Part shown: piece by piece, positions 1 to 64,000 of the stretch
Numbering within the stretch: the first letter of the stretch is position 1
Layout of the letters: the number at the start of each line of letters is the position of its first letter
Source: an uncultured bacterium
GTDB lineage: Bacteria > Acidobacteriota > HRBIN11 > JAKEFK01
Assembly: GCA_963837395.1 (NCBI GenBank)
Contig: CAWINI010000003.1
Coordinates: 771,805-835,804, forward strand
DNA: 64,000 nucleotides
Reading direction: 5' to 3'
The notes under the pieces: generated by a model
Database searches by the model: none
What the model was told of the DNA's origin: nothing
Seen by the model: only the letters and a program-made list of their open reading frames with translations
Made by a program: the position numbers and the translations under genes

Positions 1-48
1 GACTAAAGTCTGCGCTCCATATTTTTTCGTCGAAGAATTGTAATTTTT

Positions 49-900
49 GTGATGCATCGTTATCATAACTTAACCATGAAGCTTATCACTGCTCTGATCC
101 TGGCTGCGATGCTGACATGTTTTTGCAGCATCTCATCGGCCTCTGTTTGGGTAACGGATTTCAATAAAGCTCTGTCTGAAGCAAAACAATTTTCGAAACC
201 GATCTTTGTAGATGTTTATGCCGAATGGTGCACGTGGTGTCATAAACTTGATAAGGAAGTTTATTCAGATCCGAAGTTTACGGAATACATGAAAAATTAT
301 GTATTAGCCAGAATTGATTCTGAAGATGGCGGACAAGGAACCAGCATTGCACAAAAATATGAAATTGACAGTCTGCCTACAATGATCGTTTTGAACTCGC
401 AGGGAAAAGTTTTAGATCGGATTACGGGCTACATGACTACTCCGAAATTAATTGAAGAACTTGAATATGTCCGGAAATTATTGGATGCAGAATCAAAAAA
501 TTCAGCCAATGTTGATGCTTCCTTTGTTTTAGCTGGCGCTTACGTTGAGCGCCAAATGTATCAGGAAGCTGAAGTGCGATATAAAAAGATTTTGGAATCT
601 CAGGTTGCTACTCCAGTACAAAAAGAAAAAGCACAATTTTCAGTCGGTCTTGCGGAATATTATCAGGGTAATTTGAAAGATGCTTTAACTGTACTGGATC
701 AATACTATTCGACCTACCGGAATGGCGCATCCGGTGAAGATGCGTTGCTGCTTCTTTCCCAAATTCACATCGAAATGAATTCCAACCGCAAAGCGCTTGA
801 ATATTTACGCGAATTCATGAAGCGTTATCCCAAGAGCGGAAATTCTGTCCGCGCCAAACAAGTCCTCACCGCACTCGAACAAGAGTGCAGCGACTGTTAA
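49..900 (+). CDS. Exported thioredoxin-fold protein with C-terminal TPR-like repeats
   Basis: N-terminal signal peptide; WCTWC active-site motif in KPIFVDVYAEWCTWC; LPT cis-Pro loop; helical TPR/YbgF-like C-terminal half. Confidence 0.85.
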   Translation: MMHRYHNLTMKLITALILAAMLTCFCSISSASVWVTDFNKALSEAKQFSKPIFVDVYAEWCTWCHKLDKEVYSDPKFTEYMKNYVLARIDSEDGGQGTSIAQKYEIDSLPTMIVLNSQGKVLDRITGYMTTPKLIEELEYVRKLLDAESKNSANVDASFVLAGAYVERQMYQEAEVRYKKILESQVATPVQKEKAQFSVGLAEYYQGNLKDALTVLDQYYSTYRNGASGEDALLLLSQIHIEMNSNRKALEYLREFMKRYPKSGNSVRAKQVLTALEQECSDC

Positions 901-968
901 TTCGAAAACTTCTGTGACTCTGTGGTTAAAAAATGTAGAAGTGTGTATCTTTATAGGAGGAGGAGAAA

Positions 969-1370
969 ATGCGAATATTACTGATTTTGATATTAGTGCT
1001 CGCTTTTGCTCCCTTACTGTATTGCGAACAAGAGCAACAGAAAAACGAAACAACTGTTCTCACCCCTGTTCTCGTTTATCCAAAAGAACTCATGGATCCA
1101 TTACCTCAAATTCAACCACCAGATCCAACCAAGAAAGAGGAATACGTCGAAGTCGAATCAGAAGCCTACCCTGGATTAAATCTTGATTTACCACAGTTGG
1201 ACGATATGATCGGCATTCAAAAATATCAGGTGTATCCACCATTTCACAGCGCTCAGTATTATGAAATGGGTGGTAATCCAGTGCTTTCGTATTACGGTGT
1301 TACTGCTCCATCGGGGCAATTATTCAGCACTCCAGTTCCAACCGGCTCAGAGAAAAAGGATAAAGAATAA
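969..1370 (+). CDS. Hypothetical secreted Pro-rich protein
   Basis: AGGAGGAG RBS before ATG; hydrophobic signal peptide; no recognised domain. Confidence 0.7.
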   Translation: MRILLILILVLAFAPLLYCEQEQQKNETTVLTPVLVYPKELMDPLPQIQPPDPTKKEEYVEVESEAYPGLNLDLPQLDDMIGIQKYQVYPPFHSAQYYEMGGNPVLSYYGVTAPSGQLFSTPVPTGSEKKDKE

Positions 1371-1464
1371 GCTAAAAAAAACTTGGTCCGGTTTCATTGT
1401 TTCCCCCCATATGTTCCATTAACTTTCTCTGGTATAGTACTTCTCAGCCTAGAGGAGGTCATGG

Positions 1465-3297
1465 ATGGCGGGGATATTTTCAGTCAAGAATCTTGACGAT
1501 ATTCTCAAGGATGCAGAATCACCAGAACAATCCCTCCGTCGCGCTTTAGGCCCCATTCACATCACGCTATTTGGTGTAGGCGCAATTATCGGCGCCGGTA
1601 TTTTCGCCACAATCGGAACAGCAGCTGCCGGTGATGCTCATCGTGTTGGTGCTGGTCCCGCATTGATGCTGTCGTTTGGAATTGCGGGATTTGTTTGCGC
1701 ATTCGTTGCGTTATGTTATGCCGAAATTGCGGCAATGGTTCCAATTTCCGGATCCGCTTACACATATTCTTACGCAACCCTCGGTGAAGTAATTGCCTGG
1801 ATCATCGGTTGGGATCTCATTATTGAATATGGAGTCGGCAACGTTGCTGTTGCCATTAGCTGGGCAAATTATTTTAAAACTTTACTGCGTGAAAACGGAA
1901 TTCTTTTTCCTGATTGGTTATCAGTCGACATTACTACAGCTCATAAAATTCCTGGATTGCTTCAAAGTGCACCTCATATTCATTTGCCTTACTTCGGCGA
2001 TATACCAATCATAATCAATCTGCTGGCGATCTCCATCATTGTTCTTATAACCTTAATCTTATTAGTTGGCATCCGTGAAAGTGCATGGTTTAACGCCGGA
2101 ATGGTGATGTTAAAACTGATCGTTTTAACATTCTTTGTTGTTATCAGTTGGAAAGCAGTAGATACGGGCAACTGGACGCCGTTTATGCCCAATGGATGGA
2201 TTGGAGTTTTTCGCGGAGCTGCCGTCATCTTTTTTGCTTATATAGGTTTTGATGCTGTTTCAACGGCGGCAGAAGAAACGCGCGATCCTCAACGAAATTT
2301 GCCGATTGGAATTATTGCATCGCTGATTATTTGCACGCTTTTCTACATTCTGATTGCTGCAGTTTTTACCGGCATGATTCCTTACAGAGCATTGGTAAAA
2401 ATGTTGGCAAACCAGCAAGCTGAACCTTTAACTCTGGCATTGGAATATGCGAATATTCGAGGATTGGCGTTGAAAATTGTAGCAGCAGGTTCAGTAATTG
2501 CGCACACTGCAGTTTTGTTCGTGTTTCAAATGGGTCAAACCCGAATCTTCTTTTCTATGTCGCGAGATGGCTTGCTTCCTTCCATCTTTCGCAAGGTACA
2601 TCCAAAGTTTAAAACTCCCTGGGGGGCTACAATCCTGACAGGAATAGGAGTTGGTGTTTTTACTCTTTTTACCAGCCTGGAAGAAATGGTAGATCTTACG
2701 AATATCGGAACATTGTTTGCATTTATTCTGGTGTGCGTTGGTGTGATGGTTCTTCGCAAGAAGGATCCAAATCGGCATCGCCCATTTCGGGTACCTCTTG
2801 GATATGTTTTGCCATCAATTTCCGTAGCAGGTTGTTTATTCTTAATCGGATATTTGCCGCCAACATCATGGCTTCGATTTACTTCATGGCTTAGTGTGGG
2901 AATCATTTTGTATGTTGTATACGGAAGCGTGAAAAGCAAGCTCACAGGGCGAGACCTTGCTGAGAATCCAGCAGTGCATGATGCTTCAACCGCCTGGAAC
3001 GGAACTATGCTGGCGATTGTTGGAATTATCCTGATGTTTATTACCCATTTTGCTGATATCGCACGTCAAAGCGGACCAGCACATTCTGGATGGTTTTTTG
3101 CTGCGTCGCCCTGGCTGATCGCTCCATTAATTGGATTTATTGTTTTCTTGTACCCAACAATTATCCTGCGTGCGAATCGCGCAAAACAAGGAAACATTCC
3201 TCCATTTGATAAGCAGAGAGCAAAACAGGCATCAAATTTAGCAGCAATACTTCTTTTATTTACGTTTATCTATTTGATTTGCGTTTTCGTGTTCTAG
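1465..3297 (+). CDS. APC-family (cationic amino acid transporter-like) permease with extra C-terminal TM segments
   Basis: GAIIGAGIF in TM1, CYAE...GSAYTY and FFAYIGFDAVST motifs; GAGGAGG RBS. Confidence 0.92.
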   Translation: MAGIFSVKNLDDILKDAESPEQSLRRALGPIHITLFGVGAIIGAGIFATIGTAAAGDAHRVGAGPALMLSFGIAGFVCAFVALCYAEIAAMVPISGSAYTYSYATLGEVIAWIIGWDLIIEYGVGNVAVAISWANYFKTLLRENGILFPDWLSVDITTAHKIPGLLQSAPHIHLPYFGDIPIIINLLAISIIVLITLILLVGIRESAWFNAGMVMLKLIVLTFFVVISWKAVDTGNWTPFMPNGWIGVFRGAAVIFFAYIGFDAVSTAAEETRDPQRNLPIGIIASLIICTLFYILIAAVFTGMIPYRALVKMLANQQAEPLTLALEYANIRGLALKIVAAGSVIAHTAVLFVFQMGQTRIFFSMSRDGLLPSIFRKVHPKFKTPWGATILTGIGVGVFTLFTSLEEMVDLTNIGTLFAFILVCVGVMVLRKKDPNRHRPFRVPLGYVLPSISVAGCLFLIGYLPPTSWLRFTSWLSVGIILYVVYGSVKSKLTGRDLAENPAVHDASTAWNGTMLAIVGIILMFITHFADIARQSGPAHSGWFFAASPWLIAPLIGFIVFLYPTIILRANRAKQGNIPPFDKQRAKQASNLAAILLLFTFIYLICVFVF

Positions 3298-3346
3298 ACT
3301 CTGAACGCCGGCAACGGCACAACTTCGCAACAAGGAGTAAGACTGT

Positions 3347-4849
3347 ATGAGCAGTCAACTTTGGACAAGAAAACCCCTTAAACTTCTTTATGAAGAGATG
3401 GCGGGAGAGAATCGTCTTCGCAGGATTCTTGGTCCTGTTCAGCTCACCAGTTTAGGTGTTGGGGCGATTATAGGTACTGGAATTTTTGTGTTGGTTGGAC
3501 AAGCCGCACATGATAAGACTGGTCCCGCACTGATGTTATCGTTTGTTGTAGCCGGACTGGCGTGCATATTCGCTGCTCTTTGCTACGCTGAATTTGCATC
3601 CATGGTTCCTGTCGCCGGTTCTGCTTACACCTACGCATATGCAACCTTGGGTGAGCTTATGGCCTGGATCATGGGCTGGGATCTGGTACTGGAGTATGCT
3701 GTGGGTTCAGCAACAGTCGCACATGGTTGGTCCCACTATTTTCAAGATTTCATAGGAATCTTAGGCATCAAGCTCCCGCATGTCCTGACCACAGCTCCCT
3801 TTGATTACGATCCAACTGTTGGCCATTTGGTGTCTACTCATACGTTGTTCGATCTTCCTGCAATCATGGTTGCGCTTCTGGTAACCATCATCCTGGTAAA
3901 AGGAATCCGAGAAAGCGCAACATTTAATGCAACGATGGTAATCATCAAAGTTACGATTGTATTTTTTGTGATTATTGTCGGAGCCTTTTACGTAAATCCA
4001 GCGAACTGGCATCCCTTCGCTCCCTACGGATTGACGGGAATCAGCTTTTTCGGAAAGACGTTATTCGGTCAGCAAGGTTTGGGAGGTGAACCTCTCGGAA
4101 TGCTGGCTGGAGCTGCAACTATTTTCTTTGCATATATCGGATTTGATTCCGTTTCGACTCACGCAGAAGAAGCGAAGAATCCTAAAAGAGATGTCCCAAT
4201 TGGAATTATTACATCCCTCATCCTGTGTACAGTCCTGTACATTTTGGTTGCAGGGATACTAACAGGGATGGTCCCTTACAACAAGATCAACATTGATGCA
4301 CCAGTATCCGATGCTTTCCGACAGGTAGGTCTTCCCTGGGCACAATTCCTTATTTCACTGGGAGCATTAACAGGAATTACATCTGTGTTGCTTGTTATGA
4401 TGTTAAGCCAACCTCGTGTTCTGTTGGCAATGGCTCGCGATGGTTTAGTTCCCACAAGCTTTTTTGGCGCCATTCATGAGCGATTTAGAACGCCATGGAA
4501 ATCTACGATATTGACCGGACTTTTCGTAGCAACCCTGGCTGCGTTTCTACCATTGCGAATATTAGCAGAGCTTGTAAATATCGGAACATTGCTGGCATTT
4601 GTGATTGTGTGTGCCGCGGTTTTGATTATGAGGAAAAAGCATCCGGAAGCGGAACGTCCTTTCCGTGTACCGTTTTCTCCTGTAACTCCAATTCTCGGAA
4701 TCCTACTCTGCACTCTGCTGATGTTTTCTTTGCCAAAAGAAAATTGGTATCGACTCATCATCTGGTTACTGATCGGCTTCGTTATTTATTTTGCGTATGG
4801 CCGCCATCATAGTGTGATGTCGAAAATAAGGGCAGAGGAAAAGAAGTAA
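3347..4849 (+). CDS. APC-family amino acid permease (tandem paralog)
   Basis: GAIIGTGIF, CYAEFASMVPVAGSAYTY and FFAYIGFDSVST motifs. Confidence 0.93.
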   Translation: MSSQLWTRKPLKLLYEEMAGENRLRRILGPVQLTSLGVGAIIGTGIFVLVGQAAHDKTGPALMLSFVVAGLACIFAALCYAEFASMVPVAGSAYTYAYATLGELMAWIMGWDLVLEYAVGSATVAHGWSHYFQDFIGILGIKLPHVLTTAPFDYDPTVGHLVSTHTLFDLPAIMVALLVTIILVKGIRESATFNATMVIIKVTIVFFVIIVGAFYVNPANWHPFAPYGLTGISFFGKTLFGQQGLGGEPLGMLAGAATIFFAYIGFDSVSTHAEEAKNPKRDVPIGIITSLILCTVLYILVAGILTGMVPYNKINIDAPVSDAFRQVGLPWAQFLISLGALTGITSVLLVMMLSQPRVLLAMARDGLVPTSFFGAIHERFRTPWKSTILTGLFVATLAAFLPLRILAELVNIGTLLAFVIVCAAVLIMRKKHPEAERPFRVPFSPVTPILGILLCTLLMFSLPKENWYRLIIWLLIGFVIYFAYGRHHSVMSKIRAEEKK

Positions 4850-4853
4850 TTTC

Positions 4854-4886
4854 ATAACCACGGAGTCAAGGCGGCTCCGTGGTTAT
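4854..4886. terminator. Hairpin between convergent genes, probable bidirectional terminator; arms carry the ACCACGGAG repeat motif
   Basis: ATAACCACGGAG-N9-CTCCGTGGTTAT, a perfect 12-bp stem between the permease and dedA stop codons. Confidence 0.6.
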
Positions 4887-5542
4887 ATTTTTTTTGTCGC
4901 TGCTTTTTGCCTGCGATGTCGAATGATTTCAATGACGCTGGGCAGAATCGAAAGAATGATGATTGCAACGATCACGAGTGTGAAATTCCGTTTCACTACC
5001 GGCAATTTTCCGAAAAAGTAACCCAATAAAACGAAACTCACAATCCAGGCAATTCCTCCTATTACGTTGTATGAAAGGAATCGCACATATGTCATTTTCC
5101 CGATTCCTGCAACAAACGGCGCGAAAGTTCTAATGATCGGCATGAAGCGCGCAAGAATGATTGTCTTGCCGCCGTACTTCTCGTAAAACTCGTGGGTGCG
5201 GATTAAATATTCTTTTTTGAAGAATCGCGAATCTTCTCTGGCAAAAGCTTTCGGACCGATATAAGCTCCAATCCAATAATTAACCGTATCTCCGGCGATC
5301 GCAGCAATTGAAAGCACGACACATAAGACGACGGGATCCAACGCACCCGTACTTTCAGCAATCGCGCCACACGCAAACAGAAGTGAATCACCCGGTAGAA
5401 ATGGTGTTACCACGAATCCGGTTTCGCAAAAGATGATCAGGAAAAGTATGAGATACGTCCACGTTCCATAATTGCGGATCATCTCTCCAAGATGTGTATC
5501 AATATGAAGGATGAAATCGATCAGCTGATGTATGAGTTCCAT
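4883..5542 (-). CDS. dedA: DedA family membrane protein
   Basis: FCETG...[19 protein letters not shown] and [16 protein letters not shown] motifs. Confidence 0.93.
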
Positions 5543-5565
5543 GACGATGTCCTTAATTATTTTTG

Positions 5566-6095
5566 AATCACGGAAACACGGAATGCACTGAAATTCTATC
5601 TTTATTTTTATTGATTACAAGATAAACCGCTTATAACTAACGTTGGTTTCTTAAAATTCAAAAGCAGGCCCAATTTCAAGCCAGACGCCGTCAAGTATGA
5701 CTTCACCTGGGCAAAGTGAGCTGCATCAAAGTTATCAACGCTTTTAATCTCGACCACAACCGAATTATAAATAATGAAATCCATTCGATGTGTTCCCACA
5801 AGTTGTCCACGATGTCGTATTTCAAATGCTTTTGTTTTTCAAATGGTATTCCCTGGTAACTCAATTCCACTGCAAAAGCTTCTTCATAAACTGATTCCAG
5901 GTAGCCAGGCCCCAAAGATTTGTGTACTTCAATTGCGGCACCAATGATGCCTTCGGTCAATTCTTTGTAAACGAGTTCCATTCGTCATAACCAACCTTCC
6001 GCCTTTTTGATTAGCTACAAGTTTATTTTTCGTGGCTTTGTATGTCTGTTTTCCTGATTATATATTCTTTCCGTGTATTCCGTGTTTTCCGTGAT
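5566..6095 (-). mobile_element. Putative inverted-repeat-bounded cassette carrying a GxxExxY nuclease gene
   Basis: Left arm AATCACGGAAACACGGAATGCACTGAAA (5566-5593) and right arm TTTCCGTGTATTCCGTGTTTTCCGTGAT (6068-6095) are near reverse complements; gene-less copies at 24578 and 48882. Confidence 0.55.
5615..5981 (-). pseudogene. GxxExxY protein (PD-(D/E)XK nuclease superfamily) with two single-base frameshifts (artefact or decay)
   Basis: GPGYLESVY motif and D-F-I...VVVEIKS catalytic motif are split over ORFs 5703-5981 and 5608-5799. Adding one A near 5821 and one near 5631 gives a continuous 122-aa protein ending VIKRFIL. Confidence 0.85.
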
Positions 6096-7468
6096 CAATA
6101 AAATGGAAGGAAGTAAAACATAGCCGAAACTAGCACAGCATAAATAAGGAAGGCGATGAGTTCGTAGCCGAGGATTTCTTTGAATTCAATGCCTGCTGCA
6201 GTTAGCAATGGAATTGCCCAAAATGGCTGCAGCAAATCGGTCATCATATCTCCCCAGGCATACGCAACAACGATCTTATCGAAACTTACGCCGAGTGTTT
6301 TTGCAGCATGGATTACATACGGAGCTTCTACTGCCCATTTTGAACCGCCTGATGGTACGAAATAATTTACGATCCCGGAATACCAGTAAACAAACAACGG
6401 TAATGTCTGAGCATTTGCCACACGCACGAATGCATTGCCAATGACTTCCGAAAGTCCTGACCCTTTGATGATGCCGTACATTCCGGAATAAAACGGAAAC
6501 TGAAGCACAATGCTATATATGGTTCCCGCCGATTCTGCCGCAGCTTTCAAAACCGATGCTGGAGAAGGGTGAAGCAATATTCCCAAAGTCATAAAAATAA
6601 AATTGACGGTGTTGATCGTGATGCCTTGCCATCCGCGTGATGCGAAATTGAAATACAACCACACCAATCCCAATATTCCGATAATAAAATTCAAAACGTA
6701 TCGATAATCGATAAATTCTGCGAATCGGAATTTTTCGGTCACTTCTGGTTTGGGAGGCTTGAAGATTCCAAAATTTTCCAGTTTTTGCGGATCTATTTTC
6801 ACGCGTTGATTCGGATCTTTAGGATGCAACGCAATTGCAATGAGGGTCATTGTAATCACAACCAGAAGCGCAGCTAGAAGATTAAATGGATGGAAGATGG
6901 TTTGAGTCAGCGGAATGATTCCGATTTCTGCTTCCATAAAATGTTCTGGTGTTGCAACCAATATCGGAGCGGATGCGGATAAACCTGCATGCCATGTGCA
7001 GCCCATTCCGAAATACGCAACAGCAACAAGCAGCCGATAATCTACATCTTTGTGCTGGCGTGCCATATACTTCACAAGCACTGCAGATCCGATCAGGCTC
7101 AATCCCCAATTGATCAGCGCAAGTAACATTGAGCCTAATGCTGTAAGAGCAATGGCGCCGGTGGAAGTTTTTGGAAGACGCGCTATCCAATGCAAGAATC
7201 GATTCATCGCAGGTGAGACAACCAGGATGTAGCCGGTCAGCATGATCAGCGTCATTTGCATGCTGAACGAAAGCAATTCCCAAAAACCATCGCCCCAAAA
7301 ACGGATGCAATCTACAAGTGAGTGATCTGTAGCAACAAAAGCGAGCAAAAGAGTAATTAAGGTAAGAATGATTGCGATGGAAAAGGCGCTGGGAATCCAG
7401 CGTGAAGTCCAGTTGTTTAGACGAACCGCAAAGCTGCCGAGTTTGCTAAGGATTGTTGTGGGTTGCAC
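6095..7468 (-). CDS. atoE: Short-chain fatty acid transporter (AtoE family)
   Basis: GFWELLSFSMQM, WHAGLSASAP, FVPSGGSKW and AWGDMMTDLLQPFWAIP motifs. Confidence 0.88.
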   Translation of the reverse strand: MQPTTILSKLGSFAVRLNNWTSRWIPSAFSIAIILTLITLLLAFVATDHSLVDCIRFWGDGFWELLSFSMQMTLIMLTGYILVVSPAMNRFLHWIARLPKTSTGAIALTALGSMLLALINWGLSLIGSAVLVKYMARQHKDVDYRLLVAVAYFGMGCTWHAGLSASAPILVATPEHFMEAEIGIIPLTQTIFHPFNLLAALLVVITMTLIAIALHPKDPNQRVKIDPQKLENFGIFKPPKPEVTEKFRFAEFIDYRYVLNFIIGILGLVWLYFNFASRGWQGITINTVNFIFMTLGILLHPSPASVLKAAAESAGTIYSIVLQFPFYSGMYGIIKGSGLSEVIGNAFVRVANAQTLPLFVYWYSGIVNYFVPSGGSKWAVEAPYVIHAAKTLGVSFDKIVVAYAWGDMMTDLLQPFWAIPLLTAAGIEFKEILGYELIAFLIYAVLVSAMFYFLPFY

Positions 7469-9883
7469 TCAAGAAGTTTTGATCCGCATTCTGTAAAAGG
7501 AGCGCCATACAAAAATTACTGAAAGCAGGAAGAATACAACAGCAAGAATTGTAGTTGTAGCCTTTTCCATTTCAATGGCGAGCTCCACCGCAAGCAATCC
7601 AAATAGAGTTGTAAATTTGATGACCGGATTCATGGCAACAGAAGATGTGTCTTTGAATGGATCGCCTACTGTATCACCGACAACTGTTGCAGCATGCAGC
7701 GGAGTTCCCTTCTGGTTGAGCTCTACTTCAACGATTTTTTTGGCATTGTCCCAAGCGCCGCCGGCATTCGCCATAAAAATCGCTTGATACAATCCGAACA
7801 ATGCAATTGAAATCAGATAACCGATGAAGAAATATGGTTCAAGGCAAGCAAAGGCTAAAGTGGAAAAGAACACGGTAAGGAAAATGTTGAACATCCCTTT
7901 TTGAGCATATTGAGTGCAGATTTCTACGACTTTTTTGCTATCTTCAACCGATGCTTTCGGAGCATCCGCATCCAACCTGATATTCTTCTTGATGAATTCC
8001 ACAGCACGATAAGCACCTGTTGCCACCGCTTGAGTGGCCGCTCCTGTGAACCAATAAATAATTGCGCCACCAGTGACCAATCCCAGAAGAAATGGCGGAT
8101 ACAGCAATGAAAGCTTGTCGATGTCATGAGTCAATCCTGATGTTAAGACCACAATAATTGAAAAAATCAGAGTAGTAGCACCAACCACCGCTGTTCCGAT
8201 TAACACCGGTTTTGCTGTGGCTTTGAAAGTATTTCCAGCGCCATCATTTTCTTCCAAATATCTTTTCGCAGTTTCAAACTTTGGATCGAAATTGAAATCC
8301 TTTTTAATTTCTTCGTGTATGCCAGGTAAAGATTCAATCACCGAAAGTTCAAATACAGATTGAGCGTTATCAGTCACAGGACCGTAGGAATCTACAGCAA
8401 TAGTAACCGGCCCCATCCCTAAAAATCCAAAAGCGACGAGACCAAATGCAAATACGGCAGGAGCAATCATCAGCGAATTGAGTCCGAGGGTGCTTATCCC
8501 ATACGCGATTCCCATTAGCGTAACAATGGCCATGCCCATCCAGTACGCGCTGAAATTGCCTGCAATGAATCCTGAAAGAATATTGAGAGATGCCCCACCC
8601 TCTCGAGACGATGCGACGATTTCTTGAACGTGGGCTGATTTCGTAGAAGTGAATACTTTGACAAGCTCAGGAATAATTGCGCCGGCTAGAGTGCCGCAGG
8701 TAATAATCGTAGAAAGCTTCCACCAGAGGGTTCCATCTCCAAGATCGTGAATCAAGAAAAAGGAAATCAAATAAGTCACAGCAAGAGAAACGATGGAAGT
8801 AAGCCAGACTAAAGTAGTCAACGGTGCTTCAAAATTCATTTCGGCTGCGTTGCCGTAGCGAGCTTTTGCAATAATCTGGTTAATGAAATAAGAAACTCCG
8901 CTGGTTATGATCATCATGATACGCATCACAAAGATCCAAACCAGAAGTTGCACTTGAACGTGGGCATAATCAGGACCAGCTGATCGTTCATTCACTGCAA
9001 GCAGAATGAATGTGATCAATGCAACGCCGGTGACGCCGTAAGTTTCAAATCCATCTGCTGTAGGTCCAACAGAGTCACCAGCATTGTCTCCGGTACAATC
9101 TGCAATGACTCCAGGATTGCGGGCATCATCTTCTTTTATATTGAAGACGATTTTCATCAAGTCGGATCCGATATCTGCAATCTTGGTAAAAATTCCACCA
9201 GCAATACGAAGTGCGGCTGCACCTAAGGATTCACCGATTGCAAATCCAATGAAACAGGGTCCGGCATAATCACGAGGGACGAAAAGCAGAATGCAAAGCA
9301 TAATTACGAGTTCGATTGCGATTAAAAGCATGCCGATACTCATTCCTGCTTTTAGTGGAATATCGTAGGTGGGATATGGTTTGCCTTTTAATGATGCGAA
9401 TGCCGTGCGTGAATTCGCGAACGTATTAATTCGAATTCCAAACCAGGCAACGCCGTAGCTGCCTGCAATTCCCACCAGACTGAATGCGAAAATGATTGCA
9501 ACACGATCAAAAGTGAAATGTCGAAGTGCCCAGAAATAAAAAATGATGATCCCGCCGATCAATACTTCCAGGAGCAAAATGAATTTGCCTTGCGTAATCA
9601 GGTAGGTTTTGCAGGTTTCGTAAATGAGCTCGGAGATTTCACGCATCGATCGATGTACAGGCATGGATTTCAACTGCGTGTACATCATCAAACCAAAAAG
9701 CATTCCAAGGACGCAGACAACGAGTCCGCCTAAAAGTAAGTTATATCCTGTGATGCCCTGGAATGTTGCAGTTGATAAATCCGGAATGATCAGATCTGCT
9801 TCACTGGCGTGGGCAGAATATGGCGCTACAAGGAATATCAAAAAGGACAGAATTAAAGCGACTCCGAGCCGTCGAAAATTCAT
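7469..9883 (-). CDS. hppA: Membrane-bound cation-translocating pyrophosphatase, predicted K+-independent H+-PPase; start reassigned to ATG 9883
   Basis: GGIFTKIADIGSDL, EDDARNPGVIADCTGDNAGD, GNTFKA and GDTVGDPFKDTS motifs; GGGAG RBS before 9883. Confidence 0.93.
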   Translation of the reverse strand: MNFRRLGVALILSFLIFLVAPYSAHASEADLIIPDLSTATFQGITGYNLLLGGLVVCVLGMLFGLMMYTQLKSMPVHRSMREISELIYETCKTYLITQGKFILLLEVLIGGIIIFYFWALRHFTFDRVAIIFAFSLVGIAGSYGVAWFGIRINTFANSRTAFASLKGKPYPTYDIPLKAGMSIGMLLIAIELVIMLCILLFVPRDYAGPCFIGFAIGESLGAAALRIAGGIFTKIADIGSDLMKIVFNIKEDDARNPGVIADCTGDNAGDSVGPTADGFETYGVTGVALITFILLAVNERSAGPDYAHVQVQLLVWIFVMRIMMIITSGVSYFINQIIAKARYGNAAEMNFEAPLTTLVWLTSIVSLAVTYLISFFLIHDLGDGTLWWKLSTIITCGTLAGAIIPELVKVFTSTKSAHVQEIVASSREGGASLNILSGFIAGNFSAYWMGMAIVTLMGIAYGISTLGLNSLMIAPAVFAFGLVAFGFLGMGPVTIAVDSYGPVTDNAQSVFELSVIESLPGIHEEIKKDFNFDPKFETAKRYLEENDGAGNTFKATAKPVLIGTAVVGATTLIFSIIVVLTSGLTHDIDKLSLLYPPFLLGLVTGGAIIYWFTGAATQAVATGAYRAVEFIKKNIRLDADAPKASVEDSKKVVEICTQYAQKGMFNIFLTVFFSTLAFACLEPYFFIGYLISIALFGLYQAIFMANAGGAWDNAKKIVEVELNQKGTPLHAATVVGDTVGDPFKDTSSVAMNPVIKFTTLFGLLAVELAIEMEKATTTILAVVFFLLSVIFVWRSFYRMRIKTS

Positions 9884-9978
9884 GCACTCTCCCTGAAAAA
9901 GGATTTTTGAAGTGCCCGATTCTACCATAAGAATTCGTTATTCGAAAGCATTCCTAAAGGAGAATCAGAATAAGAAAA

Positions 9979-10009
9979 AAGGGACAGAGGCAAAACGCCT
10001 CTGTCCCTT
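9979..10009 (-). terminator. Rho-independent terminator of the short S8 gene
   Basis: GGGACAGAGGC-N5-GCCTCTGTCCC stem followed by a U tract on the minus strand. Confidence 0.85.
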
Positions 10010-10026
10010 AACTAAAGTTCGGTTAC

Positions 10027-12258
10027 TTACTGCACACAAACATTATCAATCATCAAGTCGTTGCTTTTTGCAGCGGCTCCAATGTTTGCTGTAGGTAATG
10101 CACGGGCTGGCGCAAAACCTGTAATCACTGGTGTTCCATCAATCGATATATCCACGGTTGTGCCGTTATACACAATCACAACTGTATAAAGAGTATTCGG
10201 AGCGAATGTGAACAGGCCTTTCGTTTTCGCTAAGACAGCCAGATTTCTGTCTTTTACAACTACCCTGCCCAGGCCTGCTTTGATCAGAATTTCAAGGGAG
10301 TTCTTCTTATCCACACGCGTGATGTATAGCCAGTTCTTTGCAAATACTCCACCGGTGAACTGAACATCAAATGTGTAGGTACCGGAAGAAGCTCCTGCGA
10401 ACGCACCATCTGCAACTCCGATCGCTTTCTTTTTAACTGGCGAGAGATGCAGGAATCCATCACCCGGTTCAGTTACTGCTGCTTTTTCTTCGACCCAGTT
10501 CGGAACTCCATCATTGAAATCGTTTGAGTAGGTACACGGATTAGCCGATACAAGTTGGAAGTCCTGATCCGTAGTGTTGCCTGCAGTAACTGCGACTCCG
10601 TTTGCTGTCTGAGAAGTATAGCCGGTTGCTGATGCTGTGACATCATAGGTACCTTCACACACATCTATGGTGTAGTTTCCACTGCCGTCAGTTGTTGTTG
10701 AATAATCAAATGGACCGTTAGCAGTAGTTATAGAGGCACCAGAAATCGGTTGGGCATTACCGGAATCGGTCACTGTGCCACTTAGAGTACCCAGGTTGCA
10801 AATCGGTGACTGGGTCACAGCCGCTAACGCATTGAGGCGGCCTTCACCCCAAACATTGTTGTCAGCTGCAGTACCTCCGCAAGAAGTATCGTTAACATCG
10901 GTTGCGCTGGCATCAAGAATTGCACGCGTGGCGGCGATATCACGAACCAAAGCTGGTGCTGCGGACCACATTAAAGCGATTGTTCCTGCAACGTGCGGTG
11001 AAGCCATAGATGTTCCATTAAAGTTTGCATAGCTATTTGTTGGAACCGAACTGCGAACAGCCACACCCGGTCCTGCGATGTTTGGTTTGATTTCATTCGA
11101 ATCAAAACCCGATGGACCGCGGCCGGAGAAACCAGCAATAACATTATTAATACTGTAAGCACCGGCACCATAACTATTCGCATAATCACCAGGTGAACCG
11201 CCGGTACCGCAACTAGGACCGGAATTACCGATTGAGAATTGCGGGAAAATCCCACTGGCTACCCAAGCATCTACAGTGGCGTTATAAAAAGGATCGCCAG
11301 GTCCGCCACCCCAGGAATTGTTAACAATATGAGGTCTCTTGCTGGCGTCGGGATTATTTCCTGCTAAATCCGTTGGTGCCAAAATAAATTGGCCGCAAGT
11401 GTTGAGTGCAAAATCGGAGCATGAATTTGTTTCACACCCTTTGCATCCCATGAATTGTGCATGTGGTGCAACACCAATTTGATTTGTTCCTGGATCACCA
11501 TCATCACCAACCATCGTTCCCATGGTGTGTGTACCATGGCTATTGTTATCGCAAGGTACATCCGGATCGGGACAAACAGCAGACGGATCAAACCAGTTGT
11601 AGTTATGATCAAAATTTCCGCCGCCGAGATTACCACGATACTTTGCAACTAATGCGGGATGGTCATACTGGAAACCAGTATCAACGTTGGCTACTACGAT
11701 ACCTTCACCGCGATCATTAAAAGTACTCCAAACTTGCGGTGCTTGAATGTTATCGAGTCCCCATTCTGTTGTATTTGGAGTTGTTTCCTGAGTCCCTGGC
11801 GTTACAGGCGGCAACGGATAGACACGGTCCGCTACAATTTTTTCAACTTCGGGCCTGGATGCAATTTGGTTGAGCAAAGCTGCTCCCGCATCTCTGACCT
11901 GAATTGTATTTGCGATCCAGAAAGGAAAATATTTCACTCCAGTAGTCGCAAGAAACGCACGAAGTCCTGCTTGACTGTTATCCGCAACAGATCTCAGTGT
12001 TTGATAAACGAAATCACCGCGATCCTTATCCTTTCTTATATTGAACGCGGGACTAAGATCGGCTTTGTCGCGTAATACGATCCAGAACGTCGTTTTCCCT
12101 TTGGATGCTATTTCATCCAGAACTTGCTTTTCTACGTTCTGTGATGATGCTTTTGACATCGTTAGATTGTTTTGTCTTGCCTCAACTGTTTGGATTTGGA
12201 CTCCATAGAATCCAAACAAAAAGAGGAAGACAAAGACAGTGAAGAACCACTTACGCAT
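10027..12258 (-). CDS. Secreted S8 (bacillopeptidase F-like) serine peptidase with propeptide, carboxypeptidase-regulatory-like domain and a ~170-aa C-terminal beta domain
   Basis: Signal peptide; catalytic triad motifs VANVDTG, HGTHTMG and GTSMASPH; AGGAGG RBS. Confidence 0.93.
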   Translation of the reverse strand: MRKWFFTVFVFLFLFGFYGVQIQTVEARQNNLTMSKASSQNVEKQVLDEIASKGKTTFWIVLRDKADLSPAFNIRKDKDRGDFVYQTLRSVADNSQAGLRAFLATTGVKYFPFWIANTIQVRDAGAALLNQIASRPEVEKIVADRVYPLPPVTPGTQETTPNTTEWGLDNIQAPQVWSTFNDRGEGIVVANVDTGFQYDHPALVAKYRGNLGGGNFDHNYNWFDPSAVCPDPDVPCDNNSHGTHTMGTMVGDDGDPGTNQIGVAPHAQFMGCKGCETNSCSDFALNTCGQFILAPTDLAGNNPDASKRPHIVNNSWGGGPGDPFYNATVDAWVASGIFPQFSIGNSGPSCGTGGSPGDYANSYGAGAYSINNVIAGFSGRGPSGFDSNEIKPNIAGPGVAVRSSVPTNSYANFNGTSMASPHVAGTIALMWSAAPALVRDIAATRAILDASATDVNDTSCGGTAADNNVWGEGRLNALAAVTQSPICNLGTLSGTVTDSGNAQPISGASITTANGPFDYSTTTDGSGNYTIDVCEGTYDVTASATGYTSQTANGVAVTAGNTTDQDFQLVSANPCTYSNDFNDGVPNWVEEKAAVTEPGDGFLHLSPVKKKAIGVADGAFAGASSGTYTFDVQFTGGVFAKNWLYITRVDKKNSLEILIKAGLGRVVVKDRNLAVLAKTKGLFTFAPNTLYTVVIVYNGTTVDISIDGTPVITGFAPARALPTANIGAAAKSNDLMIDNVCVQ

Positions 12259-12348
12259 AGTACCCTCCTAAAGGCTAATAAGTAAGTTTGATTACGTTGA
12301 TACTCTTAGTGTAGTTTTTGAGGAATTCAAATTAAATCCCGATGTCCC

Positions 12349-12381
12349 AAACTTTTAGCATAGATGCTTTTTGTTTGTCAA
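12349..12381 (-). promoter_or_regulatory. Putative promoter of the short S8 gene
   Basis: TTGACA-AACAAAAAGCATCTATGC-TAAAAGTTT; the same pattern occurs upstream of the long paralog. Confidence 0.6.
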
Positions 12382-12394
12382 CTCCAAAGAAAAA

Positions 12395-12422
12395 AGGGAC
12401 AGAGGCGAACGCCTCTGTCCCT
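12395..12422 (-). terminator. Rho-independent terminator of the giant S8 gene (duplicate of the 9979 terminator)
   Basis: AGGGACAGAGGC-GAAC-GCCTCTGTCCCT plus a U tract on the minus strand. Confidence 0.85.
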
Positions 12423-12441
12423 CGAGTAAAGTTCGGGTTAG

Positions 12442-15400
12442 TTACTGTACACAGACATTATCAACCAACATAGAATCGTTCTTTGCAGCGGCTCCGATGT
12501 TTGCTGATGGCAGTGCACCGGCTGGGCTAAAGCCTGTAATGACCGCGGTCCCATTGATTGTAACGTCATAGGTCGTGCCATTATAGACAATCGCAACAGT
12601 GTAGATGGTATTCGGATCTAGCGTAAAGATCGCTTTTGCTTTCTTTATAATCCCACCAGGTCCTCTTTGTTTTACAACCACTCTATCGCTACCTTCTCTG
12701 AATAGCACTTCCATCTGGTTTTTCTTATCGATACGATGCGTGTAGATCCAGTTTCTGGAGAAAATTCCACCAGTAAACTGAATAACGTACGTAAACGTAC
12801 CGGAAGAAGCTCCTGCGAAGGAGGAATCCGCAACACCCACAGCCTTTCTCTTTACTGGATCGAAATGCAGGAAGCCGTCACCAGGTTGCGTTACCGCTGG
12901 TTTCTCTTCGATCCATTCTCTGGTTGCATCGTTGAAGTCGTTGGAGTAGGTACAATTGTCAATAACATGCATTGCGACATCAACTGTCGGTGATGCTCCT
13001 GGAGCGTTTCCACTGATCTTGAGTTGAGCGAAGTAGTCACCTTCAGCAGCTACCTGGCTTGCGTCGAGTGTAACATCGACAACAACACTTCCGCCAGCAG
13101 GTACAGTTCCTTCTGATGGATTTTCACTTAACCAGGGTACGTCGCCACCGCCGCTCGCGCATCCTTCACCAGTGTTACGGTACAGATTGTCACTGAGAGG
13201 AGTATTGAAGTTAAAGAATCCACCATCAGTCCACACTTCTCCACCAGTAAAGGCGGTGGTGCAGAAGCCTGCGGTGTTCGCTTGGCGTGGTGAAGGTAGA
13301 GGATCTCCCAAATCTGCCCAGCTTCCACCCGGCCAGGAGGACAAATCGAGCCGCTGAACAGCGTCTGTTGCTTCAAAGAACCCGTTACCATTCTGATCAC
13401 CACCCATCGAATAAAGCGCGGTGTCGGTTGCGGACAATGCTACGTCAGCAACTGCGAGATCAAACGTCGGTTCAACTTCCCACGTATCGCTGGACATGTC
13501 ATATCGTTGTGTGAATGTTGAGTTCGCGCCAGGTGCGCTAGCACCCCAACCACCTGCGATGTAAACGAATGTGCCGGCCTGAGCTGATCCACCTTGGGAG
13601 ACTCCATCCGGCATAGCTGTACCGGTACCGGTCGATGTATCAGTAGCAATATCGTAGATATTTACTTCATTAGAAGTTGGAGGGCTGAAGTCATCATCAC
13701 CACCGATCATGTAAACCTTGCCATCAAGGGCGCCCATCGCTGCACCTTCAACAAAACGTGGCAGCGCTGCACCTGTCAACCAGGTATCGGTTGCGATGTC
13801 GTAGATGAAGAACTCATTACTGGTAAATGCACCATTTGCAACATAGATGCGGCCCTCGAAACAAACCGCGGACGGTGCTTCCGCTGGGTTCGGGTATGAA
13901 GCAAGCGAAGTCCAGGTATCAGTGTCCGCGTCATATCGCGCTACAGCACTGCTCAAGCCGAAACCGCTATCGACACCTGAAATGATGTAGAAGCTTTCCG
14001 GCGTCTCATCACATTGTGCATGACCGTAGCGGATTATTCCAAATGGTATAGGCGAACCAGGAATCCAGCCGCCGCCAGTTGGAGTGTTCCCTGGGAATAG
14101 CCCATTAAGCTTGGACTTCGGTGCGTTTCTCATGGACATCACAGAAGTCGGACCGGACTTCGCTAGCACTTTCGGATCGACTTTGTGCGTCTTTGCCTTT
14201 GGCAGATTCGGCAGCTTAAGTGCTGCGCCACCGCTTTCGCGGATCTTGTAGTCTGCATCGCCAGCGCCGGTATTGCTAATTGTGATCTGCTGAGTTACCT
14301 GGCCTCCTAAAGGAACCGTTTGATCTATCGAAGTTGGATCAACCGATAGACATGGAGCATCCAATCTCAGCGAAAAATCTACAGTTGTAGTTTGTCCTGC
14401 ATTCATTACAACGCCAGTCTGAGTCATTCCGATGTACCCAGGGGCACTGACCGTAACATCTACTGGACTGTTTGCGGCATCAAAGTACCACTGATAATGT
14501 CCACTAGCATCAGTCTCAAGCGTGTAGTCTGCGTTCGGACCATCAATAAACACAGTAGCACCACTGATCGGGCCACCAGCGGCATCGCACTGGCCTAATC
14601 CAGTTACGGTTCCGTCCAGTAAACCAAAGTTCGGGGGTACTGGAACATGCATTGTCACATTGACTTTCGGCGTTGCACCAGGAGCATTTCCTTTCACATT
14701 GATGTGCGCGAAGAAATCACCAGGTTGTAGCACCTGTGCGGCATCATAATTCACATCAATTACAGCTTGGCCGCCATCCGCAGGTATGGTTCCTTCGAAC
14801 GGATTTTCGCTTAGCCACGGAACGTCAGCTGCTCCGGCACAGCCTTCACCAGTAGTATGGTATTGATTCTTACCGTCAACGATGAAGCTAGAATTTAACC
14901 CGCCGGCACTCCACACTTCTCCACCAGTAACGGCAGTTGTGCAGAAACCAGCGTTGTTAGCAAGACGTGCTTCGGGAAGCGGATCACCGAGATCTGCCCA
15001 TGCACCGCTTGGCCAACCGGACACATCGAGTCGTTGAGCAGCATTGCTAGGATCAAAGAATCCGCCGCCAAACGCATCGCCACCCGCCTGATAGAGCGCG
15101 GTGTCAGAAGCGGCCAATGCGAAGTCAGCGTTTCCGAGATCAAATGTCGGCCCAACTTCCCATGTATCGCCGGACATATCGTAACGTTGGGTCATAGTTG
15201 AGTTGACACCAGGTGAACTGGAGTTCCATCCACCAACAACGTAAACAAATTGGCCAGACTGAACCATACCAGCATTGCTTACGCCCTCTGGCATCGGTGT
15301 TCCAGTGCCAGTCCAGGAATCAGTAGCAATGTCGTAGATATCTACTTCATTAGAGATTCCATCGGCTGGTTGGAAATCATCATCACCACCAATGAGATAA

Positions 15401-18400
15401 ATCTTACCGTCTAACGCACCCATCGCTGCACCTTCAACAAAGCGTGGCAGGGCGGCTCCTTGCAACCAAGAATCAGTTGCAATGTCATAGATGAAGAAGT
15501 CATTGCTGGTGAATGCACCATTTGCGACGTAAATGCGGCCCTCGAAACAAACCGCAGTCGGTGCTTCAGCTGGGTTCGGATAAGAAGCCAGCGAAGTCCA
15601 GGTATCAGTATCGGCGTCATAACGCTGCATGCTATTCGCCAAACCGAATCCGCTATCAACACCTGAAATAACGTAGAAGCTTTCGGGTGTGTCATCGCAC
15701 TGCGCATGCGCAAATCGGATGACTGGATTTGGCATATTTGAAGTCGAAGTCCAGCCAGAGCCATTCGGACCCTTATCGGGGAATAACGCTTTCAGCTTTT
15801 CCTTCGGCGCATCTTTCATGGACATTATTGAAGTCGGTCCAGTTTTTGCTTTCGCGTTGTGTTTGTTCGCCTGGGCCTTTGGCAACTTGGGATGTCTGAA
15901 TTTGAATGACAGACCATTGCCTTCCGTCAGCTCAAAGTTAGCATCGGAAGCGCCGTCATTTGTAATCGTAAACTGCTGCGTATCTTGACCACCGAACGGA
16001 ACGATATCTTCTAATTCAGTTGGATTCACCGACAAGCAAGCAGCATCTAATCGAAGTTCAAAATCGGTTGTGGTGGTTTGTTGCGGAGTGATGATCACGC
16101 CGGACTGTGACTCTCCGTTGTAACCATCTGCGCTTACTGTGATTGTTACTGGGCTATTCGCAGCATCAAGAGCCCATGTATAGAATCCATTTGCATCGGT
16201 TGTTAATGTGAAGTCCTCATTCTGACCATCGATAAACACCGTAGCGCCTTCAATTGGGCCACCAGGTGCATCGCACTGTTGTAATCCAGTTACCGTGCCG
16301 TTCAATGTTCCGAAGTTGGCTGGCAATGGAACATGCATTGTCACGTTCACTTTTTGTGCCGGATACGGGGTGTCAGTTTTGATTGTGAGATGTGCGAAGT
16401 AATCACCAGGTTGGTTTACCTGGCCTGCATCATAAGTAACATCAACGACTACTGAGCCGCCGCCTGCAGGAACTGTGGCTGTGGCCGGATTTTCACTGAT
16501 CCATGGCACATCAATACCACCACCCGCACAACCTTCACCGGTGTTATGGTACAGATTGTCCGAAATAGGAGGATTGAAATTGAAGAATCCACCATCGGTC
16601 CACACCTCTCCACCAGTAACGGCGGTAGTGCAGAAGCCTGCAGTGTTAGCCGAACGTGCACTAGGAAGTGGAGTACCAAGATCTGCCCAGGCACCCCCTG
16701 GCCAACCTGACACATCGAGTCTCTGCGCGGTGTCAGTAGCTTCGAAGAAGCCGTTACCATTCGCGTCTCCACCCATTACATAGAGCGCAGTGTCTGTGGC
16801 AGACAATGCATGATCAGAAACCGCAACATCAAACGATGGTCCAACTTCCCATGTATCGCTGGACATATCGTAACGTTGAGTGAAGTTTGAGTTCGAAGCA
16901 GGTGAGTTGACGTCCCAACCACCAGCGACGTAAACGAATGGTCCGGCCTGTGCTGACCCAGCATTGCTGACGCCATCTGGCATCGGCGAACCTGTGCCCG
17001 TCCATGTATCGGTAGCAATATCATAGATATCTACTTCATTAGAAATTCCGTCACCGGGGAAGAAGTCATCATCACCACCGATCATATAGACTTTTCCGTC
17101 TAAGGCACCCATTGCTGCACCTTCAACGAAGCGCGGTAATGTTGCACCAGCCAACCAGCTATCGGTTGCGATGTCATAGATGAAGAAGTCGTTACTAGTC
17201 CCTGCACCATTTGCGACATAAATGCGGCCCTGGAAACAAACTGCTGATGGTGCTTCGGATGCGTTCGGGTAAGAAGCAAGCGAAGTCCAAGTATCGGTGT
17301 CCGCATCGTATCGCGCTACAGCGCTGCTCAAGCCGAAATTAACATCGACACCTGAAATAATGTAGAAGCTGTCAGGTGTTTCGTCGCATTGTGCATGACC
17401 GTACCGGATTATACCGAATGGTATAGGCGAACCCGGGGTCCATCCACCACCGTTCGGCCTCTTCGGACCCTTCGATGGGAATAGTCCTTTAAGCTTCGAC
17501 TCCGGCGCACTCTTCATCGCCATCACAGAAGTCGGACCGGATTTCGCTTTTACTTTCCGATCGACTTTGTGTGCCTTTGCTTTCGGTAGGTTTGGCCCTT
17601 TGATCTTGAAGGAAACTAAACCGTTGCCTTCTTGAATTTCAAACGTGCCATCCGCATTACCATCATTGGTAATCGTGAGCTGTTGAGTATCTGTGTCTCC
17701 CAGATCTACTATGTCTTCCAGCTCAGATGGTGAAGCAACCAGATGACCTGTGCCTAACTCGAAGTTCTGCACAACAACGTCATCAGCTTGCACATCCACA
17801 TTTTCAGTATCAGATCCATACTGATTCTTGCTCGCCGTAAAATCGTGCGAGCCGGTCAACGTTGAGAACAACGTATAGAACCCATCATCAACGTTTGAAT
17901 CATTAGGAGTGGCGACTGTGTTAGCGTGATCACTTGGATTTTCATCGCTGGTAACAGTTGCACCATTCAGGCCTTGACCCGTATTTGAGTCATAGACGTT
18001 ACCAACCAACAGACCGCCGGGGATCGGGTCACAAGGACCAGCGCTGACATCGTCGACCCACATTGCTGTGTCATCGCCAAAAGCGTCTTGATGAACCAGG
18101 AATTTAAGACGGATCGTTTGTCCGGCGTACGGGGCTAGATCGACTGACCAATGCGTCCAACCAGACGTTTCGCAAACGTGGAAGATTGTTTGAAGGATAT
18201 TGCCGGATGTATCTGTAATATAAGCATCCTGCCAGTCGAAAGAAATCGAATCTGTGGTGAATTTCTTAGTCCAGAAGGTAAGCCCGCCTCCGCCACCTGG
18301 AACGGTGATCTGCTGATAGAAAGAACTGTCACCAAAGGGCTCGGGACCAGTGGCATCACCTGCTTGAGCGGAGAAGGCTCCTGAATGGTGTTCAGCGCCG

Positions 18401-20478
18401 GTTACGAATGGCGAGTTGCTTGTACCATCAATGACCCAACCGGTAAAGTCGCCGGTTTCAAAACCACCATTAGTGATGAATGAGTCAACACCATAGCCAG
18501 GCGCAGTGCAACCGGAATCCACTGTCAGAGCAAAGTCTTCAGTTGGATTCGCTCCTGGATCAACATCTCGTTGTTCTTCATTGTAGCCAGGACTGACTGC
18601 ATTCACATGGAATGTGAAGATAGTGCCTTCTGGCAGATCAACACTATATGTTCCATCGGCCGGATTTGTAAATATCGGGCTGCCCGGGAACGCATCAATA
18701 TCAATTCGTGCATACAGCGGCCAGCCATGTCCGGAACCATCAGTTACCGTACCGGTAACTGTAGCAAGTGGAGCTTGATCAAGCTGGAAGTCCTGAGTAG
18801 TTGTATTGCCAGCAGTAATGTTTACCGTTACTGTTTCCGGCAAATATGTAAAGGCTGAGGCGGTAACATCGTAAGAGCCTTCACACAAATCCATTGAATA
18901 ATTTCCGTTTGCATCAGTTGTTGTTGATTTATCAACTGCGCCGTCAGCATCAACATGAGCGCCCGCAATCGGTTGTGAAGTACCCGAATCTGTAACTGTG
19001 CCAGATATCGTACCGAGGTCACATATTGGCGACTGAGTCACTGCTTCCAATGCATCAATGCGGCCTTCACCCCAAACGTTATTATCAGCTGCTGTGCCAC
19101 CGCAGGATGTGTCATTCACATCGATCGCGATGCTATCAAGAATTGCGCGAGTTGCTGCAATGTCACGAACCAACGACGGTGCAGCTGACCACATTAGTGC
19201 GACAACGCCAGCAACATGAGGCGATGCCATAGAAGTTCCGCTAAACAGGGCATAACTGTTTGTTGGAACTGAACTGCGTACATTTACGCCAGGAGCTGCA
19301 ATATTTGGCTTGATTTCTCCACCAAATGCACCCGGGCCTCTGCTAGAAAAACCGGCAATAATATTATTAATGTCGTACGCAGCCGCGGCATATGAATTTA
19401 TGTAGTCACCGGGTGAGCCTACCGTATTGCAACCAGGACCGCTGTTCCCGGCCGAAAATTGCGGGAATATTCCACTCGCTTCCCAGGCATCCACTACCGG
19501 TTGATAAAATGGATCGCCAGGACCGCCGCCCCAGGAATTGTTTACAATGTGCGGCCGCTTGCTTGAATCAGGATTATTACCATTCAAATCGGTTGGAGCC
19601 AAAATGAACTGGCCGCAAGTGTTTAGTGCAAAATCGGAGCATGAATTCGTTTCACACCCTTTGCAACCCATGAATTGTGCATGTGGAGCTACGCCAATTT
19701 GATTTGTTCCGGGATCTCCATCATCACCAACCATCGTTCCCATGGTGTGGCTTCCATGACCGACGTTGTCGCATGGTGCGCCGCCACAAATATTGGAAGG
19801 ATCAAACCAGTTGTAGTTATGATCAAAATTTCCGCCGCCAAGATTGCCGCGATATTTTGCAACTAAAGCTGAGTGATTAAACTGGAACCCTGTATCAACG
19901 TTAGCTACTACAATACCTTCACCGCGATCATTAAAAGTACTCCAAACTTGCGGTGCTTGAATGTTGTCAATGTTCCATTCAGTGGTACCAGGAGTTGATT
20001 CTTGAATACCAGGAAGTGGTTTCGGTAATTGATAAACACGATCAGCAACAATTTTGTCAACATCCGGTCGTGCTGCAATTTCTTTCAATAATACGGATCC
20101 CGCATCTCTGACTTGAATTGTGTTTGCAATCCAGAAAGGAAAATACTTTACGCCAGTGGTAGCGAGAAATGCGCGAAGTCCTGCCTGACTCTGATCCGCT
20201 ACAGACCTTAAAGTTTGATAAACAAAATCACCGCGTTCTCTATCCTTCTTAATATTGAAGGCAGAACTTAGTTCTGCTTTTTCTTTCAACATAACCCAGA
20301 AGGTTGTTTTACCTTTGGATGATATTTCATCGAGAACTTGTTGCTCTATTTTTTGTGAGAGCTCTTTTGATAAGCCTTGATGACTGGCTTGAGTTGCGTC
20401 TGTTGTTTGGACTTGGAATCCCCAAACTCCAAACAAAAAGACGAAGAAAACAAAAAGAGTCAGGAACCGCTTACGCAT
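12442..20478 (-). CDS. Giant secreted S8 peptidase (2678 aa) with carboxypeptidase-regulatory-like and CBM-like domains, three tandem Ig/Kelch-propeller modules and the shared C-terminal domain
   Basis: Triad motifs VANVDTG, HGSHTMG and GTSMASPH; Kelch-type GG...Y/W repeats (VYMIGGDDD, VYVAGGW, LYVMGGD); AGGAGGGG RBS. Confidence 0.92.
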   Translation of the reverse strand: MRKRFLTLFVFFVFLFGVWGFQVQTTDATQASHQGLSKELSQKIEQQVLDEISSKGKTTFWVMLKEKAELSSAFNIKKDRERGDFVYQTLRSVADQSQAGLRAFLATTGVKYFPFWIANTIQVRDAGSVLLKEIAARPDVDKIVADRVYQLPKPLPGIQESTPGTTEWNIDNIQAPQVWSTFNDRGEGIVVANVDTGFQFNHSALVAKYRGNLGGGNFDHNYNWFDPSNICGGAPCDNVGHGSHTMGTMVGDDGDPGTNQIGVAPHAQFMGCKGCETNSCSDFALNTCGQFILAPTDLNGNNPDSSKRPHIVNNSWGGGPGDPFYQPVVDAWEASGIFPQFSAGNSGPGCNTVGSPGDYINSYAAAAYDINNIIAGFSSRGPGAFGGEIKPNIAAPGVNVRSSVPTNSYALFSGTSMASPHVAGVVALMWSAAPSLVRDIAATRAILDSIAIDVNDTSCGGTAADNNVWGEGRIDALEAVTQSPICDLGTISGTVTDSGTSQPIAGAHVDADGAVDKSTTTDANGNYSMDLCEGSYDVTASAFTYLPETVTVNITAGNTTTQDFQLDQAPLATVTGTVTDGSGHGWPLYARIDIDAFPGSPIFTNPADGTYSVDLPEGTIFTFHVNAVSPGYNEEQRDVDPGANPTEDFALTVDSGCTAPGYGVDSFITNGGFETGDFTGWVIDGTSNSPFVTGAEHHSGAFSAQAGDATGPEPFGDSSFYQQITVPGGGGGLTFWTKKFTTDSISFDWQDAYITDTSGNILQTIFHVCETSGWTHWSVDLAPYAGQTIRLKFLVHQDAFGDDTAMWVDDVSAGPCDPIPGGLLVGNVYDSNTGQGLNGATVTSDENPSDHANTVATPNDSNVDDGFYTLFSTLTGSHDFTASKNQYGSDTENVDVQADDVVVQNFELGTGHLVASPSELEDIVDLGDTDTQQLTITNDGNADGTFEIQEGNGLVSFKIKGPNLPKAKAHKVDRKVKAKSGPTSVMAMKSAPESKLKGLFPSKGPKRPNGGGWTPGSPIPFGIIRYGHAQCDETPDSFYIISGVDVNFGLSSAVARYDADTDTWTSLASYPNASEAPSAVCFQGRIYVANGAGTSNDFFIYDIATDSWLAGATLPRFVEGAAMGALDGKVYMIGGDDDFFPGDGISNEVDIYDIATDTWTGTGSPMPDGVSNAGSAQAGPFVYVAGGWDVNSPASNSNFTQRYDMSSDTWEVGPSFDVAVSDHALSATDTALYVMGGDANGNGFFEATDTAQRLDVSGWPGGAWADLGTPLPSARSANTAGFCTTAVTGGEVWTDGGFFNFNPPISDNLYHNTGEGCAGGGIDVPWISENPATATVPAGGGSVVVDVTYDAGQVNQPGDYFAHLTIKTDTPYPAQKVNVTMHVPLPANFGTLNGTVTGLQQCDAPGGPIEGATVFIDGQNEDFTLTTDANGFYTWALDAANSPVTITVSADGYNGESQSGVIITPQQTTTTDFELRLDAACLSVNPTELEDIVPFGGQDTQQFTITNDGASDANFELTEGNGLSFKFRHPKLPKAQANKHNAKAKTGPTSIMSMKDAPKEKLKALFPDKGPNGSGWTSTSNMPNPVIRFAHAQCDDTPESFYVISGVDSGFGLANSMQRYDADTDTWTSLASYPNPAEAPTAVCFEGRIYVANGAFTSNDFFIYDIATDSWLQGAALPRFVEGAAMGALDGKIYLIGGDDDFQPADGISNEVDIYDIATDSWTGTGTPMPEGVSNAGMVQSGQFVYVVGGWNSSSPGVNSTMTQRYDMSGDTWEVGPTFDLGNADFALAASDTALYQAGGDAFGGGFFDPSNAAQRLDVSGWPSGAWADLGDPLPEARLANNAGFCTTAVTGGEVWSAGGLNSSFIVDGKNQYHTTGEGCAGAADVPWLSENPFEGTIPADGGQAVIDVNYDAAQVLQPGDFFAHINVKGNAPGATPKVNVTMHVPVPPNFGLLDGTVTGLGQCDAAGGPISGATVFIDGPNADYTLETDASGHYQWYFDAANSPVDVTVSAPGYIGMTQTGVVMNAGQTTTVDFSLRLDAPCLSVDPTSIDQTVPLGGQVTQQITISNTGAGDADYKIRESGGAALKLPNLPKAKTHKVDPKVLAKSGPTSVMSMRNAPKSKLNGLFPGNTPTGGGWIPGSPIPFGIIRYGHAQCDETPESFYIISGVDSGFGLSSAVARYDADTDTWTSLASYPNPAEAPSAVCFEGRIYVANGAFTSNEFFIYDIATDTWLTGAALPRFVEGAAMGALDGKVYMIGGDDDFSPPTSNEVNIYDIATDTSTGTGTAMPDGVSQGGSAQAGTFVYIAGGWGASAPGANSTFTQRYDMSSDTWEVEPTFDLAVADVALSATDTALYSMGGDQNGNGFFEATDAVQRLDLSSWPGGSWADLGDPLPSPRQANTAGFCTTAFTGGEVWTDGGFFNFNTPLSDNLYRNTGEGCASGGGDVPWLSENPSEGTVPAGGSVVVDVTLDASQVAAEGDYFAQLKISGNAPGASPTVDVAMHVIDNCTYSNDFNDATREWIEEKPAVTQPGDGFLHFDPVKRKAVGVADSSFAGASSGTFTYVIQFTGGIFSRNWIYTHRIDKKNQMEVLFREGSDRVVVKQRGPGGIIKKAKAIFTLDPNTIYTVAIVYNGTTYDVTINGTAVITGFSPAGALPSANIGAAAKNDSMLVDNVCVQ
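12960..18020 (-). repeat. Three intragenic ~1.69-kb tandem modules
   Basis: Homologous anchor points at 17521, 15823 and 14137 (spacings 1698 and 1686 nt); near-identical peptide blocks recur three times. Confidence 0.9.
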
Positions 20479-20787
20479 AAACCCCTCCTGGGCTGACTGG
20501 TAAGTTGGTGAATAGTTGAAACGAAGTGATCGTTTTCGAAAAAAGGGTTAGAGACTATAATTACGTCACTGTTAGTAACGTAGCTACCTGAGATGTCCAG
20601 CATCAACTTCTTCCCCTCCTACAGGGAAATAGTGTTCAACGTTGACGGCAGACAAATCTGCTTTAACGCTGGAATAGGTTGCTTTATGAAACTGTTAACA
20701 GCACCTCACGCAAATCCAAGGCACCTGATTGACTGACCTAGCAGAGACTGAATTGAAAAATTCGATCCCTTTATTTACTTACCCGTG

Positions 20788-20820
20788 AAACTTTTAACAC
20801 AGGAACTTTTTGATTGTCAA
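20788..20820 (-). promoter_or_regulatory. Putative promoter of the giant S8 gene
   Basis: TTGACA-ATCAAAAAGTTCCTGTGT-TAAAAGTTT. Confidence 0.6.
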
Positions 20821-21038
20821 TATCCCTGGACACACATCGGCACTTGAGTATTACCTGAGTCTATTGAATGTGTGTTCTAACAGAATAGTAGATAACAATC
20901 CCGAGTCCATATATCGCAACTGGATTTTGAATCAGAAGCGAATGATAAGTAAATATCACAGGAATTTTACGGAGTCAACAACCTTTTGAAAATTTTTTTG
21001 AAAATTCCAAATTAAAAAAACTTCAACCACCCCACACA

Positions 21039-21064
21039 TCCCCCTCCTTATCTAAGGAGGGGGA
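21039..21064. repeat. REP-like palindrome of the CCCCTCCTT/AAGGAGGGG type
   Basis: TCCCCCTCCTTA-TC-TAAGGAGGGGGA, a perfect 12-bp stem; related copy at 24616-24636. Confidence 0.7.
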
Positions 21065-21094
21065 ATCTGGACAAGAGTAGTCCATAAAAGAAAA

Positions 21095-21122
21095 ATGGGC
21101 ACCCGCCACGGCGGATGCCCAT
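21095..21122 (-). terminator. Terminator of the TonB/ExbBD operon
   Basis: 12-bp GC-rich stem with one G-U pair, followed by a U tract on the minus strand, ~20 nt after the exbD stop. Confidence 0.8.
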
Positions 21123-21141
21123 TACAAAAAGGCAGTGTTGA

Positions 21142-21564
21142 TTAGCTAGGAATGGTAACTTTCTCGGTGATAATTCCGATCTTATCAGCGCCGGCAGTTC
21201 GGATAATATCCATGGTTGTCATTACGTTTCCATAGGGGAGTTCATCGTCAGCTGAATAGAATACGGTTTTATCGTTGCGATTCTTAAGGATATCCGTCAA
21301 TCTCAAAGGCAATTGTTGGATGTCCACCTGTTCGCGGTTCAAATACACTTTTCCTGGTTCGATTTGAGTAACGATCAGTTGCATTTTGGACTGCACTTCA
21401 GAAGCGAGGGCCGTTTTCTTAGGAGGCACATTCACGTCATAGCCCAATTGAAGCAACGGAGTGAGCACCATAAAGATAATCAGCAAAACAAGAACCACAT
21501 CGACAAGTGGAGTTACATTAATATCAGCATTGAGATGGCCTTTTTTGCTAGAAGTCATTGCCAT
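21142..21564 (-). CDS. exbD: ExbD/TolR family protein (second copy)
   Basis: DINVTPLVDVVLVLLIIFMV TM segment with the conserved Asp; C-terminal ADDELPYG...IGII motif. Confidence 0.9.
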   Translation of the reverse strand: MAMTSSKKGHLNADINVTPLVDVVLVLLIIFMVLTPLLQLGYDVNVPPKKTALASEVQSKMQLIVTQIEPGKVYLNREQVDIQQLPLRLTDILKNRNDKTVFYSADDELPYGNVMTTMDIIRTAGADKIGIITEKVTIPS

Positions 21565-21579
21565 AAAAACACCTCGACT

Positions 21580-22005
21580 CTAACTGGACTTATTTTCTTC
21601 AACTTTCTCGGTGATAAGACCAACATTTTCGAAACCTGCTTCATTAATCATGTCCATCACCTTTTTGATGTCTTTATACATCAGTCGTGCATCGCCTTTG
21701 ATCAGAATTTCACGACTTGGATTACGATCGTGCATTTCTTTTAACTGCGATACAAGCTCGGTTTTTGGTACCCAATTTTGTTCAATATAAATGGTGGAAT
21801 CCGATTTCACCGAAATAATTACCTGATTTTCGCTATCCGGTTTTTTATCCGGATTTTTTGTAATCGGTAATTCAACGGGCATACCTTTTTGCAGCATCGG
21901 AGTAACCACCATGAAGATGATTAGAAGGACGAGAACAACGTCAACAAGTGGCGTTACGTTAATGTCCGATCGGACATCTTCAGCTTCAGCTGACCCTGTT
22001 TGCAT
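21580..22005 (-). CDS. exbD: ExbD/TolR family protein (first copy); start reassigned to ATG 22005
   Basis: DINVTPLVDVVLVLLIIFMV; IKGDARLMY; GGAGG RBS before 22005. Confidence 0.9.
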   Translation of the reverse strand: MQTGSAEAEDVRSDINVTPLVDVVLVLLIIFMVVTPMLQKGMPVELPITKNPDKKPDSENQVIISVKSDSTIYIEQNWVPKTELVSQLKEMHDRNPSREILIKGDARLMYKDIKKVMDMINEAGFENVGLITEKVEENKSS

Positions 22006-22681
22006 GTGTACCTCCGCGTTGTTTGATGAAGAAGTCAATCAATTCATTCGCGGAATTGGACATTTCAATGTTAAAACGTTCGATGCGGTTGGTGAAGTAG
22101 TTAAATGCCCATACTGCAGGAATTGCCACTAACAAACCGAATGCTGTTGTATAGAGGGCTTCTGCAATACCAGCGGATACTGTACCAAGACCGCCGCCAC
22201 CAGCAACAGCCATCGTTTCGAAAGCGTGAATAATTCCAAAAACGGTTCCGAACAATCCTACAAACGGAGCAGTTGAACCGATAGTTGCAAGCGCACCGAT
22301 TCCGCGTTTTAGTTCAGCACCGGTCATCGCTGTAGCACGTTCAATTGCACGTTTTGCTGCATCAATGGTATCAAATCCTGCTTGTGTGCCAGGATTTTCG
22401 GTATCATATGTAAATTCATATAAACCGGCGGAAACTACTTTTGCCAGATGGCTTTTCTTATACGTTTTCGAAAGTTGAATGACTTCTTTCAACTTGTTTT
22501 GCTTCAATAATTGAGTTGCTTGAGTAGCAAACTTCAAAGATTGTTTTTTGGCGGCATTGTAAGTTAGCCACCGCTCAATCATTAAGCCAAGCGAATATAT
22601 CGACATAAGGGCTAACAAGGTGACGACAACTTTGCCCATGGTACCCATCGCCTGGAACATGCCTACCAATCCGAATTCCAT
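21986..22681 (-). CDS. exbB: MotA/TolQ/ExbB proton channel protein
   Basis: LATIGSTAPFVGLFGTVFGII and GIAEALYTTAFGLLVAIPA motifs. Confidence 0.92.
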   Translation of the reverse strand: MEFGLVGMFQAMGTMGKVVVTLLALMSIYSLGLMIERWLTYNAAKKQSLKFATQATQLLKQNKLKEVIQLSKTYKKSHLAKVVSAGLYEFTYDTENPGTQAGFDTIDAAKRAIERATAMTGAELKRGIGALATIGSTAPFVGLFGTVFGIIHAFETMAVAGGGGLGTVSAGIAEALYTTAFGLLVAIPAVWAFNYFTNRIERFNIEMSNSANELIDFFIKQRGGTHANRVS

Positions 22682-22704
22682 AATACATTCCTCCTAATCA
22701 ACCA

Positions 22705-23448
22705 TTAGCGTAACGTAAATTTTACAGTCACTGTAAAGTATACTTTGACGGGACGGTTGTTCAATAAAGCGGGCTTATATCTCCACTGTCTTACTGCATT
22801 TACAGCTGCTTGATCAAGGATCGGATGTAATGCACGTAAAACTTTTACACCTTCCACCGTCCCTTCCTTGGTAATTACTGCTTCTAAAATAACCACACCC
22901 TGAATTCTTGCTTTACGCGCGATTTCAGGATATTGCGGTTCTACTTTTTTAATCAGCTCCGGCTGTTTTACTTCCGCAGTAATACGCATCGGTGTTTCAT
23001 CACCTAAACCTCCAGGAACTCCACCGATGACTCCGCCCGGAACTCCTCCCAAAACTCCACCCGCAACTCCACCTTCTACACCACCTTCCACTCCGCCTTC
23101 TACACCAGTGTCTTCGGGTCCCTGGTCAGGTTCATCCGGCGTAGGAAGTTGTTCAGGAACTTCGGTTGGTTGAAAATCTTCTTGCGGCACTTCAGGTTTG
23201 GGTTCTACTTTCTTTACTTCCGGTGCTTTCTTTTTTGGAGCAGCCGGAGGTGGTGGGGGTGGTGGTGGCGGGGCCGATAATAAGGTTACTGGAATGGGAG
23301 GAGCTTGTACTGCCTCCACAAACCAGTAAGAGGCCCCAATCAAAATAGCAATCACAATAACATGTAACACCATGGCCACAGTCATGGTGTACTTCTTATT
23401 CTTACCTTCCTTTGAACCTCTAGATTCAATTAATGTGTCGTCCCACAT
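22705..23448 (-). CDS. tonB: TonB family energy transducer (start may be 23457)
   Basis: Single TM segment, poly-Pro linker, GGVEGG repeats, and a TonB_C domain (PQYPEIARKARIQGVVILEAVI...AVRQWRYKPA). Confidence 0.92.
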   Translation of the reverse strand: MWDDTLIESRGSKEGKNKKYTMTVAMVLHVIVIAILIGASYWFVEAVQAPPIPVTLLSAPPPPPPPPPAAPKKKAPEVKKVEPKPEVPQEDFQPTEVPEQLPTPDEPDQGPEDTGVEGGVEGGVEGGVAGGVLGGVPGGVIGGVPGGLGDETPMRITAEVKQPELIKKVEPQYPEIARKARIQGVVILEAVITKEGTVEGVKVLRALHPILDQAAVNAVRQWRYKPALLNNRPVKVYFTVTVKFTLR

Positions 23449-23462
23449 AACGCTCAATCCTC

Positions 23463-24299
23463 CTAGGACGGAGTTTGCTTACGAAGCTCTACAGCTTTAT
23501 CCTGCAACTCTTTTGCCTTTTGCAAATATCCGTTGTATTCATCAATCTTGTCATCCGGAACTGGAAATAGATTTGGATCCGGAGAAATCAATTTCGCTTT
23601 TTCGCGATACAACAAGTTCATATATAAATAAGCATCGGCATATTTTGGATTTATCTTAACAGCACGATCCAAAGCATCCATTCCAGTATTAATTAGTTTT
23701 TCCCTTTCTTCCGGAGTAACATCTGCAAACTTATATGCTTTCTCCCAGCAAATAACGCCGATTACATAGTATGCTTCAGCATTGTTCGGCTCAACTTCAG
23801 TCCGCCGTTTGTACCACTTTAATGCTTCATCAAACTTGCCTGATTTCGCATAGATGAATGCTAATTTCTGCATTGTTGCAGTATCACTCGGATGTTTTTT
23901 CAAGAAATCTTCGAAGTAAGCGATTGCATCATCGGTCCTTTCAGCATTTAAATACATTGTAATCAAATACTCATTGACCTTCGGATCGTCCGGATGCTTT
24001 TGCAAATAAGCTTTGAATTCTTTGATAGCCTGATCAGCGTATTCAACATCTTTTGGATGTGTTGAACCTGGCTGATAGAGGGCCATATAACTCAGCCCCA
24101 GATTTAAGTGCACTAAATCAAAATCGGAATCATGTTTGAGTGCCAATTTATAGTGCTTAATTGCTTCATCATATTTCTTACCTTTGTAATATTCGTTGCC
24201 TTTCTTGATTTCCATCTTTGCCTTAATCTGGCCACAGGAGACAAATGTCAGCGCGGAAAAAAGGACAATCAACACCGGTATGAAGTGAATTCGCTTCAT
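23463..24299 (-). CDS. TPR-repeat lipoprotein
   Basis: Lipobox FVSC; several TPR repeats; first gene of the TonB operon. Confidence 0.85.
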   Translation of the reverse strand: MKRIHFIPVLIVLFSALTFVSCGQIKAKMEIKKGNEYYKGKKYDEAIKHYKLALKHDSDFDLVHLNLGLSYMALYQPGSTHPKDVEYADQAIKEFKAYLQKHPDDPKVNEYLITMYLNAERTDDAIAYFEDFLKKHPSDTATMQKLAFIYAKSGKFDEALKWYKRRTEVEPNNAEAYYVIGVICWEKAYKFADVTPEEREKLINTGMDALDRAVKINPKYADAYLYMNLLYREKAKLISPDPNLFPVPDDKIDEYNGYLQKAKELQDKAVELRKQTPS

Positions 24300-24455
24300 A
24301 GATTACTCCTTACTTTGGAAGGCAGCGGTTTTCTGCCGCTCTGTCGGAGTGTGATGACGGGAAAAAACCAGTCGACAGCAACGGCAACTGTAGCTCCTAC
24401 ATTTAGAGATTCTGACCCAATACTACGGCAAGGGCTTTTAGAACGCCGTATCATA

Positions 24456-24483
24456 TTTATACTCGAGCAACATGAATTGTCAA
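24456..24483 (-). promoter_or_regulatory. Sigma70-like promoter of the TPR-tonB-exbBDD operon
   Basis: TTGACA-N16-TATAAA on the minus strand. Confidence 0.55.
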
Positions 24484-24577
24484 TACGTGCAACTGCCAGA
24501 TGAAGGAATTCTTCTTTACGCACAATTATTTGGACACTTAAGTTAGTTAAAAGTTCCAAGCACTAACCGAAACATTT

Positions 24578-24697
24578 AATCATGGAATCCACGAAATACG
24601 CGGAACATTAAGTTCTCCCCCTTATGAAGGGGGGGATGAAAGAGGGGAGTTGGAATGTTCAATTAATAATTTCAGTGCCTTCTGTGCTTCCGTGATT
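24578..24697 (+). repeat. Gene-less copy of the GxxExxY-type inverted-repeat element with a nested CCCCCTT/AAGGGGG palindrome
   Basis: Left arm AATCATGGAATCCACGAAATACGCGGAA, right arm TTTCAGTGCCTTCTGTGCTTCCGTGATT; inner palindrome at 24616-24636 framed by GAACATT...AATGTTC. Confidence 0.65.
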
Positions 24698-24740
24698 AAA
24701 AATAAGGAAACTTGTCATCCGCGGCCCTGAAAGCGAATTT

Positions 24741-24989
24741 ATGAATATGGGAGTTCGAGGATTATTGCATCTTGGCGGCGGGAACGCGATTCCGGCAGCA
24801 AGAATTGTATGTATGATTTACCCCAACTCTGCGCCGATTCGACGATTAAAAAATGAAGCCCGAGCTCGAGGGCGATTAATTGATGCTACCGAGGGGAAAC
24901 AAACCCGGACTGTGATTATCACTGATAGCGGGCATGTAATTCTTTCATCGATGACACTGGTTACATTGTCATCCAGACTTCAAGGGTGA
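24741..24989 (+). CDS. DUF370/RemA family protein, orphan paralog
   Basis: SAPIRRL...LIDATEGKQTRTVIITDSGHVILS matches the RemA signature. Confidence 0.85.
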   Translation: MNMGVRGLLHLGGGNAIPAARIVCMIYPNSAPIRRLKNEARARGRLIDATEGKQTRTVIITDSGHVILSSMTLVTLSSRLQG

Positions 24990-25522
24990 TCGCTGCCGCC
25001 TTTTAATTGCTGCAAGTATTTTCGCCGGATTTTCCGCAGGATTTCCTGGTATTCAATAGACCGGTAATCAGGATATGTCCAATCAAGCGTGATAATCCGT
25101 TTGCGTTCAAACAACAATTCTTGTTGTGCAAAAACACCGAGTCCAAGATAAATGCGATGAGCATAATTTTTTGAAGTTGAAATGATATATGCCGCTGCTG
25201 TGAGATATCCTGGATCAAGATTCAGCACGCGCGAACCGGCCCTGGTCATATATTTTTCTTCTAACGTATTTGAAATGACCTTAATTGAAGCGAGTGATGC
25301 AGAATCGAATAATTTTTCAAAACTGATGAAACGACGGAACAACGGTTCACCCATTTCCTCAAAATAATAATCAGTGAAGTGAAATGGAATTGGGTCAGAG
25401 CGATAATCGATCGGTCCGAATTCAAGCTGCAGATCTTCAAGTGCTGGATTAATCCAAGGTTCTTCATGATAAAGGATCCCACAAACCAGTTTTACTTTTG
25501 GTGGAAGATCAAACTTTTTCAT
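24980..25522 (-). CDS. DUF4416 family protein
   Basis: FTDYYFEEMG, NLDPGYL and KNYAHRIYLG motifs. Confidence 0.75.
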   Translation of the reverse strand: MKKFDLPPKVKLVCGILYHEEPWINPALEDLQLEFGPIDYRSDPIPFHFTDYYFEEMGEPLFRRFISFEKLFDSASLASIKVISNTLEEKYMTRAGSRVLNLDPGYLTAAAYIISTSKNYAHRIYLGLGVFAQQELLFERKRIITLDWTYPDYRSIEYQEILRKIRRKYLQQLKGGSDHP

Positions 25523-26151
25523 TCTCTGCGTCTTTGCGGTAAAAAAGACTTCAACAATCGTTGAGTAGTATTGAAAACATCATCATTACGATAAATCTCA
25601 GAAATTACCGCGATGCCATCCGCACCGGAATTCAACAGCTCAGGAATTTTATTTTCAGTGATTCCACCAATACATATAATCGGCTTTTTAGTTACGGTTC
25701 GAGCTTTGTGCAAAAGATCAACGCCCACTACTGGATCTGGATTCGCTTTCGATGTTGTAGAAAATATTGGTCCGATTGAAATGTAATCAATCGGCAATCG
25801 ACCAGCATCTTGAAGTTGTTTCATGTTATGAGTTGAAACGCCAATGATTGCATCAGGCAAAAGCTGTCGGGCCTCTGTTGCTGGGAAATCATCTTGTCCC
25901 AGATGAACACCGGATGAATCGGTTATCATGCAAACATCAACCCGGTCATTCAGAATCAGCAAAACTCCATGCTGCTTGCACGTTGGAACTAATTCAGTCA
26001 CAAGCTTGTTGAAATCCGCGTTCGTCATTATTTTGCATCGCAGCTGCAGGATTTTCACACCAGCTTTAATTACAGCTTCAACATCGCGTTGCAAATCTGT
26101 ACTTCGACTGTCATCTAAAATTGGATAGAGGAACGGTGTTTCAATATTCAT
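25519..26151 (-). CDS. thiE: Thiamine-phosphate synthase
   Basis: LQLRCK, ILNDRVD, GVHLGQDD, GVSTHN, GPIFSTTSK and IGGIT motifs. Confidence 0.93.
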   Translation of the reverse strand: MNIETPFLYPILDDSRSTDLQRDVEAVIKAGVKILQLRCKIMTNADFNKLVTELVPTCKQHGVLLILNDRVDVCMITDSSGVHLGQDDFPATEARQLLPDAIIGVSTHNMKQLQDAGRLPIDYISIGPIFSTTSKANPDPVVGVDLLHKARTVTKKPIICIGGITENKIPELLNSGADGIAVISEIYRNDDVFNTTQRLLKSFLPQRRRE

Positions 26152-26169
26152 TGAATTTGAAGTTGAAAT

Positions 26170-27558
26170 CTAAAATTTTGTTGCGACTGGTTCTGAAAAC
26201 GAAGCGGACCGCGAGCGCGGTCTGAGGTCATATCGGGTCATGAAGTTTGTATCATAATTCCCATTTATAAAATCTTCATCTTGCAGAATTTTATGATGCA
26301 ATGGAATGTTGGTTTTTATTCCTTCAACAATCATCATTTCTAATGCGCGGCGCATTCGCGAAATAGCTGCTTTCCGAGTTGGTGAATGAACAATTACTTT
26401 TGCAATCATCGAATCGTAATAAGGAGAAATGACACCTTCTGCGTAAGCTGCAGTATCGACGCGCACACCCGGTCCACTTGGGGTGTAGAACGCTGTTACC
26501 CTGCCCGGTGAAGGCATAAAATTTCCTGGATCCTCTGCATTGATGCGGCACTCAATGCTATGCCCACGAATTTCAACCTGCTCCTGCTTGATTCCCAACT
26601 CCCTGCCGGCTGCAATCCGGATCTGTAAATATATGAGGTCCAGACTGGTGATCATCTCTGTTACAGGATGTTCGACCTGAACACGTGTATTCATTTCCAG
26701 GAAATAAAATCGGCCATGACGATCGACCAGGAATTCCACTGTCCCTGCATTCCAATAATTCACCGCACGTGCAACTTTCAATGCAGATTCGCCCATCTGG
26801 TTACGCAAATCCGGATCCAAACGCGTAGATGGTGCTTCTTCTATAATCTTTTGATGACGCCGCTGAATTGAACATTCGCGTTCGCCAAGATGAATCATGT
26901 TGCCATGTTCATCAGCAAGAATTTGAAATTCGATATGACGGGGGCGCTCTAAATATTTTTCCAAATAAATTTCTGATGCACCGAAAGTATTTTGAGCTTC
27001 ACGCTGAGCCATTCGAAATGCCGTAAAAAGCTCACCGGAATTATGTACAACCCGCATTCCTTTGCCACCACCACCGGCCGCCGCTTTCAAGATCACTGGA
27101 AAACCAAGCTCTTCCGCGATCCTTAACGCCTCTTCTTCCGTTTCAATTACACCCTTTGATCCAGGAATGATTGGAACTCCTGCTTCCGCCGCAATTTTGC
27201 GGGCCATCGCTTTGTCACCCATCATCCGGATCGCATGCGGACTTGGACCTATGAATTTGATGTGACATGTTTCGCAAATTTCTGCAAAATTGGCATTCTC
27301 TGATAAAAATCCATAGCCAGGATGGATCGCATCTGCACCTGTTACTTCCGCTGCAGAAATAATGTTCGGAATATTGAGATAACTTCCGATACTTTCAGGC
27401 CGTCCAATGCATACTTCCTCATCTGCGAAACGCACCGGCAGCGAATGACGATCTGCCTCTGAAAACACTGCGACTGTGCGGATCCCGAGTTCCTTGCAAG
27501 CAAGAATGATCCGGAGAGCAATCTCGCCGCGGTTTGCAATTAAAACTTTATTGAACAT
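26170..27558 (-). CDS. accC: Acetyl-CoA carboxylase, biotin carboxylase subunit
   Basis: [31 protein letters not shown] and [11 protein letters not shown] motifs. Confidence 0.97.
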
Positions 27559-27560
27559 AT

Positions 27561-27616
27561 ACGTAATACGTAAAACGTAAAACGTAATATTACGTTTTAC
27601 GCATTACGTTTTACGT
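27561..27616. repeat. Palindromic heptamer array (ACGTAAW)x4 + (WTTACGY)x4
   Basis: Two abutting 28-nt arms that are near-perfect reverse complements, between accB and accC. Confidence 0.9.
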
Positions 27617-27667
27617 AAGTCGTATTATGTCCTACGTCCTATGGAATTGCTCCATATGAGTTTCGAA

Positions 27668-28153
27668 TTAAGCCTTAATACTGAATAGAACTTCGCTGAA
27701 TTCTACCGGTTGGCCGTTTGGAATGTGGATTTTTGTCACTTCGCCATCAACATCAGATTCAATTTCGTTCATAATTTTCATCGCTTCTATAATGCAAATG
27801 ACCTGACCCTTGCGGACTGAGTCTCCAACTTCCACAAACGGAGAACCACCCGGACTCGATGATCGATAGAATGTGCCAACCATAGGAGAGTGAACTTCAT
27901 GAACCACTTCCGCAGATTCAGTTGCACCTTGCGCCGGAGCAGCTTCGGATGTAGCTGCTTGATCCTGACCATTTCCAGGAGCACCCTGGCGCAGCGGTGC
28001 GGAAATTGTTTCGGATTCCACGAGCGTTCCATGCTTGATCCGTAAACGATAATCAGCCTTCTGAATTTCAAATTCGCTGACATTACTCTCGCGCAAAAGC
28101 TTTATCAATTCGCGTAATTCATCAAGATTAATATCTTCAGGACGGTCCGACAT
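27668..28153 (-). CDS. accB: Biotin carboxyl carrier protein
   Basis: SPMVGTFYR and the [10 protein letters not shown] biotinylation motif. Confidence 0.97.
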
Positions 28154-28510
28154 CTATACAAATTCCTTTTCCAAAATGTATTTCGCTTTTTTCAACTCAA
28201 AACGCGCCCGGCCAATATTGGCGCCTTCACTTAAGACGATCATCAAAAAATATTCGGTAGTGATCGCTTTAATCAACACAATCACACGTTCAGTTATTAA
28301 AATCAATTCATCGAGTCCGCCTGCTTCAACTTCCGTCGCAGTTTGAGCCGTATTGCGCAAAATTGTTGTGAACTCCGCAACCAACAGCTCTACGTTCAGC
28401 GTTTCTTTGCGAACCACTTTTTCGATAGGCAAGCCATCCGTTCCTACCAGCATGATATATTCGAGATCATCCAGTTTGTTGGCAATATCTTTCAGAGTAA
28501 CAGCAAACAT
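28154..28510 (-). CDS. Roadblock/LC7 domain protein (MglB/MglC-like)
   Basis: 118 aa; LVGTDGLPIE and C-terminal GANIGRARFELKK roadblock pattern. Confidence 0.85.
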   Translation of the reverse strand: MFAVTLKDIANKLDDLEYIMLVGTDGLPIEKVVRKETLNVELLVAEFTTILRNTAQTATEVEAGGLDELILITERVIVLIKAITTEYFLMIVLSEGANIGRARFELKKAKYILEKEFV

Positions 28511-28528
28511 AGTTATGCCTGTAGTAAA

Positions 28529-29659
28529 TTAACGTTCTCTACGAATCGCTGCCAGCCAGCTTTCCAGAGTGGTAATTTTACGTCTGCGATCTTCAGAAAG
28601 ACGGTCCTGCAAACGCGATGAATTGCTGCCTGAGAGGTCCATGGTTTTGGGTTTAGCGGCAGCAGCACGAAGTTTTTGTTCTTGCGCCGCAGCGGCAGCA
28701 AGAAGAGCATCTGCCGGATTTAATTCTTTTAGCCGCTGAATAATCTGTTTATTATCAGGTTCATTCAGAAGAATCTTTTGGTACACCTTTGTGGCTTTAT
28801 CAATGAGACCTTGTTGAACATATAATTCTGCCAGCGTTTGTGTTGTTAACTCATCCGCTTCACCTTCGATCGGCTGCGTAATATCAACTTTGCCAGCCTG
28901 AGCTGGTTCCAATTCTGGAAAATCAAAACCATCATCGATCTCAGGTACATTTTGGTCTGATGATTGAGGTTCGATGTTGGCAAATGATTCTGCAGACGTA
29001 GCAGGCATGGTTGAATCAAAAAATTCTGGTGGAGTTTGTGTCTTAACTCCAGGTGATGTTTTTTCAAGAAAATCCGGGAGTTCATCAGTAAATGGCGGAA
29101 GATCTGAGTGAACATTTAAATGCGGAAATTCTTCTGTCTTCATTTCCGATAATTTTTTCGGTACTAACATTTCTACGGTTGTTGCGGGAAATGATTGTTC
29201 TTCGGCCGGATGAATTTCAGTTGTTACTGCAGGCATTGGTGCAGAAGGAGTTCGTGATATACGAGATTCCAATTTCTGAATATTGTTGATGACTTCGCTA
29301 TCTGCAGGCGTAAGCATTTGCACCAGCTTATATCGTTTTAATGCATCTTCATCCAATTCTAATTCCATATAGATATCGCCCAACAATTTGTTTGCCAGCA
29401 AATTATCAGGAACCGCCTGGATTACTTTTTCCAGTTCCACACGGGCTTCATCTCTGTGCCCCATTTCTTTATGAATGCGGCCTAATGCGACTCTTGCTGA
29501 CCAATAATTTGGATGCCGGCGCAACCCCTCCTGGCAGATAAAAAGTGCATCATCATAAAAGCTCTCTTTTCGATATTCTTCGGACAATTGGAGGAAAATC
29601 AGCGAATTCGGCTCCTTCTCCAGCTTCTTTAAAAGTTTATCGATTGCAGGGGTGGTCAT
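28529..29659 (-). CDS. Cytoplasmic TPR protein with an acidic low-complexity linker and C-terminal TLAELY-QG TPR
   Basis: N-terminal TPRs (PNYWSARVALG, PDNLLANKLLG); TTQTLAELYVQQG motif; no signal peptide. Confidence 0.8.
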   Translation of the reverse strand: MTTPAIDKLLKKLEKEPNSLIFLQLSEEYRKESFYDDALFICQEGLRRHPNYWSARVALGRIHKEMGHRDEARVELEKVIQAVPDNLLANKLLGDIYMELELDEDALKRYKLVQMLTPADSEVINNIQKLESRISRTPSAPMPAVTTEIHPAEEQSFPATTVEMLVPKKLSEMKTEEFPHLNVHSDLPPFTDELPDFLEKTSPGVKTQTPPEFFDSTMPATSAESFANIEPQSSDQNVPEIDDGFDFPELEPAQAGKVDITQPIEGEADELTTQTLAELYVQQGLIDKATKVYQKILLNEPDNKQIIQRLKELNPADALLAAAAAQEQKLRAAAAKPKTMDLSGSNSSRLQDRLSEDRRRKITTLESWLAAIRRER

Positions 29660-29768
29660 TAGGGCATAAACCTCGATTTTTCAAGTCTTTAAAAGGCAGC
29701 ATTCATCGGCGGAATTATACTTGGATCCCCCCTTTTTTGCAAATTTTCGGACGAGAAAATAGATTGAA

Positions 29769-29798
29769 AAGTTAGGACTGAATTGAAGGAATTGTCAA
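29769..29798 (-). promoter_or_regulatory. Sigma70-like promoter for the TPR-roadblock-accBC-thiE operon
   Basis: TTGACA-N18-TAACTT. Confidence 0.5.
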
Positions 29799-29800
29799 AC

Positions 29801-31012
29801 TCAAGGCGCGCATTCAATGACAAGATCTTCAGTACAGCTCGAATCTTGTCCATCATTGTCAGTTACAGTCAACACCACCGTGAAATTAAGTTCCACATCA
29901 TTTGGGCCGCAGAGCGGATATGAATGCGAAATCCTTGGATCTGTTTGACTTTCAATTGGTGATCCATCACCGAAGTTCCACTCATATCTAACGATCTCAC
30001 CATTCGGATCAGTCGATTCTGACGCATCAAAGGTTATCAAAACACCTTCTGTTGGATTTGGCGGTGAGAACAAGAACTGGCAGTCTGGTTCACCGCGGGT
30101 CACAGTAATTTCAACTGGGTCGCATACTGTCGTGAATCCATCTGCATCAACAATTGTGTGAACAACAGTGTAAGTTCCAACAGCAGAGTAAGAATGTGTA
30201 ACGTTGAAGCCAACAGCAGTTTCACCATCACCGAAATCCCACAACGATTGTTCAATCGCTGGACCTTCATTCGAAACGGAAGTATCAACAAAGAATACGT
30301 CTTGATCAACAACTGGTTCTGTTGGTGAGAATGTGAATGAACATTCTGAACCTTGTCCCGGGCTTATGCGGATCAGGAATGTGCTGGTTGCACCATTTCC
30401 TGTAGTAGCAGTTACGTTTGTTTCAACATTTGTGGTGAGATGATCAAGCGCTATTCCGGCATCATTAGTTCTAACTGTCCGTCCGCCTGATGCAAGAGTA
30501 CCTGCATCGGTCTGAAAAAATACTGAAATGCCGGCCAAAGGATTTCCATCAGCACCATCGCTAACATGCGCACGAAGTTCGACAGTTCCGCCGCCAACAG
30601 GAAGGGTCGAAGGATCTACGACTAAAATGACTTGTTGTGGCCGTGCTTCACCAACTGTCACATCAACAGTTACATCAGCTGCTGCGCCGGACTTCGCTGT
30701 AATTGTTGCTGTGCCGGATCGAACACCTGCGCGGAATGTTGCAGATGCTATACCATTATTTGTTTTTACTGGATTTGGAGAAATGCTTCCTAAATTGGTA
30801 GTGAATTGAATTACGGTTTCATCAGGTAACGGAGCACCGTTCGCACGCGTACCAACAACTGTGATATTTGCGTTTCCATTATTTGCAACGGCTGGTGGTT
30901 GAACAGAAATTGATAATGTCGCACCGGTAGGAGCGGTGAAATCAACCTGATCGCAATTTACAATTGCAAAAATAATCAGACCTAACAGTAACAACCGCCG
31001 CGCAATCTTCAT
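29801..31012 (-). CDS. Putative lipoprotein with two Ig-like (Big/invasin-like) and two PKD domains
   Basis: Signal peptide ending AIVNC; two T(D/N)xxG-A Ig-like motifs; WDFGDG and WNFGDG PKD motifs. Confidence 0.82.
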   Translation of the reverse strand: MKIARRLLLLGLIIFAIVNCDQVDFTAPTGATLSISVQPPAVANNGNANITVVGTRANGAPLPDETVIQFTTNLGSISPNPVKTNNGIASATFRAGVRSGTATITAKSGAAADVTVDVTVGEARPQQVILVVDPSTLPVGGGTVELRAHVSDGADGNPLAGISVFFQTDAGTLASGGRTVRTNDAGIALDHLTTNVETNVTATTGNGATSTFLIRISPGQGSECSFTFSPTEPVVDQDVFFVDTSVSNEGPAIEQSLWDFGDGETAVGFNVTHSYSAVGTYTVVHTIVDADGFTTVCDPVEITVTRGEPDCQFLFSPPNPTEGVLITFDASESTDPNGEIVRYEWNFGDGSPIESQTDPRISHSYPLCGPNDVELNFTVVLTVTDNDGQDSSCTEDLVIECAP

Positions 31013-31053
31013 AACTAACTTTTACTCTCTTTTGGCCCCGTGAAATAAAAAGA

Positions 31054-31074
31054 GGCCAGGTTTATCACCTGGCC
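31054..31074 (-). terminator. Possible terminator or attenuator between the two PKD genes
   Basis: GGCCAGGT-N5-ACCTGGCC stem followed by UCUUUUUAUU on the minus strand. Confidence 0.6.
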
Positions 31075-31119
31075 CCAAAGAATTCTACCCTTTTGTCTAC
31101 TTCAGATCAATAGGCAAAC

Positions 31120-32598
31120 CTATGAACTTTCATTGTCATCCGTTGGTCCGGTACACTGCGGATCTGCTAGATCAATGAACCCATCGCTGTCATCATCGAT
31201 TCCGTTTGAACATTGAGTCACAGCATTACATCCTGTAGCCGGACAAACAGTGACTTGCTGTGTGCACGTTGATGTAAGTCCATCATTGTCCCTTACAACC
31301 AGTGTCACGGTGAAGGTGCCTTGAGTTGCGTATGTTCCACCGCCTGATTTTGTGATAATTGGTAATCCGGTCGGTGTCGGACAAGTACCGCCCGGGCAAC
31401 TCAACGTATCAAACGTACCATCGCCCCAATCAACTGTGTACTGATCAATGGTGCCGTCAGAATCCGTAGATGCGGAGGCATTTGCTGAAACCACACTCGA
31501 ACCCGCAACAATGTTTGTCGGGCTCACGGTGAATGAGCAGGTTGGCGAACCTTGTTGTTCCACACTAACCGTTACAGAGGTTTGGCAAGTTGAGACGTTG
31601 CCCTGGTCATCCGTTATGGTTAGCACAACAGTGAAGGCACCAGCTCGGGTATATTTGTGAGTGATGGTGTTACGAGAACTACTTGTAGTCTTACCGTCAC
31701 CGAAATTCCACACGAAGCGTCTTACTCGACCATCCGGATCTGTGGTAATCGCTGTGAAGTTGACTGTATCGCCAATCAGAACCTGACTCGGCGAAGTAAC
31801 AATGCTGCAGGTTGCTGGCGTACCAGGACCAACAGTTACAACCGTAGTGGCAGTTCCGCAATCATGATCCAATGTTCGCGCTAACAATGTGACCTGGAAC
31901 GATGCGGCACTATTAAATGCTGTACAAGCTGTCGCACCAGTAGCATCGGCTTTTCCGTCACCATTGAAGTCCCAGGTAAAATCAACTGCCGTTGGGAACG
32001 CTGTTATTCCATTGAAACAGACAGTTTGATTGACCACTGGACTGGCCGGACTCACCGTAATATCGCCTGCCGGAACCAAATTACCGCTACTACAATCACC
32101 CGGACTTGGACCAGAACCTTGTAATTCGATTTCATGGTGATCGGTAACTTCCCGCGGATAGGAAGCATTCGTCAGAATTGCTTCGATAACGACACTGGTT
32201 GCGCCGGCAATTTCGCTAGTATCCGGAGCGGTATATGTGACACGAACAAAACCAGCGGCATCTGTTCTATCGTTGAAGTCACTGAGTCGCCCAATGGCAA
32301 CTTCATTTCCTGTTAGATTTAAGATACGGAGTTTGAGATTTTCACCAGGCACACCTTGACCCTGCTGGTTCTTCAACTGGATGGAAATATCAGATTGCTC
32401 GCGCGGGCGTCCGGGTTCATGAATAACTAAATGGTCCGGGTTTGCGTGGATAGTTAAGAATAAATGATGGCCGCTGTCCCCTATTAATGGAGGAACCTCA
32501 ACTTCATTACTGCGGCAACTGCTCACAACCATTGCAACGGTGAGCAGAATCAGCAAAACCATCAGGTTATGTAACCGTGAGCTGAATTTCGCTCTCAT
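31120..32598 (-). CDS. Putative lipoprotein with an Ig-like domain, three PKD domains and a C-terminal Cys/Asp-rich motif; start reassigned to ATG 32598
   Basis: Lipobox VSSC; WDFNGDG, WNFGDG and VDWGDG; C-terminal CSNGIDDDSDGFIDLADPQC; GGAGG RBS. Confidence 0.82.
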   Translation of the reverse strand: MRAKFSSRLHNLMVLLILLTVAMVVSSCRSNEVEVPPLIGDSGHHLFLTIHANPDHLVIHEPGRPREQSDISIQLKNQQGQGVPGENLKLRILNLTGNEVAIGRLSDFNDRTDAAGFVRVTYTAPDTSEIAGATSVVIEAILTNASYPREVTDHHEIELQGSGPSPGDCSSGNLVPAGDITVSPASPVVNQTVCFNGITAFPTAVDFTWDFNGDGKADATGATACTAFNSAASFQVTLLARTLDHDCGTATTVVTVGPGTPATCSIVTSPSQVLIGDTVNFTAITTDPDGRVRRFVWNFGDGKTTSSSRNTITHKYTRAGAFTVVLTITDDQGNVSTCQTSVTVSVEQQGSPTCSFTVSPTNIVAGSSVVSANASASTDSDGTIDQYTVDWGDGTFDTLSCPGGTCPTPTGLPIITKSGGGTYATQGTFTVTLVVRDNDGLTSTCTQQVTVCPATGCNAVTQCSNGIDDDSDGFIDLADPQCTGPTDDNESS

Positions 32599-32624
32599 AA
32601 GTACCTCCGACAACTTCCTGACCA

Positions 32625-33260
32625 TTAGTTGCACCCCGTATCAGCAAAGTCCGCAAAATGAACCTCTAAAAATCCGAATGCGGAAACGGTGCGCCCAGAA
32701 ATGTCTTGACCAAAAAACTTAATCTGCGCGTTGGCTGTAATCACGCCTTCTTGAGGACCAAGTTGAACTAAATCCGATAATGGAGCTTCTGTTTTTGCTT
32801 CATGTCGAACAATGGTCACAATACCGGTAGAGGTTCCACCTAACGGAACTCGAACAGTCATTGTGCCATCAATACCATATGGAACATCCACACCTGGTGT
32901 ATTCCGATTATTCGGACGGAAATAGTCAACACGATATTGCTGAACAATAATATCGTTTAGGAAACTACCGCTTCCTACATTTGCTCCCGGGCCGATTTGA
33001 AGGAATTCGTTTGAGAAATCAGCTTGTGCATTGTCATTGAGAATTCCACAACCGCAATTATTCGCTGGCGATCTTTCACATAAATCGGAAAATAGTGGTA
33101 TGCCACTTACCCCACTTGTGTCAATTCCGATTACGTTCGAGACAACCAAAAGTGATCCAGCCCGTGTATTGTCTTCCACTCGTGTGCAAGCGTAGCTAAC
33201 AAGAACTACGGCCAGGAGGATCAACAACGCTGGTTTAAAGCTGAAATTTTTCATGCTCAT
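32625..33260 (-). CDS. Uncharacterised lipoprotein directly downstream of pilQ; start reassigned to ATG 33260
   Basis: GGAGGAGGG RBS; lipobox SYAC; beta-rich mature part, no recognised domain. Confidence 0.8.
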   Translation of the reverse strand: MSMKNFSFKPALLILLAVVLVSYACTRVEDNTRAGSLLVVSNVIGIDTSGVSGIPLFSDLCERSPANNCGCGILNDNAQADFSNEFLQIGPGANVGSGSFLNDIIVQQYRVDYFRPNNRNTPGVDVPYGIDGTMTVRVPLGGTSTGIVTIVRHEAKTEAPLSDLVQLGPQEGVITANAQIKFFGQDISGRTVSAFGFLEVHFADFADTGCN

Positions 33261-33278
33261 ATTTCCCTCCTCCTTCAC

Positions 33279-35885
33279 CTAACGCAAGATCCGCGGAGTT
33301 ATAAAAATCAGAAGCTCGGTATTGCTTCTTGTAATGTTTGTGTTCTTAAACAGCCAACCGAGAAGCGGAATGCGATGAAGGATCGGTGTTCGGCCTTGTG
33401 AATACTGATCCGTTCCCTGGAAGATGCCGCCGATTACGGTTGTACCGCCATCTTCCACCAGAAGCGTGGTTGTTGCTCGTTCAATAAAAATTGGTGGTGT
33501 TCCGCCCGCTGCACCGACTTGAACTGCAAAGTTGGGCCGGTTATTTTCCAACTCGATTTCCATAATGATGGTGCCTTCAGATGTAATTTGTGGTGTCACC
33601 GACATTCGAAGGGCGGCATTGATGAAGGTTGTTGTAATTGTATTGTTTGCAATTGTCTGGTACGGAATTTGTTGGCCCTGCAGGATTTCTGCTTTCGTAT
33701 TGTTTTGTGTTGCTACTTTTGGTGAAGAAAGTATTCGTGCATTACCACTGTTTTCCAGGGCCATCAATGCGACATCCAATCTGAATGTATCCAGGATATT
33801 TCCCAAGGACAATCCGATTGCGGAGTTTGGAGCTTGATCCGTTGGAAGATTTACGGCATATCCACCTAATGGGTTGTTTGTGAGACCGCCCGTAGGTGTT
33901 AATGGCGCGCCATCTAACAACACATTATTCGGGAATTGTAGTGTTGTATTGTTTCCAAAAGTCGGATCAACGATTCCGCGGAAGCCCCATTGAATACCGA
34001 ATGCTTGCGAGAAATTTTTGTTTGTTTCTACAATTCGCGCTTCGATCAAAACTTGAGGCGTCCTGGTATCTAACGTGTCAATCAAATTGATGATCGCATC
34101 AATATTTGTATTGATGTCAGTGATGATCAATGTGTTGGTGCGATTGTCTATAATGCTCGTTCCTTTAGGCGTTAATAGACGCTTCACTACACGATCAACT
34201 TCCTGGGCTTTGGCGTAACTTAAAGACTTAATCTTGGTTACCAGAGGCGCGCTCAACATCATCTGTCTTTCTTGTTCTGCTCGTTTCCGTTCTTCATCCG
34301 CAATCTTTGCGACTGGAGCGATGCGGATGACGTTTCCTTCGATCGTGTAACCAAGACCCTGATTCTTTGTAATCAAATCCAGAGCTTGATCCCAGGGTAC
34401 TTCTGTCAGTTTCAACGTTACTGAACCCTTAACCGCAGGATCCAGAATTACGTTTAATCCTGAAATGTCAGCGATAAATCGGAAAAGATCTTTGATGTCG
34501 ATATCTTTGAAGTCAAATGAGAATGGTTCACCAGTATATTGTTTTTCACCGCCTCGAACGGTCTTTTCGCCGAATGATCCCATCCCATAACCACCGGCAC
34601 CTTCTGATGAAGTGGTGGTGGAACCAGTACCGGCGGTTGAGCCAGAACCGGTTTCCTGGGCGAACAAGGAAGTATCAGGCTTAAATGTAAAAAACTGTTC
34701 GTTGTTTTGCGGAACTGCTTCAATATCTTTTGGTTCATTCTTAGCGAATTGTTCCGATTCTTTCGCCGCAGCTTTCATCGATTCAGTTGGTGCAGGCGTT
34801 GATGGCGGCAATTCTACTGGAGTAGAATCTGCAGTCACCGGTTCGGCTGGAGCAGGTTCACCGATTTGTTCCGGTTCTGTTGTAGGAGCAGATGTTACCT
34901 CAGGTTCTGATGGAACATCGTTCGTTGTATCGGTCTGATTTTCTGTTACTTTGCTTTCACCAATCTGAATTAAGAGCTCACTTCCTTTTGGTGTAACACT
35001 ATAAGGAAGTTTCGAATTCAAATCGATAACAGCACGAGCAACTTTCGGTGATGTTTGATATTGTGCAACACGAACACGAGACAACATGTCATTGCTTGCT
35101 TGCACAACATTTTTTACTCCTGCCGCAACGCTGACAGACTTCAAATCAATTACGATGCGGTTCGGGTTGGATAGTTCAAAAATGTCATAGGTAAATGAAC
35201 CATCGCCAACCAGCACAACATCAACATGGTTCTGTTCCTCTTCAATTCGTACATCCCGTACTTCTGTTGCTGGAGCAACTTTTTTCAATTCGGCAACCGG
35301 AGCTTGAGCAGACTCAGTATCCGAAGGTGTAGCAGCAGGAGTTTGCTCAGCTGCACTTTCATGCGTTTCTGGCTGAACAGCTTCTTGTTTTTCTGCGACT
35401 TGGGGTGCAGGCGCAGCCGGAGCTGCAGTTTGTTCTGCTGCCGGTTTTGAAACCTGCTCAGGAACAGGAGCAAGCAAACCATCACCATCGCCCTTGCTCA
35501 TGATCTCAATGTACAGGTTGCTACCTTCCGTTTTTACCTCATAAGGTAAAATCGAAGACAGTTTCAAAATGATTTTCGCATTCTGGCCTGTCGTTTGAGG
35601 GAACGTTTGAAGTGAAACGACTTCATTCGTATTGATAAACAGCTCTTGTGGCATATTTCGTAAATCTAAATTTGCCAGTTCAACCTGAACCTCTGACGTG
35701 GACTGCGCAGAGGTCACGTTATAAACAAGAGGTTTCGTCGTTTCGAGAACTATTTTCGTACGGTTTTTCTGCTCCTCCCATGACAAGTTTTTAATGCCTA
35801 CAAGATCCTCGGCCATCATGAAACCGGGCGCGAGAAAAATGAGAATTAGCAGAAAGGACAACAAACAAGGATGAAGTTTGCTCAT
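33279..35885 (-). CDS. pilQ: Type IV pilus secretin with two AMIN domains
   Basis: YTGEPFSFDFKDIDI, VPWDQALD, PQVLIEARIVE, LSSPKV and GRTPILHRIPLLGWLFK...ELLIFITPRI motifs. Confidence 0.95.
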   Translation of the reverse strand: MSKLHPCLLSFLLILIFLAPGFMMAEDLVGIKNLSWEEQKNRTKIVLETTKPLVYNVTSAQSTSEVQVELANLDLRNMPQELFINTNEVVSLQTFPQTTGQNAKIILKLSSILPYEVKTEGSNLYIEIMSKGDGDGLLAPVPEQVSKPAAEQTAAPAAPAPQVAEKQEAVQPETHESAAEQTPAATPSDTESAQAPVAELKKVAPATEVRDVRIEEEQNHVDVVLVGDGSFTYDIFELSNPNRIVIDLKSVSVAAGVKNVVQASNDMLSRVRVAQYQTSPKVARAVIDLNSKLPYSVTPKGSELLIQIGESKVTENQTDTTNDVPSEPEVTSAPTTEPEQIGEPAPAEPVTADSTPVELPPSTPAPTESMKAAAKESEQFAKNEPKDIEAVPQNNEQFFTFKPDTSLFAQETGSGSTAGTGSTTTSSEGAGGYGMGSFGEKTVRGGEKQYTGEPFSFDFKDIDIKDLFRFIADISGLNVILDPAVKGSVTLKLTEVPWDQALDLITKNQGLGYTIEGNVIRIAPVAKIADEERKRAEQERQMMLSAPLVTKIKSLSYAKAQEVDRVVKRLLTPKGTSIIDNRTNTLIITDINTNIDAIINLIDTLDTRTPQVLIEARIVETNKNFSQAFGIQWGFRGIVDPTFGNNTTLQFPNNVLLDGAPLTPTGGLTNNPLGGYAVNLPTDQAPNSAIGLSLGNILDTFRLDVALMALENSGNARILSSPKVATQNNTKAEILQGQQIPYQTIANNTITTTFINAALRMSVTPQITSEGTIIMEIELENNRPNFAVQVGAAGGTPPIFIERATTTLLVEDGGTTVIGGIFQGTDQYSQGRTPILHRIPLLGWLFKNTNITRSNTELLIFITPRILR

Positions 35886-36400
35886 TATGTCCCCTCCTGG
35901 ACGGGATGTAACCTCTTAACAACTTCCTTTGATTTCAGGCCGGGCGCAGCAAGAGTATCTTCCGTAAGATCTTGTCGGAAGATAACACGATCAGCTTCAA
36001 TTGCGATCACCTCGCCGTCATACAGCTTGAAACCCGGCTTTGCGAATCTAGCCTTCTTGTCAGATCCCATGATGATTGCAACGTAACCTTCTTTATTTCG
36101 AGTAATTCCAACAACTTTTGCATCTGCTACTGTAAGCTGCCCGCTGGGAACGTTAGACGTTTTTTTAATACCTGTTAACAAACTAATAAATGGATCGCGA
36201 CGGCTACCTGGATCATACAGATAATTGATGTCATATGTTTCAGGCGAATCCGGTTTTTTCTCAACATTCGAACCCGGTTCAGGTAGTGTAGGTGCAACAT
36301 CAGCTTGAGGTGTTTCTTCTGATTGAGCCAGAGCCATTGCTGCGAATCCAAATAACGACAGAATGAATACGAGGAGAATCGAAAGACTAACTTGTTTCAT
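35885..36400 (-). CDS. pilP: PilP-like pilus alignment protein (no lipobox Cys)
   Basis: YDPGSRRDPF motif; position between pilO and pilQ. Confidence 0.72.
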   Translation of the reverse strand: MKQVSLSILLVFILSLFGFAAMALAQSEETPQADVAPTLPEPGSNVEKKPDSPETYDINYLYDPGSRRDPFISLLTGIKKTSNVPSGQLTVADAKVVGITRNKEGYVAIIMGSDKKARFAKPGFKLYDGEVIAIEADRVIFRQDLTEDTLAAPGLKSKEVVKRLHPVQEGT

Positions 36401-37014
36401 GATGTTTTACCTCCCTTTTTCTTCGACGGCTTTGGCGGTTCGCCTTCTTTATATATGAAAGTCGTCGCAATACAAGTGGCCTGGATAGTGTTACTTTGGG
36501 AAGTATTTTTTGACGCTGCCAGACTTTTTACGCTGAAATCATTCACATTGATAATCCGATACAATTTTCCGATTCTTTCGAAAAATTTAGCAAGAATGTG
36601 ATAGTTCCCATTCAACGTCATAGAGATTGGCCACTCATCGTAATATTCTTTCGGAACGTGATTCCCTGGCTTAAAGAGAACAATCGCCAAGCCAAGCTCA
36701 GTACCCTCTTGTTGAATTCTACTGTAAAGATCAGCAATTTCTTCAGTAGAGGGTAGAATCTTTTTTAAGGATTCCAACTGAGTTTCAAGACGCTTTAATT
36801 CTGCTTCAAATTCGATAAAACGTGCTTTTAATGTTTCACCTTTGTTGATCTCCGCAATCAATTCTTCTTTTTCAATACTTAACCGCGTCATTTCTTCGTT
36901 CATCGGATTGATCAACATTCTCTGCCCAACATAAAACAGACCACCACCGATTAGCAAAAACAATGCGGCCTGTCCGTACCAGGGCCAACTTTTAACACTA
37001 TCACCAATTGCCAT
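36397..37014 (-). CDS. pilO: Type IV pilus alignment protein PilO
   Basis: TM segment plus coiled coil; LKKILPSTEEIADL; GNYHILAKFFERIGKLYRIINV. Confidence 0.9.
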   Translation of the reverse strand: MAIGDSVKSWPWYGQAALFLLIGGGLFYVGQRMLINPMNEEMTRLSIEKEELIAEINKGETLKARFIEFEAELKRLETQLESLKKILPSTEEIADLYSRIQQEGTELGLAIVLFKPGNHVPKEYYDEWPISMTLNGNYHILAKFFERIGKLYRIINVNDFSVKSLAASKNTSQSNTIQATCIATTFIYKEGEPPKPSKKKGGKTS

Positions 37015-37649
37015 CTATGTACTCTTCCGTGGTTTCTTACTTGATGTTTCTTTGACTTCTGGTGTCTTAGGCTTAAATGGATTTGTAATTGCTGCGGAAA
37101 TTTTAAAGGCAGTACTTTGACCGCCTGCAGCTCCGCCAGTTATTTTTTGTTTCGTTTCAATCATTCTTGGTGTGCCAATAAACTGCGAAGCATCCAGCGA
37201 TTTCATAAAAGTTGGAATCGCCTGTTCCTGGAGCGTTTCTCCATCGATCGCCAGGACAGAGCCTTTTAGATTTATGTTGGTCAACCACAAATACTCTGGA
37301 AGCGCTCTGCTAACTTCATCCATAATGTGAACAGGAATTGTGCGCTGACTACGAAGTTCTTCAATCGCATAATTTTTCTTAGCAAGTTCATTTCTGCGGC
37401 GTTCTAATTCATCAACTCGCTTTATGTAAGGTTCCAGTTCTTTCTTGCGTTCTCGTTTTTGTGCAACATCCTTTTGAAGTGCGGATAGTTGCGATCGTTT
37501 AACAAAGAAATGGATCAAGAATGCTCCTAAAGTCAGACCAAGAATAAGTGCTGCGATGAGGGTCGTGGGCCGGCCGCTGCACCAACAGCTAGTCCGGGTT
37601 TTGGAGCACGTCGCTCCTTTTCGACTTCAAGAAGATTAATCTTGATCAT
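37015..37649 (-). CDS. pilN: PilN; one-base frameshift near 37568, probably an artefact
   Basis: ATG 37649 overlaps the pilM stop and reads MIKINLL (PilM-binding motif); the TM segment and LPEYLWLT domain are in the shifted frame; an extra G in GGG 37567-37569 restores the frame. Confidence 0.88.
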
Positions 37650-38707
37650 GAGTCCCCAGCTTTCCTTAAAGCCAATCCAACTGCAACAGTGGCAATTGGT
37701 GCAACTTCATGGAGATAATCCGCATCTATATTTGTAAGCTTTATGTTTTTGAATGGATTCAGAAGCTCAGTAGGAGCATTAAATTTTTCTCTGAAATATT
37801 GCTGAAGTCCGGGAATCTTTGCGGATCCACCTGCAAGATAAATCCGATCAATACGTTCTTCAGTTGAAGTTGCTTTAAAGAAGTCCAGTGTACGTTGAAC
37901 GTCAACTGCAATGTCTTCAGTTACGCCTTGAATAATTGAAGCAGCAGAAGAAGGATCAATACCATCCGCAGAAATTCCTTTTTTAATATTTTCGGCGTTT
38001 TCGCGGCTGAGATTCAATTCACGTTGAATTGTTTCTGTGTACAAATTTCCACCGGTTGAAATATCGCGAGTAAATAATGAAAGATCGCCTTGAGTAATGT
38101 TCATATTAATGAGACTTGCTCCGACGTTCACTAAAGCGATTACTTCATCGGCACGGACATCGGTTTTATAATTCAATTCAAACGCATTTTGCAATGCAAA
38201 AGAATCAACATCAACTACTAATGGTCTCTTCCCTGCTTGCGTAATGACATTAGCATAAAATCCGATCATATCCTTTTTCACAGCAACCAGGATGATATCC
38301 ATCATTCCACCCTGACCGGCTGTAGAACGAAGAATCTTATGATCCAGATTGACTTCGTCTATTGGGAAGGGGATGTACTGTTCAGCTTCCCATCGAATTG
38401 ATTCGGCTAATTCGCCTTCACTCATTGAAGGAAGCGAAATTTTCTTGACGATTACGGAACCACCAGAAACAGAAGTTGCAACCTCTGATTTTTTTACATT
38501 GTTATTTACAAACAGACTGTCGATTGCATCCGCCACGGCGGATGAATCCATGATTGCGCCTTCAACGATTGAATCTGGAGGTAAAGGTTGGATTCCGAAA
38601 CTGACTAACTCGTAAGCCTTCCCCCGTTGCTTCAACTCTACGAGTTTGACGGAGTGTGAACCGATGTCGAGTCCCACCAAGTCCTTGGCTTTGCCAAACA
38701 GCCCCAC
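37646..38707 (-). CDS. pilM: Type IV pilus assembly protein PilM (actin-like)
   Basis: VGLDIGSHSVK, EAEQYIPFP, LVNVGAS and IYLAGGSAKIPGL motifs; TAAGGAG RBS. Confidence 0.95.
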   Translation of the reverse strand: MGLFGKAKDLVGLDIGSHSVKLVELKQRGKAYELVSFGIQPLPPDSIVEGAIMDSSAVADAIDSLFVNNNVKKSEVATSVSGGSVIVKKISLPSMSEGELAESIRWEAEQYIPFPIDEVNLDHKILRSTAGQGGMMDIILVAVKKDMIGFYANVITQAGKRPLVVDVDSFALQNAFELNYKTDVRADEVIALVNVGASLINMNITQGDLSLFTRDISTGGNLYTETIQRELNLSRENAENIKKGISADGIDPSSAASIIQGVTEDIAVDVQRTLDFFKATSTEERIDRIYLAGGSAKIPGLQQYFREKFNAPTELLNPFKNIKLTNIDADYLHEVAPIATVAVGLALRKAGDS

Positions 38708-38740
38708 TTGTCTCTCCTTAGTTCAGCAAATTCTTCGGGT

Positions 38741-38770
38741 ACGTTAACAAAAAACTCCCTCCCTTGTCAA
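38741..38770 (-). promoter_or_regulatory. Proximal pilM promoter
   Basis: TTGACA-N18-TAACGT with an extended -10 TG. Confidence 0.6.
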
Positions 38771-38928
38771 GGAAGCTTCGTCTATAACCGCGTTAAAATC
38801 TAGTACCCATGCGGTTCTTGACCATCGTACTATATATGAAACCCGCTCCTGATGCGGATTTATAAGTCCCCATAAATAGATTTTTAGAGGCCAAACCTGC
38901 TATTGCAGATCCTCTTGAATCAGGCGGG

Positions 38929-38957
38929 ATGTTACTACAAGCATAGTGAGATGTCAA
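38929..38957 (-). promoter_or_regulatory. Distal pilM promoter
   Basis: TTGACA-N17-TAACAT. Confidence 0.65.
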
Positions 38958-39083
38958 GTACAGTACAGAGGGTAGTACTATAACCTTTAATCCTAAGTTT
39001 GTAGTACTACTAATCAATCGTAATCGTAAATCGTACTCTTACTCGTAATCCTTCTCTATTTTAGTTGTGATTTTGCTTTTTGA

Positions 39084-40773
39084 TTACTTCTGCAGATTCC
39101 GTGTCAGCCTGCTTTCGGCGAGAGTTTCTACGTAGCTTTTAATTCCGCGAGCGAGCCCCTGGGCAATGGTCTGCCGGTAACCTGAAGTTTCCAGAAGATT
39201 GTATTCACCTTCATTACTAATGAATGAAATTTCAGCAAGAATGGAAGGCATTTGCGCTCCAATCAAAACATAAAATGGGGCTTGTTTTACACCGAGATTG
39301 TTCGCAGCATATCCTTTTTGAAGATGTCCCACCAGATTGGTTTGAATCAGCTTTGCAAAGTCGCGTGACTCCTCAATTTTTGTATTTAACGCAATTGCAG
39401 TAGTGAGTTTCTGGAGTTCACCCATATTCTTTTCTGAAATTGCATTTTCGCGTGCGGCAACTTCCATTGCTTGTGGTGTTGTTGCAAAATTCAGGTAATA
39501 CGTTTCTATGCCTTTTGCTTTTTTATTGCGGCTTGAATTGACATGCACCGAAACAAATAAATCAGCTGACTTGCTGTTTGCAAACGCCGTACGTTCTTCA
39601 AGCGCAACATAGTCATCCTCAGTTCGTGTCATCAGCACTTCGTAACCATATTCCTGTTCAAGAATGCCTTTTAGTTTTTGCGATACATCCAGGGTTATAT
39701 CTTTTTCTTTCATTCCGCTGCGCATTGCACCAGGATCATGACCTCCATGACCAGGATCAAGAACAATTCTCCGAACAGTAAGCCCGAGCTGTCGAGCAAG
39801 TGAATATTGCCCGGTAGTATTCGTCTTTGCCATTTCTGGAGTTTCATTTTGATCAACTGTAGTTTCTTTATCGGACCTCAGTTGTTACTTGTGGTGCGGT
39901 TGGAACAGGTGCAACTGCAGCAACAGGAGTTTTCTTTCCTTGAATATCAATAACCACCCGATATGGATGATACAAAGAAAAGATTTCAAAGTTTTCAATG
40001 TTTTTTAAATCAAGAACGACGCGAGCTTTTCGAAAAGTATTTTGTCCGACACGAATTTGTTTTAGAAACCCATCATCGACTGAAAACTGTTGTTCGAGAA
40101 GCTCTTTGAATGCGACAGTGTTGTCAAAATCAACATAAAGTCGATCTGGATTCATCAATCGATCTCTTTTGAACGGGACTTCTTTGTCAAAATCCAGAAC
40201 CACTCGCGTATAATCCGGACCAGTATAATGTCTTAAACTTTTCAGCGTTGCCGGTTGGGTCGCAGTTGCTGAAGATTCCTTTAAAACAGTCTCTGCCATT
40301 CTTGGTGAGCGTTCTCTTAATCGCTCCTCCATCACCTGTGATTCATTTTCCTGGTTCAGCTCATCTCTCATAATCCTTATGTATTCCAACATTGCTTCTT
40401 CTACTAACGAACTGGAACCATACTGTTGAATCAAGAATTCATAGGTGCTGCAGGCACGATGAAGATACAGATTGTCATTGAAACGGCGTCCCATTTCAGC
40501 ATACAAACCGCCTACATGGAATAATGAATTGTCGCAATATCCTGACGATGGATTGTTGTAATAAACTTTGCGATAAGCTTCAACAACTTTTTTCCATTCC
40601 GAAATTTGAGCCTGATTATCTCCGGATTTTTTTAGAGCTTCTTCCAGCTTAACCGCTTGATCGTAAAGATCTTTTGCATTGGAATTTGCTGCAGATAGAG
40701 ATGTAGACACCAATAGTAACGAAAGAATTAGAAAAGACACCCTTCGGAGAATCATCCCTATCGTCTCCAACAC
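39084..40773 (-). CDS. N-acetylmuramoyl-L-alanine amidase (TPR + AMIN + Amidase_3), split by a probable artefactual frameshift near 39873
   Basis: ORF 39868-40773 has the signal peptide, TPR and AMIN domain (YTRVVLDF, NPDRLYVDF); ORF 39084-39833 has VLDPGHGG, ADLFVSVHVN and MPSILAEISF; the linker reads open across the gap in the second frame. Confidence 0.88.
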
Positions 40774-40837
40774 TAGCCCCGCATTTCTATTTTTTAGATT
40801 CTAAGCAGAGCTTACCTCAATGTATTCAATGAGTTGA

Positions 40838-40866
40838 ATCATACCTTGGGCATAGCACTATGTCAA
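40838..40866 (-). promoter_or_regulatory. Consensus sigma70 promoter of the amidase gene
   Basis: TTGACA-N17-TATGAT. Confidence 0.75.
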
Positions 40867-40876
40867 GCATACTACA

Positions 40877-41005
40877 GAGGATGGGGGATAGAGAATGGAG
40901 AATGGAGGATTGAGAATGGAGGATTGAGAATGGAGGATTGAGAATGGAGGATTGAGAATTGTTAGCTCACTATCGTCAATCCTCTATTCTCTATCTTCCA
41001 TCCTC
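40877..41005. repeat. Heptamer tandem array (GAGAATG/GAGGATT, 12 units) followed by about 4 inverted units
   Basis: Read directly at 40877-40960; inverted CAATCCT CTATTCT CTATCTT CCATCCT at 40977-41004. Confidence 0.92.
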
Positions 41006-41007
41006 TT

Positions 41008-41913
41008 TTATTTCCGCGGGTGTGAACGCTGATACGTCTTCAACAATTGTTCTACGTTCAGGTGAGTATACTTTTGGGTTGTTGAAAGGCTGGCGTGGCC
41101 GAGAAGTTCTTGAATCCAGCGAAGGTCGGCACCGGCGTTAAGTAAATGGGTGGCAAAACTATGGCGGAAAGAATGTGGAGAAACGCGTTTTTGCATTGCC
41201 AGCTTCAACAAATACTGATTCAGAATTTGTCGAATTCTGGTTTCGCTCAAACGACTGCCGTGCAAATTCAAAAAAATCCATTCAGGAGTTTGCTTATCGA
41301 TTAACTCATGCCGCCTGCTCAAGTAACGTTTAACCGCAGATGCAGCAGTTGATCCGAAAAATACAGTTCGTTCTTTCTTACCTTTACCTGTAATCCGCAT
41401 CACTCCCGATTCCGGATCCAGATCGCGCAACCGCAACCCTGCAATTTCACTGACACGCATTCCGGTCGCGTACAAAAGTTCAAAGATTGCATGATCCCGA
41501 TCCCCTTTCGCTGTATCTTCAAATTCAAAATCCAGGAAACTATTGATTTCATGAACCTGAAGAACACCTGGTAATTTCTTTGGCAGCCGCGGGCTTTTTA
41601 CTGCCTTTGCAAAATTTTGAGCAACATAATTTTGCCTGCACAAAAATCGGAAGAATGAACGTAGACAGGCTAATTTCCTTGCGATACTGGCGCGGTTAAA
41701 TTTCTGCTGATACAGGTGATTGATAAATCCGCGGATCGCAAGTAAATCAAGATCGCTGACAATTGAATCATCATCTATAACATCTTTGCCAAGATACTCA
41801 TTTAAGAAACCACAAAACTGCTGCAGATCTTTCATGTAGGCAAGAATTGTGTTTGCCGAATATCTTTTTTCAATCCGAAGATGTGATTCAAATTCGGAAA
41901 GATACTTTTGCAC
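41008..41913 (-). CDS. xerC: Tyrosine recombinase XerC
   Basis: LLYATGMRVSE, TGKGKKER, HSFRHSFATH, LGHASLSTTQKY; in the dprA-topA-trmFO-xerC context. Confidence 0.9.
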   Translation of the reverse strand: MQKYLSEFESHLRIEKRYSANTILAYMKDLQQFCGFLNEYLGKDVIDDDSIVSDLDLLAIRGFINHLYQQKFNRASIARKLACLRSFFRFLCRQNYVAQNFAKAVKSPRLPKKLPGVLQVHEINSFLDFEFEDTAKGDRDHAIFELLYATGMRVSEIAGLRLRDLDPESGVMRITGKGKKERTVFFGSTAASAVKRYLSRRHELIDKQTPEWIFLNLHGSRLSETRIRQILNQYLLKLAMQKRVSPHSFRHSFATHLLNAGADLRWIQELLGHASLSTTQKYTHLNVEQLLKTYQRSHPRK

Positions 41914-41926
41914 GACAACTATAATA

Positions 41927-43273
41927 CTACATGAAGATTGAAGATGGAGAATTGAGGATTGAAAACTGATCTGCGAATTGGCGAATGGAAGCTAAGGCCC
42001 GTTCAACGAGTAGTTGTTTCTTACGCTGCTTATCTTTGATCATTTGAAGATCCGGGGCATGGAGCAAGCCGAATGTAATATTCATCGGTTGAAAGTGGTC
42101 GGGATCTGCATTGGAAATGTAATGAGCAAGAGCGCCGATAGCCGTTTCCGGTGGCGGAACATGCAAAGGCAGGTCGAGTGCCAGCCGCGCAGCATTGATC
42201 CCCGCAAGCAATCCTGAAGCAGCAGAATCCACATAACCTTCTACGCCGGAAAGTTGTCCAGCAAAAAAGAGCTGAGGATTGGTGCGGGTTTGATATGTAG
42301 GAAGCAAAATTTTCGGAGCATTCAAGTAAGTATTTCGATGGATCCAACCGTAGCGGATAAATTCAGCATTCTGAAGTCCGGGGATCATCCGGAACACACG
42401 TGCTTGTTCAGAAAAACGCATGCTGGTCTGAAATCCCACCATATTATAGTGTGATGCTGCCAGGTTATCCTGTCGCAACTGAACCACCGCAAATGGACGC
42501 CGGCCAGTAACAGGATCGATCAAACCGATTGGCTTCATTGGACCAAAACAAAGCGTCTTCTTTCCGCGCCGGGCCAGTTCTTCAATCGGCAAACAGCCTT
42601 CAAAAAATATTGCCTTTTCGAATTCCTTCAGCGGATGCGTTTCAGCTTTGAGCAATGCATCATAAAAACTGTCATACGCCTCACGACTCATCGGACAATT
42701 CAGATAATCATCACTGCCCTTTCCGTATCGGGAGGCTGCAAAAACAATGGAGCGATCAATTGAATCTGCATCAACGATCGGTGAAATTGCATCGTAATAA
42801 TATAAATGAGGGGATTGGCTAAATTCTTTGATTGATTCTGCCAAAGGTTCCGAAGTCAGCGGCCCGGTTGCAATGATATTAATTCCATCTTGCGGAATCG
42901 AAGTCACTTCTTCACGTATCATTCTCACATTCGGTAGTTTTCCCAAAGTTGCTTGAATTTTTTCAGCAAACACATCGCGATCAACTGAGAGCGACATTCC
43001 GGCTGGAACTGCACTTTGATCAGCCGCAGCGATAATCAAAGACTGGAGGATGCGCATTTCCTCCTTTAACAATCCTGGCGCATGAAGCAGATCGTTGGAT
43101 TTTAAGGAATTGCTGCAGACAAGTTCAGCAAGATTGTCTGTAACATGTGCTGGAGTTTTGCGCCCAGGCCGCATTTCATAGAGATCTACGTCCAGCCCGT
43201 GCCTGGCAATCTGCCATGCCGCTTCTGCGCCGGCAAGTCCGCCACCAATGACACGTATTTTTGCTTTAGGCAT
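41927..43273 (-). CDS. trmFO: Folate-dependent tRNA (uracil-54) methyltransferase TrmFO (Gid)
   Basis: IGGGLAGAEAAWQ, ELVCSNSL, YNMVGFQT and AGQLSGVEGYVDS motifs. Confidence 0.95.
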   Translation of the reverse strand: MPKAKIRVIGGGLAGAEAAWQIARHGLDVDLYEMRPGRKTPAHVTDNLAELVCSNSLKSNDLLHAPGLLKEEMRILQSLIIAAADQSAVPAGMSLSVDRDVFAEKIQATLGKLPNVRMIREEVTSIPQDGINIIATGPLTSEPLAESIKEFSQSPHLYYYDAISPIVDADSIDRSIVFAASRYGKGSDDYLNCPMSREAYDSFYDALLKAETHPLKEFEKAIFFEGCLPIEELARRGKKTLCFGPMKPIGLIDPVTGRRPFAVVQLRQDNLAASHYNMVGFQTSMRFSEQARVFRMIPGLQNAEFIRYGWIHRNTYLNAPKILLPTYQTRTNPQLFFAGQLSGVEGYVDSAASGLLAGINAARLALDLPLHVPPPETAIGALAHYISNADPDHFQPMNITFGLLHAPDLQMIKDKQRKKQLLVERALASIRQFADQFSILNSPSSIFM

Positions 43274-43300
43274 AACTTAGCGACTCTCTGGTAAAAAAAA

Positions 43301-45714
43301 TTATTTTGCAGCAGGTTCGGGCTGGGCTTCAAGTTCGATCTGGAATTTGCATTCCTTATCGTTGCATTCTAAATAAGGAGGGCCGCCTTTCCTGAATTTT
43401 TCCAGCATAAATGGAGCATGACAAGCCGGACATTCACGCACAACAGGTTTATTCCAAAGTGCGAACGTACAATCAGGATAATTCGCGCAACCGTAAAATA
43501 TTTTTCGACCCTTTGTGCGTTTCTCAACTAAATCGCCACCATCATCGGGACATTTCACATCCAGAGTCTTTGGCTTGATGTACTTACATTCGGGATAATT
43601 ACTGCAAGCGATGAACGGACCGTACTTGCCTTGTTTTACAACCAGCTCAGCTCCGTCCTGTGGACATTTTTCATTGGGAACTTCAAGCGAACCAATTTCA
43701 GCCTGTTTTTTCGTTAGTGTTGCAGTAAATTTGCATTCTGGATAACCGGAGCATGCCAAAAACTTTCCGTATCTTCCAACCTTTACAACCAGTGGCTTTC
43801 CACATTTCAAACATGTATGCTCCGATTCGGTTCCTACTCCACCTAAAGTTTCGTTTGGCTGCTCATCCGGATTTTGTGTGTATTTGCATTCTTCATTCGT
43901 GCAAGTCAGGAACGCACCGAATTTGCCCCAACGCTTTACCATTGCGCTTCCACATTGCGGACATTTTGTATCTACTGGGATTCCAGTTGCTTTGATTTCT
44001 TCCATTTCATCGTACGCACGTTTTAAGTCGCGTGAAAAATCACCGTAAAATTCATTCAGGACTTCAACCGTTTGCTTGGTACCTTCTTCGATCTCATCAA
44101 GCTCATCTTCCAAATGAGCGGTGTATTTGAAATCCATGATTTCGTCAAAATGCCGGACTAAAAGATCGGTAACCAGGAATCCAAGATCAGTTGGTTTGAA
44201 TCGATTGTCTTCTTTGATCACGTAACTGCGATTCTGGATCACACCCAGAATCGTTGCATAGGTTGAAGGACGTCCGATCTCCTTTTCTTCAAGTTCTTTC
44301 ACCAACATCGCTTCTGTAAAGCGCGAAGGCGGTTGCGTAAAATTCTGTTTGGGTTCGAGCCGGTCAAGACGTAATTCTTCTCCGGGCTCAACAACTGGAA
44401 GCGAAGGTGGAGTTTCTTCAACAGCTCCTTCTATTGGAGCTTCTGAAGTTTCTTCTTGATAAACACGAATGAAACCTGGAAATGTCATCACCTGTCCGCT
44501 TGCTTCGAATTCATAATTCTTGGCTTCAACAGTAATGATTGTTTCATCAAACAAGGCTGCCTTCATTTGTGATGCTACGAAGCGGTTCCAAATCAGGGAA
44601 TAGAGCTTGAATTCATCACGGCTCAAATAATTTTTTACACTTTCCGGAGTACGCAACACCGATGTTGGACGGATTGCTTCATGCGCATCTTGAACGGATT
44701 TTTTGTTTTTGTAGAAGTTTGGCTGATCCGGCAAAAATTCTTTACCGTACTCAGTGACAACGTAGTTCCGCGTTTCTTCTAAGGCAATCGGTGAGATGCG
44801 AACCGAATCCGTACGCATATATGTGATCAGACCTACGGCGCCTTCATCACCCACTTCGATACCTTCATATAACTCTTGCGCCACCATCATTACTTTTTTA
44901 ACTGGCCATCGGAATTTCCGCGATGCTTCTTGCTGCAATTTGCTGGTGATAAACGGAGCTGATGGATTCCGCTTCCGCTCTTTCTTTTCGACATCTTTTA
45001 CTGTGAAAAGTGCCCTATCCAGATCAGCTAGAATTTGTTCGGCTGCTGCTTGATTGGAAATTTCTGTTTTCTTTCCACCGATGCGAACTAATTTCGCGGG
45101 AAATATCGGTGGCTCTGAACCTTCCAGAAAAGCGGTCATCGTCCAATATTCTTCCGCAATGAAGGCTTGAATCTCTTTTTCGCGGTCGCAGATCAGCCGA
45201 AGTGCAATCGATTGAACTCTGCCGGCGCTAAGTCCACGTTTTACTTTTTGCCACAGAAGCGGCGAAATCTTATATCCCACTAAGCGATCCAATATTCGCC
45301 TGGCTTGTTGAGCCTGGACCTTCTTCTGATCAATTTGAGTGGGATTTTCAAAAGCCCGTCTTACTTCTTCTTTGGTGATTTCATTTAAAATTACACGATG
45401 AATCGGCTTTCCATTTCCTAATTCCTCAGAAAGATGGAAACTGATCGCTTCTCCTTCCCGGTTCCAGGATCAGGCGCAAGGAAAATATTTTTTGATTTCG
45501 ACGCTATTTTTTTCAGCTCTTTTACAAGATCGGTTTTTCCCCGAATAATTGTATAGTGCGGCTCAAAACTCTTCTCTTCATCGACACCAAGCTTGGATTT
45601 AGGCAAGTCTTTGATATGCCCCAAACACGCTTTGACAACGTAGTCGTTGCCCAGGTATTTGTTAATCGTTTTTGCTTTGGCTGGTGATTCCACCACCACT
45701 AAAGATTTGGCCAT
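43301..45714 (-). CDS. topA: DNA topoisomerase I with C-terminal Zn ribbons; frameshift near 45463, probably an artefact
   Basis: [13 protein letters not shown] in 45418-45714; removing two bases (GGAAC to GAC) restores the TOPRIM motif DPDREGEAI; [16 protein letters not shown] and C4 zinc ribbons downstream. Confidence 0.95.
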
Positions 45715-45738
45715 TTTTTTTCCTCAATCTCGCGATTC

Positions 45739-46827
45739 TTATTTCAGCCTAATAAATTGCTTGCCTGGTATTTGGCTAATAAAGCTTTTTAGTTCCAAAT
45801 TCACCAGCGTTCCTAATAAATCCTGCGGTCGCATTCCTGCAATACCCGCTAGCTGATCTATATGTTTTGGCTGTTCAAATGATAATAAGGCAATAATAGT
45901 CTTTTCTGATTCTGTCAAGTTTGACGACGAAGTCTCATCAGCTCGATCAGCACTGATAAGCCTTTGTGTGATCCGCTCGGGCAATTCTGCAATCACATCT
46001 TTCCAGCTTTCTACAAGTATTGCGCCATCTTTGATTAATGCATGACAGCCCTGACTTGATTCGTTGAAAACATTCCCGGGTACAGCCAGAACTTCACGGC
46101 CTTGTTCCGTTGCCATACGAGCTGTGATCAGCGATCCGCTCTTTCGAGATGCTTCAATCACCACAACTCCACAAGACAATCCGCTAATAATACGGTTTCG
46201 AACGGGAAAGTTCTCGCGATTGGGCGGTGTACCCATCGGAAATTCCGAAACCAATGCGCCTGATTTAGAAATCCGATCAGCAAGCGAACGATGTTCGGAC
46301 GGATAAATTACATCAATCCCGCTTCCTAAAACTGCGATGGTGCGTCCTTCTTCTTGAATTACCACCGAATGCGCGCGAGCATCTACTCCGCGTGCGAGAC
46401 CACTTACCACCGTAAGTCCTGCTTTTGAAAGATCTCTTGCTAGCGACTGGGTTACGTTCAAACCGTACGTCGTAGCTTTTCTGGATCCAACCAGCGCTAT
46501 ACATGGATCTTCCGCCCGCAACTCGCCTTTAACATAAAGTACAACGGGTGGATCAGGGATTGTCTTTAACAATGTAGGATAAGAATCGCTTCCCTGCCAC
46601 AAAATCGTAATGTCCGCATGCTGGGCCATCTTGAATTCCTTTTCGGCCTCTCGCATATCAAAATGAAGAATGCGGTAGATAACATCGGACTTCAAATCAC
46701 ATACTGCACGAAGCTCCATTTCCGAACTTCTGAAAATATTTTCTGGAGTTTCGAATACACGCAAAATGGCCGCTCGCTGCGCTGAACGCAGACCTTCCAC
46801 CATATTTAATGCTAGCCAGGGAAGCAT
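45739..46827 (-). CDS. dprA: DNA-processing protein DprA; start probably ATG 46827
   Basis: YPTLLKTIPDPP, IALVGSR, VVSGLARGVD and FPVRNRIISGL motifs; C-terminal winged helix. Confidence 0.93.
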   Translation of the reverse strand: MLPWLALNMVEGLRSAQRAAILRVFETPENIFRSSEMELRAVCDLKSDVIYRILHFDMREAEKEFKMAQHADITILWQGSDSYPTLLKTIPDPPVVLYVKGELRAEDPCIALVGSRKATTYGLNVTQSLARDLSKAGLTVVSGLARGVDARAHSVVIQEEGRTIAVLGSGIDVIYPSEHRSLADRISKSGALVSEFPMGTPPNRENFPVRNRIISGLSCGVVVIEASRKSGSLITARMATEQGREVLAVPGNVFNESSQGCHALIKDGAILVESWKDVIAELPERITQRLISADRADETSSSNLTESEKTIIALLSFEQPKHIDQLAGIAGMRPQDLLGTLVNLELKSFISQIPGKQFIRLK

Positions 46828-46873
46828 GCCGTGCACATTAACATAAAAATCATTTGTAATACAAATCGGAGCC

Positions 46874-46901
46874 CTTGCATCTTGCATCCCGCATCCTGTA
46901 T
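46874..46901. repeat. Short heptamer array (CYYGYAT)x4 between the divergent dprA and GWxTD genes
   Basis: CTTGCAT CTTGCAT CCCGCAT CCTGTAT. Confidence 0.7.
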
Positions 46902-46912
46902 CTTTTCCAAAT

Positions 46913-48877
46913 ATGAGATTTTTGATTCGAAACTGTTTCTATCTATTGCTCTTACTTCCTGGACTGCTGTCAGCTCAAGGAAAGTATGATCTATGGTTAA
47001 AGAACGAAGGATATTACCTGCTAACTCCTCAAGAGAAGGAAAAATTCCGGGTAATGAATGATGAGACAAAGGAGTTATACGTCCGCAATCTCTGGGCCTC
47101 ACTCGATACAAATCCGCTTACGACTGAAAATGAATATCAAATCGAATACATGAAACGGTTTGAATATGCCAAGCGGCATTATGGAATTCCATCGGATCGC
47201 GCCAAAATTTACCTCCTCCTGGGCAAACCAAATTCGGTGGAAAGCCATTCAAACGATGATAAATATTTTCCACTTGAGCTCTGGTCTTATTTCAGCCTGG
47301 GTTATCCCGGATTGCCTCCTTCGTTGGATTTAATTTTCTTCAAACGGTTTGGTACCGGCGATTACCGACTGTACAGTCCGATATTTGACGGTATGAAGTC
47401 ATTAACGCCTTCGAATGTCGATTTTGATAGCCCGAGAATGCAGGCGCAAATGAAAGCATATTTTGATCCACAAATAATCGAAGCCGCAACAAAGATGTCC
47501 ACTGGCTCATCACCTTCCGAATCCGAAACGATCCGCATGGTCCTGACTGATCCCAATGCAATCCGCCGGATCGAAAAGAAACGTCCGACTGTTGAAACAA
47601 CAATCGTCTATGAAGGATTCGAAGCAGATATCACGGCATACTCGGTGCCGGATCGTGAAGGCGTTTATCGAACCAGTATCGCCATTGCAATTCCACCCAA
47701 GTATGTTTCATTTGAAAAAAATGAAGAGGCGATTTACCAGGGCCGCGTGGATATGATCGGTTCAATTGTTGATGAAAAGAAAAATGAGATTGTTCGCATC
47801 AACGATAGCCCTGCATTAAAGATGAATGAAGATGAATTTACCAAAGCGCAATCTTATCTTTTCTGTTATGTCTTTGACACTTATCTGCTACCTGGGAAAT
47901 ACACATTAAACTCACTGTTCCGTGACTATGTATCCAATCGGGCAGGAAAATTAGAACGCACTTTTGAAGTCAAAGCGGAAAGCACTCAACTGGAAATGCT
48001 TCCGCCTCTGATTTCCTATAAAGCCGTTACTGCTGAAGGTGGGGAAAAACCATTTCAATATGCAAATCTACAATTCATGCCGAAAGAAAATTCAACTTTA
48101 AATAATGATCAATGGCTATTCCTGTACACAAAGATTTTGAATCCGGCGAGCGACTCATTGGATGGATCGTGGGAATTAAAATTTGGTTTAAAGAAAGATG
48201 GGCAGAACGTATTGGAGTTAAGTGAAGCGGTTCCGATTGCAGGATCTCAACCCGAGATTAATGTAATGCGCAAGATGAAACTGCAGTCATTGGTGCCAGG
48301 CGCATATAGTGCATTTATGCGATTATCAAAAGGTGGGATTACGCTTGAAAATGAATCGCCGTTGCGAATTGGTGCGACCGAAGAAGTGCTTGGACGTTTA
48401 CGAATTCTGCCACAATCAGCAAATACACCAGCCGCCTATCATACAAATATTGCTCTTCAGTTTTTTCTGCAAAACGATTATGTCAATGCGGCGCGCCATG
48501 CACGGATTTCAATTGATTTAGATCCAACATCTTATGCAGCACGCAGTTTGATTGCCAGGATCGAAAAAGCCAAAGGTAATACCGAAAATGCAATTGCATC
48601 ATACGAGAAATTAGTACAGGAATCTCCAACTGATAGCGAAGGCTACTACTATATTGGTAAATGGGCGCTGGAAGAAAAGCAGGCTCAGAAAGCATCTCAA
48701 ATGTTGAAGAAAGCGCTCGATCTTGGCCTTTATTCCACCGATCTTCTGAATAATCTCGCATCGGCAGAGCTGCAACTGGGTAACACTCAGGTTGCCGTAG
48801 ACTACTGGAAAAAATCTCTGGCATTGGATTCGAAACAACCGGAGATTGAAAATCTGCTCAGCCAGCATAAGCAATAA
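46913..48877 (+). CDS. GWxTD-domain protein (degenerate motif) with C-terminal TPRs
   Basis: Signal peptide; LLTPQEKEKF...LW..LDTNP.T.ENEY..EY..R..YA...GIPSDRAKIYLLLGKP; TPR tail. Confidence 0.8.
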   Translation: MRFLIRNCFYLLLLLPGLLSAQGKYDLWLKNEGYYLLTPQEKEKFRVMNDETKELYVRNLWASLDTNPLTTENEYQIEYMKRFEYAKRHYGIPSDRAKIYLLLGKPNSVESHSNDDKYFPLELWSYFSLGYPGLPPSLDLIFFKRFGTGDYRLYSPIFDGMKSLTPSNVDFDSPRMQAQMKAYFDPQIIEAATKMSTGSSPSESETIRMVLTDPNAIRRIEKKRPTVETTIVYEGFEADITAYSVPDREGVYRTSIAIAIPPKYVSFEKNEEAIYQGRVDMIGSIVDEKKNEIVRINDSPALKMNEDEFTKAQSYLFCYVFDTYLLPGKYTLNSLFRDYVSNRAGKLERTFEVKAESTQLEMLPPLISYKAVTAEGGEKPFQYANLQFMPKENSTLNNDQWLFLYTKILNPASDSLDGSWELKFGLKKDGQNVLELSEAVPIAGSQPEINVMRKMKLQSLVPGAYSAFMRLSKGGITLENESPLRIGATEEVLGRLRILPQSANTPAAYHTNIALQFFLQNDYVNAARHARISIDLDPTSYAARSLIARIEKAKGNTENAIASYEKLVQESPTDSEGYYYIGKWALEEKQAQKASQMLKKALDLGLYSTDLLNNLASAELQLGNTQVAVDYWKKSLALDSKQPEIENLLSQHKQ

Positions 48878-48881
48878 GTAG

Positions 48882-48951
48882 TCACGGAAACACGGAATTC
48901 ACGGAAATAATTTTTATTGATTCTTTCAGTGCCTTCCGTGTTTCTGTGATT
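48882..48951 (+). repeat. Empty (gene-less) copy of the GxxExxY inverted-repeat element
   Basis: TCACGGAAACACGGAATTCACGGAAA-N16-TTTCAGTGCCTTCCGTGTTTCTGTGATT; the right arm differs from the 5566-5593 arm at only 2 of 28 positions. Confidence 0.85.
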
Positions 48952-48968
48952 CAAGAACGGGTTATCAT

Positions 48969-50705
48969 ATGACGATGAATTCGACGCTTAAGTCTCTGAT
49001 CGCTCAGATCAAGGAATTCAGAAAAGAGTGGATCCTTGCCGTTTTGAGCATGATTGGAGTGGCGATATTCACATCGCAACTGACACTGCTAGTCAAGCAC
49101 ATCCTGGATGATGTCTTGATCCAGCTAAAACCTGATGCTCTGCCGCGGGTTTCCATTTTGCTGTTGCTGTTTTATACCGGCAAAGGAATTTTCTCATTCA
49201 CGTCTTCATATTTAATGACTGCGATCGGATTAAAGATCGTTCGTAATCTTCGCAATCGTTTGTACCATCACATCATTTACCAATCTCTTACATTTTTTTC
49301 TTCAGAAAAAACTGGTGATCTCACAGCGCGAGTAGTTAGCGATACAGATCGGATTCAAGAAGCAGTTTCAAAAGCGCTGGCCGATTTAGTGAAAGAAACG
49401 TTTACTCTGGTTGGATTGTTGATCGTGGTTTTCTATATCGATTGGAAATTAGCACTGATTTCCTTCACATTGTTTCCGCTGGTTGTTTATCCAATCACGA
49501 GATTTTCAGGACGCTTGCGTCAGGCCAGCAGAATATCTCAGGAAAGCATCAGCAAGTTGTCGCAGATTCTTGTTGAATCAATCACCGGGACACGAATCGT
49601 CCAGGCATATCAAATGGAAGAACGTGAATCGGAAAAATTTAATCAAACAAGCCAGCAACTTTTGAATGAAGGACTGCGTGCCACAAAAATTGTTTCGTTT
49701 CTTTCACCGTTTATGGAACTGCTAAGCGGCATAGCTGCTGTTGTGGTGATGTGGTATGGCAGCCGTCAAATTCAAGCCGGACATTTAACTGCAGGAGATT
49801 TTACAGCATTCCTTTCTGCTTTGTTTTTTATGTATACACCGATCAAGAAACTGAGCAAAGCGAATCAAACAATTCAACAAGCAGTTGCAAGCTATGAAAG
49901 AGTTCAATCCATTTTGATTCGCAACGAACGTATTTTGGAACAACCCGGAGCAAAGGATTTACCGCATGTAAGTCATTCGATTGAAATCAAAGATGTTTCA
50001 TTCAGTTATCATGACATCCCGGTGCTTACTGATATTGATTTTTCGGTTCGTGGCGGAGAAGTGATTGCGCTGGTCGGTCCTAGCGGCGCCGGCAAAACGA
50101 CATTGGTAAATTTGTTGCCTCGCCTTTATGACGTAACTTCGGGTTCGATTCTCATGGATGGCCATGATGTAAGAAACGTAACTTTGAATTCGCTGCGATC
50201 TCAAATCGGGCTTGTTTCGCAGGAAATCATTTTGTTTGATGACACTGTTGCAGCCAACATCGCATGCGGACAACCTGATGCCCTGCAGGATGAAATTGAA
50301 GAAGCAGCGCGCGCAGCTTATGCCCACGATTTTATTTCAATGCTGCCAAATGGATATTCAACACAGATCGGCGAACGCGGACATCGCCTTTCTGGCGGCC
50401 AACGCCAACGGATTGCGCTGGCTCGTGCAATTCTCCGCAACCCTGCAATATTGATTCTGGATGAAGCCACATCCGAATTGGATGCTGAATCTGAAATTGC
50501 AATTCAAAAAGCGCTTGAAAATATGCTGAAAAATCGAATCACATTTATTGTGGCTCATCGTCTTTCAACAATCCGTAAAGCAGATAAAATCATCGTACTG
50601 GAACATGGACGTATTCAAGAAATAGGAACACATGAAGATTTATTGGATTCGAAAGGGTTATATCGAAAGTTTCATGAGCTTCAATACGGCATCATCGATC
50701 TGTGA
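48969..50705 (+). CDS. msbA: MsbA-like ABC exporter (fused TMD-NBD)
   Basis: Six TM helices; Walker A GPSGAGKT; LSGGQRQR signature; ILDEATS; the substrate is an inference. Confidence 0.8.
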   Translation: MTMNSTLKSLIAQIKEFRKEWILAVLSMIGVAIFTSQLTLLVKHILDDVLIQLKPDALPRVSILLLLFYTGKGIFSFTSSYLMTAIGLKIVRNLRNRLYHHIIYQSLTFFSSEKTGDLTARVVSDTDRIQEAVSKALADLVKETFTLVGLLIVVFYIDWKLALISFTLFPLVVYPITRFSGRLRQASRISQESISKLSQILVESITGTRIVQAYQMEERESEKFNQTSQQLLNEGLRATKIVSFLSPFMELLSGIAAVVVMWYGSRQIQAGHLTAGDFTAFLSALFFMYTPIKKLSKANQTIQQAVASYERVQSILIRNERILEQPGAKDLPHVSHSIEIKDVSFSYHDIPVLTDIDFSVRGGEVIALVGPSGAGKTTLVNLLPRLYDVTSGSILMDGHDVRNVTLNSLRSQIGLVSQEIILFDDTVAANIACGQPDALQDEIEEAARAAYAHDFISMLPNGYSTQIGERGHRLSGGQRQRIALARAILRNPAILILDEATSELDAESEIAIQKALENMLKNRITFIVAHRLSTIRKADKIIVLEHGRIQEIGTHEDLLDSKGLYRKFHELQYGIIDL

Positions 50706-50735
50706 TTCTCAGCAACTCTGTGGTAAAAGAGAACC

Positions 50736-51617
50736 ATGATTCGAAGCATGACGGCTTTTGCCAAAAGCAGTTACGAAGGAAAAGAATTTACGCTGGATGT
50801 TTTCATCCGCTCTTACAACCACCGCTTTCTTGACATCAATTTAAAGCTACCCGTTGAATTGATGACAATTGAAGGTGAACTCCGAAGCTTGATCGGACGC
50901 CATCTTTCGCGTGGGCGTGTTGAAATGACGTTACGTACAACATTTCTCAAAGAAGGAATTTATCACGTCATAGTGAATCGCGGCCTTGTTGGAAGATTAA
51001 TTACCGAAATGAAAACAATTCAGGAGGATTTTGGCGTTCCCGGTGAAATCGATCTTGCCGCCGTTTTAAGAATTCCAGGATTGATTGAAGTTCAAACCGA
51101 TGTTCAAAAAATCAGCCGCGAAGTCCTGGATGAAATCAAAACCATTGTTGAAACTTGTTTAAAATCGCTGGTTCAAATGAGACTTCAAGAAGGACAAATT
51201 ATAGAACGCGACCTTCGTGAGCGTTTGAATTCACTTCGCAAAATGGTGGAACATGTTGAACAAAATGCGAAGGAATATCCGGTATTGATTCGAAAGAGCA
51301 TTGAGGAAAAGATTAAAGAAATTTTGAATGGTCAAAATGTTGATATTAACCGCCTTTTTCAAGAAGTTGCTTACTATGCAGAACGTTCTGATGTAACCGA
51401 AGAGCTCGTCCGCCTTCGCAGTCACATTTCACAATGTGAAACGTTGTTTCAAAAAGAGGATACCGCAGGAAGAAAGCTCGATTTTCTGCTTCAGGAAATA
51501 CTGAGAGAAATTAATACCATCGGATCAAAATGCGATTTACTTCCTATATCGCAGACAGTCATAGAAATGAAAACTGAAGTGGAAAAGATTCGGGAGCAAA
51601 GCCAGAACGTCGAATAA
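50736..51617 (+). CDS. yicC: YicC/YloC family endoribonuclease
   Basis: MIRSMTAF, SYNHRFLD, RSDVTEELVRL, GRKLDFLLQE and EKIREQSQNVE motifs. Confidence 0.93.
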   Translation: MIRSMTAFAKSSYEGKEFTLDVFIRSYNHRFLDINLKLPVELMTIEGELRSLIGRHLSRGRVEMTLRTTFLKEGIYHVIVNRGLVGRLITEMKTIQEDFGVPGEIDLAAVLRIPGLIEVQTDVQKISREVLDEIKTIVETCLKSLVQMRLQEGQIIERDLRERLNSLRKMVEHVEQNAKEYPVLIRKSIEEKIKEILNGQNVDINRLFQEVAYYAERSDVTEELVRLRSHISQCETLFQKEDTAGRKLDFLLQEILREINTIGSKCDLLPISQTVIEMKTEVEKIREQSQNVE

Positions 51618-51669
51618 TCCTGAAATTTCGCCAAAAAGCCACCATCTCTCATCTTTCCTTTAATTTTCA

Positions 51670-51698
51670 TTGATTTCTAGTCAAATTCTCGCTATCTT
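51670..51698 (+). promoter_or_regulatory. Putative promoter for remA-gmk
   Basis: TTGATT-N17-TATCTT. Confidence 0.45.
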
Positions 51699-51725
51699 AG
51701 TAATTATCAGGCAGAACCTCAAATT

Positions 51726-51827
51726 GTAGGGGCGAGCATTTTTCCCGAACAGCAAGGTCATCCGGATGTTAGCGAGATAAAATTGCTTAATGTCCTCTGC
51801 TCAACGGTAAAAATGCTCTGCCCCTAC
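51726..51827. repeat. GTAG-type REP doublet (REPIN-like)
   Basis: GTAGGGGCGAGCATTTTT-N65-AAAAATGCTCTGCCCCTAC. Confidence 0.75.
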
Positions 51828-51841
51828 TGAAAAAATCTCAT

Positions 51842-52132
51842 ATGCGTGAATTGCTGAATATTGGATTTGGCCATACTGTTATTTCATCGCGAATTATTGC
51901 CATCGTTTCTCCAAAATCTGCACCGATTAAGCGTCTAAAGGAAGAGGCGCGTCAAAATGGAAAATTGGTGGATGCAACCTCAGGACGTCAAACGCGTGCA
52001 GTAGTTGTAACCGATAGCGGTCATGTTGTGCTTTCCGCGGTAATGCCTTCCACATTACTGGCCCGTCTTGAAGAGCGTGAGGAGGAAGAAATCAGAAACG
52101 AAGTTGAAGAAGATGAAGAAACAGAGAAATAA
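51842..52132 (+). CDS. remA: RemA/DUF370 family regulator in its canonical position
   Basis: [17 protein letters not shown] and [25 protein letters not shown] motifs; lies between yicC and gmk, as in Bacillus. Confidence 0.9.
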
Positions 52133-52757
52133 TGTCTTCATCATCTCTGCCCCATCTGGCAGCGGCAAAACAACTCTGATTGATTTGTTACTTAAGGAAA
52201 ATCCTTCCCTGTCATTTTCGATTTCACACACTACACGGCCGCCACGACCCGGAGAGCGTGATGGTGTTGAATACTTTTTTGTGAGTGAACAAAAGTTCGA
52301 ACAAATGATCCGCGAAGAGCGATTCGTGGAATGGGCTGAAGTTCATGGACATTTTTATGGAACATCTCGCGAGATGTTAGTTCAACCTGAAAAGGACAGT
52401 CGGGATGTAATCCTGGACATTGATGTTCAAGGTGCAGCTCAGGTTCGGCAAAAAATGCCGGAAGCAATTAGCATTTTCATACTTCCACCCTCTTATGAAG
52501 CATTGAAAACTAGATTGCTGACACGTCAAAAAGATAAAGAAGAAGTCATGTTGAAACGATTAGAAAATGCGCGAAAGGAAATCCGCAGATATTCCGAATT
52601 TGACTACATCATTATTAATGATGATCTGAAAACTGCCTCAAACAGCCTTTCATCGATTATCCATAGCTCTAACTCATTGAGAGACAAGCAGATTGATCGC
52701 ATTGAGGCCATCTTAAAAAGCTTTGAAGAGGCCGAAAAGCAGGACAATTCGGATTGA
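52113..52757 (+). CDS. gmk: Guanylate kinase; start reassigned to 52113
   Basis: [35 protein letters not shown] and ILDIDVQGA motifs. Confidence 0.96.
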
Positions 52758-52806
52758 CGAGCGTATAATGAGAGTCCTATTTTTAGCACTGGAGTAAAAA
52801 AAGTAT

Positions 52807-53025
52807 ATGGATTTCATTACTAGAGTTTCGTTAGATCAAGTCGATAACCGATTTTTATTTGTGATGATTGCGGCAAAACGTGCGCTTCAACTGCAAAGAG
52901 GAGCAAAGCCTCGCTCTGATGTTGGTATCAGAAAACCAACCGTGGTTGCGATGCTCGAAACGTTGGAACACAAAGTCAGTTACGAACTTGCGGATAAGCC
53001 GAAAGAGAAAAAATCTCGGAAATAA
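52807..53025 (+). CDS. rpoZ: RNA polymerase omega subunit
   Basis: VDNRFLFVMIAAKRALQL; follows gmk. Confidence 0.9.
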   Translation: MDFITRVSLDQVDNRFLFVMIAAKRALQLQRGAKPRSDVGIRKPTVVAMLETLEHKVSYELADKPKEKKSRK

Positions 53026-53027
53026 CT

Positions 53028-54240
53028 TTGATCGTCACTCTTGGTGTTGGCAGTTCAATTTCCTCTTACAAAGCTGCTGAAATTCTTCGCCTTTTACAAA
53101 AAGCAGGACACACCGTTCGCGTCGCAATGACACGTAATGCAACCCGCTTTGTGCGACCAGTTACGTTTTCGAGTTTAAGTCAGCATCCTGTTTACCTCGA
53201 TGAATTCAAAGCTCGAAACGGCGAAGTCATGCATGTGGAATTGGCCCGTCAAACTCAGTTGTTGTTAATTGCACCAGCAACGGCAAATTTGATTGGAAAG
53301 TTTGCATCAGGAATAGCCGACGATTTTTTGACCACATTGTTTTTAGCAAGAAGATGTCCGGTTTTGATTGCGCCTGCGATGAATGTTTACATGTATCGCA
53401 ATCCGATCGTTCAAGAAAATATCGCGAAGCTGCGCTCCATCGGAGTGCAATTTGTGGAACCGGATGAAGGTTATCTGGCATGTGGTGATGAAGGAGCAGG
53501 ACGCCTGGCACCAGTTGAGGAAATTGCAGATCGTGCACTGATGATGTTGAAGCTATCGGCATCATTAGCAGGAAAACATGTTGTAGTAAGCGCCGGACCA
53601 ACGTGGGAATCTCTTGATCCAGTGAGAATCTTAACCAACAGATCCTCAGGAAAAATGGGATATGCATTTGCGGAAGAAGCAGTCATGAGGGGCGCGCATG
53701 TAACCTTGATAAGCGGTTGCAACTCAAATTCTGCCGCCGTTGGGTGTAGATTTAATTCGCGTTGAATCTGCGCGAGAGATGCGTGATGCAATTCTAGATG
53801 TTTTTCCAAGCGCTGATTATGTCATTAAGAGTGCAGCAGTTTCCGATTTTACTCCTGCCGAAACTTTGCCTGAAAAGAAAAAGAAATCGGGAAAATCAGA
53901 AACTCTTACATTAAATCCAACAGATGATATCCTTGCACTCTTGGCGAATAAAAGAGAAAATCAGATTCTGGTTGGTTTTTGCGCTGAAACAGAAAATCTT
54001 GAAAAAAATGCGCAAGAAAAATTAGCCAGAAAAAAACTGGATTTGATTATTGCAAATCGCGTTGGCGGAGAACACAGCCCGTTTCAATCCGATCAAAATG
54101 AAGTTCTAGTTTTAGACCGGCTTGGAAATAAAAATAATTTTGACCGCCAGGAAAAACGCGTTCTTGCTTGCAGGATTTGGGAAATTATCATTGAGCGAAC
54201 AGCACAACTCAAAAGCCATCCAATCGTCAGTCACGCCTGA
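53028..54240 (+). CDS. coaBC: Bifunctional CoaBC; one extra T near 53717, probably an artefact
   Basis: PATANLIGK, PAMNVYMY, LACGDEGAGR, AGPTWESLDPVR and SNR/TNRSSGKMG-type motif; removing one T joins the frames (ISGATQILPPLGVDLI). Confidence 0.93.
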
Positions 54241-54911
54241 TGAAGCTCTAGCAAATCTACTCGATCTTTTCCGCGATTTAGGAATTACAGATTTTTATAT
54301 TCCGCCAGGTCAGGCAGATCCTATTTCCGTTCTTGAAATTTCTCAAAATTTTGATCAGCTGGAACAATTGCGCACTCAAGAGATTGGCAACTGCACACGA
54401 TGTAAACTTCACAAAGGAAGAAAAACCATAGTTTTCGGCGAGGGAAATCCATCGGCAGAATTAATGCTTGTTGGTGAAGCGCCGGGAGCTGATGAGGATA
54501 TTCAAGGGAAACCGTTTGTTGGGCGCGCTGGACAGCTCTTAATGCAAATGATTAAAGCGATTCAATTCGAACGGAAAGATGTTTTTATCGCAAATGTTTT
54601 GAAATGCCGGCCGCCTGGAAATCGTCCACCAGAACCGGATGAAGTTCATACCTGCTCTCCATTCCTTATGAAGCAGATCGAAATCATAAAACCGAAAGTG
54701 GTTCTGGCTCTTGGTACTTTTTCTGCGCAATTATTGCTGAACTCCAAAACTTCAATTTCATTTTTAAGGAATCGTGTGTATGAGATGCCATTTGCAAAAG
54801 TGATTGCAACATATCATCCGTCATTTCTGCTGCGATCTCCGCAAAAAAAGCCTGAAGCGTGGGACGAGCCTGAAATTGGTCCGCAAAACGCTGCAAGACT
54901 CAGCAGAGTAG
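54191..54911 (+). CDS. udg: Family 4 (Fe-S) uracil-DNA glycosylase; start uncertain; true stop TAG 54909-54911 after removing one base near 54868
   Basis: CTRCKLH, GEAPG, KCRPPGNR and YHPSFLLR motifs; the corrected end reads WDDLKLVRKTLQDSAE*. Confidence 0.88.
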
Positions 54912-54972
54912 CGGAGGGGCTGAGGAGCAGAGGAGTTTGCCCCTCTGCACCCCTGCTCCTCTGCCCCTCTGC
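54903..54972. repeat. Palindromic octamer array (GCNGAGGR)x4 + inverse x4 between udg and priA
   Basis: GCAGAGTA GCGGAGGG GCTGAGGA GCAGAGGA-N6-CCCTCTGC ACCCCTGC TCCTCTGC CCCTCTGC. Confidence 0.85.
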
Positions 54973-55006
54973 AGATTCCAAACAGGAAAAGTTTTCTAAA
55001 GACTCT

Positions 55007-57374
55007 ATGCGTTACGTTCGTGTATCAATTCCAAAATCACCAATTCAGGATTTGACTTATTCGATTCCTGACGATTTTTATCAAATTGAACCTGGAATGC
55101 GAGTTCTGGTTCCGCTCGGTTCGCGTTTTGTGACAGCCTTTGTTGAAAAAGAAGAAGATAAGATTCCTGAAAATATTGCCGTACGTCCAGTTGCAGATTT
55201 ATTGGATCGGCAAAATTTGTTTTCACCGCAAATGCTGGAACTCACTCGCTGGATGTCGGAATATTATTTGGTCGAATGGTCAGACATCCTGAAATCGGCA
55301 TTGCCTCCAGGCTTAGATGTTCGGCCTGAAACCCTGGTAACGATCACCGCTGCTGGTGAATTCAAATCAGGCACACACGCGATCTTGCAATTGCTGAGCG
55401 AGAAAAAAGCGCTGCCTCTAAAAAAACTCTATGAACTTTTTGGCCATGCCGGAACTTATTCTCAACTTCGAGTACTTGAAGAACAAGGACTGTTAGAAGT
55501 TACAGCTGCGCGAAAAGAAAAACGACGCGGCTACAATATGGTGGAATTGATCGGTTCAGCGAATCCTCCCACAAAACCAAAAGAACGTGACGTTTATGAT
55601 TTTTTGCAAAATCGTTCTTCTGCAATTTGGATGGAAGATCTCCGCGGGGAATTCAAAAATGCTCCAACAGTAATTCGATCATTAGCCAGACAAGAAATTG
55701 TTCGGTGTTTCTGGATGCCAGCTTCTCCTCGAAATTTATGGCCGCCTTCCAATCCAGTTAAAGATTTGAATGGTGCACATGACCAGGCACTGCAAAAATT
55801 AAAGGCTTCTTTGGGAACTTTCGGAGTTTTTCTTTTGCACGGAGTAACAGGCTCAGGCAAAACGGAAGTGTATTTACGCATTGCCAAAGAAGTGCTGGAA
55901 CGAGGTCAATCGGTTTTGATCCTGGTGCCTGAAATTGCATTGCTTCCGTTGATCGTTCATCGCACGGAACAATCATTGCGGCAACGGCTTAGCATTTTGC
56001 ATAGTGAATTAACAGAACGCGAACGTGTTGAAGAATGGCAGAAAGCGCGCCGCGGTGAAACGCGGCTGGTCATCGGTACCAGATCAGGAATATTTGCACC
56101 ATTGAAAAATCTCGGATTGATTGTTTTGGATGAAGAACACGATTCATCATTCAAACAAAAAGAATATCCGCGATATCATGCGCGCGAAACCGCAATCATG
56201 CGTGCAAAGTTTGAAGAATGCATCGTACTTTTAGGTTCAGCTACTCCTTCGATTGAATCTTTCTTCAATTCAGGCAAAGGGAAATATCAATATCTTTCCC
56301 TTCCAGGTCGAATTGAAGAAAAGCAACTTCCGGAAGTCCATCTGATTGACATGAAAGAAGAATTCCGGCTTACAGGTGATCCTGTATTTTCAAGATATCT
56401 TCTTGAGGAAATTTCAAAACGGCTGGAACGGAAAGATCAAGTCTTGATTTTGCAGAACCGCCGCGGATATGCATCGTTGTTGATGTGCCGCGAATGTGGA
56501 CACGTCCTGGAATGTCCGAATTGCAGTGTGACTTTGACATATCACAAGAATGCAAATCGGATGCGATGTCATTATTGCGATTATGCGCGTCTTGCACCAT
56601 CGCGATGCGAAGAATGCAACAGCCCGCTGCTGCATCTTTTTGGAAGCGGCACAGAAAAAATTGCAGAGGCCGCTTCAAAAACAATTTCCTGAAGCGCGCA
56701 TCGAACGTTTCGATCGTGACACAACCAGAAAGCGTGGCAGCATTTCGCGAATCCTTTCCGAATTCGCTAAAAAAGAAATCGACATTCTGGTTGGCACACA
56801 AATGCTGGCTAAAGGTCATGATTTTCCGGATGTAACTCTGGTAGGAGTGGTTGGCGCAGATTCATCAATCGGAATTCCGGATTTCCGTTCTTCAGAAAGA
56901 TTATTTCAACTTTTAACTCAAGTAGCCGGACGGAGCGGTCGCGGCCGCGACCGGGGATTAGTAATTCTGCAAACATTTCACCCTGATCACTATGCAATCA
57001 AATGCGCAATCAGTCAGAGTTATGAAGGATTTTATGAAAAAGAAATCCGGTTTCGAAGACTCATGCAATATCCGCCATTTGTTTCACTGGCAAACCTTGT
57101 GTTTTCCGGCAAAGATCCAAGAAAAACTCTGGATGAAGCGCGTGAATTTGCAAAACTGTTGCTTGCTACAAAGACCGAATCAATGCGAACATTAGGACCT
57201 GCAATTGCTACAATTGCCAGGATCGCAGGTTTGCATCGATTTCAAATTCTGGTAAAGAGTCCTTCCCGGAAAGATCTGCGGCACTCGATCCGAGAAGCCA
57301 TTAAACACTATGAAAAGAAAGGCAAACGACATTCGCAATATTCAATCGATATTGATCCAGATTCGATTGTTTAA
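55007..57374 (+). CDS. priA: Primosomal protein N' (PriA); one extra C near 56670, probably an artefact
   Basis: HGVTGSGKTEVY, DEEHDSSFKQ, two CxxC pairs, GTQMLAKGHDFP and QVAGRSGR motifs. Confidence 0.95.
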
Positions 57375-57389
57375 CCACAAAGGCGCAAA

Positions 57390-59219
57390 GTGATTACAAA
57401 GAAGTTTTTGCAGCCGGTTTGGGCGATCCATCTTGTTGGCTTCATCTTCATCGCCGCCGGCTTTGCGATTAATCCGCTTGCACTCACCCGCTCATTCTTC
57501 AGTGATGAATCTGTGTATTACACCATGGCCTACAGTTTTGCGAATGATAACGACATGACATTTCAGCAAAATGATCTGGTTCGTGTTTATCGCGAATTTG
57601 CTGCAGGCCCTCAGGGAATCGTCCTGAAAATAAACGAAAAAGATCAGAACATCGTTTTTGGAAAAGCGTTCTTATATTCCATGGCTGCTGCTCCATTTGT
57701 AAAACTCTTCGGCACGAATGGATTTTTTATTCTTCACGGAGTTTTGCTCTGGCTGAATTTATTGTGCGGATATAAATTCTGCACTTCAATCATGAAGCCA
57801 GGCATGGCTACGTTATTTTCATTTTTCTACTTCTTAGCAAATGCTTCGCTCGTTTATTTGTTCTGGATGACGCCGGAATATTTCAATATGAGTTTGATTT
57901 GTTATGCTGTTTTCTTTTTTGTAGCAGCTGAAACATTTCAGTCAAAATTTCCATTGTTTCAATCTCCCTGGAATTATGCGATCTCCGCAATTTTCTTTGC
58001 GATGGCAACATTTTCAAAACCACCTAATGCTCTTCTGATTGCCCCATTGGGAATCTGGCTTCTTTACAAACGAAAATTCATTCCAGCAGCTGTGGCTTTT
58101 GGAGTTTATTTATTCGCAACCGCTGCGTTATTCGGATTGAATATTTATTACACCGGTGAATGGAATTTTCAGGGCGGAAGACGCGCAGTCTTCTATGACA
58201 ATTTCCCATATGGACGTGCCGGCGCTTCACCATTTGCGCCATTTAAACAGAAAAAACAAATTAATATTAATCCTCGTACATGGACTGAGCGCTTAAATTA
58301 CATCCCCAAGGCGATGCTGTACAACTGCGCTTATTTTTTCATCGGTCGATATTCGGGATTAGCAATTTATTTTTTCCCAATGCTCTTTGCTTTGATTTAT
58401 TTCTTGCTCGCTAAGAAAAATGGAATCAACAATGCAGTTTACATTGCAGGTTGGGTTGGAATTCTTACGTACATGATTGGTCTACCGTGGAATTATTTTG
58501 GTGGATCAGGAACGATCGGGAATCGTTATCTAATGAGTCCATTCGCCATACTTTTGTTTTCCATCACTCAGGAACCAAATCGAAAAATTTTGATTCCGGC
58601 AATCGGAGTATCACTATTATTTACTGCGCCATTTTTGGCAACTCCGATTCTCAGTTCATTTGACAATTCATACCATCAAAGAGCGGGTATCTATCGCAAA
58701 TTGCCTTTGGAACGAACAATGTTGGCGGATCTTCCTTTTAATACAAATCGAGCCGCAGTCCGAATTGCATTTGATGATCCTCCAACTTATTTACTTTATT
58801 TCGCTGACAATAATACGTATCTTCGTGAGGAACTTGAACACAAACTTGGCTTTTGGGTGAAAGGCGAAAAGGAATGCGAAGTAATTTTACGAAGTTCAGT
58901 TAAGGTTTCAAGATTGCGACTCAGACTAAAACCAGCGGTGAAAGGAATGTCTGTCATTGTTGATACTGGAGAAAAAACACAGATTGAATTAAAAGAACCT
59001 GTTTTTTATTCCGGCGAAGTTAGACTGTTAGATCCACTTCCATATGATCGCGATAATACCGGAGTGAGTTATTTATATAACATCAAAATCCGGTCATCGA
59101 AAGGCTCAATTGAAAACATGAATGGAATGGGAGAACGCTACCTGGGTGTTTTTGTGCGATTGGAACTACCGGAAGTAAAAGCTCCAGAAGTCGTACCAGA
59201 AGAAGAACTAGAAGACTGA
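57390..59219 (+). CDS. Polytopic membrane protein, GT-C-fold (PMT/ArnT-like) glycosyltransferase candidate
   Basis: Acidic SDE motif in the loop after TM1; about 11 TM segments; GNRY motif; soluble C-terminal domain. Confidence 0.55.
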   Translation: MITKKFLQPVWAIHLVGFIFIAAGFAINPLALTRSFFSDESVYYTMAYSFANDNDMTFQQNDLVRVYREFAAGPQGIVLKINEKDQNIVFGKAFLYSMAAAPFVKLFGTNGFFILHGVLLWLNLLCGYKFCTSIMKPGMATLFSFFYFLANASLVYLFWMTPEYFNMSLICYAVFFFVAAETFQSKFPLFQSPWNYAISAIFFAMATFSKPPNALLIAPLGIWLLYKRKFIPAAVAFGVYLFATAALFGLNIYYTGEWNFQGGRRAVFYDNFPYGRAGASPFAPFKQKKQININPRTWTERLNYIPKAMLYNCAYFFIGRYSGLAIYFFPMLFALIYFLLAKKNGINNAVYIAGWVGILTYMIGLPWNYFGGSGTIGNRYLMSPFAILLFSITQEPNRKILIPAIGVSLLFTAPFLATPILSSFDNSYHQRAGIYRKLPLERTMLADLPFNTNRAAVRIAFDDPPTYLLYFADNNTYLREELEHKLGFWVKGEKECEVILRSSVKVSRLRLRLKPAVKGMSVIVDTGEKTQIELKEPVFYSGEVRLLDPLPYDRDNTGVSYLYNIKIRSSKGSIENMNGMGERYLGVFVRLELPEVKAPEVVPEEELED

Positions 59220-59416
59220 AAGTGACAAAATGGCAATAGTTGAAATGAAAATAAGTAAAATTCTTATATGCAGAGAGGCTCTTTTCTGTGTCACGACCGA
59301 TGTTAGATGTATCTTCTTGCCCTGAAGACGCTCCTAAATTCTTTACAATAATTTTTCTTGCATTTCCGGGTTTTAAGAACAAGGCGCTCTATATTGGATT
59401 GTGCTAAAATACTGTT

Positions 59417-59842
59417 ATGAACGGCAAAACGGCACTAATACTAAGCATTGCAGTCGTCGTCACTTCGCTGGGTTTTTTAGTTTATACCGGATTAAATACA
59501 AACATGGTTTATTACTACCATGTTGACGAATTCCTGCCGAAAGCGCATAGCCTTGAAGGTGAAACAATTAAAGTAAACGGAAAAGTAATTGATGGAACGA
59601 TCCAAAAAAGTCAGTTAGATTATCGTTTCGGAATTCATGGCGTAACGCAGGCTAATATTGTTCAGGTTGAGTATCATGGTGTTGTACCGGATACTTTTAA
59701 AAATGGATCCGACGTTGTAGTCGAAGGTAAATATGACTCACAGCGTAAGGTTTTTCATGCCACAACACTGCTGGCGAAATGTCCTACGAAATATGAACCG
59801 CAGGATCAGAAAACGCAGCAGGTCAAGAAGACAAGCCTTTAG
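59417..59842 (+). CDS. ccmE: Heme chaperone CcmE, CxxxY variant
   Basis: GVVPDTFKNGSDVVVEG and LLAKCPTKY. Confidence 0.92.
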   Translation: MNGKTALILSIAVVVTSLGFLVYTGLNTNMVYYYHVDEFLPKAHSLEGETIKVNGKVIDGTIQKSQLDYRFGIHGVTQANIVQVEYHGVVPDTFKNGSDVVVEGKYDSQRKVFHATTLLAKCPTKYEPQDQKTQQVKKTSL

Positions 59843-59880
59843 ATCGATTCGAATTTCGTCTCCGGCATAGGTAGAAAATT

Positions 59881-61872
59881 ATGCTAGCTGAAATCGGACA
59901 CTTCATTCTGTTCAGTGCGTTCGCGCTTTGCATCTTCAGCATTGTCGCTTCAATTTTTGGCGCTCGCATGCGGCGTGCGGATTTTGTGGAAGCGGGCGAA
60001 CGCGCAGTAGTCGGTGTTGTATTCCTGGTTGTAACCGCGTGCGGAATTCTACTTCACGCTTTGATCACCAGTAATTTCCAATTTGAATATGCAGCACACT
60101 ACACCAGCACTACGCTTCCGGTGATGTACAAAATTACTGCGCTTTGGGGTGGACAGGCCGGATCATTGTTGTTCTGGTTGTTGATTCTTTCCATTTATAC
60201 GCTTGTCGCATTAATGCAAAATCAAAATAAGAACCGCCATTTGATGCCATATGTCACTGCGGTTCTGATGACTATTTCACTGTTCTTCATAAGCATGGTT
60301 TTGTTTGCAGCAGATCCTTTCAAAAAACTTTCCCCAATTCCAATTGAAGGTCAAAGCTTGAATCCACTTCTGCAAAACTACTGGATGGCGTCACATCCTC
60401 CCTCTTTGTATACAGGTTACGTCGGCCAGGCAGTTCCATTTGCTTTCGCAATGGCTGCTTTGATTACCGGACGGCTCGATGTTGGCTGGATCAAAACAAT
60501 CCGCAAATGGTCATTGTTTTCCTGGTTATTTTTAACACTTGGAATTTTGCAGGGTTCGTACTGGGCATACATTGAACTGGGTTGGGGTGGCTACTGGGCA
60601 TGGGACCCGGTTGAAAATGCATCTTTAATGCCCTGGCTGGCATCAACTGCATTTTTGCATTCCGTGATGGTTCAAGAGAAAAAAGGAATGCTAAAAATCT
60701 GGAACATGGTGCTGGTTATTACCGCTTTCACACTTTCAATCTTCGGAACGTTTCTCACGCGCAGCGGAGTGGTATCATCCGTTCATTCATTCGCACAATC
60801 TCCGATAGGAAAATATTTCGTGATTTTTCTGGGAGTTCAAGTGGCGGTCAGCATTGCATTTCTGATCTACAGGAAGAAGGAACTTGCTCCGGAAGCTAAA
60901 CTGGAATCGTTTGTAAGCCGCGAAAGTAGTTTCTTATTCAACAATATTTTCTTTTTGGTTATTTGTGTGACTGTGTTGTTGGGGACTACTTTTCCGATCC
61001 TTTCCGAATTGGTAACCGGAAGTAAGGTCACAGTCAGCGCACCATTTTTTAACAAAGTAGTAACACCATTTGCAATCGGACTGGTCTTGCTAACCGGAAT
61101 TTGTCCCTTGATTGCATGGCGCAAAGCAGGTATTAACAATCTCAAACGCAATTTTCTGCTGCCAGGAGTTCTTGGAACTCTGGCGGTTGTAATTCTGGTT
61201 GCGTTTGGAATTCATCATTGGATAGCATTGCTCTTTTTCTTTTCATCAGTTTTTGTGCTGGCCACAGTTTATTTTGAATTTACCAAAGGCACGCAGGCGC
61301 GGATGTCAATGATTCGCGAAACTGCACCGGTAGCCTTTTATCATCTCGTACAGCGGAACAGCAGACGTTATGGGGGATTCATCATTCACACCGGCATGGG
61401 AGTTTTGATGATCGGAATTGCGGCAAGTTCGTTCTTCAGCCTGGAAAAAGATGCAATGGTCCGGTTGAATCAATCGTTTCAAGCACGCGGTTATCAACTG
61501 ATTTACCGTGATATTAAGTTCGAAAAAGATCCGCATAAAGAAGTAGTACGAGCGAAGGTTGAAGTTGTTAAGAATGGAAAATCACTTGGATTCATGATTC
61601 CGGAACGCCATTTTTACAAGAATTCAGACCAGCCAACAACTGAAGTTGCGCTACGTTCATTTTGGAATGAAGATTTGTATTTGATCATTGCAGGCTGGGA
61701 TGAGCAAGGACAAGCTACGTTCAAAGTGTATGTTAATCCATTAATTAGCTGGATATGGTGGGGCGGTTTTATTATGTTATTCGGCGGAATTATCGTGCTT
61801 TCGCCCAGTTTCAGCAAAGAACATGTGCTCAGCCGCGCAATTGAACCGATTGGATCCGAGGCTGCGCAGTGA
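59881..61872 (+). CDS. ccmF: Heme lyase CcmF
   Basis: WGGQAGSLL, HPPSLYTGY, WGGYWAWDPVENAS, FLTRSGVVSSVHSF and VNPLISWIW motifs. Confidence 0.96.
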   Translation: MLAEIGHFILFSAFALCIFSIVASIFGARMRRADFVEAGERAVVGVVFLVVTACGILLHALITSNFQFEYAAHYTSTTLPVMYKITALWGGQAGSLLFWLLILSIYTLVALMQNQNKNRHLMPYVTAVLMTISLFFISMVLFAADPFKKLSPIPIEGQSLNPLLQNYWMASHPPSLYTGYVGQAVPFAFAMAALITGRLDVGWIKTIRKWSLFSWLFLTLGILQGSYWAYIELGWGGYWAWDPVENASLMPWLASTAFLHSVMVQEKKGMLKIWNMVLVITAFTLSIFGTFLTRSGVVSSVHSFAQSPIGKYFVIFLGVQVAVSIAFLIYRKKELAPEAKLESFVSRESSFLFNNIFFLVICVTVLLGTTFPILSELVTGSKVTVSAPFFNKVVTPFAIGLVLLTGICPLIAWRKAGINNLKRNFLLPGVLGTLAVVILVAFGIHHWIALLFFFSSVFVLATVYFEFTKGTQARMSMIRETAPVAFYHLVQRNSRRYGGFIIHTGMGVLMIGIAASSFFSLEKDAMVRLNQSFQARGYQLIYRDIKFEKDPHKEVVRAKVEVVKNGKSLGFMIPERHFYKNSDQPTTEVALRSFWNEDLYLIIAGWDEQGQATFKVYVNPLISWIWWGGFIMLFGGIIVLSPSFSKEHVLSRAIEPIGSEAAQ

Positions 61873-62348
61873 GATCAGTTTTCCGGACTACTATACTCGT
61901 AGTACTATTCGTATTTGGATATACCCTTGCAGATGCTGAGACTGCGACTCTGGATGGAGTTGCCAACAAATTATCGTGTTTTTGCGGAACCTGCCCTCAT
62001 TTATCCGTAAGTGTATGCACCTGCAGCAAGGCTGATGAAATCAAGGCTGAAATTAAACAGAAGATCGCTCAGGGAATGACTGAACAACAGATCATCAATG
62101 CTTTTGTTGCTGAATATGGCCAAACAGTTCTTTCCGCACCTCCGAAAAGCGGATTCAACTTAAGCGTCTGGATGATTCCGTTTCTGGCATTTGTGGTAGG
62201 AGGAATTGTGTTGTTTGCGTTCCTAAAAAATCAGCAGCGACCGCCTGAGGATCAGCCACCAACAGGTCCTTCCAAAATACCAGATCAAAGTGATGCAGAT
62301 GAAGAGTACAGACAACGTATCAATGACGAATTGGAGCAAAGGAAGTGA
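61869..62348 (+). CDS. ccmH: CcmH/CcmL-like cytochrome c biogenesis protein
   Basis: Signal peptide; LSCFCGTC; FVAEYGQTVLSAPP; C-terminal TM segment. Confidence 0.8.
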   Translation: MRSVFRTTILVVLFVFGYTLADAETATLDGVANKLSCFCGTCPHLSVSVCTCSKADEIKAEIKQKIAQGMTEQQIINAFVAEYGQTVLSAPPKSGFNLSVWMIPFLAFVVGGIVLFAFLKNQQRPPEDQPPTGPSKIPDQSDADEEYRQRINDELEQRK

Positions 62349-62677
62349 TCTGGTTTATCTTCATTTTTATTGCTGGTCTTTTTGCTGTTTACGCAATCCT
62401 CCCATTTTTTGACAAGAATTTTCAGAATAAACGTCTGTCGGGCGGTACTGGCGAACGAGAAAATTTGATCATGCGGAAAGACGAGGTACTTACGGCATTA
62501 AATGATCTAGAATACGATTTCCGGATGAAAAAGATTGGCGAACCGGATTATTTGCAAACGAAGGAAAAGTTAACGCGTGAGGCGATCGATTTGATGAAAC
62601 GCGCAGATGAACTGACTGCGCCAGCAAAACACCAGGCTCAAACTCCAGATGCCAGCAGAGCAAAAGTTCAATCCTGA
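62345..62677 (+). CDS. Small membrane protein of the ccm cluster (CcmI N-terminus-like)
   Basis: N-terminal TM segment; LNDLEYDFRMKKI..DY motif; overlaps its neighbours. Confidence 0.65.
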   Translation: MIWFIFIFIAGLFAVYAILPFFDKNFQNKRLSGGTGERENLIMRKDEVLTALNDLEYDFRMKKIGEPDYLQTKEKLTREAIDLMKRADELTAPAKHQAQTPDASRAKVQS

Positions 62678-63353
62678 TTTAGCGTTACAAGTCCAAATTC
62701 CTCGCTACAAAATCGGCATTACAACCATCTTAAAAGACATTCAATTTGAACTTGCTTCAGGCCAGATCCTGGCCATACTAGGCCCGAATGGCGCAGGCAA
62801 AACTACAATTCTGAAATGCATCGCAGGAACAATCCCAAAACAAGGGACTTGCATGATTTTCGGTTCGGATAAAAAGACTCCCGATATTAAAAGACAAATC
62901 GGCTATCTGGGTCACGAAACTTTTCTTTATGAAAAACTGAGTGCGCGAGAAAATTTGGAATTCTTTTCCGGGCTTTACGGCATTAACACTTCAATCGACA
63001 ACTTGTTAGATTCATTTTCATTGTCTGCGGCAGCTCATCAGCTTGTCGAATCTTTTTCCCGCGGAATGAAACAGCGATTAGCATTGGCTCGGGCCATCCT
63101 CGCAGATCCGCGTTTACTTTTGTTGGATGAACCTTTTACCGGATTGGATATGGAAGCAAGCAGACTTCTGGAATCGACGATCTCACTACGCAAAGCTAAA
63201 TCGGCGATCGTTTTAACCACACACGAACTTCAACGCGCATATCAAATTGCTGATTATTTTTTGGTGGTTAAAAACGGCAAACAAATATTTTTTGGATCAC
63301 GAAACGAGATACCCATCGAAATCGAAGAATTCTACAGGAGCCTGACGGCATGA
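62649..63353 (+). CDS. ccmA: Heme ABC exporter ATPase CcmA
   Basis: GPNGAGKTT, FSRGMKQRLALAR and LLDEPFTGLD motifs. Confidence 0.9.
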   Translation: MPAEQKFNPDLALQVQIPRYKIGITTILKDIQFELASGQILAILGPNGAGKTTILKCIAGTIPKQGTCMIFGSDKKTPDIKRQIGYLGHETFLYEKLSARENLEFFSGLYGINTSIDNLLDSFSLSAAAHQLVESFSRGMKQRLALARAILADPRLLLLDEPFTGLDMEASRLLESTISLRKAKSAIVLTTHELQRAYQIADYFLVVKNGKQIFFGSRNEIPIEIEEFYRSLTA

Positions 63354-64000
63354 GCATCATTTCGGCAATTGTTCGAAAAGATCTGGTGATTGAATACCGG
63401 AGCCGTCAAACATTTATCACTACTTTATTTTTCGGCTTGCTCGTTTTAGTTGTTGGAAATTTTTCGCTTTCAGTTGCCGGCGAACAACAAGCTGTAATTG
63501 CGCCTGGTATACTCTGGATCTCATTTCTTTTTTCAGGGCTTCTTTTTCTCAATCACATCCTTGCAACTGAAAAAGAACAAAATTCTCTGGATGGCTTGCT
63601 GATCAGCCCCGCCACTCCTGGCCAGCTGTTTCTTGGAAAAATGATTTCAGCAACAATTTTTCTGGTAACGCTGGAAACTATTCTATTTCCTGTTTTTCAC
63701 ATTCTGTTCAATTTTCAATTCACATTAAATTCTCTCTGGCTTTATCTTGTAATTTTGCTGACAGCACTCGGTTATTGTTCCCTGGGGGTTCTATTAGCCA
63801 CAATGGCTTTAGGTTTAAAGAATCGCGAAATTATTCTTTCGGTGCTCTTGTTTCCAATTCTGATTCCACTTTTAATCATGGCAGTAAAATCATCAATTAT
63901 TTTGTTGAATCAACTTCGCATGGAACAATTTTTCAACTGGCTGAAGCTGCTGATCGCGTTTGATATGATTTACGTAGTTCTTTCCTATTGGTCCTACCAC
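63350..64000 (+). CDS. ccmB: Heme exporter permease CcmB (3' truncated by the window edge; missing from the ORF track)
   Basis: Manual translation from ATG 63350: MSIISAIVRKDLVIEYRSRQ...APGILWISFLFSG...EKEQNSLDGLLISP. Confidence 0.9.
   Translation, partial: MSIISAIVRKDLVIEYRSRQTFITTLFFGLLVLVVGNFSLSVAGEQQAVIAPGILWISFLFSGLLFLNHILATEKEQNSLDGLLISPATPGQLFLGKMISATIFLVTLETILFPVFHILFNFQFTLNSLWLYLVILLTALGYCSLGVLLATMALGLKNREIILSVLLFPILIPLLIMAVKSSIILLNQLRMEQFFNWLKLLIAFDMIYVVLSYWSYH

Follow-up and report, generated by a model that had tools for sequence, protein, structure and literature searches.

A GxxExxY Nuclease Gene Enclosed by Palindromic Unit-Array Arms: A Candidate Repeat-Associated System with Gene-less Derivatives

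A small GxxExxY/PDDEXK_3 nuclease gene is enclosed by inverted repeat arms in the 64-kb window (the whole stretch of DNA that was analyzed), and hairpins of the same repeat occur without the gene. The segment at 5563–6095 is given about an even chance of being one copy of a palindrome-bounded nuclease element, part of a repeat-associated system with internally deleted, MITE/REPIN-like derivatives. The GxxExxY family as a whole probably belongs to a repeat-associated, possibly mobile system, and we infer that the nuclease acts on the repeats. Behavior resembling that of RAYT/REPIN or IS/MITE pairs is suggested by the association of gene and repeat, its generality, the excess of gene-less copies, the series of filled, deleted and solo-arm sites, and the vertical persistence of the element.

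Results

Architecture of the Element in the Window

The first-pass annotation of this DNA described a GxxExxY gene enclosed by inverted arms. This arrangement is confirmed, with the arms located at 6068–6095 and 5563–5593. The element and its two neighbors comprise the following features, listed in the direction of transcription.

6095–7468, minus strand: atoE-like short-chain fatty acid transporter gene (PF02667), the upstream neighbor, co-directional with the element
6068–6095, minus strand: upstream arm of the filled element, three tandem CACGGAA units; minus-strand sequence ATCACGGAAAACACGGAATACACGGAAA
5982–6067, minus strand: 5′ leader, from the upstream arm to the start codon, holding the conserved GGCGG(G)AAGGTTGGTTATG ribosome-binding region
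5615–5981, minus strand: GxxExxY/PDDEXK_3 nuclease gene, 122 codons once repaired, assigned from profile matches and homologue alignment
5594–5614, minus strand: 3′ trailer, from the ancestral stop codon to the downstream arm
5563–5593, minus strand: downstream arm; minus-strand sequence TTTCAGTGCATTCCGTGTTTCCGTGATTCAA
4883–5542, minus strand: dedA-like gene (PF09335, VTT domain), the downstream neighbor, co-directional with the element

The upstream arm overlaps the atoE stop codon TGA (6095–6097) by a single base, the final one of the codon and the outermost one of the arm, and the downstream arm ends 20 nt ahead of the dedA start codon. The arms had been taken for unique sequence; each is in fact composed of three tandem units of ~9 nt with the core CACGGAA. 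The leader has a similar length and sequence in the paralog L007 and is shorter in the ortholog L004. Across the gene, the inverted-repeat score peaks at 15, compared with 7.5 ± 2.2 for 43 control genes of the window, and the minimum-free-energy fold of the 551-nt element pairs both arms (fold z-score −2.3). A chance origin of the repeated arms is excluded.

The gene is split over two frames, with open reading frames at 5703–5981 and 5608–5799. A single frameshift had been proposed, and alignment with five close homologues instead places one 1-nt deletion near 5835 and a second near 5633, each within an A-run. The reading frame of the window copy is thus not intact, and its ancestral stop codon lies at 5615–5617. 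The Logan contigs L002 and L003, which represent the only independent assembly, break inside the gene and span neither deletion site. Given the age of the element and the strong constraint on its protein, the two frameshifts must have arisen very recently or else be homopolymer assembly errors.

No promoter or terminator signal above background was detected. The Rfam 15 covariance models gave nothing at the gathering score in the window, the matches being sub-threshold microRNA-like hairpins with E > 0.1. Assignment as an integron cassette with an attC site was rejected, since the arm ends read (A/G)TCACGG...CCGTGA(T/C) and do not correspond to RYYYAAC...GTTRRRY core sites; an integron cassette array was also rejected, as the element is a single insertion between housekeeping genes. 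No direct duplication of a target site is present outside the arms in eight elements read by eye. The A/T-rich flanks of these eight elements merely extend the inverted repeat.

Properties of the GxxExxY Protein

The repaired window protein matches PF13366 (PDDEXK_3) with an E value of 9e-39 and 132.9 bits (cutoff 22), and TIGR04256 (GxxExxY) with an E value of 4e-39 and 133.5 bits (cutoff 35). The sequences GPGYLESVY and MDF...VEIK are present in the repaired reading, in columns that are invariant in 28 homologues, and the catalytic D...ExK and GxxExxY motifs are intact. Among the Pfam and NCBIfam profiles only PDDEXK_3 and GxxExxY match; no HUH/Y1 (IS200-like) or other recognized transposase profile does. 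No sequence match for the window protein was found in the PDB.

The AlphaFold model of an intact ortholog has a pLDDT of 93.5. The top Foldseek matches for this model are Cas4 SSO0001, lambda exonuclease and MGME1; AddB is also matched, and a Holliday-junction resolvase appears lower. The protein accordingly models as a minimal Cas4/RecB-like nuclease. It shares with the Cas4/RecB family the closest solved folds, weak profile matches, and the PD-(D/E)XK catalytic residues D, E and K; the matches to defense-system models are weak Cas4-like ones only. Unlike those nucleases, it is only 122 residues long, has no evident Fe–S cluster cysteines and no CRISPR context, and the TM-score is only about 0.55. 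The family contains 18,387 representative clusters (50% identity) at E values up to 0.001. Many of its members are tandem two-domain fusions, which suggests that the single-domain form works as a dimer, an arrangement suited to a symmetric substrate.

Gene-less Hairpins in the Window

The same arms had been reported without a gene at two other window sites. Both sites hold the repeat; at the second, arm B is poorly conserved (9 mismatches in 27 positions).

48881–48954 (arms 48881–48907 and 48924–48954; loop 48908–48923): gene-less hairpin of the same repeat, three units per arm, 16-nt loop
24578–24700 (arms 24578–24606 and 24670–24700): second, more degenerate gene-less copy, 62-nt loop with a nested unrelated palindrome CTCCCCCTTATGAAGGGGGGG

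The hairpin at 48881–48954 has as neighbors a TPR-protein gene, which stops at 48877, and an ABC-transporter gene, which starts at 48969; the hairpin folds at −35.2 kcal/mol (z −6.4). The gene-less hairpins have no T-run and are thus not intrinsic terminators. The 16-mer CACGGAAACACGGAAT has five matches at three or fewer mismatches, compared with 0.72 expected, and none of 100 shuffles reaches five. Thirteen nucleotides are common to the loop at 48908–48923 and the trailer of the filled element at 5604–5616 (plus strand ATTTTTATTGATT); a match of this quality is reached in 4 of 5000 shuffles and by 2 of 20,000 random window 16-mers. This trailer remnant is antisense to the neighboring genes of the hairpin. 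Further unit-array palindromes in the window have no GxxExxY gene.

The polar B-to-A order of the arms that was described for these sites is mostly palindromic symmetry, since a palindromic repeat shows its arms in one order whichever strand is read, and the polarity does not hold generally. All three window copies carry the variant unit CACTGAA, the one polar mark, in the gene-proximal downstream arm; L004 has it in the opposite (upstream) arm, and other copies have it elsewhere. The arms of the window element and of L004 appear swapped relative to each other.

Close Homologues with CACGGAA Arms

The closest homologues were located by protein search, and their contigs were then read. The closest named homologues come from Acidobacteriota metagenome bins. 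L004 is the syntenic locus (PPase–atoE–GxxExxY–dedA) in a relative, with an intact gene and both arms. L005, L006 and L008 represent a second locus (DUF4097/GxxExxY/HSP20) in three organisms, L007 represents a third, after a spermine-synthase gene, and the GxxExxY gene of L160 occupies a fourth, between an ABC ATPase gene and atoE. Inverted arms of CACGGAA units are present in the window and in L004, L005, L006, L007, L008 and L160, and thus at four distinct loci, the proteins of which are 57–91% identical to that of the window (69–91% without L160). The earlier proposal that arms and gene form a recurring unit is thereby borne out by three other loci with the same arms, and analogous unit arrays occur in many phyla.

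The inverted-repeat scores across the close-homologue genes are 14–21.5, against the control value of 7.5 ± 2.2 for the 43 window genes. The conserved leader GGCGGGAAGGTTGGTTATG is common to the close homologues with the exception of the more divergent L160 copy. Paralogs at different loci keep the arms, leader and trailer together. The arm ends are genome-specific and change in a compensatory manner: they read ATCACGG..CCGTGAT in the window, GTCACGG..CCGTGAC in L004 and L007, and AGCACGG..CCGTGCT in all L160 arms. The likeness of the arm ends within a genome, which is clearest in L160, hints at exchange between copies, although the sequences concerned are short. The unit variants and spacers often differ between the two arms in an uncompensated way (40% Watson–Crick). 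Preservation of the spacer order between arms was tried as a rule and failed across the hairpins.

The Orthologous atoE–dedA Junction

The filled and empty alleles that were predicted for the atoE–dedA junction do occur. The junction is filled in the window (with a frameshifted gene) and in L004 (with an intact gene), and two further relatives, L160 and L162, were reached through AtoE homologues. In L160 (AtoE 71% identical) the junction holds a gene-less hairpin with 3 + 3 units and an 81-nt loop. In L162 (AtoE 79% identical) only a two-unit solo arm, TTCCGTGTTTCCGTGAT, is left beside dedA, next to unrelated GC-rich hairpins.

The loop of the L160 junction hairpin encodes LDLGLQLEFNAPTL in the orientation of the neighboring genes, which matches the conserved C-terminal LKLGLLLNFKKPTL of the nuclease; 4 of 1000 shuffles reach this score. 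Nucleotide similarity between this loop and the filled elements is not significant, and the remnant is seen at the protein level only. The junction hairpin looks like a deletion product rather than a site that was never filled. With the C-terminal gene remnant in the L160 loop and the trailer remnant in the loop at 48908–48923, both gene-less hairpins look like internally deleted filled elements that have kept the 3′ end.

The window and L004 are collinear, with 81.5% nucleotide identity across atoE, the element and dedA. Between the two, the GxxExxY gene has a dS of 1.06 and a dN/dS of 0.044, and atoE has a dS of 1.04 and a dN/dS of 0.054. A dS equal to that of atoE, combined with the low dN/dS, indicates that the element is inherited vertically under strong purifying selection. 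On these substitution rates the element is as old as the split between the window and L004 lineages, and the hairpin remnant in L160 suggests that occupancy of the junction is older still. Every filled site observed is old, and a recent transposition was not among them.

Occurrence of the Same Architecture across Phyla

More distant loci were picked by protein similarity alone and not by their arms. Taken over all independent GxxExxY loci, at least 13 of 16, drawn from about nine phyla, have lineage-specific unit-array repeats on both sides. The inverted-repeat scores of the distant loci are 14–30, compared with a mean of 7.5 ± 2.2 for the 43 control genes. Most of the units have a CACnGA-like core. 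Inverted arms are built from CAGGAAA units in L140 (AGCAGGAAAGCAAGAAACCCAGGAAAACAGGAA), from three CACAGAGGA units in Bacteroides finegoldii (L152), where the gene lies between radA and the next gene, and from CACAGAGA units in Bernardetia (L153). In Sphingomonas (L155) the CGCGAAG/CGCGAGG inverted arms are 92% complementary, and the gene lies between fabD and fabG. In Lentisphaerae (L132) the 30-nt arms of CGCCAAG units are 100% complementary, and the gene lies between methyltransferase and ResIII-domain genes, the probable mod and res of a restriction-modification system.

The gene is flanked by a complete hairpin on each side in Thermosinus (L136) and Gemmatirosa (L156), and by direct unit repeats in L150, L154 and L157 (Prevotella, a Fusobacteria plasmid and Persicobacter). 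The elements are mostly co-directional with their neighbors and reside in very short operon spacers, such as those of fabD–fabG, mod–res and permease pairs. Protein similarity does not track the unit sequence; co-variation between the two was sought and none was found.

Metagenomes were scanned with the arm pattern. GxxExxY genes 34–41% identical to that of the window were found inside CACGGAA arms in L076 and L083, and a GxxExxY gene with a different inverted repeat was found in L026. In L114 a PHD-like antitoxin gene occurs twice inside hairpins of the same family. About 50 of 120 metagenome arm matches belong to an unrelated repeat, TAGGGACAGTAGAAAATCACGGAAACACGGAAATCACGGAAACCGTGATTTTCG..., with no inverted partner, and these were set aside, as were other matches that represent satellites or chance matches in coding sequence. 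A scan with arm A of the genome collection, whose representatives do not include the source genome, gave a tandem hairpin array in Pedobacter chinensis as the sole match, and no GxxExxY gene is located within 8 kb of this array.

The viral contigs scanned with the 28-protein alignment gave no match. The GxxExxY family is nearly absent from phage records, where it is represented by one haloarchaeal virus, and it appears on only 8 of 72,556 plasmid records, at least six of these eight being replicons larger than 400 kb.

Gene-less Copies in Other Genomes

The hairpin that adjoins the GxxExxY gene in Gemmatirosa kalamazoonensis is present at 40 or more places on a 1.1-Mb replicon and at 30 on another. 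The totals are at least 70 hairpin places (in 2.1 Mb) versus 2 GxxExxY places. Six hairpins were found in the 90 kb examined, and two of these are the immediate flanks of the single gene. Given how densely the hairpins occur, a simple calculation puts the probability of such flanking by chance at about 4e-5.

The arm is found at ~16 places, most of them unannotated, on seven replicons of Sphingomonas parapaucimobilis, and the three places that were read hold composite hairpins without the gene, lying downstream of the closest annotated gene. In Sphingomonas, as in Gemmatirosa, gene-less copies are far more numerous than genes. In the metagenome sample Ga0193706, the gene-less L045 and L070 and the filled L076 have the same ends. 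Loop families common to different contigs are represented by L030/L070 and L069/L093.

Discussion

The first-pass annotation likened the filled and gene-less copies to an IS/MITE or RAYT/REPIN pair. The data fit this relation, in that dispersed gene-less copies outnumber genes and two of them keep 3′ pieces of the filled element. As in the RAYT/REP–REPIN system, inverted copies of a short palindromic repeat lie on both sides of a small enzyme gene, many gene-less copies of this repeat are scattered through intergenic spacers, and the gene is vertically inherited under purifying selection with no target-site duplications. The two systems differ in that the GxxExxY enzyme is a hydrolytic PD-(D/E)XK nuclease whereas RAYT is an HUH/Y1 transposase, and in that the GxxExxY arms are tandem arrays of 7–11-nt units whereas a REP is a single stem with a GTAG/CGTC tag. 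In addition, GxxExxY has several paralogous filled copies per lineage where RAYT has one, and the GxxExxY protein and its repeat do not obviously co-vary. IS/MITE pairs are similar in that coding and short gene-less forms share terminal inverted repeats, and sequence from inside the ends of the filled form survives in the gene-less forms. The GxxExxY element lacks a DDE or other known transposase, however, and no target-site duplication is seen; its filled copies are ancient and syntenic and evolve under purifying selection like that on host genes, whereas IS copies are recent and identical.

Homing endonuclease genes provide another comparison. They too are small nuclease genes inserted at a defined site, for which orthologous positions show both filled and empty alleles, and a hydrolytic GxxExxY nuclease would likewise depend on recombinational repair by the host. 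Free-standing and intron-borne homing endonucleases include a PD-(D/E)XK example, I-Ssp6803I. The proposed target of the GxxExxY protein is a multicopy palindrome, not a unique conserved gene site, and the homology arms of its element would be only about 30 nt. The intervening sequences of 23S rRNA can also carry an open reading frame, such as the Coxiella IVS with S23p (PMC4990558). Like the GxxExxY element, they place a small open reading frame of unknown function within inverted repeats able to form a long transcript stem. The GxxExxY element differs from them in lying outside rRNA, in its protein family, in its many gene-less copies, and in its direct-repeat flanks in some lineages.

On the reading as a nuclease element, the gene and its arms are passed on together and have also been copied to new loci together. 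The 48881 and 24578 hairpins are the same repeat minus the gene, and at least some hairpins of this kind derive from internal deletion of filled elements. In the mechanism that is proposed, a dimeric nuclease may recognize either the arrays of units or a hairpin or cruciform extruded from them, which it would break. Recombination by the host could then mend the break from another copy, with the 27–35-nt arms serving as the homology. Such repair copying would put the gene into empty hairpins, keep the arms alike within a genome, and maintain the gene. On the same reading, the element resides stably in operon spacers, is read through with the neighboring genes, and is under strong purifying selection. 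A hydrolytic PD-(D/E)XK enzyme cannot join DNA by itself; spread to new loci therefore needs assumed host functions. More broadly, and with a probability well short of even, GxxExxY proteins could serve as the enzymes of a second class of palindromic repeat systems in bacteria, one independent of RAYT. Each would be a dimeric nuclease that recognizes unit-array hairpins or cruciforms and drives, in many phyla, a break-induced "palindrome homing" of its own gene together with the maintenance or spread of gene-less hairpins.

Several observations count against the reading as a nuclease element. Protein and unit do not co-vary, unlike the RAYT–REP co-variation expected of a specific enzyme–substrate pair. 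There is PHD-like antitoxin cargo in L114, and unit-array palindromes without the gene are found in the window. No recent transposition and no target-site duplication was seen, unit variants and spacers often go uncompensated between the arms, and the evidence for concerted evolution of the arms comes from short sequences. Some of the same facts are what would be expected if the hairpins were an independent REP-like repeat, spread by other machinery, with loops that act as fragile or permissive sites taking up small genes, and if the role of the nuclease were unrelated (repair or defense). Other cargo does occur in hairpins (the antitoxin gene in L114, twice, and the foreign palindrome in the 24578 loop), protein identity is independent of unit sequence, and arrays lacking GxxExxY occur in the window and, within 8 kb, in Pedobacter. 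Such an independent repeat is nevertheless considered unlikely. It does not account for the bracketing of at least 13 of 16 independent GxxExxY loci in about nine phyla, or for the 2 of 6 Gemmatirosa hairpins in 90 kb that flank the one gene (chance about 4e-5). In paralogs at different loci the arms, leader and trailer occur together, and the gene and trailer fragments in gene-less loops point to loss from filled elements rather than to pads awaiting insertion.

A role in RNA is rather improbable. The arms would pair in the operon transcript, the stem would close off the passenger reading frame and be processed by a double-strand RNase, and expression of atoE and dedA would be undisturbed; the arms would be maintained for their pairing in RNA, and the gene-less hairpins would be stabilizer or processing elements. 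Pairing of the arms in the minimum-free-energy fold of the 551-nt element agrees with this model, as do the co-directional placement of most elements in very short intra-operon spacers, the compensatory changes in the outermost arm pairs, and the stability (z −6.4) of gene-less hairpins that lack a T-run and are not intrinsic terminators. The direct repeats or two complete hairpins of L136, L150, L154, L156 and L157, however, are unable to form a stem that encloses the gene, compensation is frequently lacking for unit variants and spacers, and the z-score for the fold of the element is only −2.3. Neither the choice of a nuclease gene as the passenger nor the dispersal of the hairpins is explained. 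A similarly small probability is assigned to the possibility that the GxxExxY element is, or was, the sole mobile entity and that each gene-less hairpin was left behind by a separate loss of the gene and is never copied alone, with no MITE/REPIN-like amplification. The 3′ remnants of the filled element in two gene-less hairpins are consistent with such decay, as are the solo arm of L162, which would be a further stage, and the frameshifts of the window copy itself. Under this model, dozens of independent insertions, each followed by a near-identical deletion, would be needed to produce the 35:1 excess of compact, similar hairpins in Gemmatirosa; the loop families shared across contigs (L030/L070 and L069/L093) pose the same difficulty, and the resident genes are long-lived under strong purifying selection. 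The reading as a nuclease element with deleted derivatives is preferred.

Significance

In the full-text literature searched, whose coverage is incomplete so that an earlier mention may exist elsewhere, no account was found of an association between GxxExxY and repeats; the name "GxxExxY" appears in three papers, none of which deals with its biology. The terms "PF13366" and "PDDEXK_3" appear essentially only in a 2012 superfamily survey that lists the function as unknown. To our knowledge, HUH transposases are the only enzymes so far established as associated with REP-like repeats. If the proposed relation between nuclease and repeat is true, a new enzyme class would join the short list of proteins tied to REP-like repeats. 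It would also explain why small GxxExxY genes are wedged in housekeeping operons (fabD–fabG, radA and the mod–res genes of restriction-modification) and why gene calls run on into repeat arms. A very large, annotated family with no assigned function, GxxExxY/PDDEXK_3, thereby gains a concrete candidate substrate in dispersed unit-array palindromes.

Orthologous Arms and GxxExxY Gene Calls

The arms bracketing the GxxExxY gene in the window (5563-5593 and 6068-6095) were compared with those of the intact filled element at the orthologous atoE-dedA junction of a relative, L004 (2938-2966 and 3400-3430), and appear to be swapped. The upstream arm of the window resembles the reverse complement of the downstream arm of L004, and conversely, yet the orientation of the GxxExxY gene is the same in both. 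One way in which the apparent swap could have arisen is recurrent inversion between the arms.

Many members of the family (P0259-P0264 and others) contain two tandem GxxExxY domains within 250-295 residues, and these proteins are fused dimers. Databases often annotate GxxExxY proteins with 10-35 residues too many, since the open reading frame extends into a repeat arm, as at the following loci.

L132 (Lentisphaerae), 1501-1938: reading frame enters the downstream arm
L155 (Sphingomonas), 571-999: reading frame enters the downstream arm
L140, 1501-1971: reading frame takes in upstream sequence, including the upstream arm

CACGGAA-Type Hairpins in Other Settings

In Pedobacter chinensis (NZ_QPKV01000006.1; L001, 6600-7300), units of ~197 bp, each composed of a CACGGAA-type hairpin and a CCCTCTCTTCAAGGAGAGGG hairpin, form a tandem array ~400 nt away from a tRNA gene. 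The 8 kb of sequence examined, which includes the array, contains no GxxExxY gene. Metagenome contig L114 (1-4544) carries many genes of toxin-antitoxin type (PIN, HicA, PHD-like, and Uma2). The CACGGAA-unit hairpins of this contig are present in gene-less form and also enclose, twice, an identical gene for a 128-residue PHD-like antitoxin.

Among the metagenome matches to the arm pattern (L012-L131), ~50 loci (e.g., L012, L022, and L024) from a few samples (Ga0209788, Ga0209781, Ga0056123, and others) carry the highly repeated sequence TAGGGACAGTAGAAAATCACGGAAACACGGAAATCACGGAAACCGTGATTTTCG..., which looks like the terminus of an unrelated mobile element.

Other Palindromes

Further palindromes and short hairpins were located as follows.

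Window 40876-41006 and 41928-41962: second unit-array family, units GGAGGATTGAGAAT / GAGAATG
Window 27559-27630: third unit-array palindrome, units ACGTAAAA, arms 90% complementary
Window 24607-24669 and L162 3866-4080: short C5/G5-type hairpins (CTCCCCCTTATGAAGGGGGGG; GCCCCCAGCGTAAGCTGGGGG and similar)

A xerC-like recombinase gene (41008-41913) has the hairpin of the second family directly downstream, and a partial inverted arm occupies the spacer between this gene and a trmFO-like gene. Within the control set of 43 window genes, the sole high score for inverted repeats comes from these palindromes. The third palindrome is found in the spacer between the open reading frames at 26170-27558 and 27668-28153. 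Elsewhere in the window, a 2678-residue open reading frame (12442-20478) combines a subtilase domain, carboxypeptidase-regulatory-like domains, and many Kelch repeats.

One C5/G5-type hairpin sits within the loop of a CACGGAA hairpin of the window, and several occupy the decayed atoE-dedA junction of relative L162. The C5/G5-type hairpins probably constitute a further REP-like family.

Follow-up and report, generated by a model that had tools for sequence, protein, structure and literature searches.

In many bacterial genomes no other long simple repeats are as over-represented as heptamers, for whose origin we know of no explanation. In the 64,000-nt stretch of DNA analysed here (the window), an array of such units fills the spacer between xerC, encoding a tyrosine recombinase, and an open reading frame with an AMIN domain, and related units lie on the other side of xerC, in the 3' end of trmFO. 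What kind of sequence is this array, how might it have come to stand there, and does it do anything for the genes on either side? An earlier note on this DNA had proposed a slippage-prone VNTR that could tune an amidase promoter or terminate the topA operon, three suggestions that have turned out to deserve quite different degrees of belief.

Structure of the array and its surroundings

All genes of the region lie on the minus strand (Table 1), in a genome – labelled G000 – of 6.0 Mb, with 43–44% GC and a completeness of 96%. Direct reading and TRF bear out 12 forward and 4 inverted heptamers after xerC, as the earlier note had counted them, and likewise the 14-nt period of alternating GAGAATG and GAGGATT units in the promoter-side arm, which TRF places at 40876–40959 (period 14, six copies; period 28, 2.2 copies, 100% match, score 124). 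This arm totals 84 nt: its loop-proximal 62 nt (40898–40959) comprise 4.4 perfect copies of a 14-mer, and the promoter-proximal units are, by direct reading, degenerate. The five units in the trmFO 3' end and the distance of 10 nt between the edge of the array and the −35 box had also been given correctly. As for the 'amidase promoter', the promoter is there, with the qualification that the gene it precedes is the AMIN-domain ORF, Amidase_3 being encoded by a separate ORF behind it. Ahead of the promoter comes a conserved 10-nt block, TGTAGTAnnC, which forms the boundary of the variable spacer.

Table 1. Features of the topA–amidase region, in window coordinates
Feature	Position	Strand	Remarks
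topA	43301–45292	−	
trmFO	41927–43273	−	3' tail made of heptamer units
Solo arm, five GARRATD-family units	41933..41967	−	encodes the last ~10 TrmFO residues (FSILNSPSSIFM), past the conserved end of the protein
xerC, tyrosine recombinase	41008–41913	−	PF00589 1.8e-48, PF02899; stop at 41008–41010
xerC-side arm, four inverted heptamers	40978..41005	−	direct reading; ends 2 nt short of the xerC stop
Foldback interior (loop), 17 nt	40961..40977	−	direct reading
Promoter-side arm, 12 heptamers	40877..40960	−	direct reading, TRF; GARRATD on the + strand, HATYYTC on the transcribed − strand
Sigma-70-type promoter of the AMIN/amidase gene, TTGACA-17-TATGAT	40838..40866	−	11/12 consensus matches
AMIN-domain ORF	39868–40773	−	first gene after the promoter
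Amidase_3 ORF	39084–39833	−	separate ORF after the AMIN ORF

The two arms and their interior thus form a foldback, located between protein genes and not in an rRNA helix. Searched against Rfam 15, the array yielded only sub-threshold matches to microRNA precursors – generic hairpins – and none at gathering score.

Might the long arm be an artificial expansion made during assembly? The G000 sequence near the array probably contains one or more 1-nt indel errors or frameshifts, which lends the suspicion some substance. Yet 84 nt is shorter than any read type, independently assembled relatives have the same architecture with 5–10 units, and two pairs of samples each yielded identical alleles, so that we regard an artefact as very unlikely.

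A dispersed family of heptamer foldbacks

What the earlier note missed is that the array belongs to a repeat family dispersed through the genome and tied to cassettes carrying 23S_rRNA_IVP genes. G000 contains ~570 heptamer arrays, most of them intergenic, and among the TRF rows period 7 (537) exceeds periods 6 (211) and 8 (283). With 'intergenic' defined as the ~11% of the genome outside long ORFs, and with gene positions for these genome-wide statistics taken from a simple longest-ORF call, the intergenic share is 68% for period-7 and 76% for period-14 rows, against 18–23% for periods 10–12. The units fall into a handful of families – AGATGCT, AAAACGT, AATGCGT, AGAGGAT (identical with the GARRATD family), AAATCTG and ACTCAGT. 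An inverted partner lies within 40 nt of 119 of the 375 intergenic arrays, the resulting stems being about four units long (median 27 bp) with 88% Watson–Crick pairs, and foldbacks across the genome tend to adjoin the upstream stop codon.

The GARRATD family itself occupies ~37 loci, several of its foldbacks lying between tRNA genes. The purine-rich arm comes first in all 13 clear foldbacks, the reverse polarity being seen in none, and the canonical form has 4 + 4 units around an interior of ~10–18 nt. The copy next to xerC shares the fixed polarity and the inverted arms drawn from a single unit family, and stands out only as an expanded 4 + 12 form, other expanded copies being 9 + 5, 3 + 7 and 6 + 4.

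No consistent flanking direct repeat that would point to a target-site duplication was seen at 13 loci; filled and empty sites are too diverged for alignment. A REP/REPIN–RAYT system was considered and rejected, the cognate RAYT (PF01797, Y1 transposase) having no match in this 96% complete genome.

Turnover at the orthologous spacer

The corresponding spacer could be followed in 13 contigs of close kin, recovered through the TrmFO 90% cluster. GARRATD foldbacks of 4 + 6 units are found downstream of xerC in L101, in L201 and L202 and in L206 and L210, the last two pairs each consisting of identical alleles from independent samples; L203 has 4 + ~5, L204 has 3 + 10 and L205 has 3 + 9 units. 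Other relatives differ more radically: L200 carries a different foldback with a 70-nt interior, L198/L199 and L207 hold a complete 124-aa PF05635 gene between arms of GAATGAT heptamers, and the spacer is empty in L209, at 34 nt, as it is in G002 and G004. A hairpin is also missing from the xerC–AMIN spacer of L104.

Across six lineages the promoter-side arm thus counts 12, 10, 9, 6, 6 and ~5 units, the interiors of the orthologous alleles spanning 10–45 nt. L204 and L205, whose flanking genes are identical, differ by exactly one heptamer. The earlier description as a slippage-prone VNTR is supported by this comparison of relatives – the length varies among relatives, from 5 to 12 units, rather than being invariant, one close pair differs by a single unit, and the surplus of G000 consists of perfect 14-mers – and the variety of unit numbers and occupants marks the array as a genuine VNTR, in a spacer that is a hot spot for the turnover of hairpin cassettes.

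In a tree of the flanking DNA, G000 stands closest to L200 and L207 (94% identity), a pair with ~99% identity between them but with two different spacer occupants. The GAATGAT cassette is present in two lineages that are not sisters in the same tree, its L198 and L207 copies being 95% identical over 244 nt, against 90–91% in the flanks. As the arms of this cassette at the orthologous site belong to the GAATGAT family, it is not the direct parent of the G000 copy.

The block TGTAGTATTATA before the xerC start and the promoter block (TGTAGTAnnC followed by TTGACA...) are conserved throughout the family, the latter being kept in L002–L006, L101 and L198–L210 and beginning 10 nt upstream of the −35 box in all relatives, whatever occupies the spacer. 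The stretch from each conserved block to the preceding coding region, by contrast, differs in nearly every genome.

The spacer between tRNA-Val and tRNA-Asp behaves similarly. In six genomes it contains a foldback with inverted arms of short tandem units – clearly 4 + 4 heptamers in several of them – and in five of the six its length is 86–91 nt; the unit family, however, is a different one in each of the six, although GARRATD and AAATCTG-type arrays both occur in G000 and other parts of the G001 genome contain GARRATD copies. Both spacers are hot spots of rapid replacement, and not sites of slow drift in place.

The link to 23S_rRNA_IVP genes

PF05635, a protein family without an assigned function, is very widespread; the 23S_rRNA_IVP products are of the four-helix-bundle, Avd-like class. 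In G000 there are 10 loci with such genes (11 profile matches), and in 8 of the 10 the gene is enclosed by a pair of inverted arms whose short tandem units are mostly 7 nt long, each arm-enclosed gene having a unit family of its own. Two loci, C4:961297 and a broken one at C4:968471, have GARRATD arms; the GARRATD pair at C4:961157–961717 encloses a 130-aa ORF that matches PF05635 at 1.9e-27 and, weakly, bAvd. The arms around these genes have the same polarity as the gene-less foldbacks, and each of the largest gene-less families (AGATGCT, AAAACGT and AGAGGAT) has an IVP cassette with matching arms. Homologues of at least 59% identity, from two other genera of the family (G004 and G001), are likewise flanked by GARRATD arms, and those at 35–43% identity by arms of other families.

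The 17-nt interior of the copy next to xerC holds no PF05635 gene, which makes this copy a gene-less relative of the IVP cassettes. Gene-less interiors showed no significant similarity to those of the cassettes. In local alignments with the L198 cassette and with both GARRATD cassettes of G000 they scored no better than shuffles, which lends no support to an origin of the gene-less alleles by deletion from a cassette.

As a separate observation, GxxExxY/PDDEXK_3 genes are nested in foldbacks in the same manner, there with units of ~8–9 nt. The association of heptamer arms with IVP genes was not found in the part of PMC4692102 consulted or in the other literature searched, and the phrase 'intervening sequence' has no match in PMC4679880.

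xerC and the tail of trmFO

The recombinase gene between two arrays of one family invites the idea that these are recombination sites, or the ends of a mobile or invertible unit containing xerC. The arms on the two sides are indeed 35 nt long and 83% complementary, and several relatives retain both arrays. The bracketing pointed out in the earlier note is real but not by itself statistically unusual, one same-family pair within 2 kb being seen where 0.43 are expected (P = 0.36), and chance suffices to account for it. Moreover, the order topA–trmFO–xerC is conserved in all relatives, among which xerC with both arrays was seen neither at another location nor inverted; xerC is unchanged in L198 and L200, from which one or both arrays are missing; and the polarity of the arms around xerC is opposite to that around the IVP cargo genes. 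The 35 other GARRATD loci, for their part, show no linkage to any recombinase. A mobile xerC unit is, on this evidence, exceedingly improbable: given its conserved neighbourhood, the reversed polarity and the chance expectation, xerC is a bystander between two elements and not inside one.

The second of these elements has become part of a protein. TrmFO homology stops at ...RQFAD, after which comes a genome-specific, repeat-encoded tail of 9–20 residues. In close relatives the same heptamer arm provides the tail; in P0013 it is longer by 3 units (7 aa), the additional SSILNPP being in frame, and in L198/L199 another foldback takes the place of the array. Direct reading offers a reason for the asymmetry between the two arms: the pyrimidine strand of the units is free of stops in every frame, whereas the purine strand soon meets TGA or TAG, and so one arm extends trmFO and the other supplies or abuts the stop of xerC. 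The trmFO tail shows that repeats of this kind can rewrite the C-termini of proteins.

Transcript ends and promoters

Could the hairpin serve as the 3' end of the topA–trmFO–xerC transcript – as a terminator without a U-tract, as a stabilising stem, or as an RNase III site uncoupling xerC from the amidase? Its position suits such a role, starting as it does 2 nt after the xerC stop, and so does the predicted fold of the minus-strand RNA (−42.7 kcal/mol, z = −4.3, with many near-equivalent registers). Genome-wide, too, foldbacks have a tendency to lie right against the upstream stop codon, the spacer contains a hairpin of one sort or another in most relatives, and the similar stems of rRNA intervening sequences are RNase III substrates (PMC4990558).

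Several observations stand against it. An intrinsic terminator was looked for and rejected: the minus strand has no terminator-like site at the array, and the stem is followed by CUGUAGUAUGC, in which there is no U-tract. Foldbacks are not enriched between convergent genes either, 45 of 62 intergenic ones lying between co-directional, 13 between divergent and only 4 between convergent genes, for which ~16%, or about 10, would be expected. The earlier suggestion that the array terminates the topA operon accordingly lacks support. Nor is there support for selection on the sense-strand RNA hairpin, stem mismatches on that strand comprising 32 G.U and 49 A.C, an asymmetry in the wrong direction; unexpectedly, it is the antisense strand that folds better (30 versus 15 elements, P = 0.004). 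Finally, G002, G004, L104 and L209 do without any hairpin in the spacer. Processing of the 3' transcript end is nonetheless the main rival to a selfish or neutral repeat, and we consider it rather unlikely.

The other suggestion, that the array tunes the amidase promoter, would make it a contingency locus, in which the number of units upstream of the −35 box sets the activity of the AMIN/amidase promoter, as the TTTTGAT heptads do at Vibrio cholerae ctxAB. The array does end 10 nt from the −35 box, and closely related strains differ in unit number. But the newly added, perfect units are proximal to the loop, ~30–90 nt from the −35 box, the promoter-proximal ones being old and degenerate; the promoter block remains conserved whether the spacer is empty or taken up by an unrelated occupant; and the 36 other loci of the family show no consistent position at promoters. 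Tuning of the promoter by unit number thus finds no support and seems to us distinctly unlikely.

A possible history of the array and its significance

We conclude, with a probability of roughly 0.7, that the xerC–AMIN array is a gene-less, persistent and slippage-prone copy of a dispersed foldback (hairpin) repeat that is either selfish or neutral. The grounds for this reading are the missing U-tract, the scarcity of convergent sites, the absence of any sign of selection on the sense RNA, the growth from the loop side and the unchanged promoter block.

On the selfish or neutral reading, the copy would have arrived as, or alongside, a hairpin cassette of the IVP type, its preferred site of arrival probably being directly after a stop codon, and would then have persisted in a genus-level clade. 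In the lineage of G000 its unit number may have risen from ~6 to 12, either through replication slippage or through unequal recombination of the 14-nt double unit. Once transcribed, it would be expected to form a hairpin of ~28–30 bp at the 3' end of the topA–trmFO–xerC message; to judge from rRNA intervening sequences, such a hairpin could plausibly be cut by RNase III. The copy would have no dedicated regulatory task. The units in the trmFO tail would represent a solo arm whose frame happened to be open, so that it came to form the C-terminus of the protein.

More tentatively – we think it possible rather than probable – the Avd-like IVP proteins might act as specificity factor for a so far undescribed class of cassettes with hairpin ends, which installs heptamer-armed foldbacks after stop codons and in tRNA spacers, replaces them and leaves them behind. 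If so, the long-noted excess of heptamers in bacterial genomes would be explained, and the xerC spacer would present an allelic series, from empty through gene-less alleles of 5–12 units and another foldback to the full cassette, a series with which the greater similarity of the full cassette between non-sister lineages (95%) than of its flanks (90%) would fit.

The spacer in close relatives amounts to a natural experiment, with nothing, gene-less hairpins of varying length or a complete PF05635 cassette in the same place, and this makes the link between heptamer repeats and PF05635 testable. For the local genes, the practical consequence is that annotation of the array as a regulatory switch should be avoided.

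Comparison with known repeat systems

REP, BIME, REPIN and MITE sequences resemble the foldbacks described here in being short, palindromic, multi-copy intergenic repeats that come and go at orthologous spacers and are sometimes absorbed into the 3' ends of genes. They differ in that G000 has no RAYT (PF01797), that no target-site duplication was seen, and that the stems of its foldbacks consist of tandem units which can expand and contract.

ORF-bearing intervening sequences of 23S rRNA, present in Leptospira, share with the IVP cassettes a long stem of inverted ends around a PF05635 gene. They are regarded as selfish elements, and their stem is a substrate of RNase III; an example is the S23p intervening sequence of Coxiella burnetii (PMC4990558). 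Unlike these, the copy next to xerC lies between protein genes, has no gene inside and is built of tandem-heptamer arms of variable unit number.

The TTTTGAT VNTR of V. cholerae ctxAB (bioRxiv 10.1101/2021.05.14.444153) is similar in consisting of heptamers upstream of a promoter whose number depends on the strain. Its repeats, however, are activator binding sites inside the promoter, whereas the array next to xerC is a hairpin arm of a dispersed family, with its variable units far from the −35 box.

Among the closest known repeat types are the TAACTGA repeats of Beggiatoaceae (PMC4679880) and the intergenic heptamer arrays of Xanthomonas (GGGAATC) and Nostoc (GGGGAYT) described by Rehm et al. 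(2015, PMC4692102), who also cite Mrazek (2007) for the excess of heptanucleotides; the STRR of cyanobacteria likewise belong here. According to that account, the Xanthomonas and Nostoc arrays are intergenic, often occur as inverted pairs, lie near the upstream ORF and vary in length between relatives, and over-representation, intergenic position, inverted pairs, a bias towards the upstream ORF and length variation are all found in G000 and its relatives as well. The correspondence extends to detail – a 7-nt unit, a location that is ~70–90% intergenic, convergent pairs able to form stem-loops, a position nearer to the upstream than to the downstream ORF, length and sequence that vary among close relatives, and even similar units, GGGGATT there and GAGGATT here. 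Compared with the arrays as described there, G000 is distinguished by the coexistence of several unit families, by a canonical 4 + 4 size and by arms that bracket 23S_rRNA_IVP genes.

Heptamer elements and IVP cassettes

Three further heptamer elements lie inside the window (see table). The unit family of the palindrome also brackets a 23S_rRNA_IVP (PF05635; IVP) gene elsewhere in the same genome (G000), at C2:491517, and the two arrays belong to families with either IVP cassettes – such a gene between inverted arms of short tandem units – or many gene-less copies elsewhere in G000. The GARRATD family, which forms the foldback between xerC and the amidase promoter, arms a broken IVP cassette both in G000 and in G001, the other species of the genus. 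In both, the cassette lies upstream of the same neighbour gene (N-terminus MSVLVDE..., presumably sucD-like), and it is an orthologous copy, old and decaying.

Features in the window and broken cassettes of the genus
Feature	Location
Palindrome, ~4+4 ACGTA-type heptamers (AAACGTA family)	window 27559-27616
Heptamer array, AATCGTA/ACTCGTA-type	window 39016-39050
Heptamer array, CTTGCAT-type	window 46874-46904
AMIN/Amidase_3 split	window 39833-39872
CATTGA-N3-CATTGA in leader, 3' of -10	window 40805-40832
TGTAGTA block immediately before amidase -35, bordering variable spacer	window 40867-40876
TGTAGTA block before xerC start, directly bordering variable spacer	window 41918-41929
Broken GARRATD-armed IVP cassette	G000 C4:968423-968808
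Broken GARRATD-armed IVP cassette	G001 C1:655546-655856

Surroundings of the variable spacers

TGTAGTA shows a roughly twofold intergenic enrichment (84 of its 414 copies are intergenic), and TGTAGTA-N3-TTGACA is found again after another heptamer array, at G000 C2:840556. The TGTAGTA scan also revealed a distinct dispersed repeat, whose conserved core is AAAAAACAACGAAACAAATGTTTGTAGTACGGAT, at eight or more G000 loci (e.g. C3:44582, C3:119152 and C3:416040).

The leader with CATTGA-N3-CATTGA possibly serves the amidase gene as an operator or leader element. It is kept in G000, G001 and the close relatives' contigs (L101 and L198-L210); conservation does not extend to the family's other genera. 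Every close relative has AMIN and Amidase_3 in a single gene of 551-563 aa. The G000 version is broken into two ORFs in different frames by a 1-nt insertion when compared with L200 (96% identical there) – either a true frameshift or an assembly error.

Heptamer arrays near xerC in distant members of the phylum

Heptamer arrays seem widespread in Acidobacteriota, since distant members of the phylum also carry long arrays adjoining xerC: L007, in which GGTGAAT is repeated many times over downstream of the gene, L017 and L014, with CCATCCA and CTCTATA as further units among the three.
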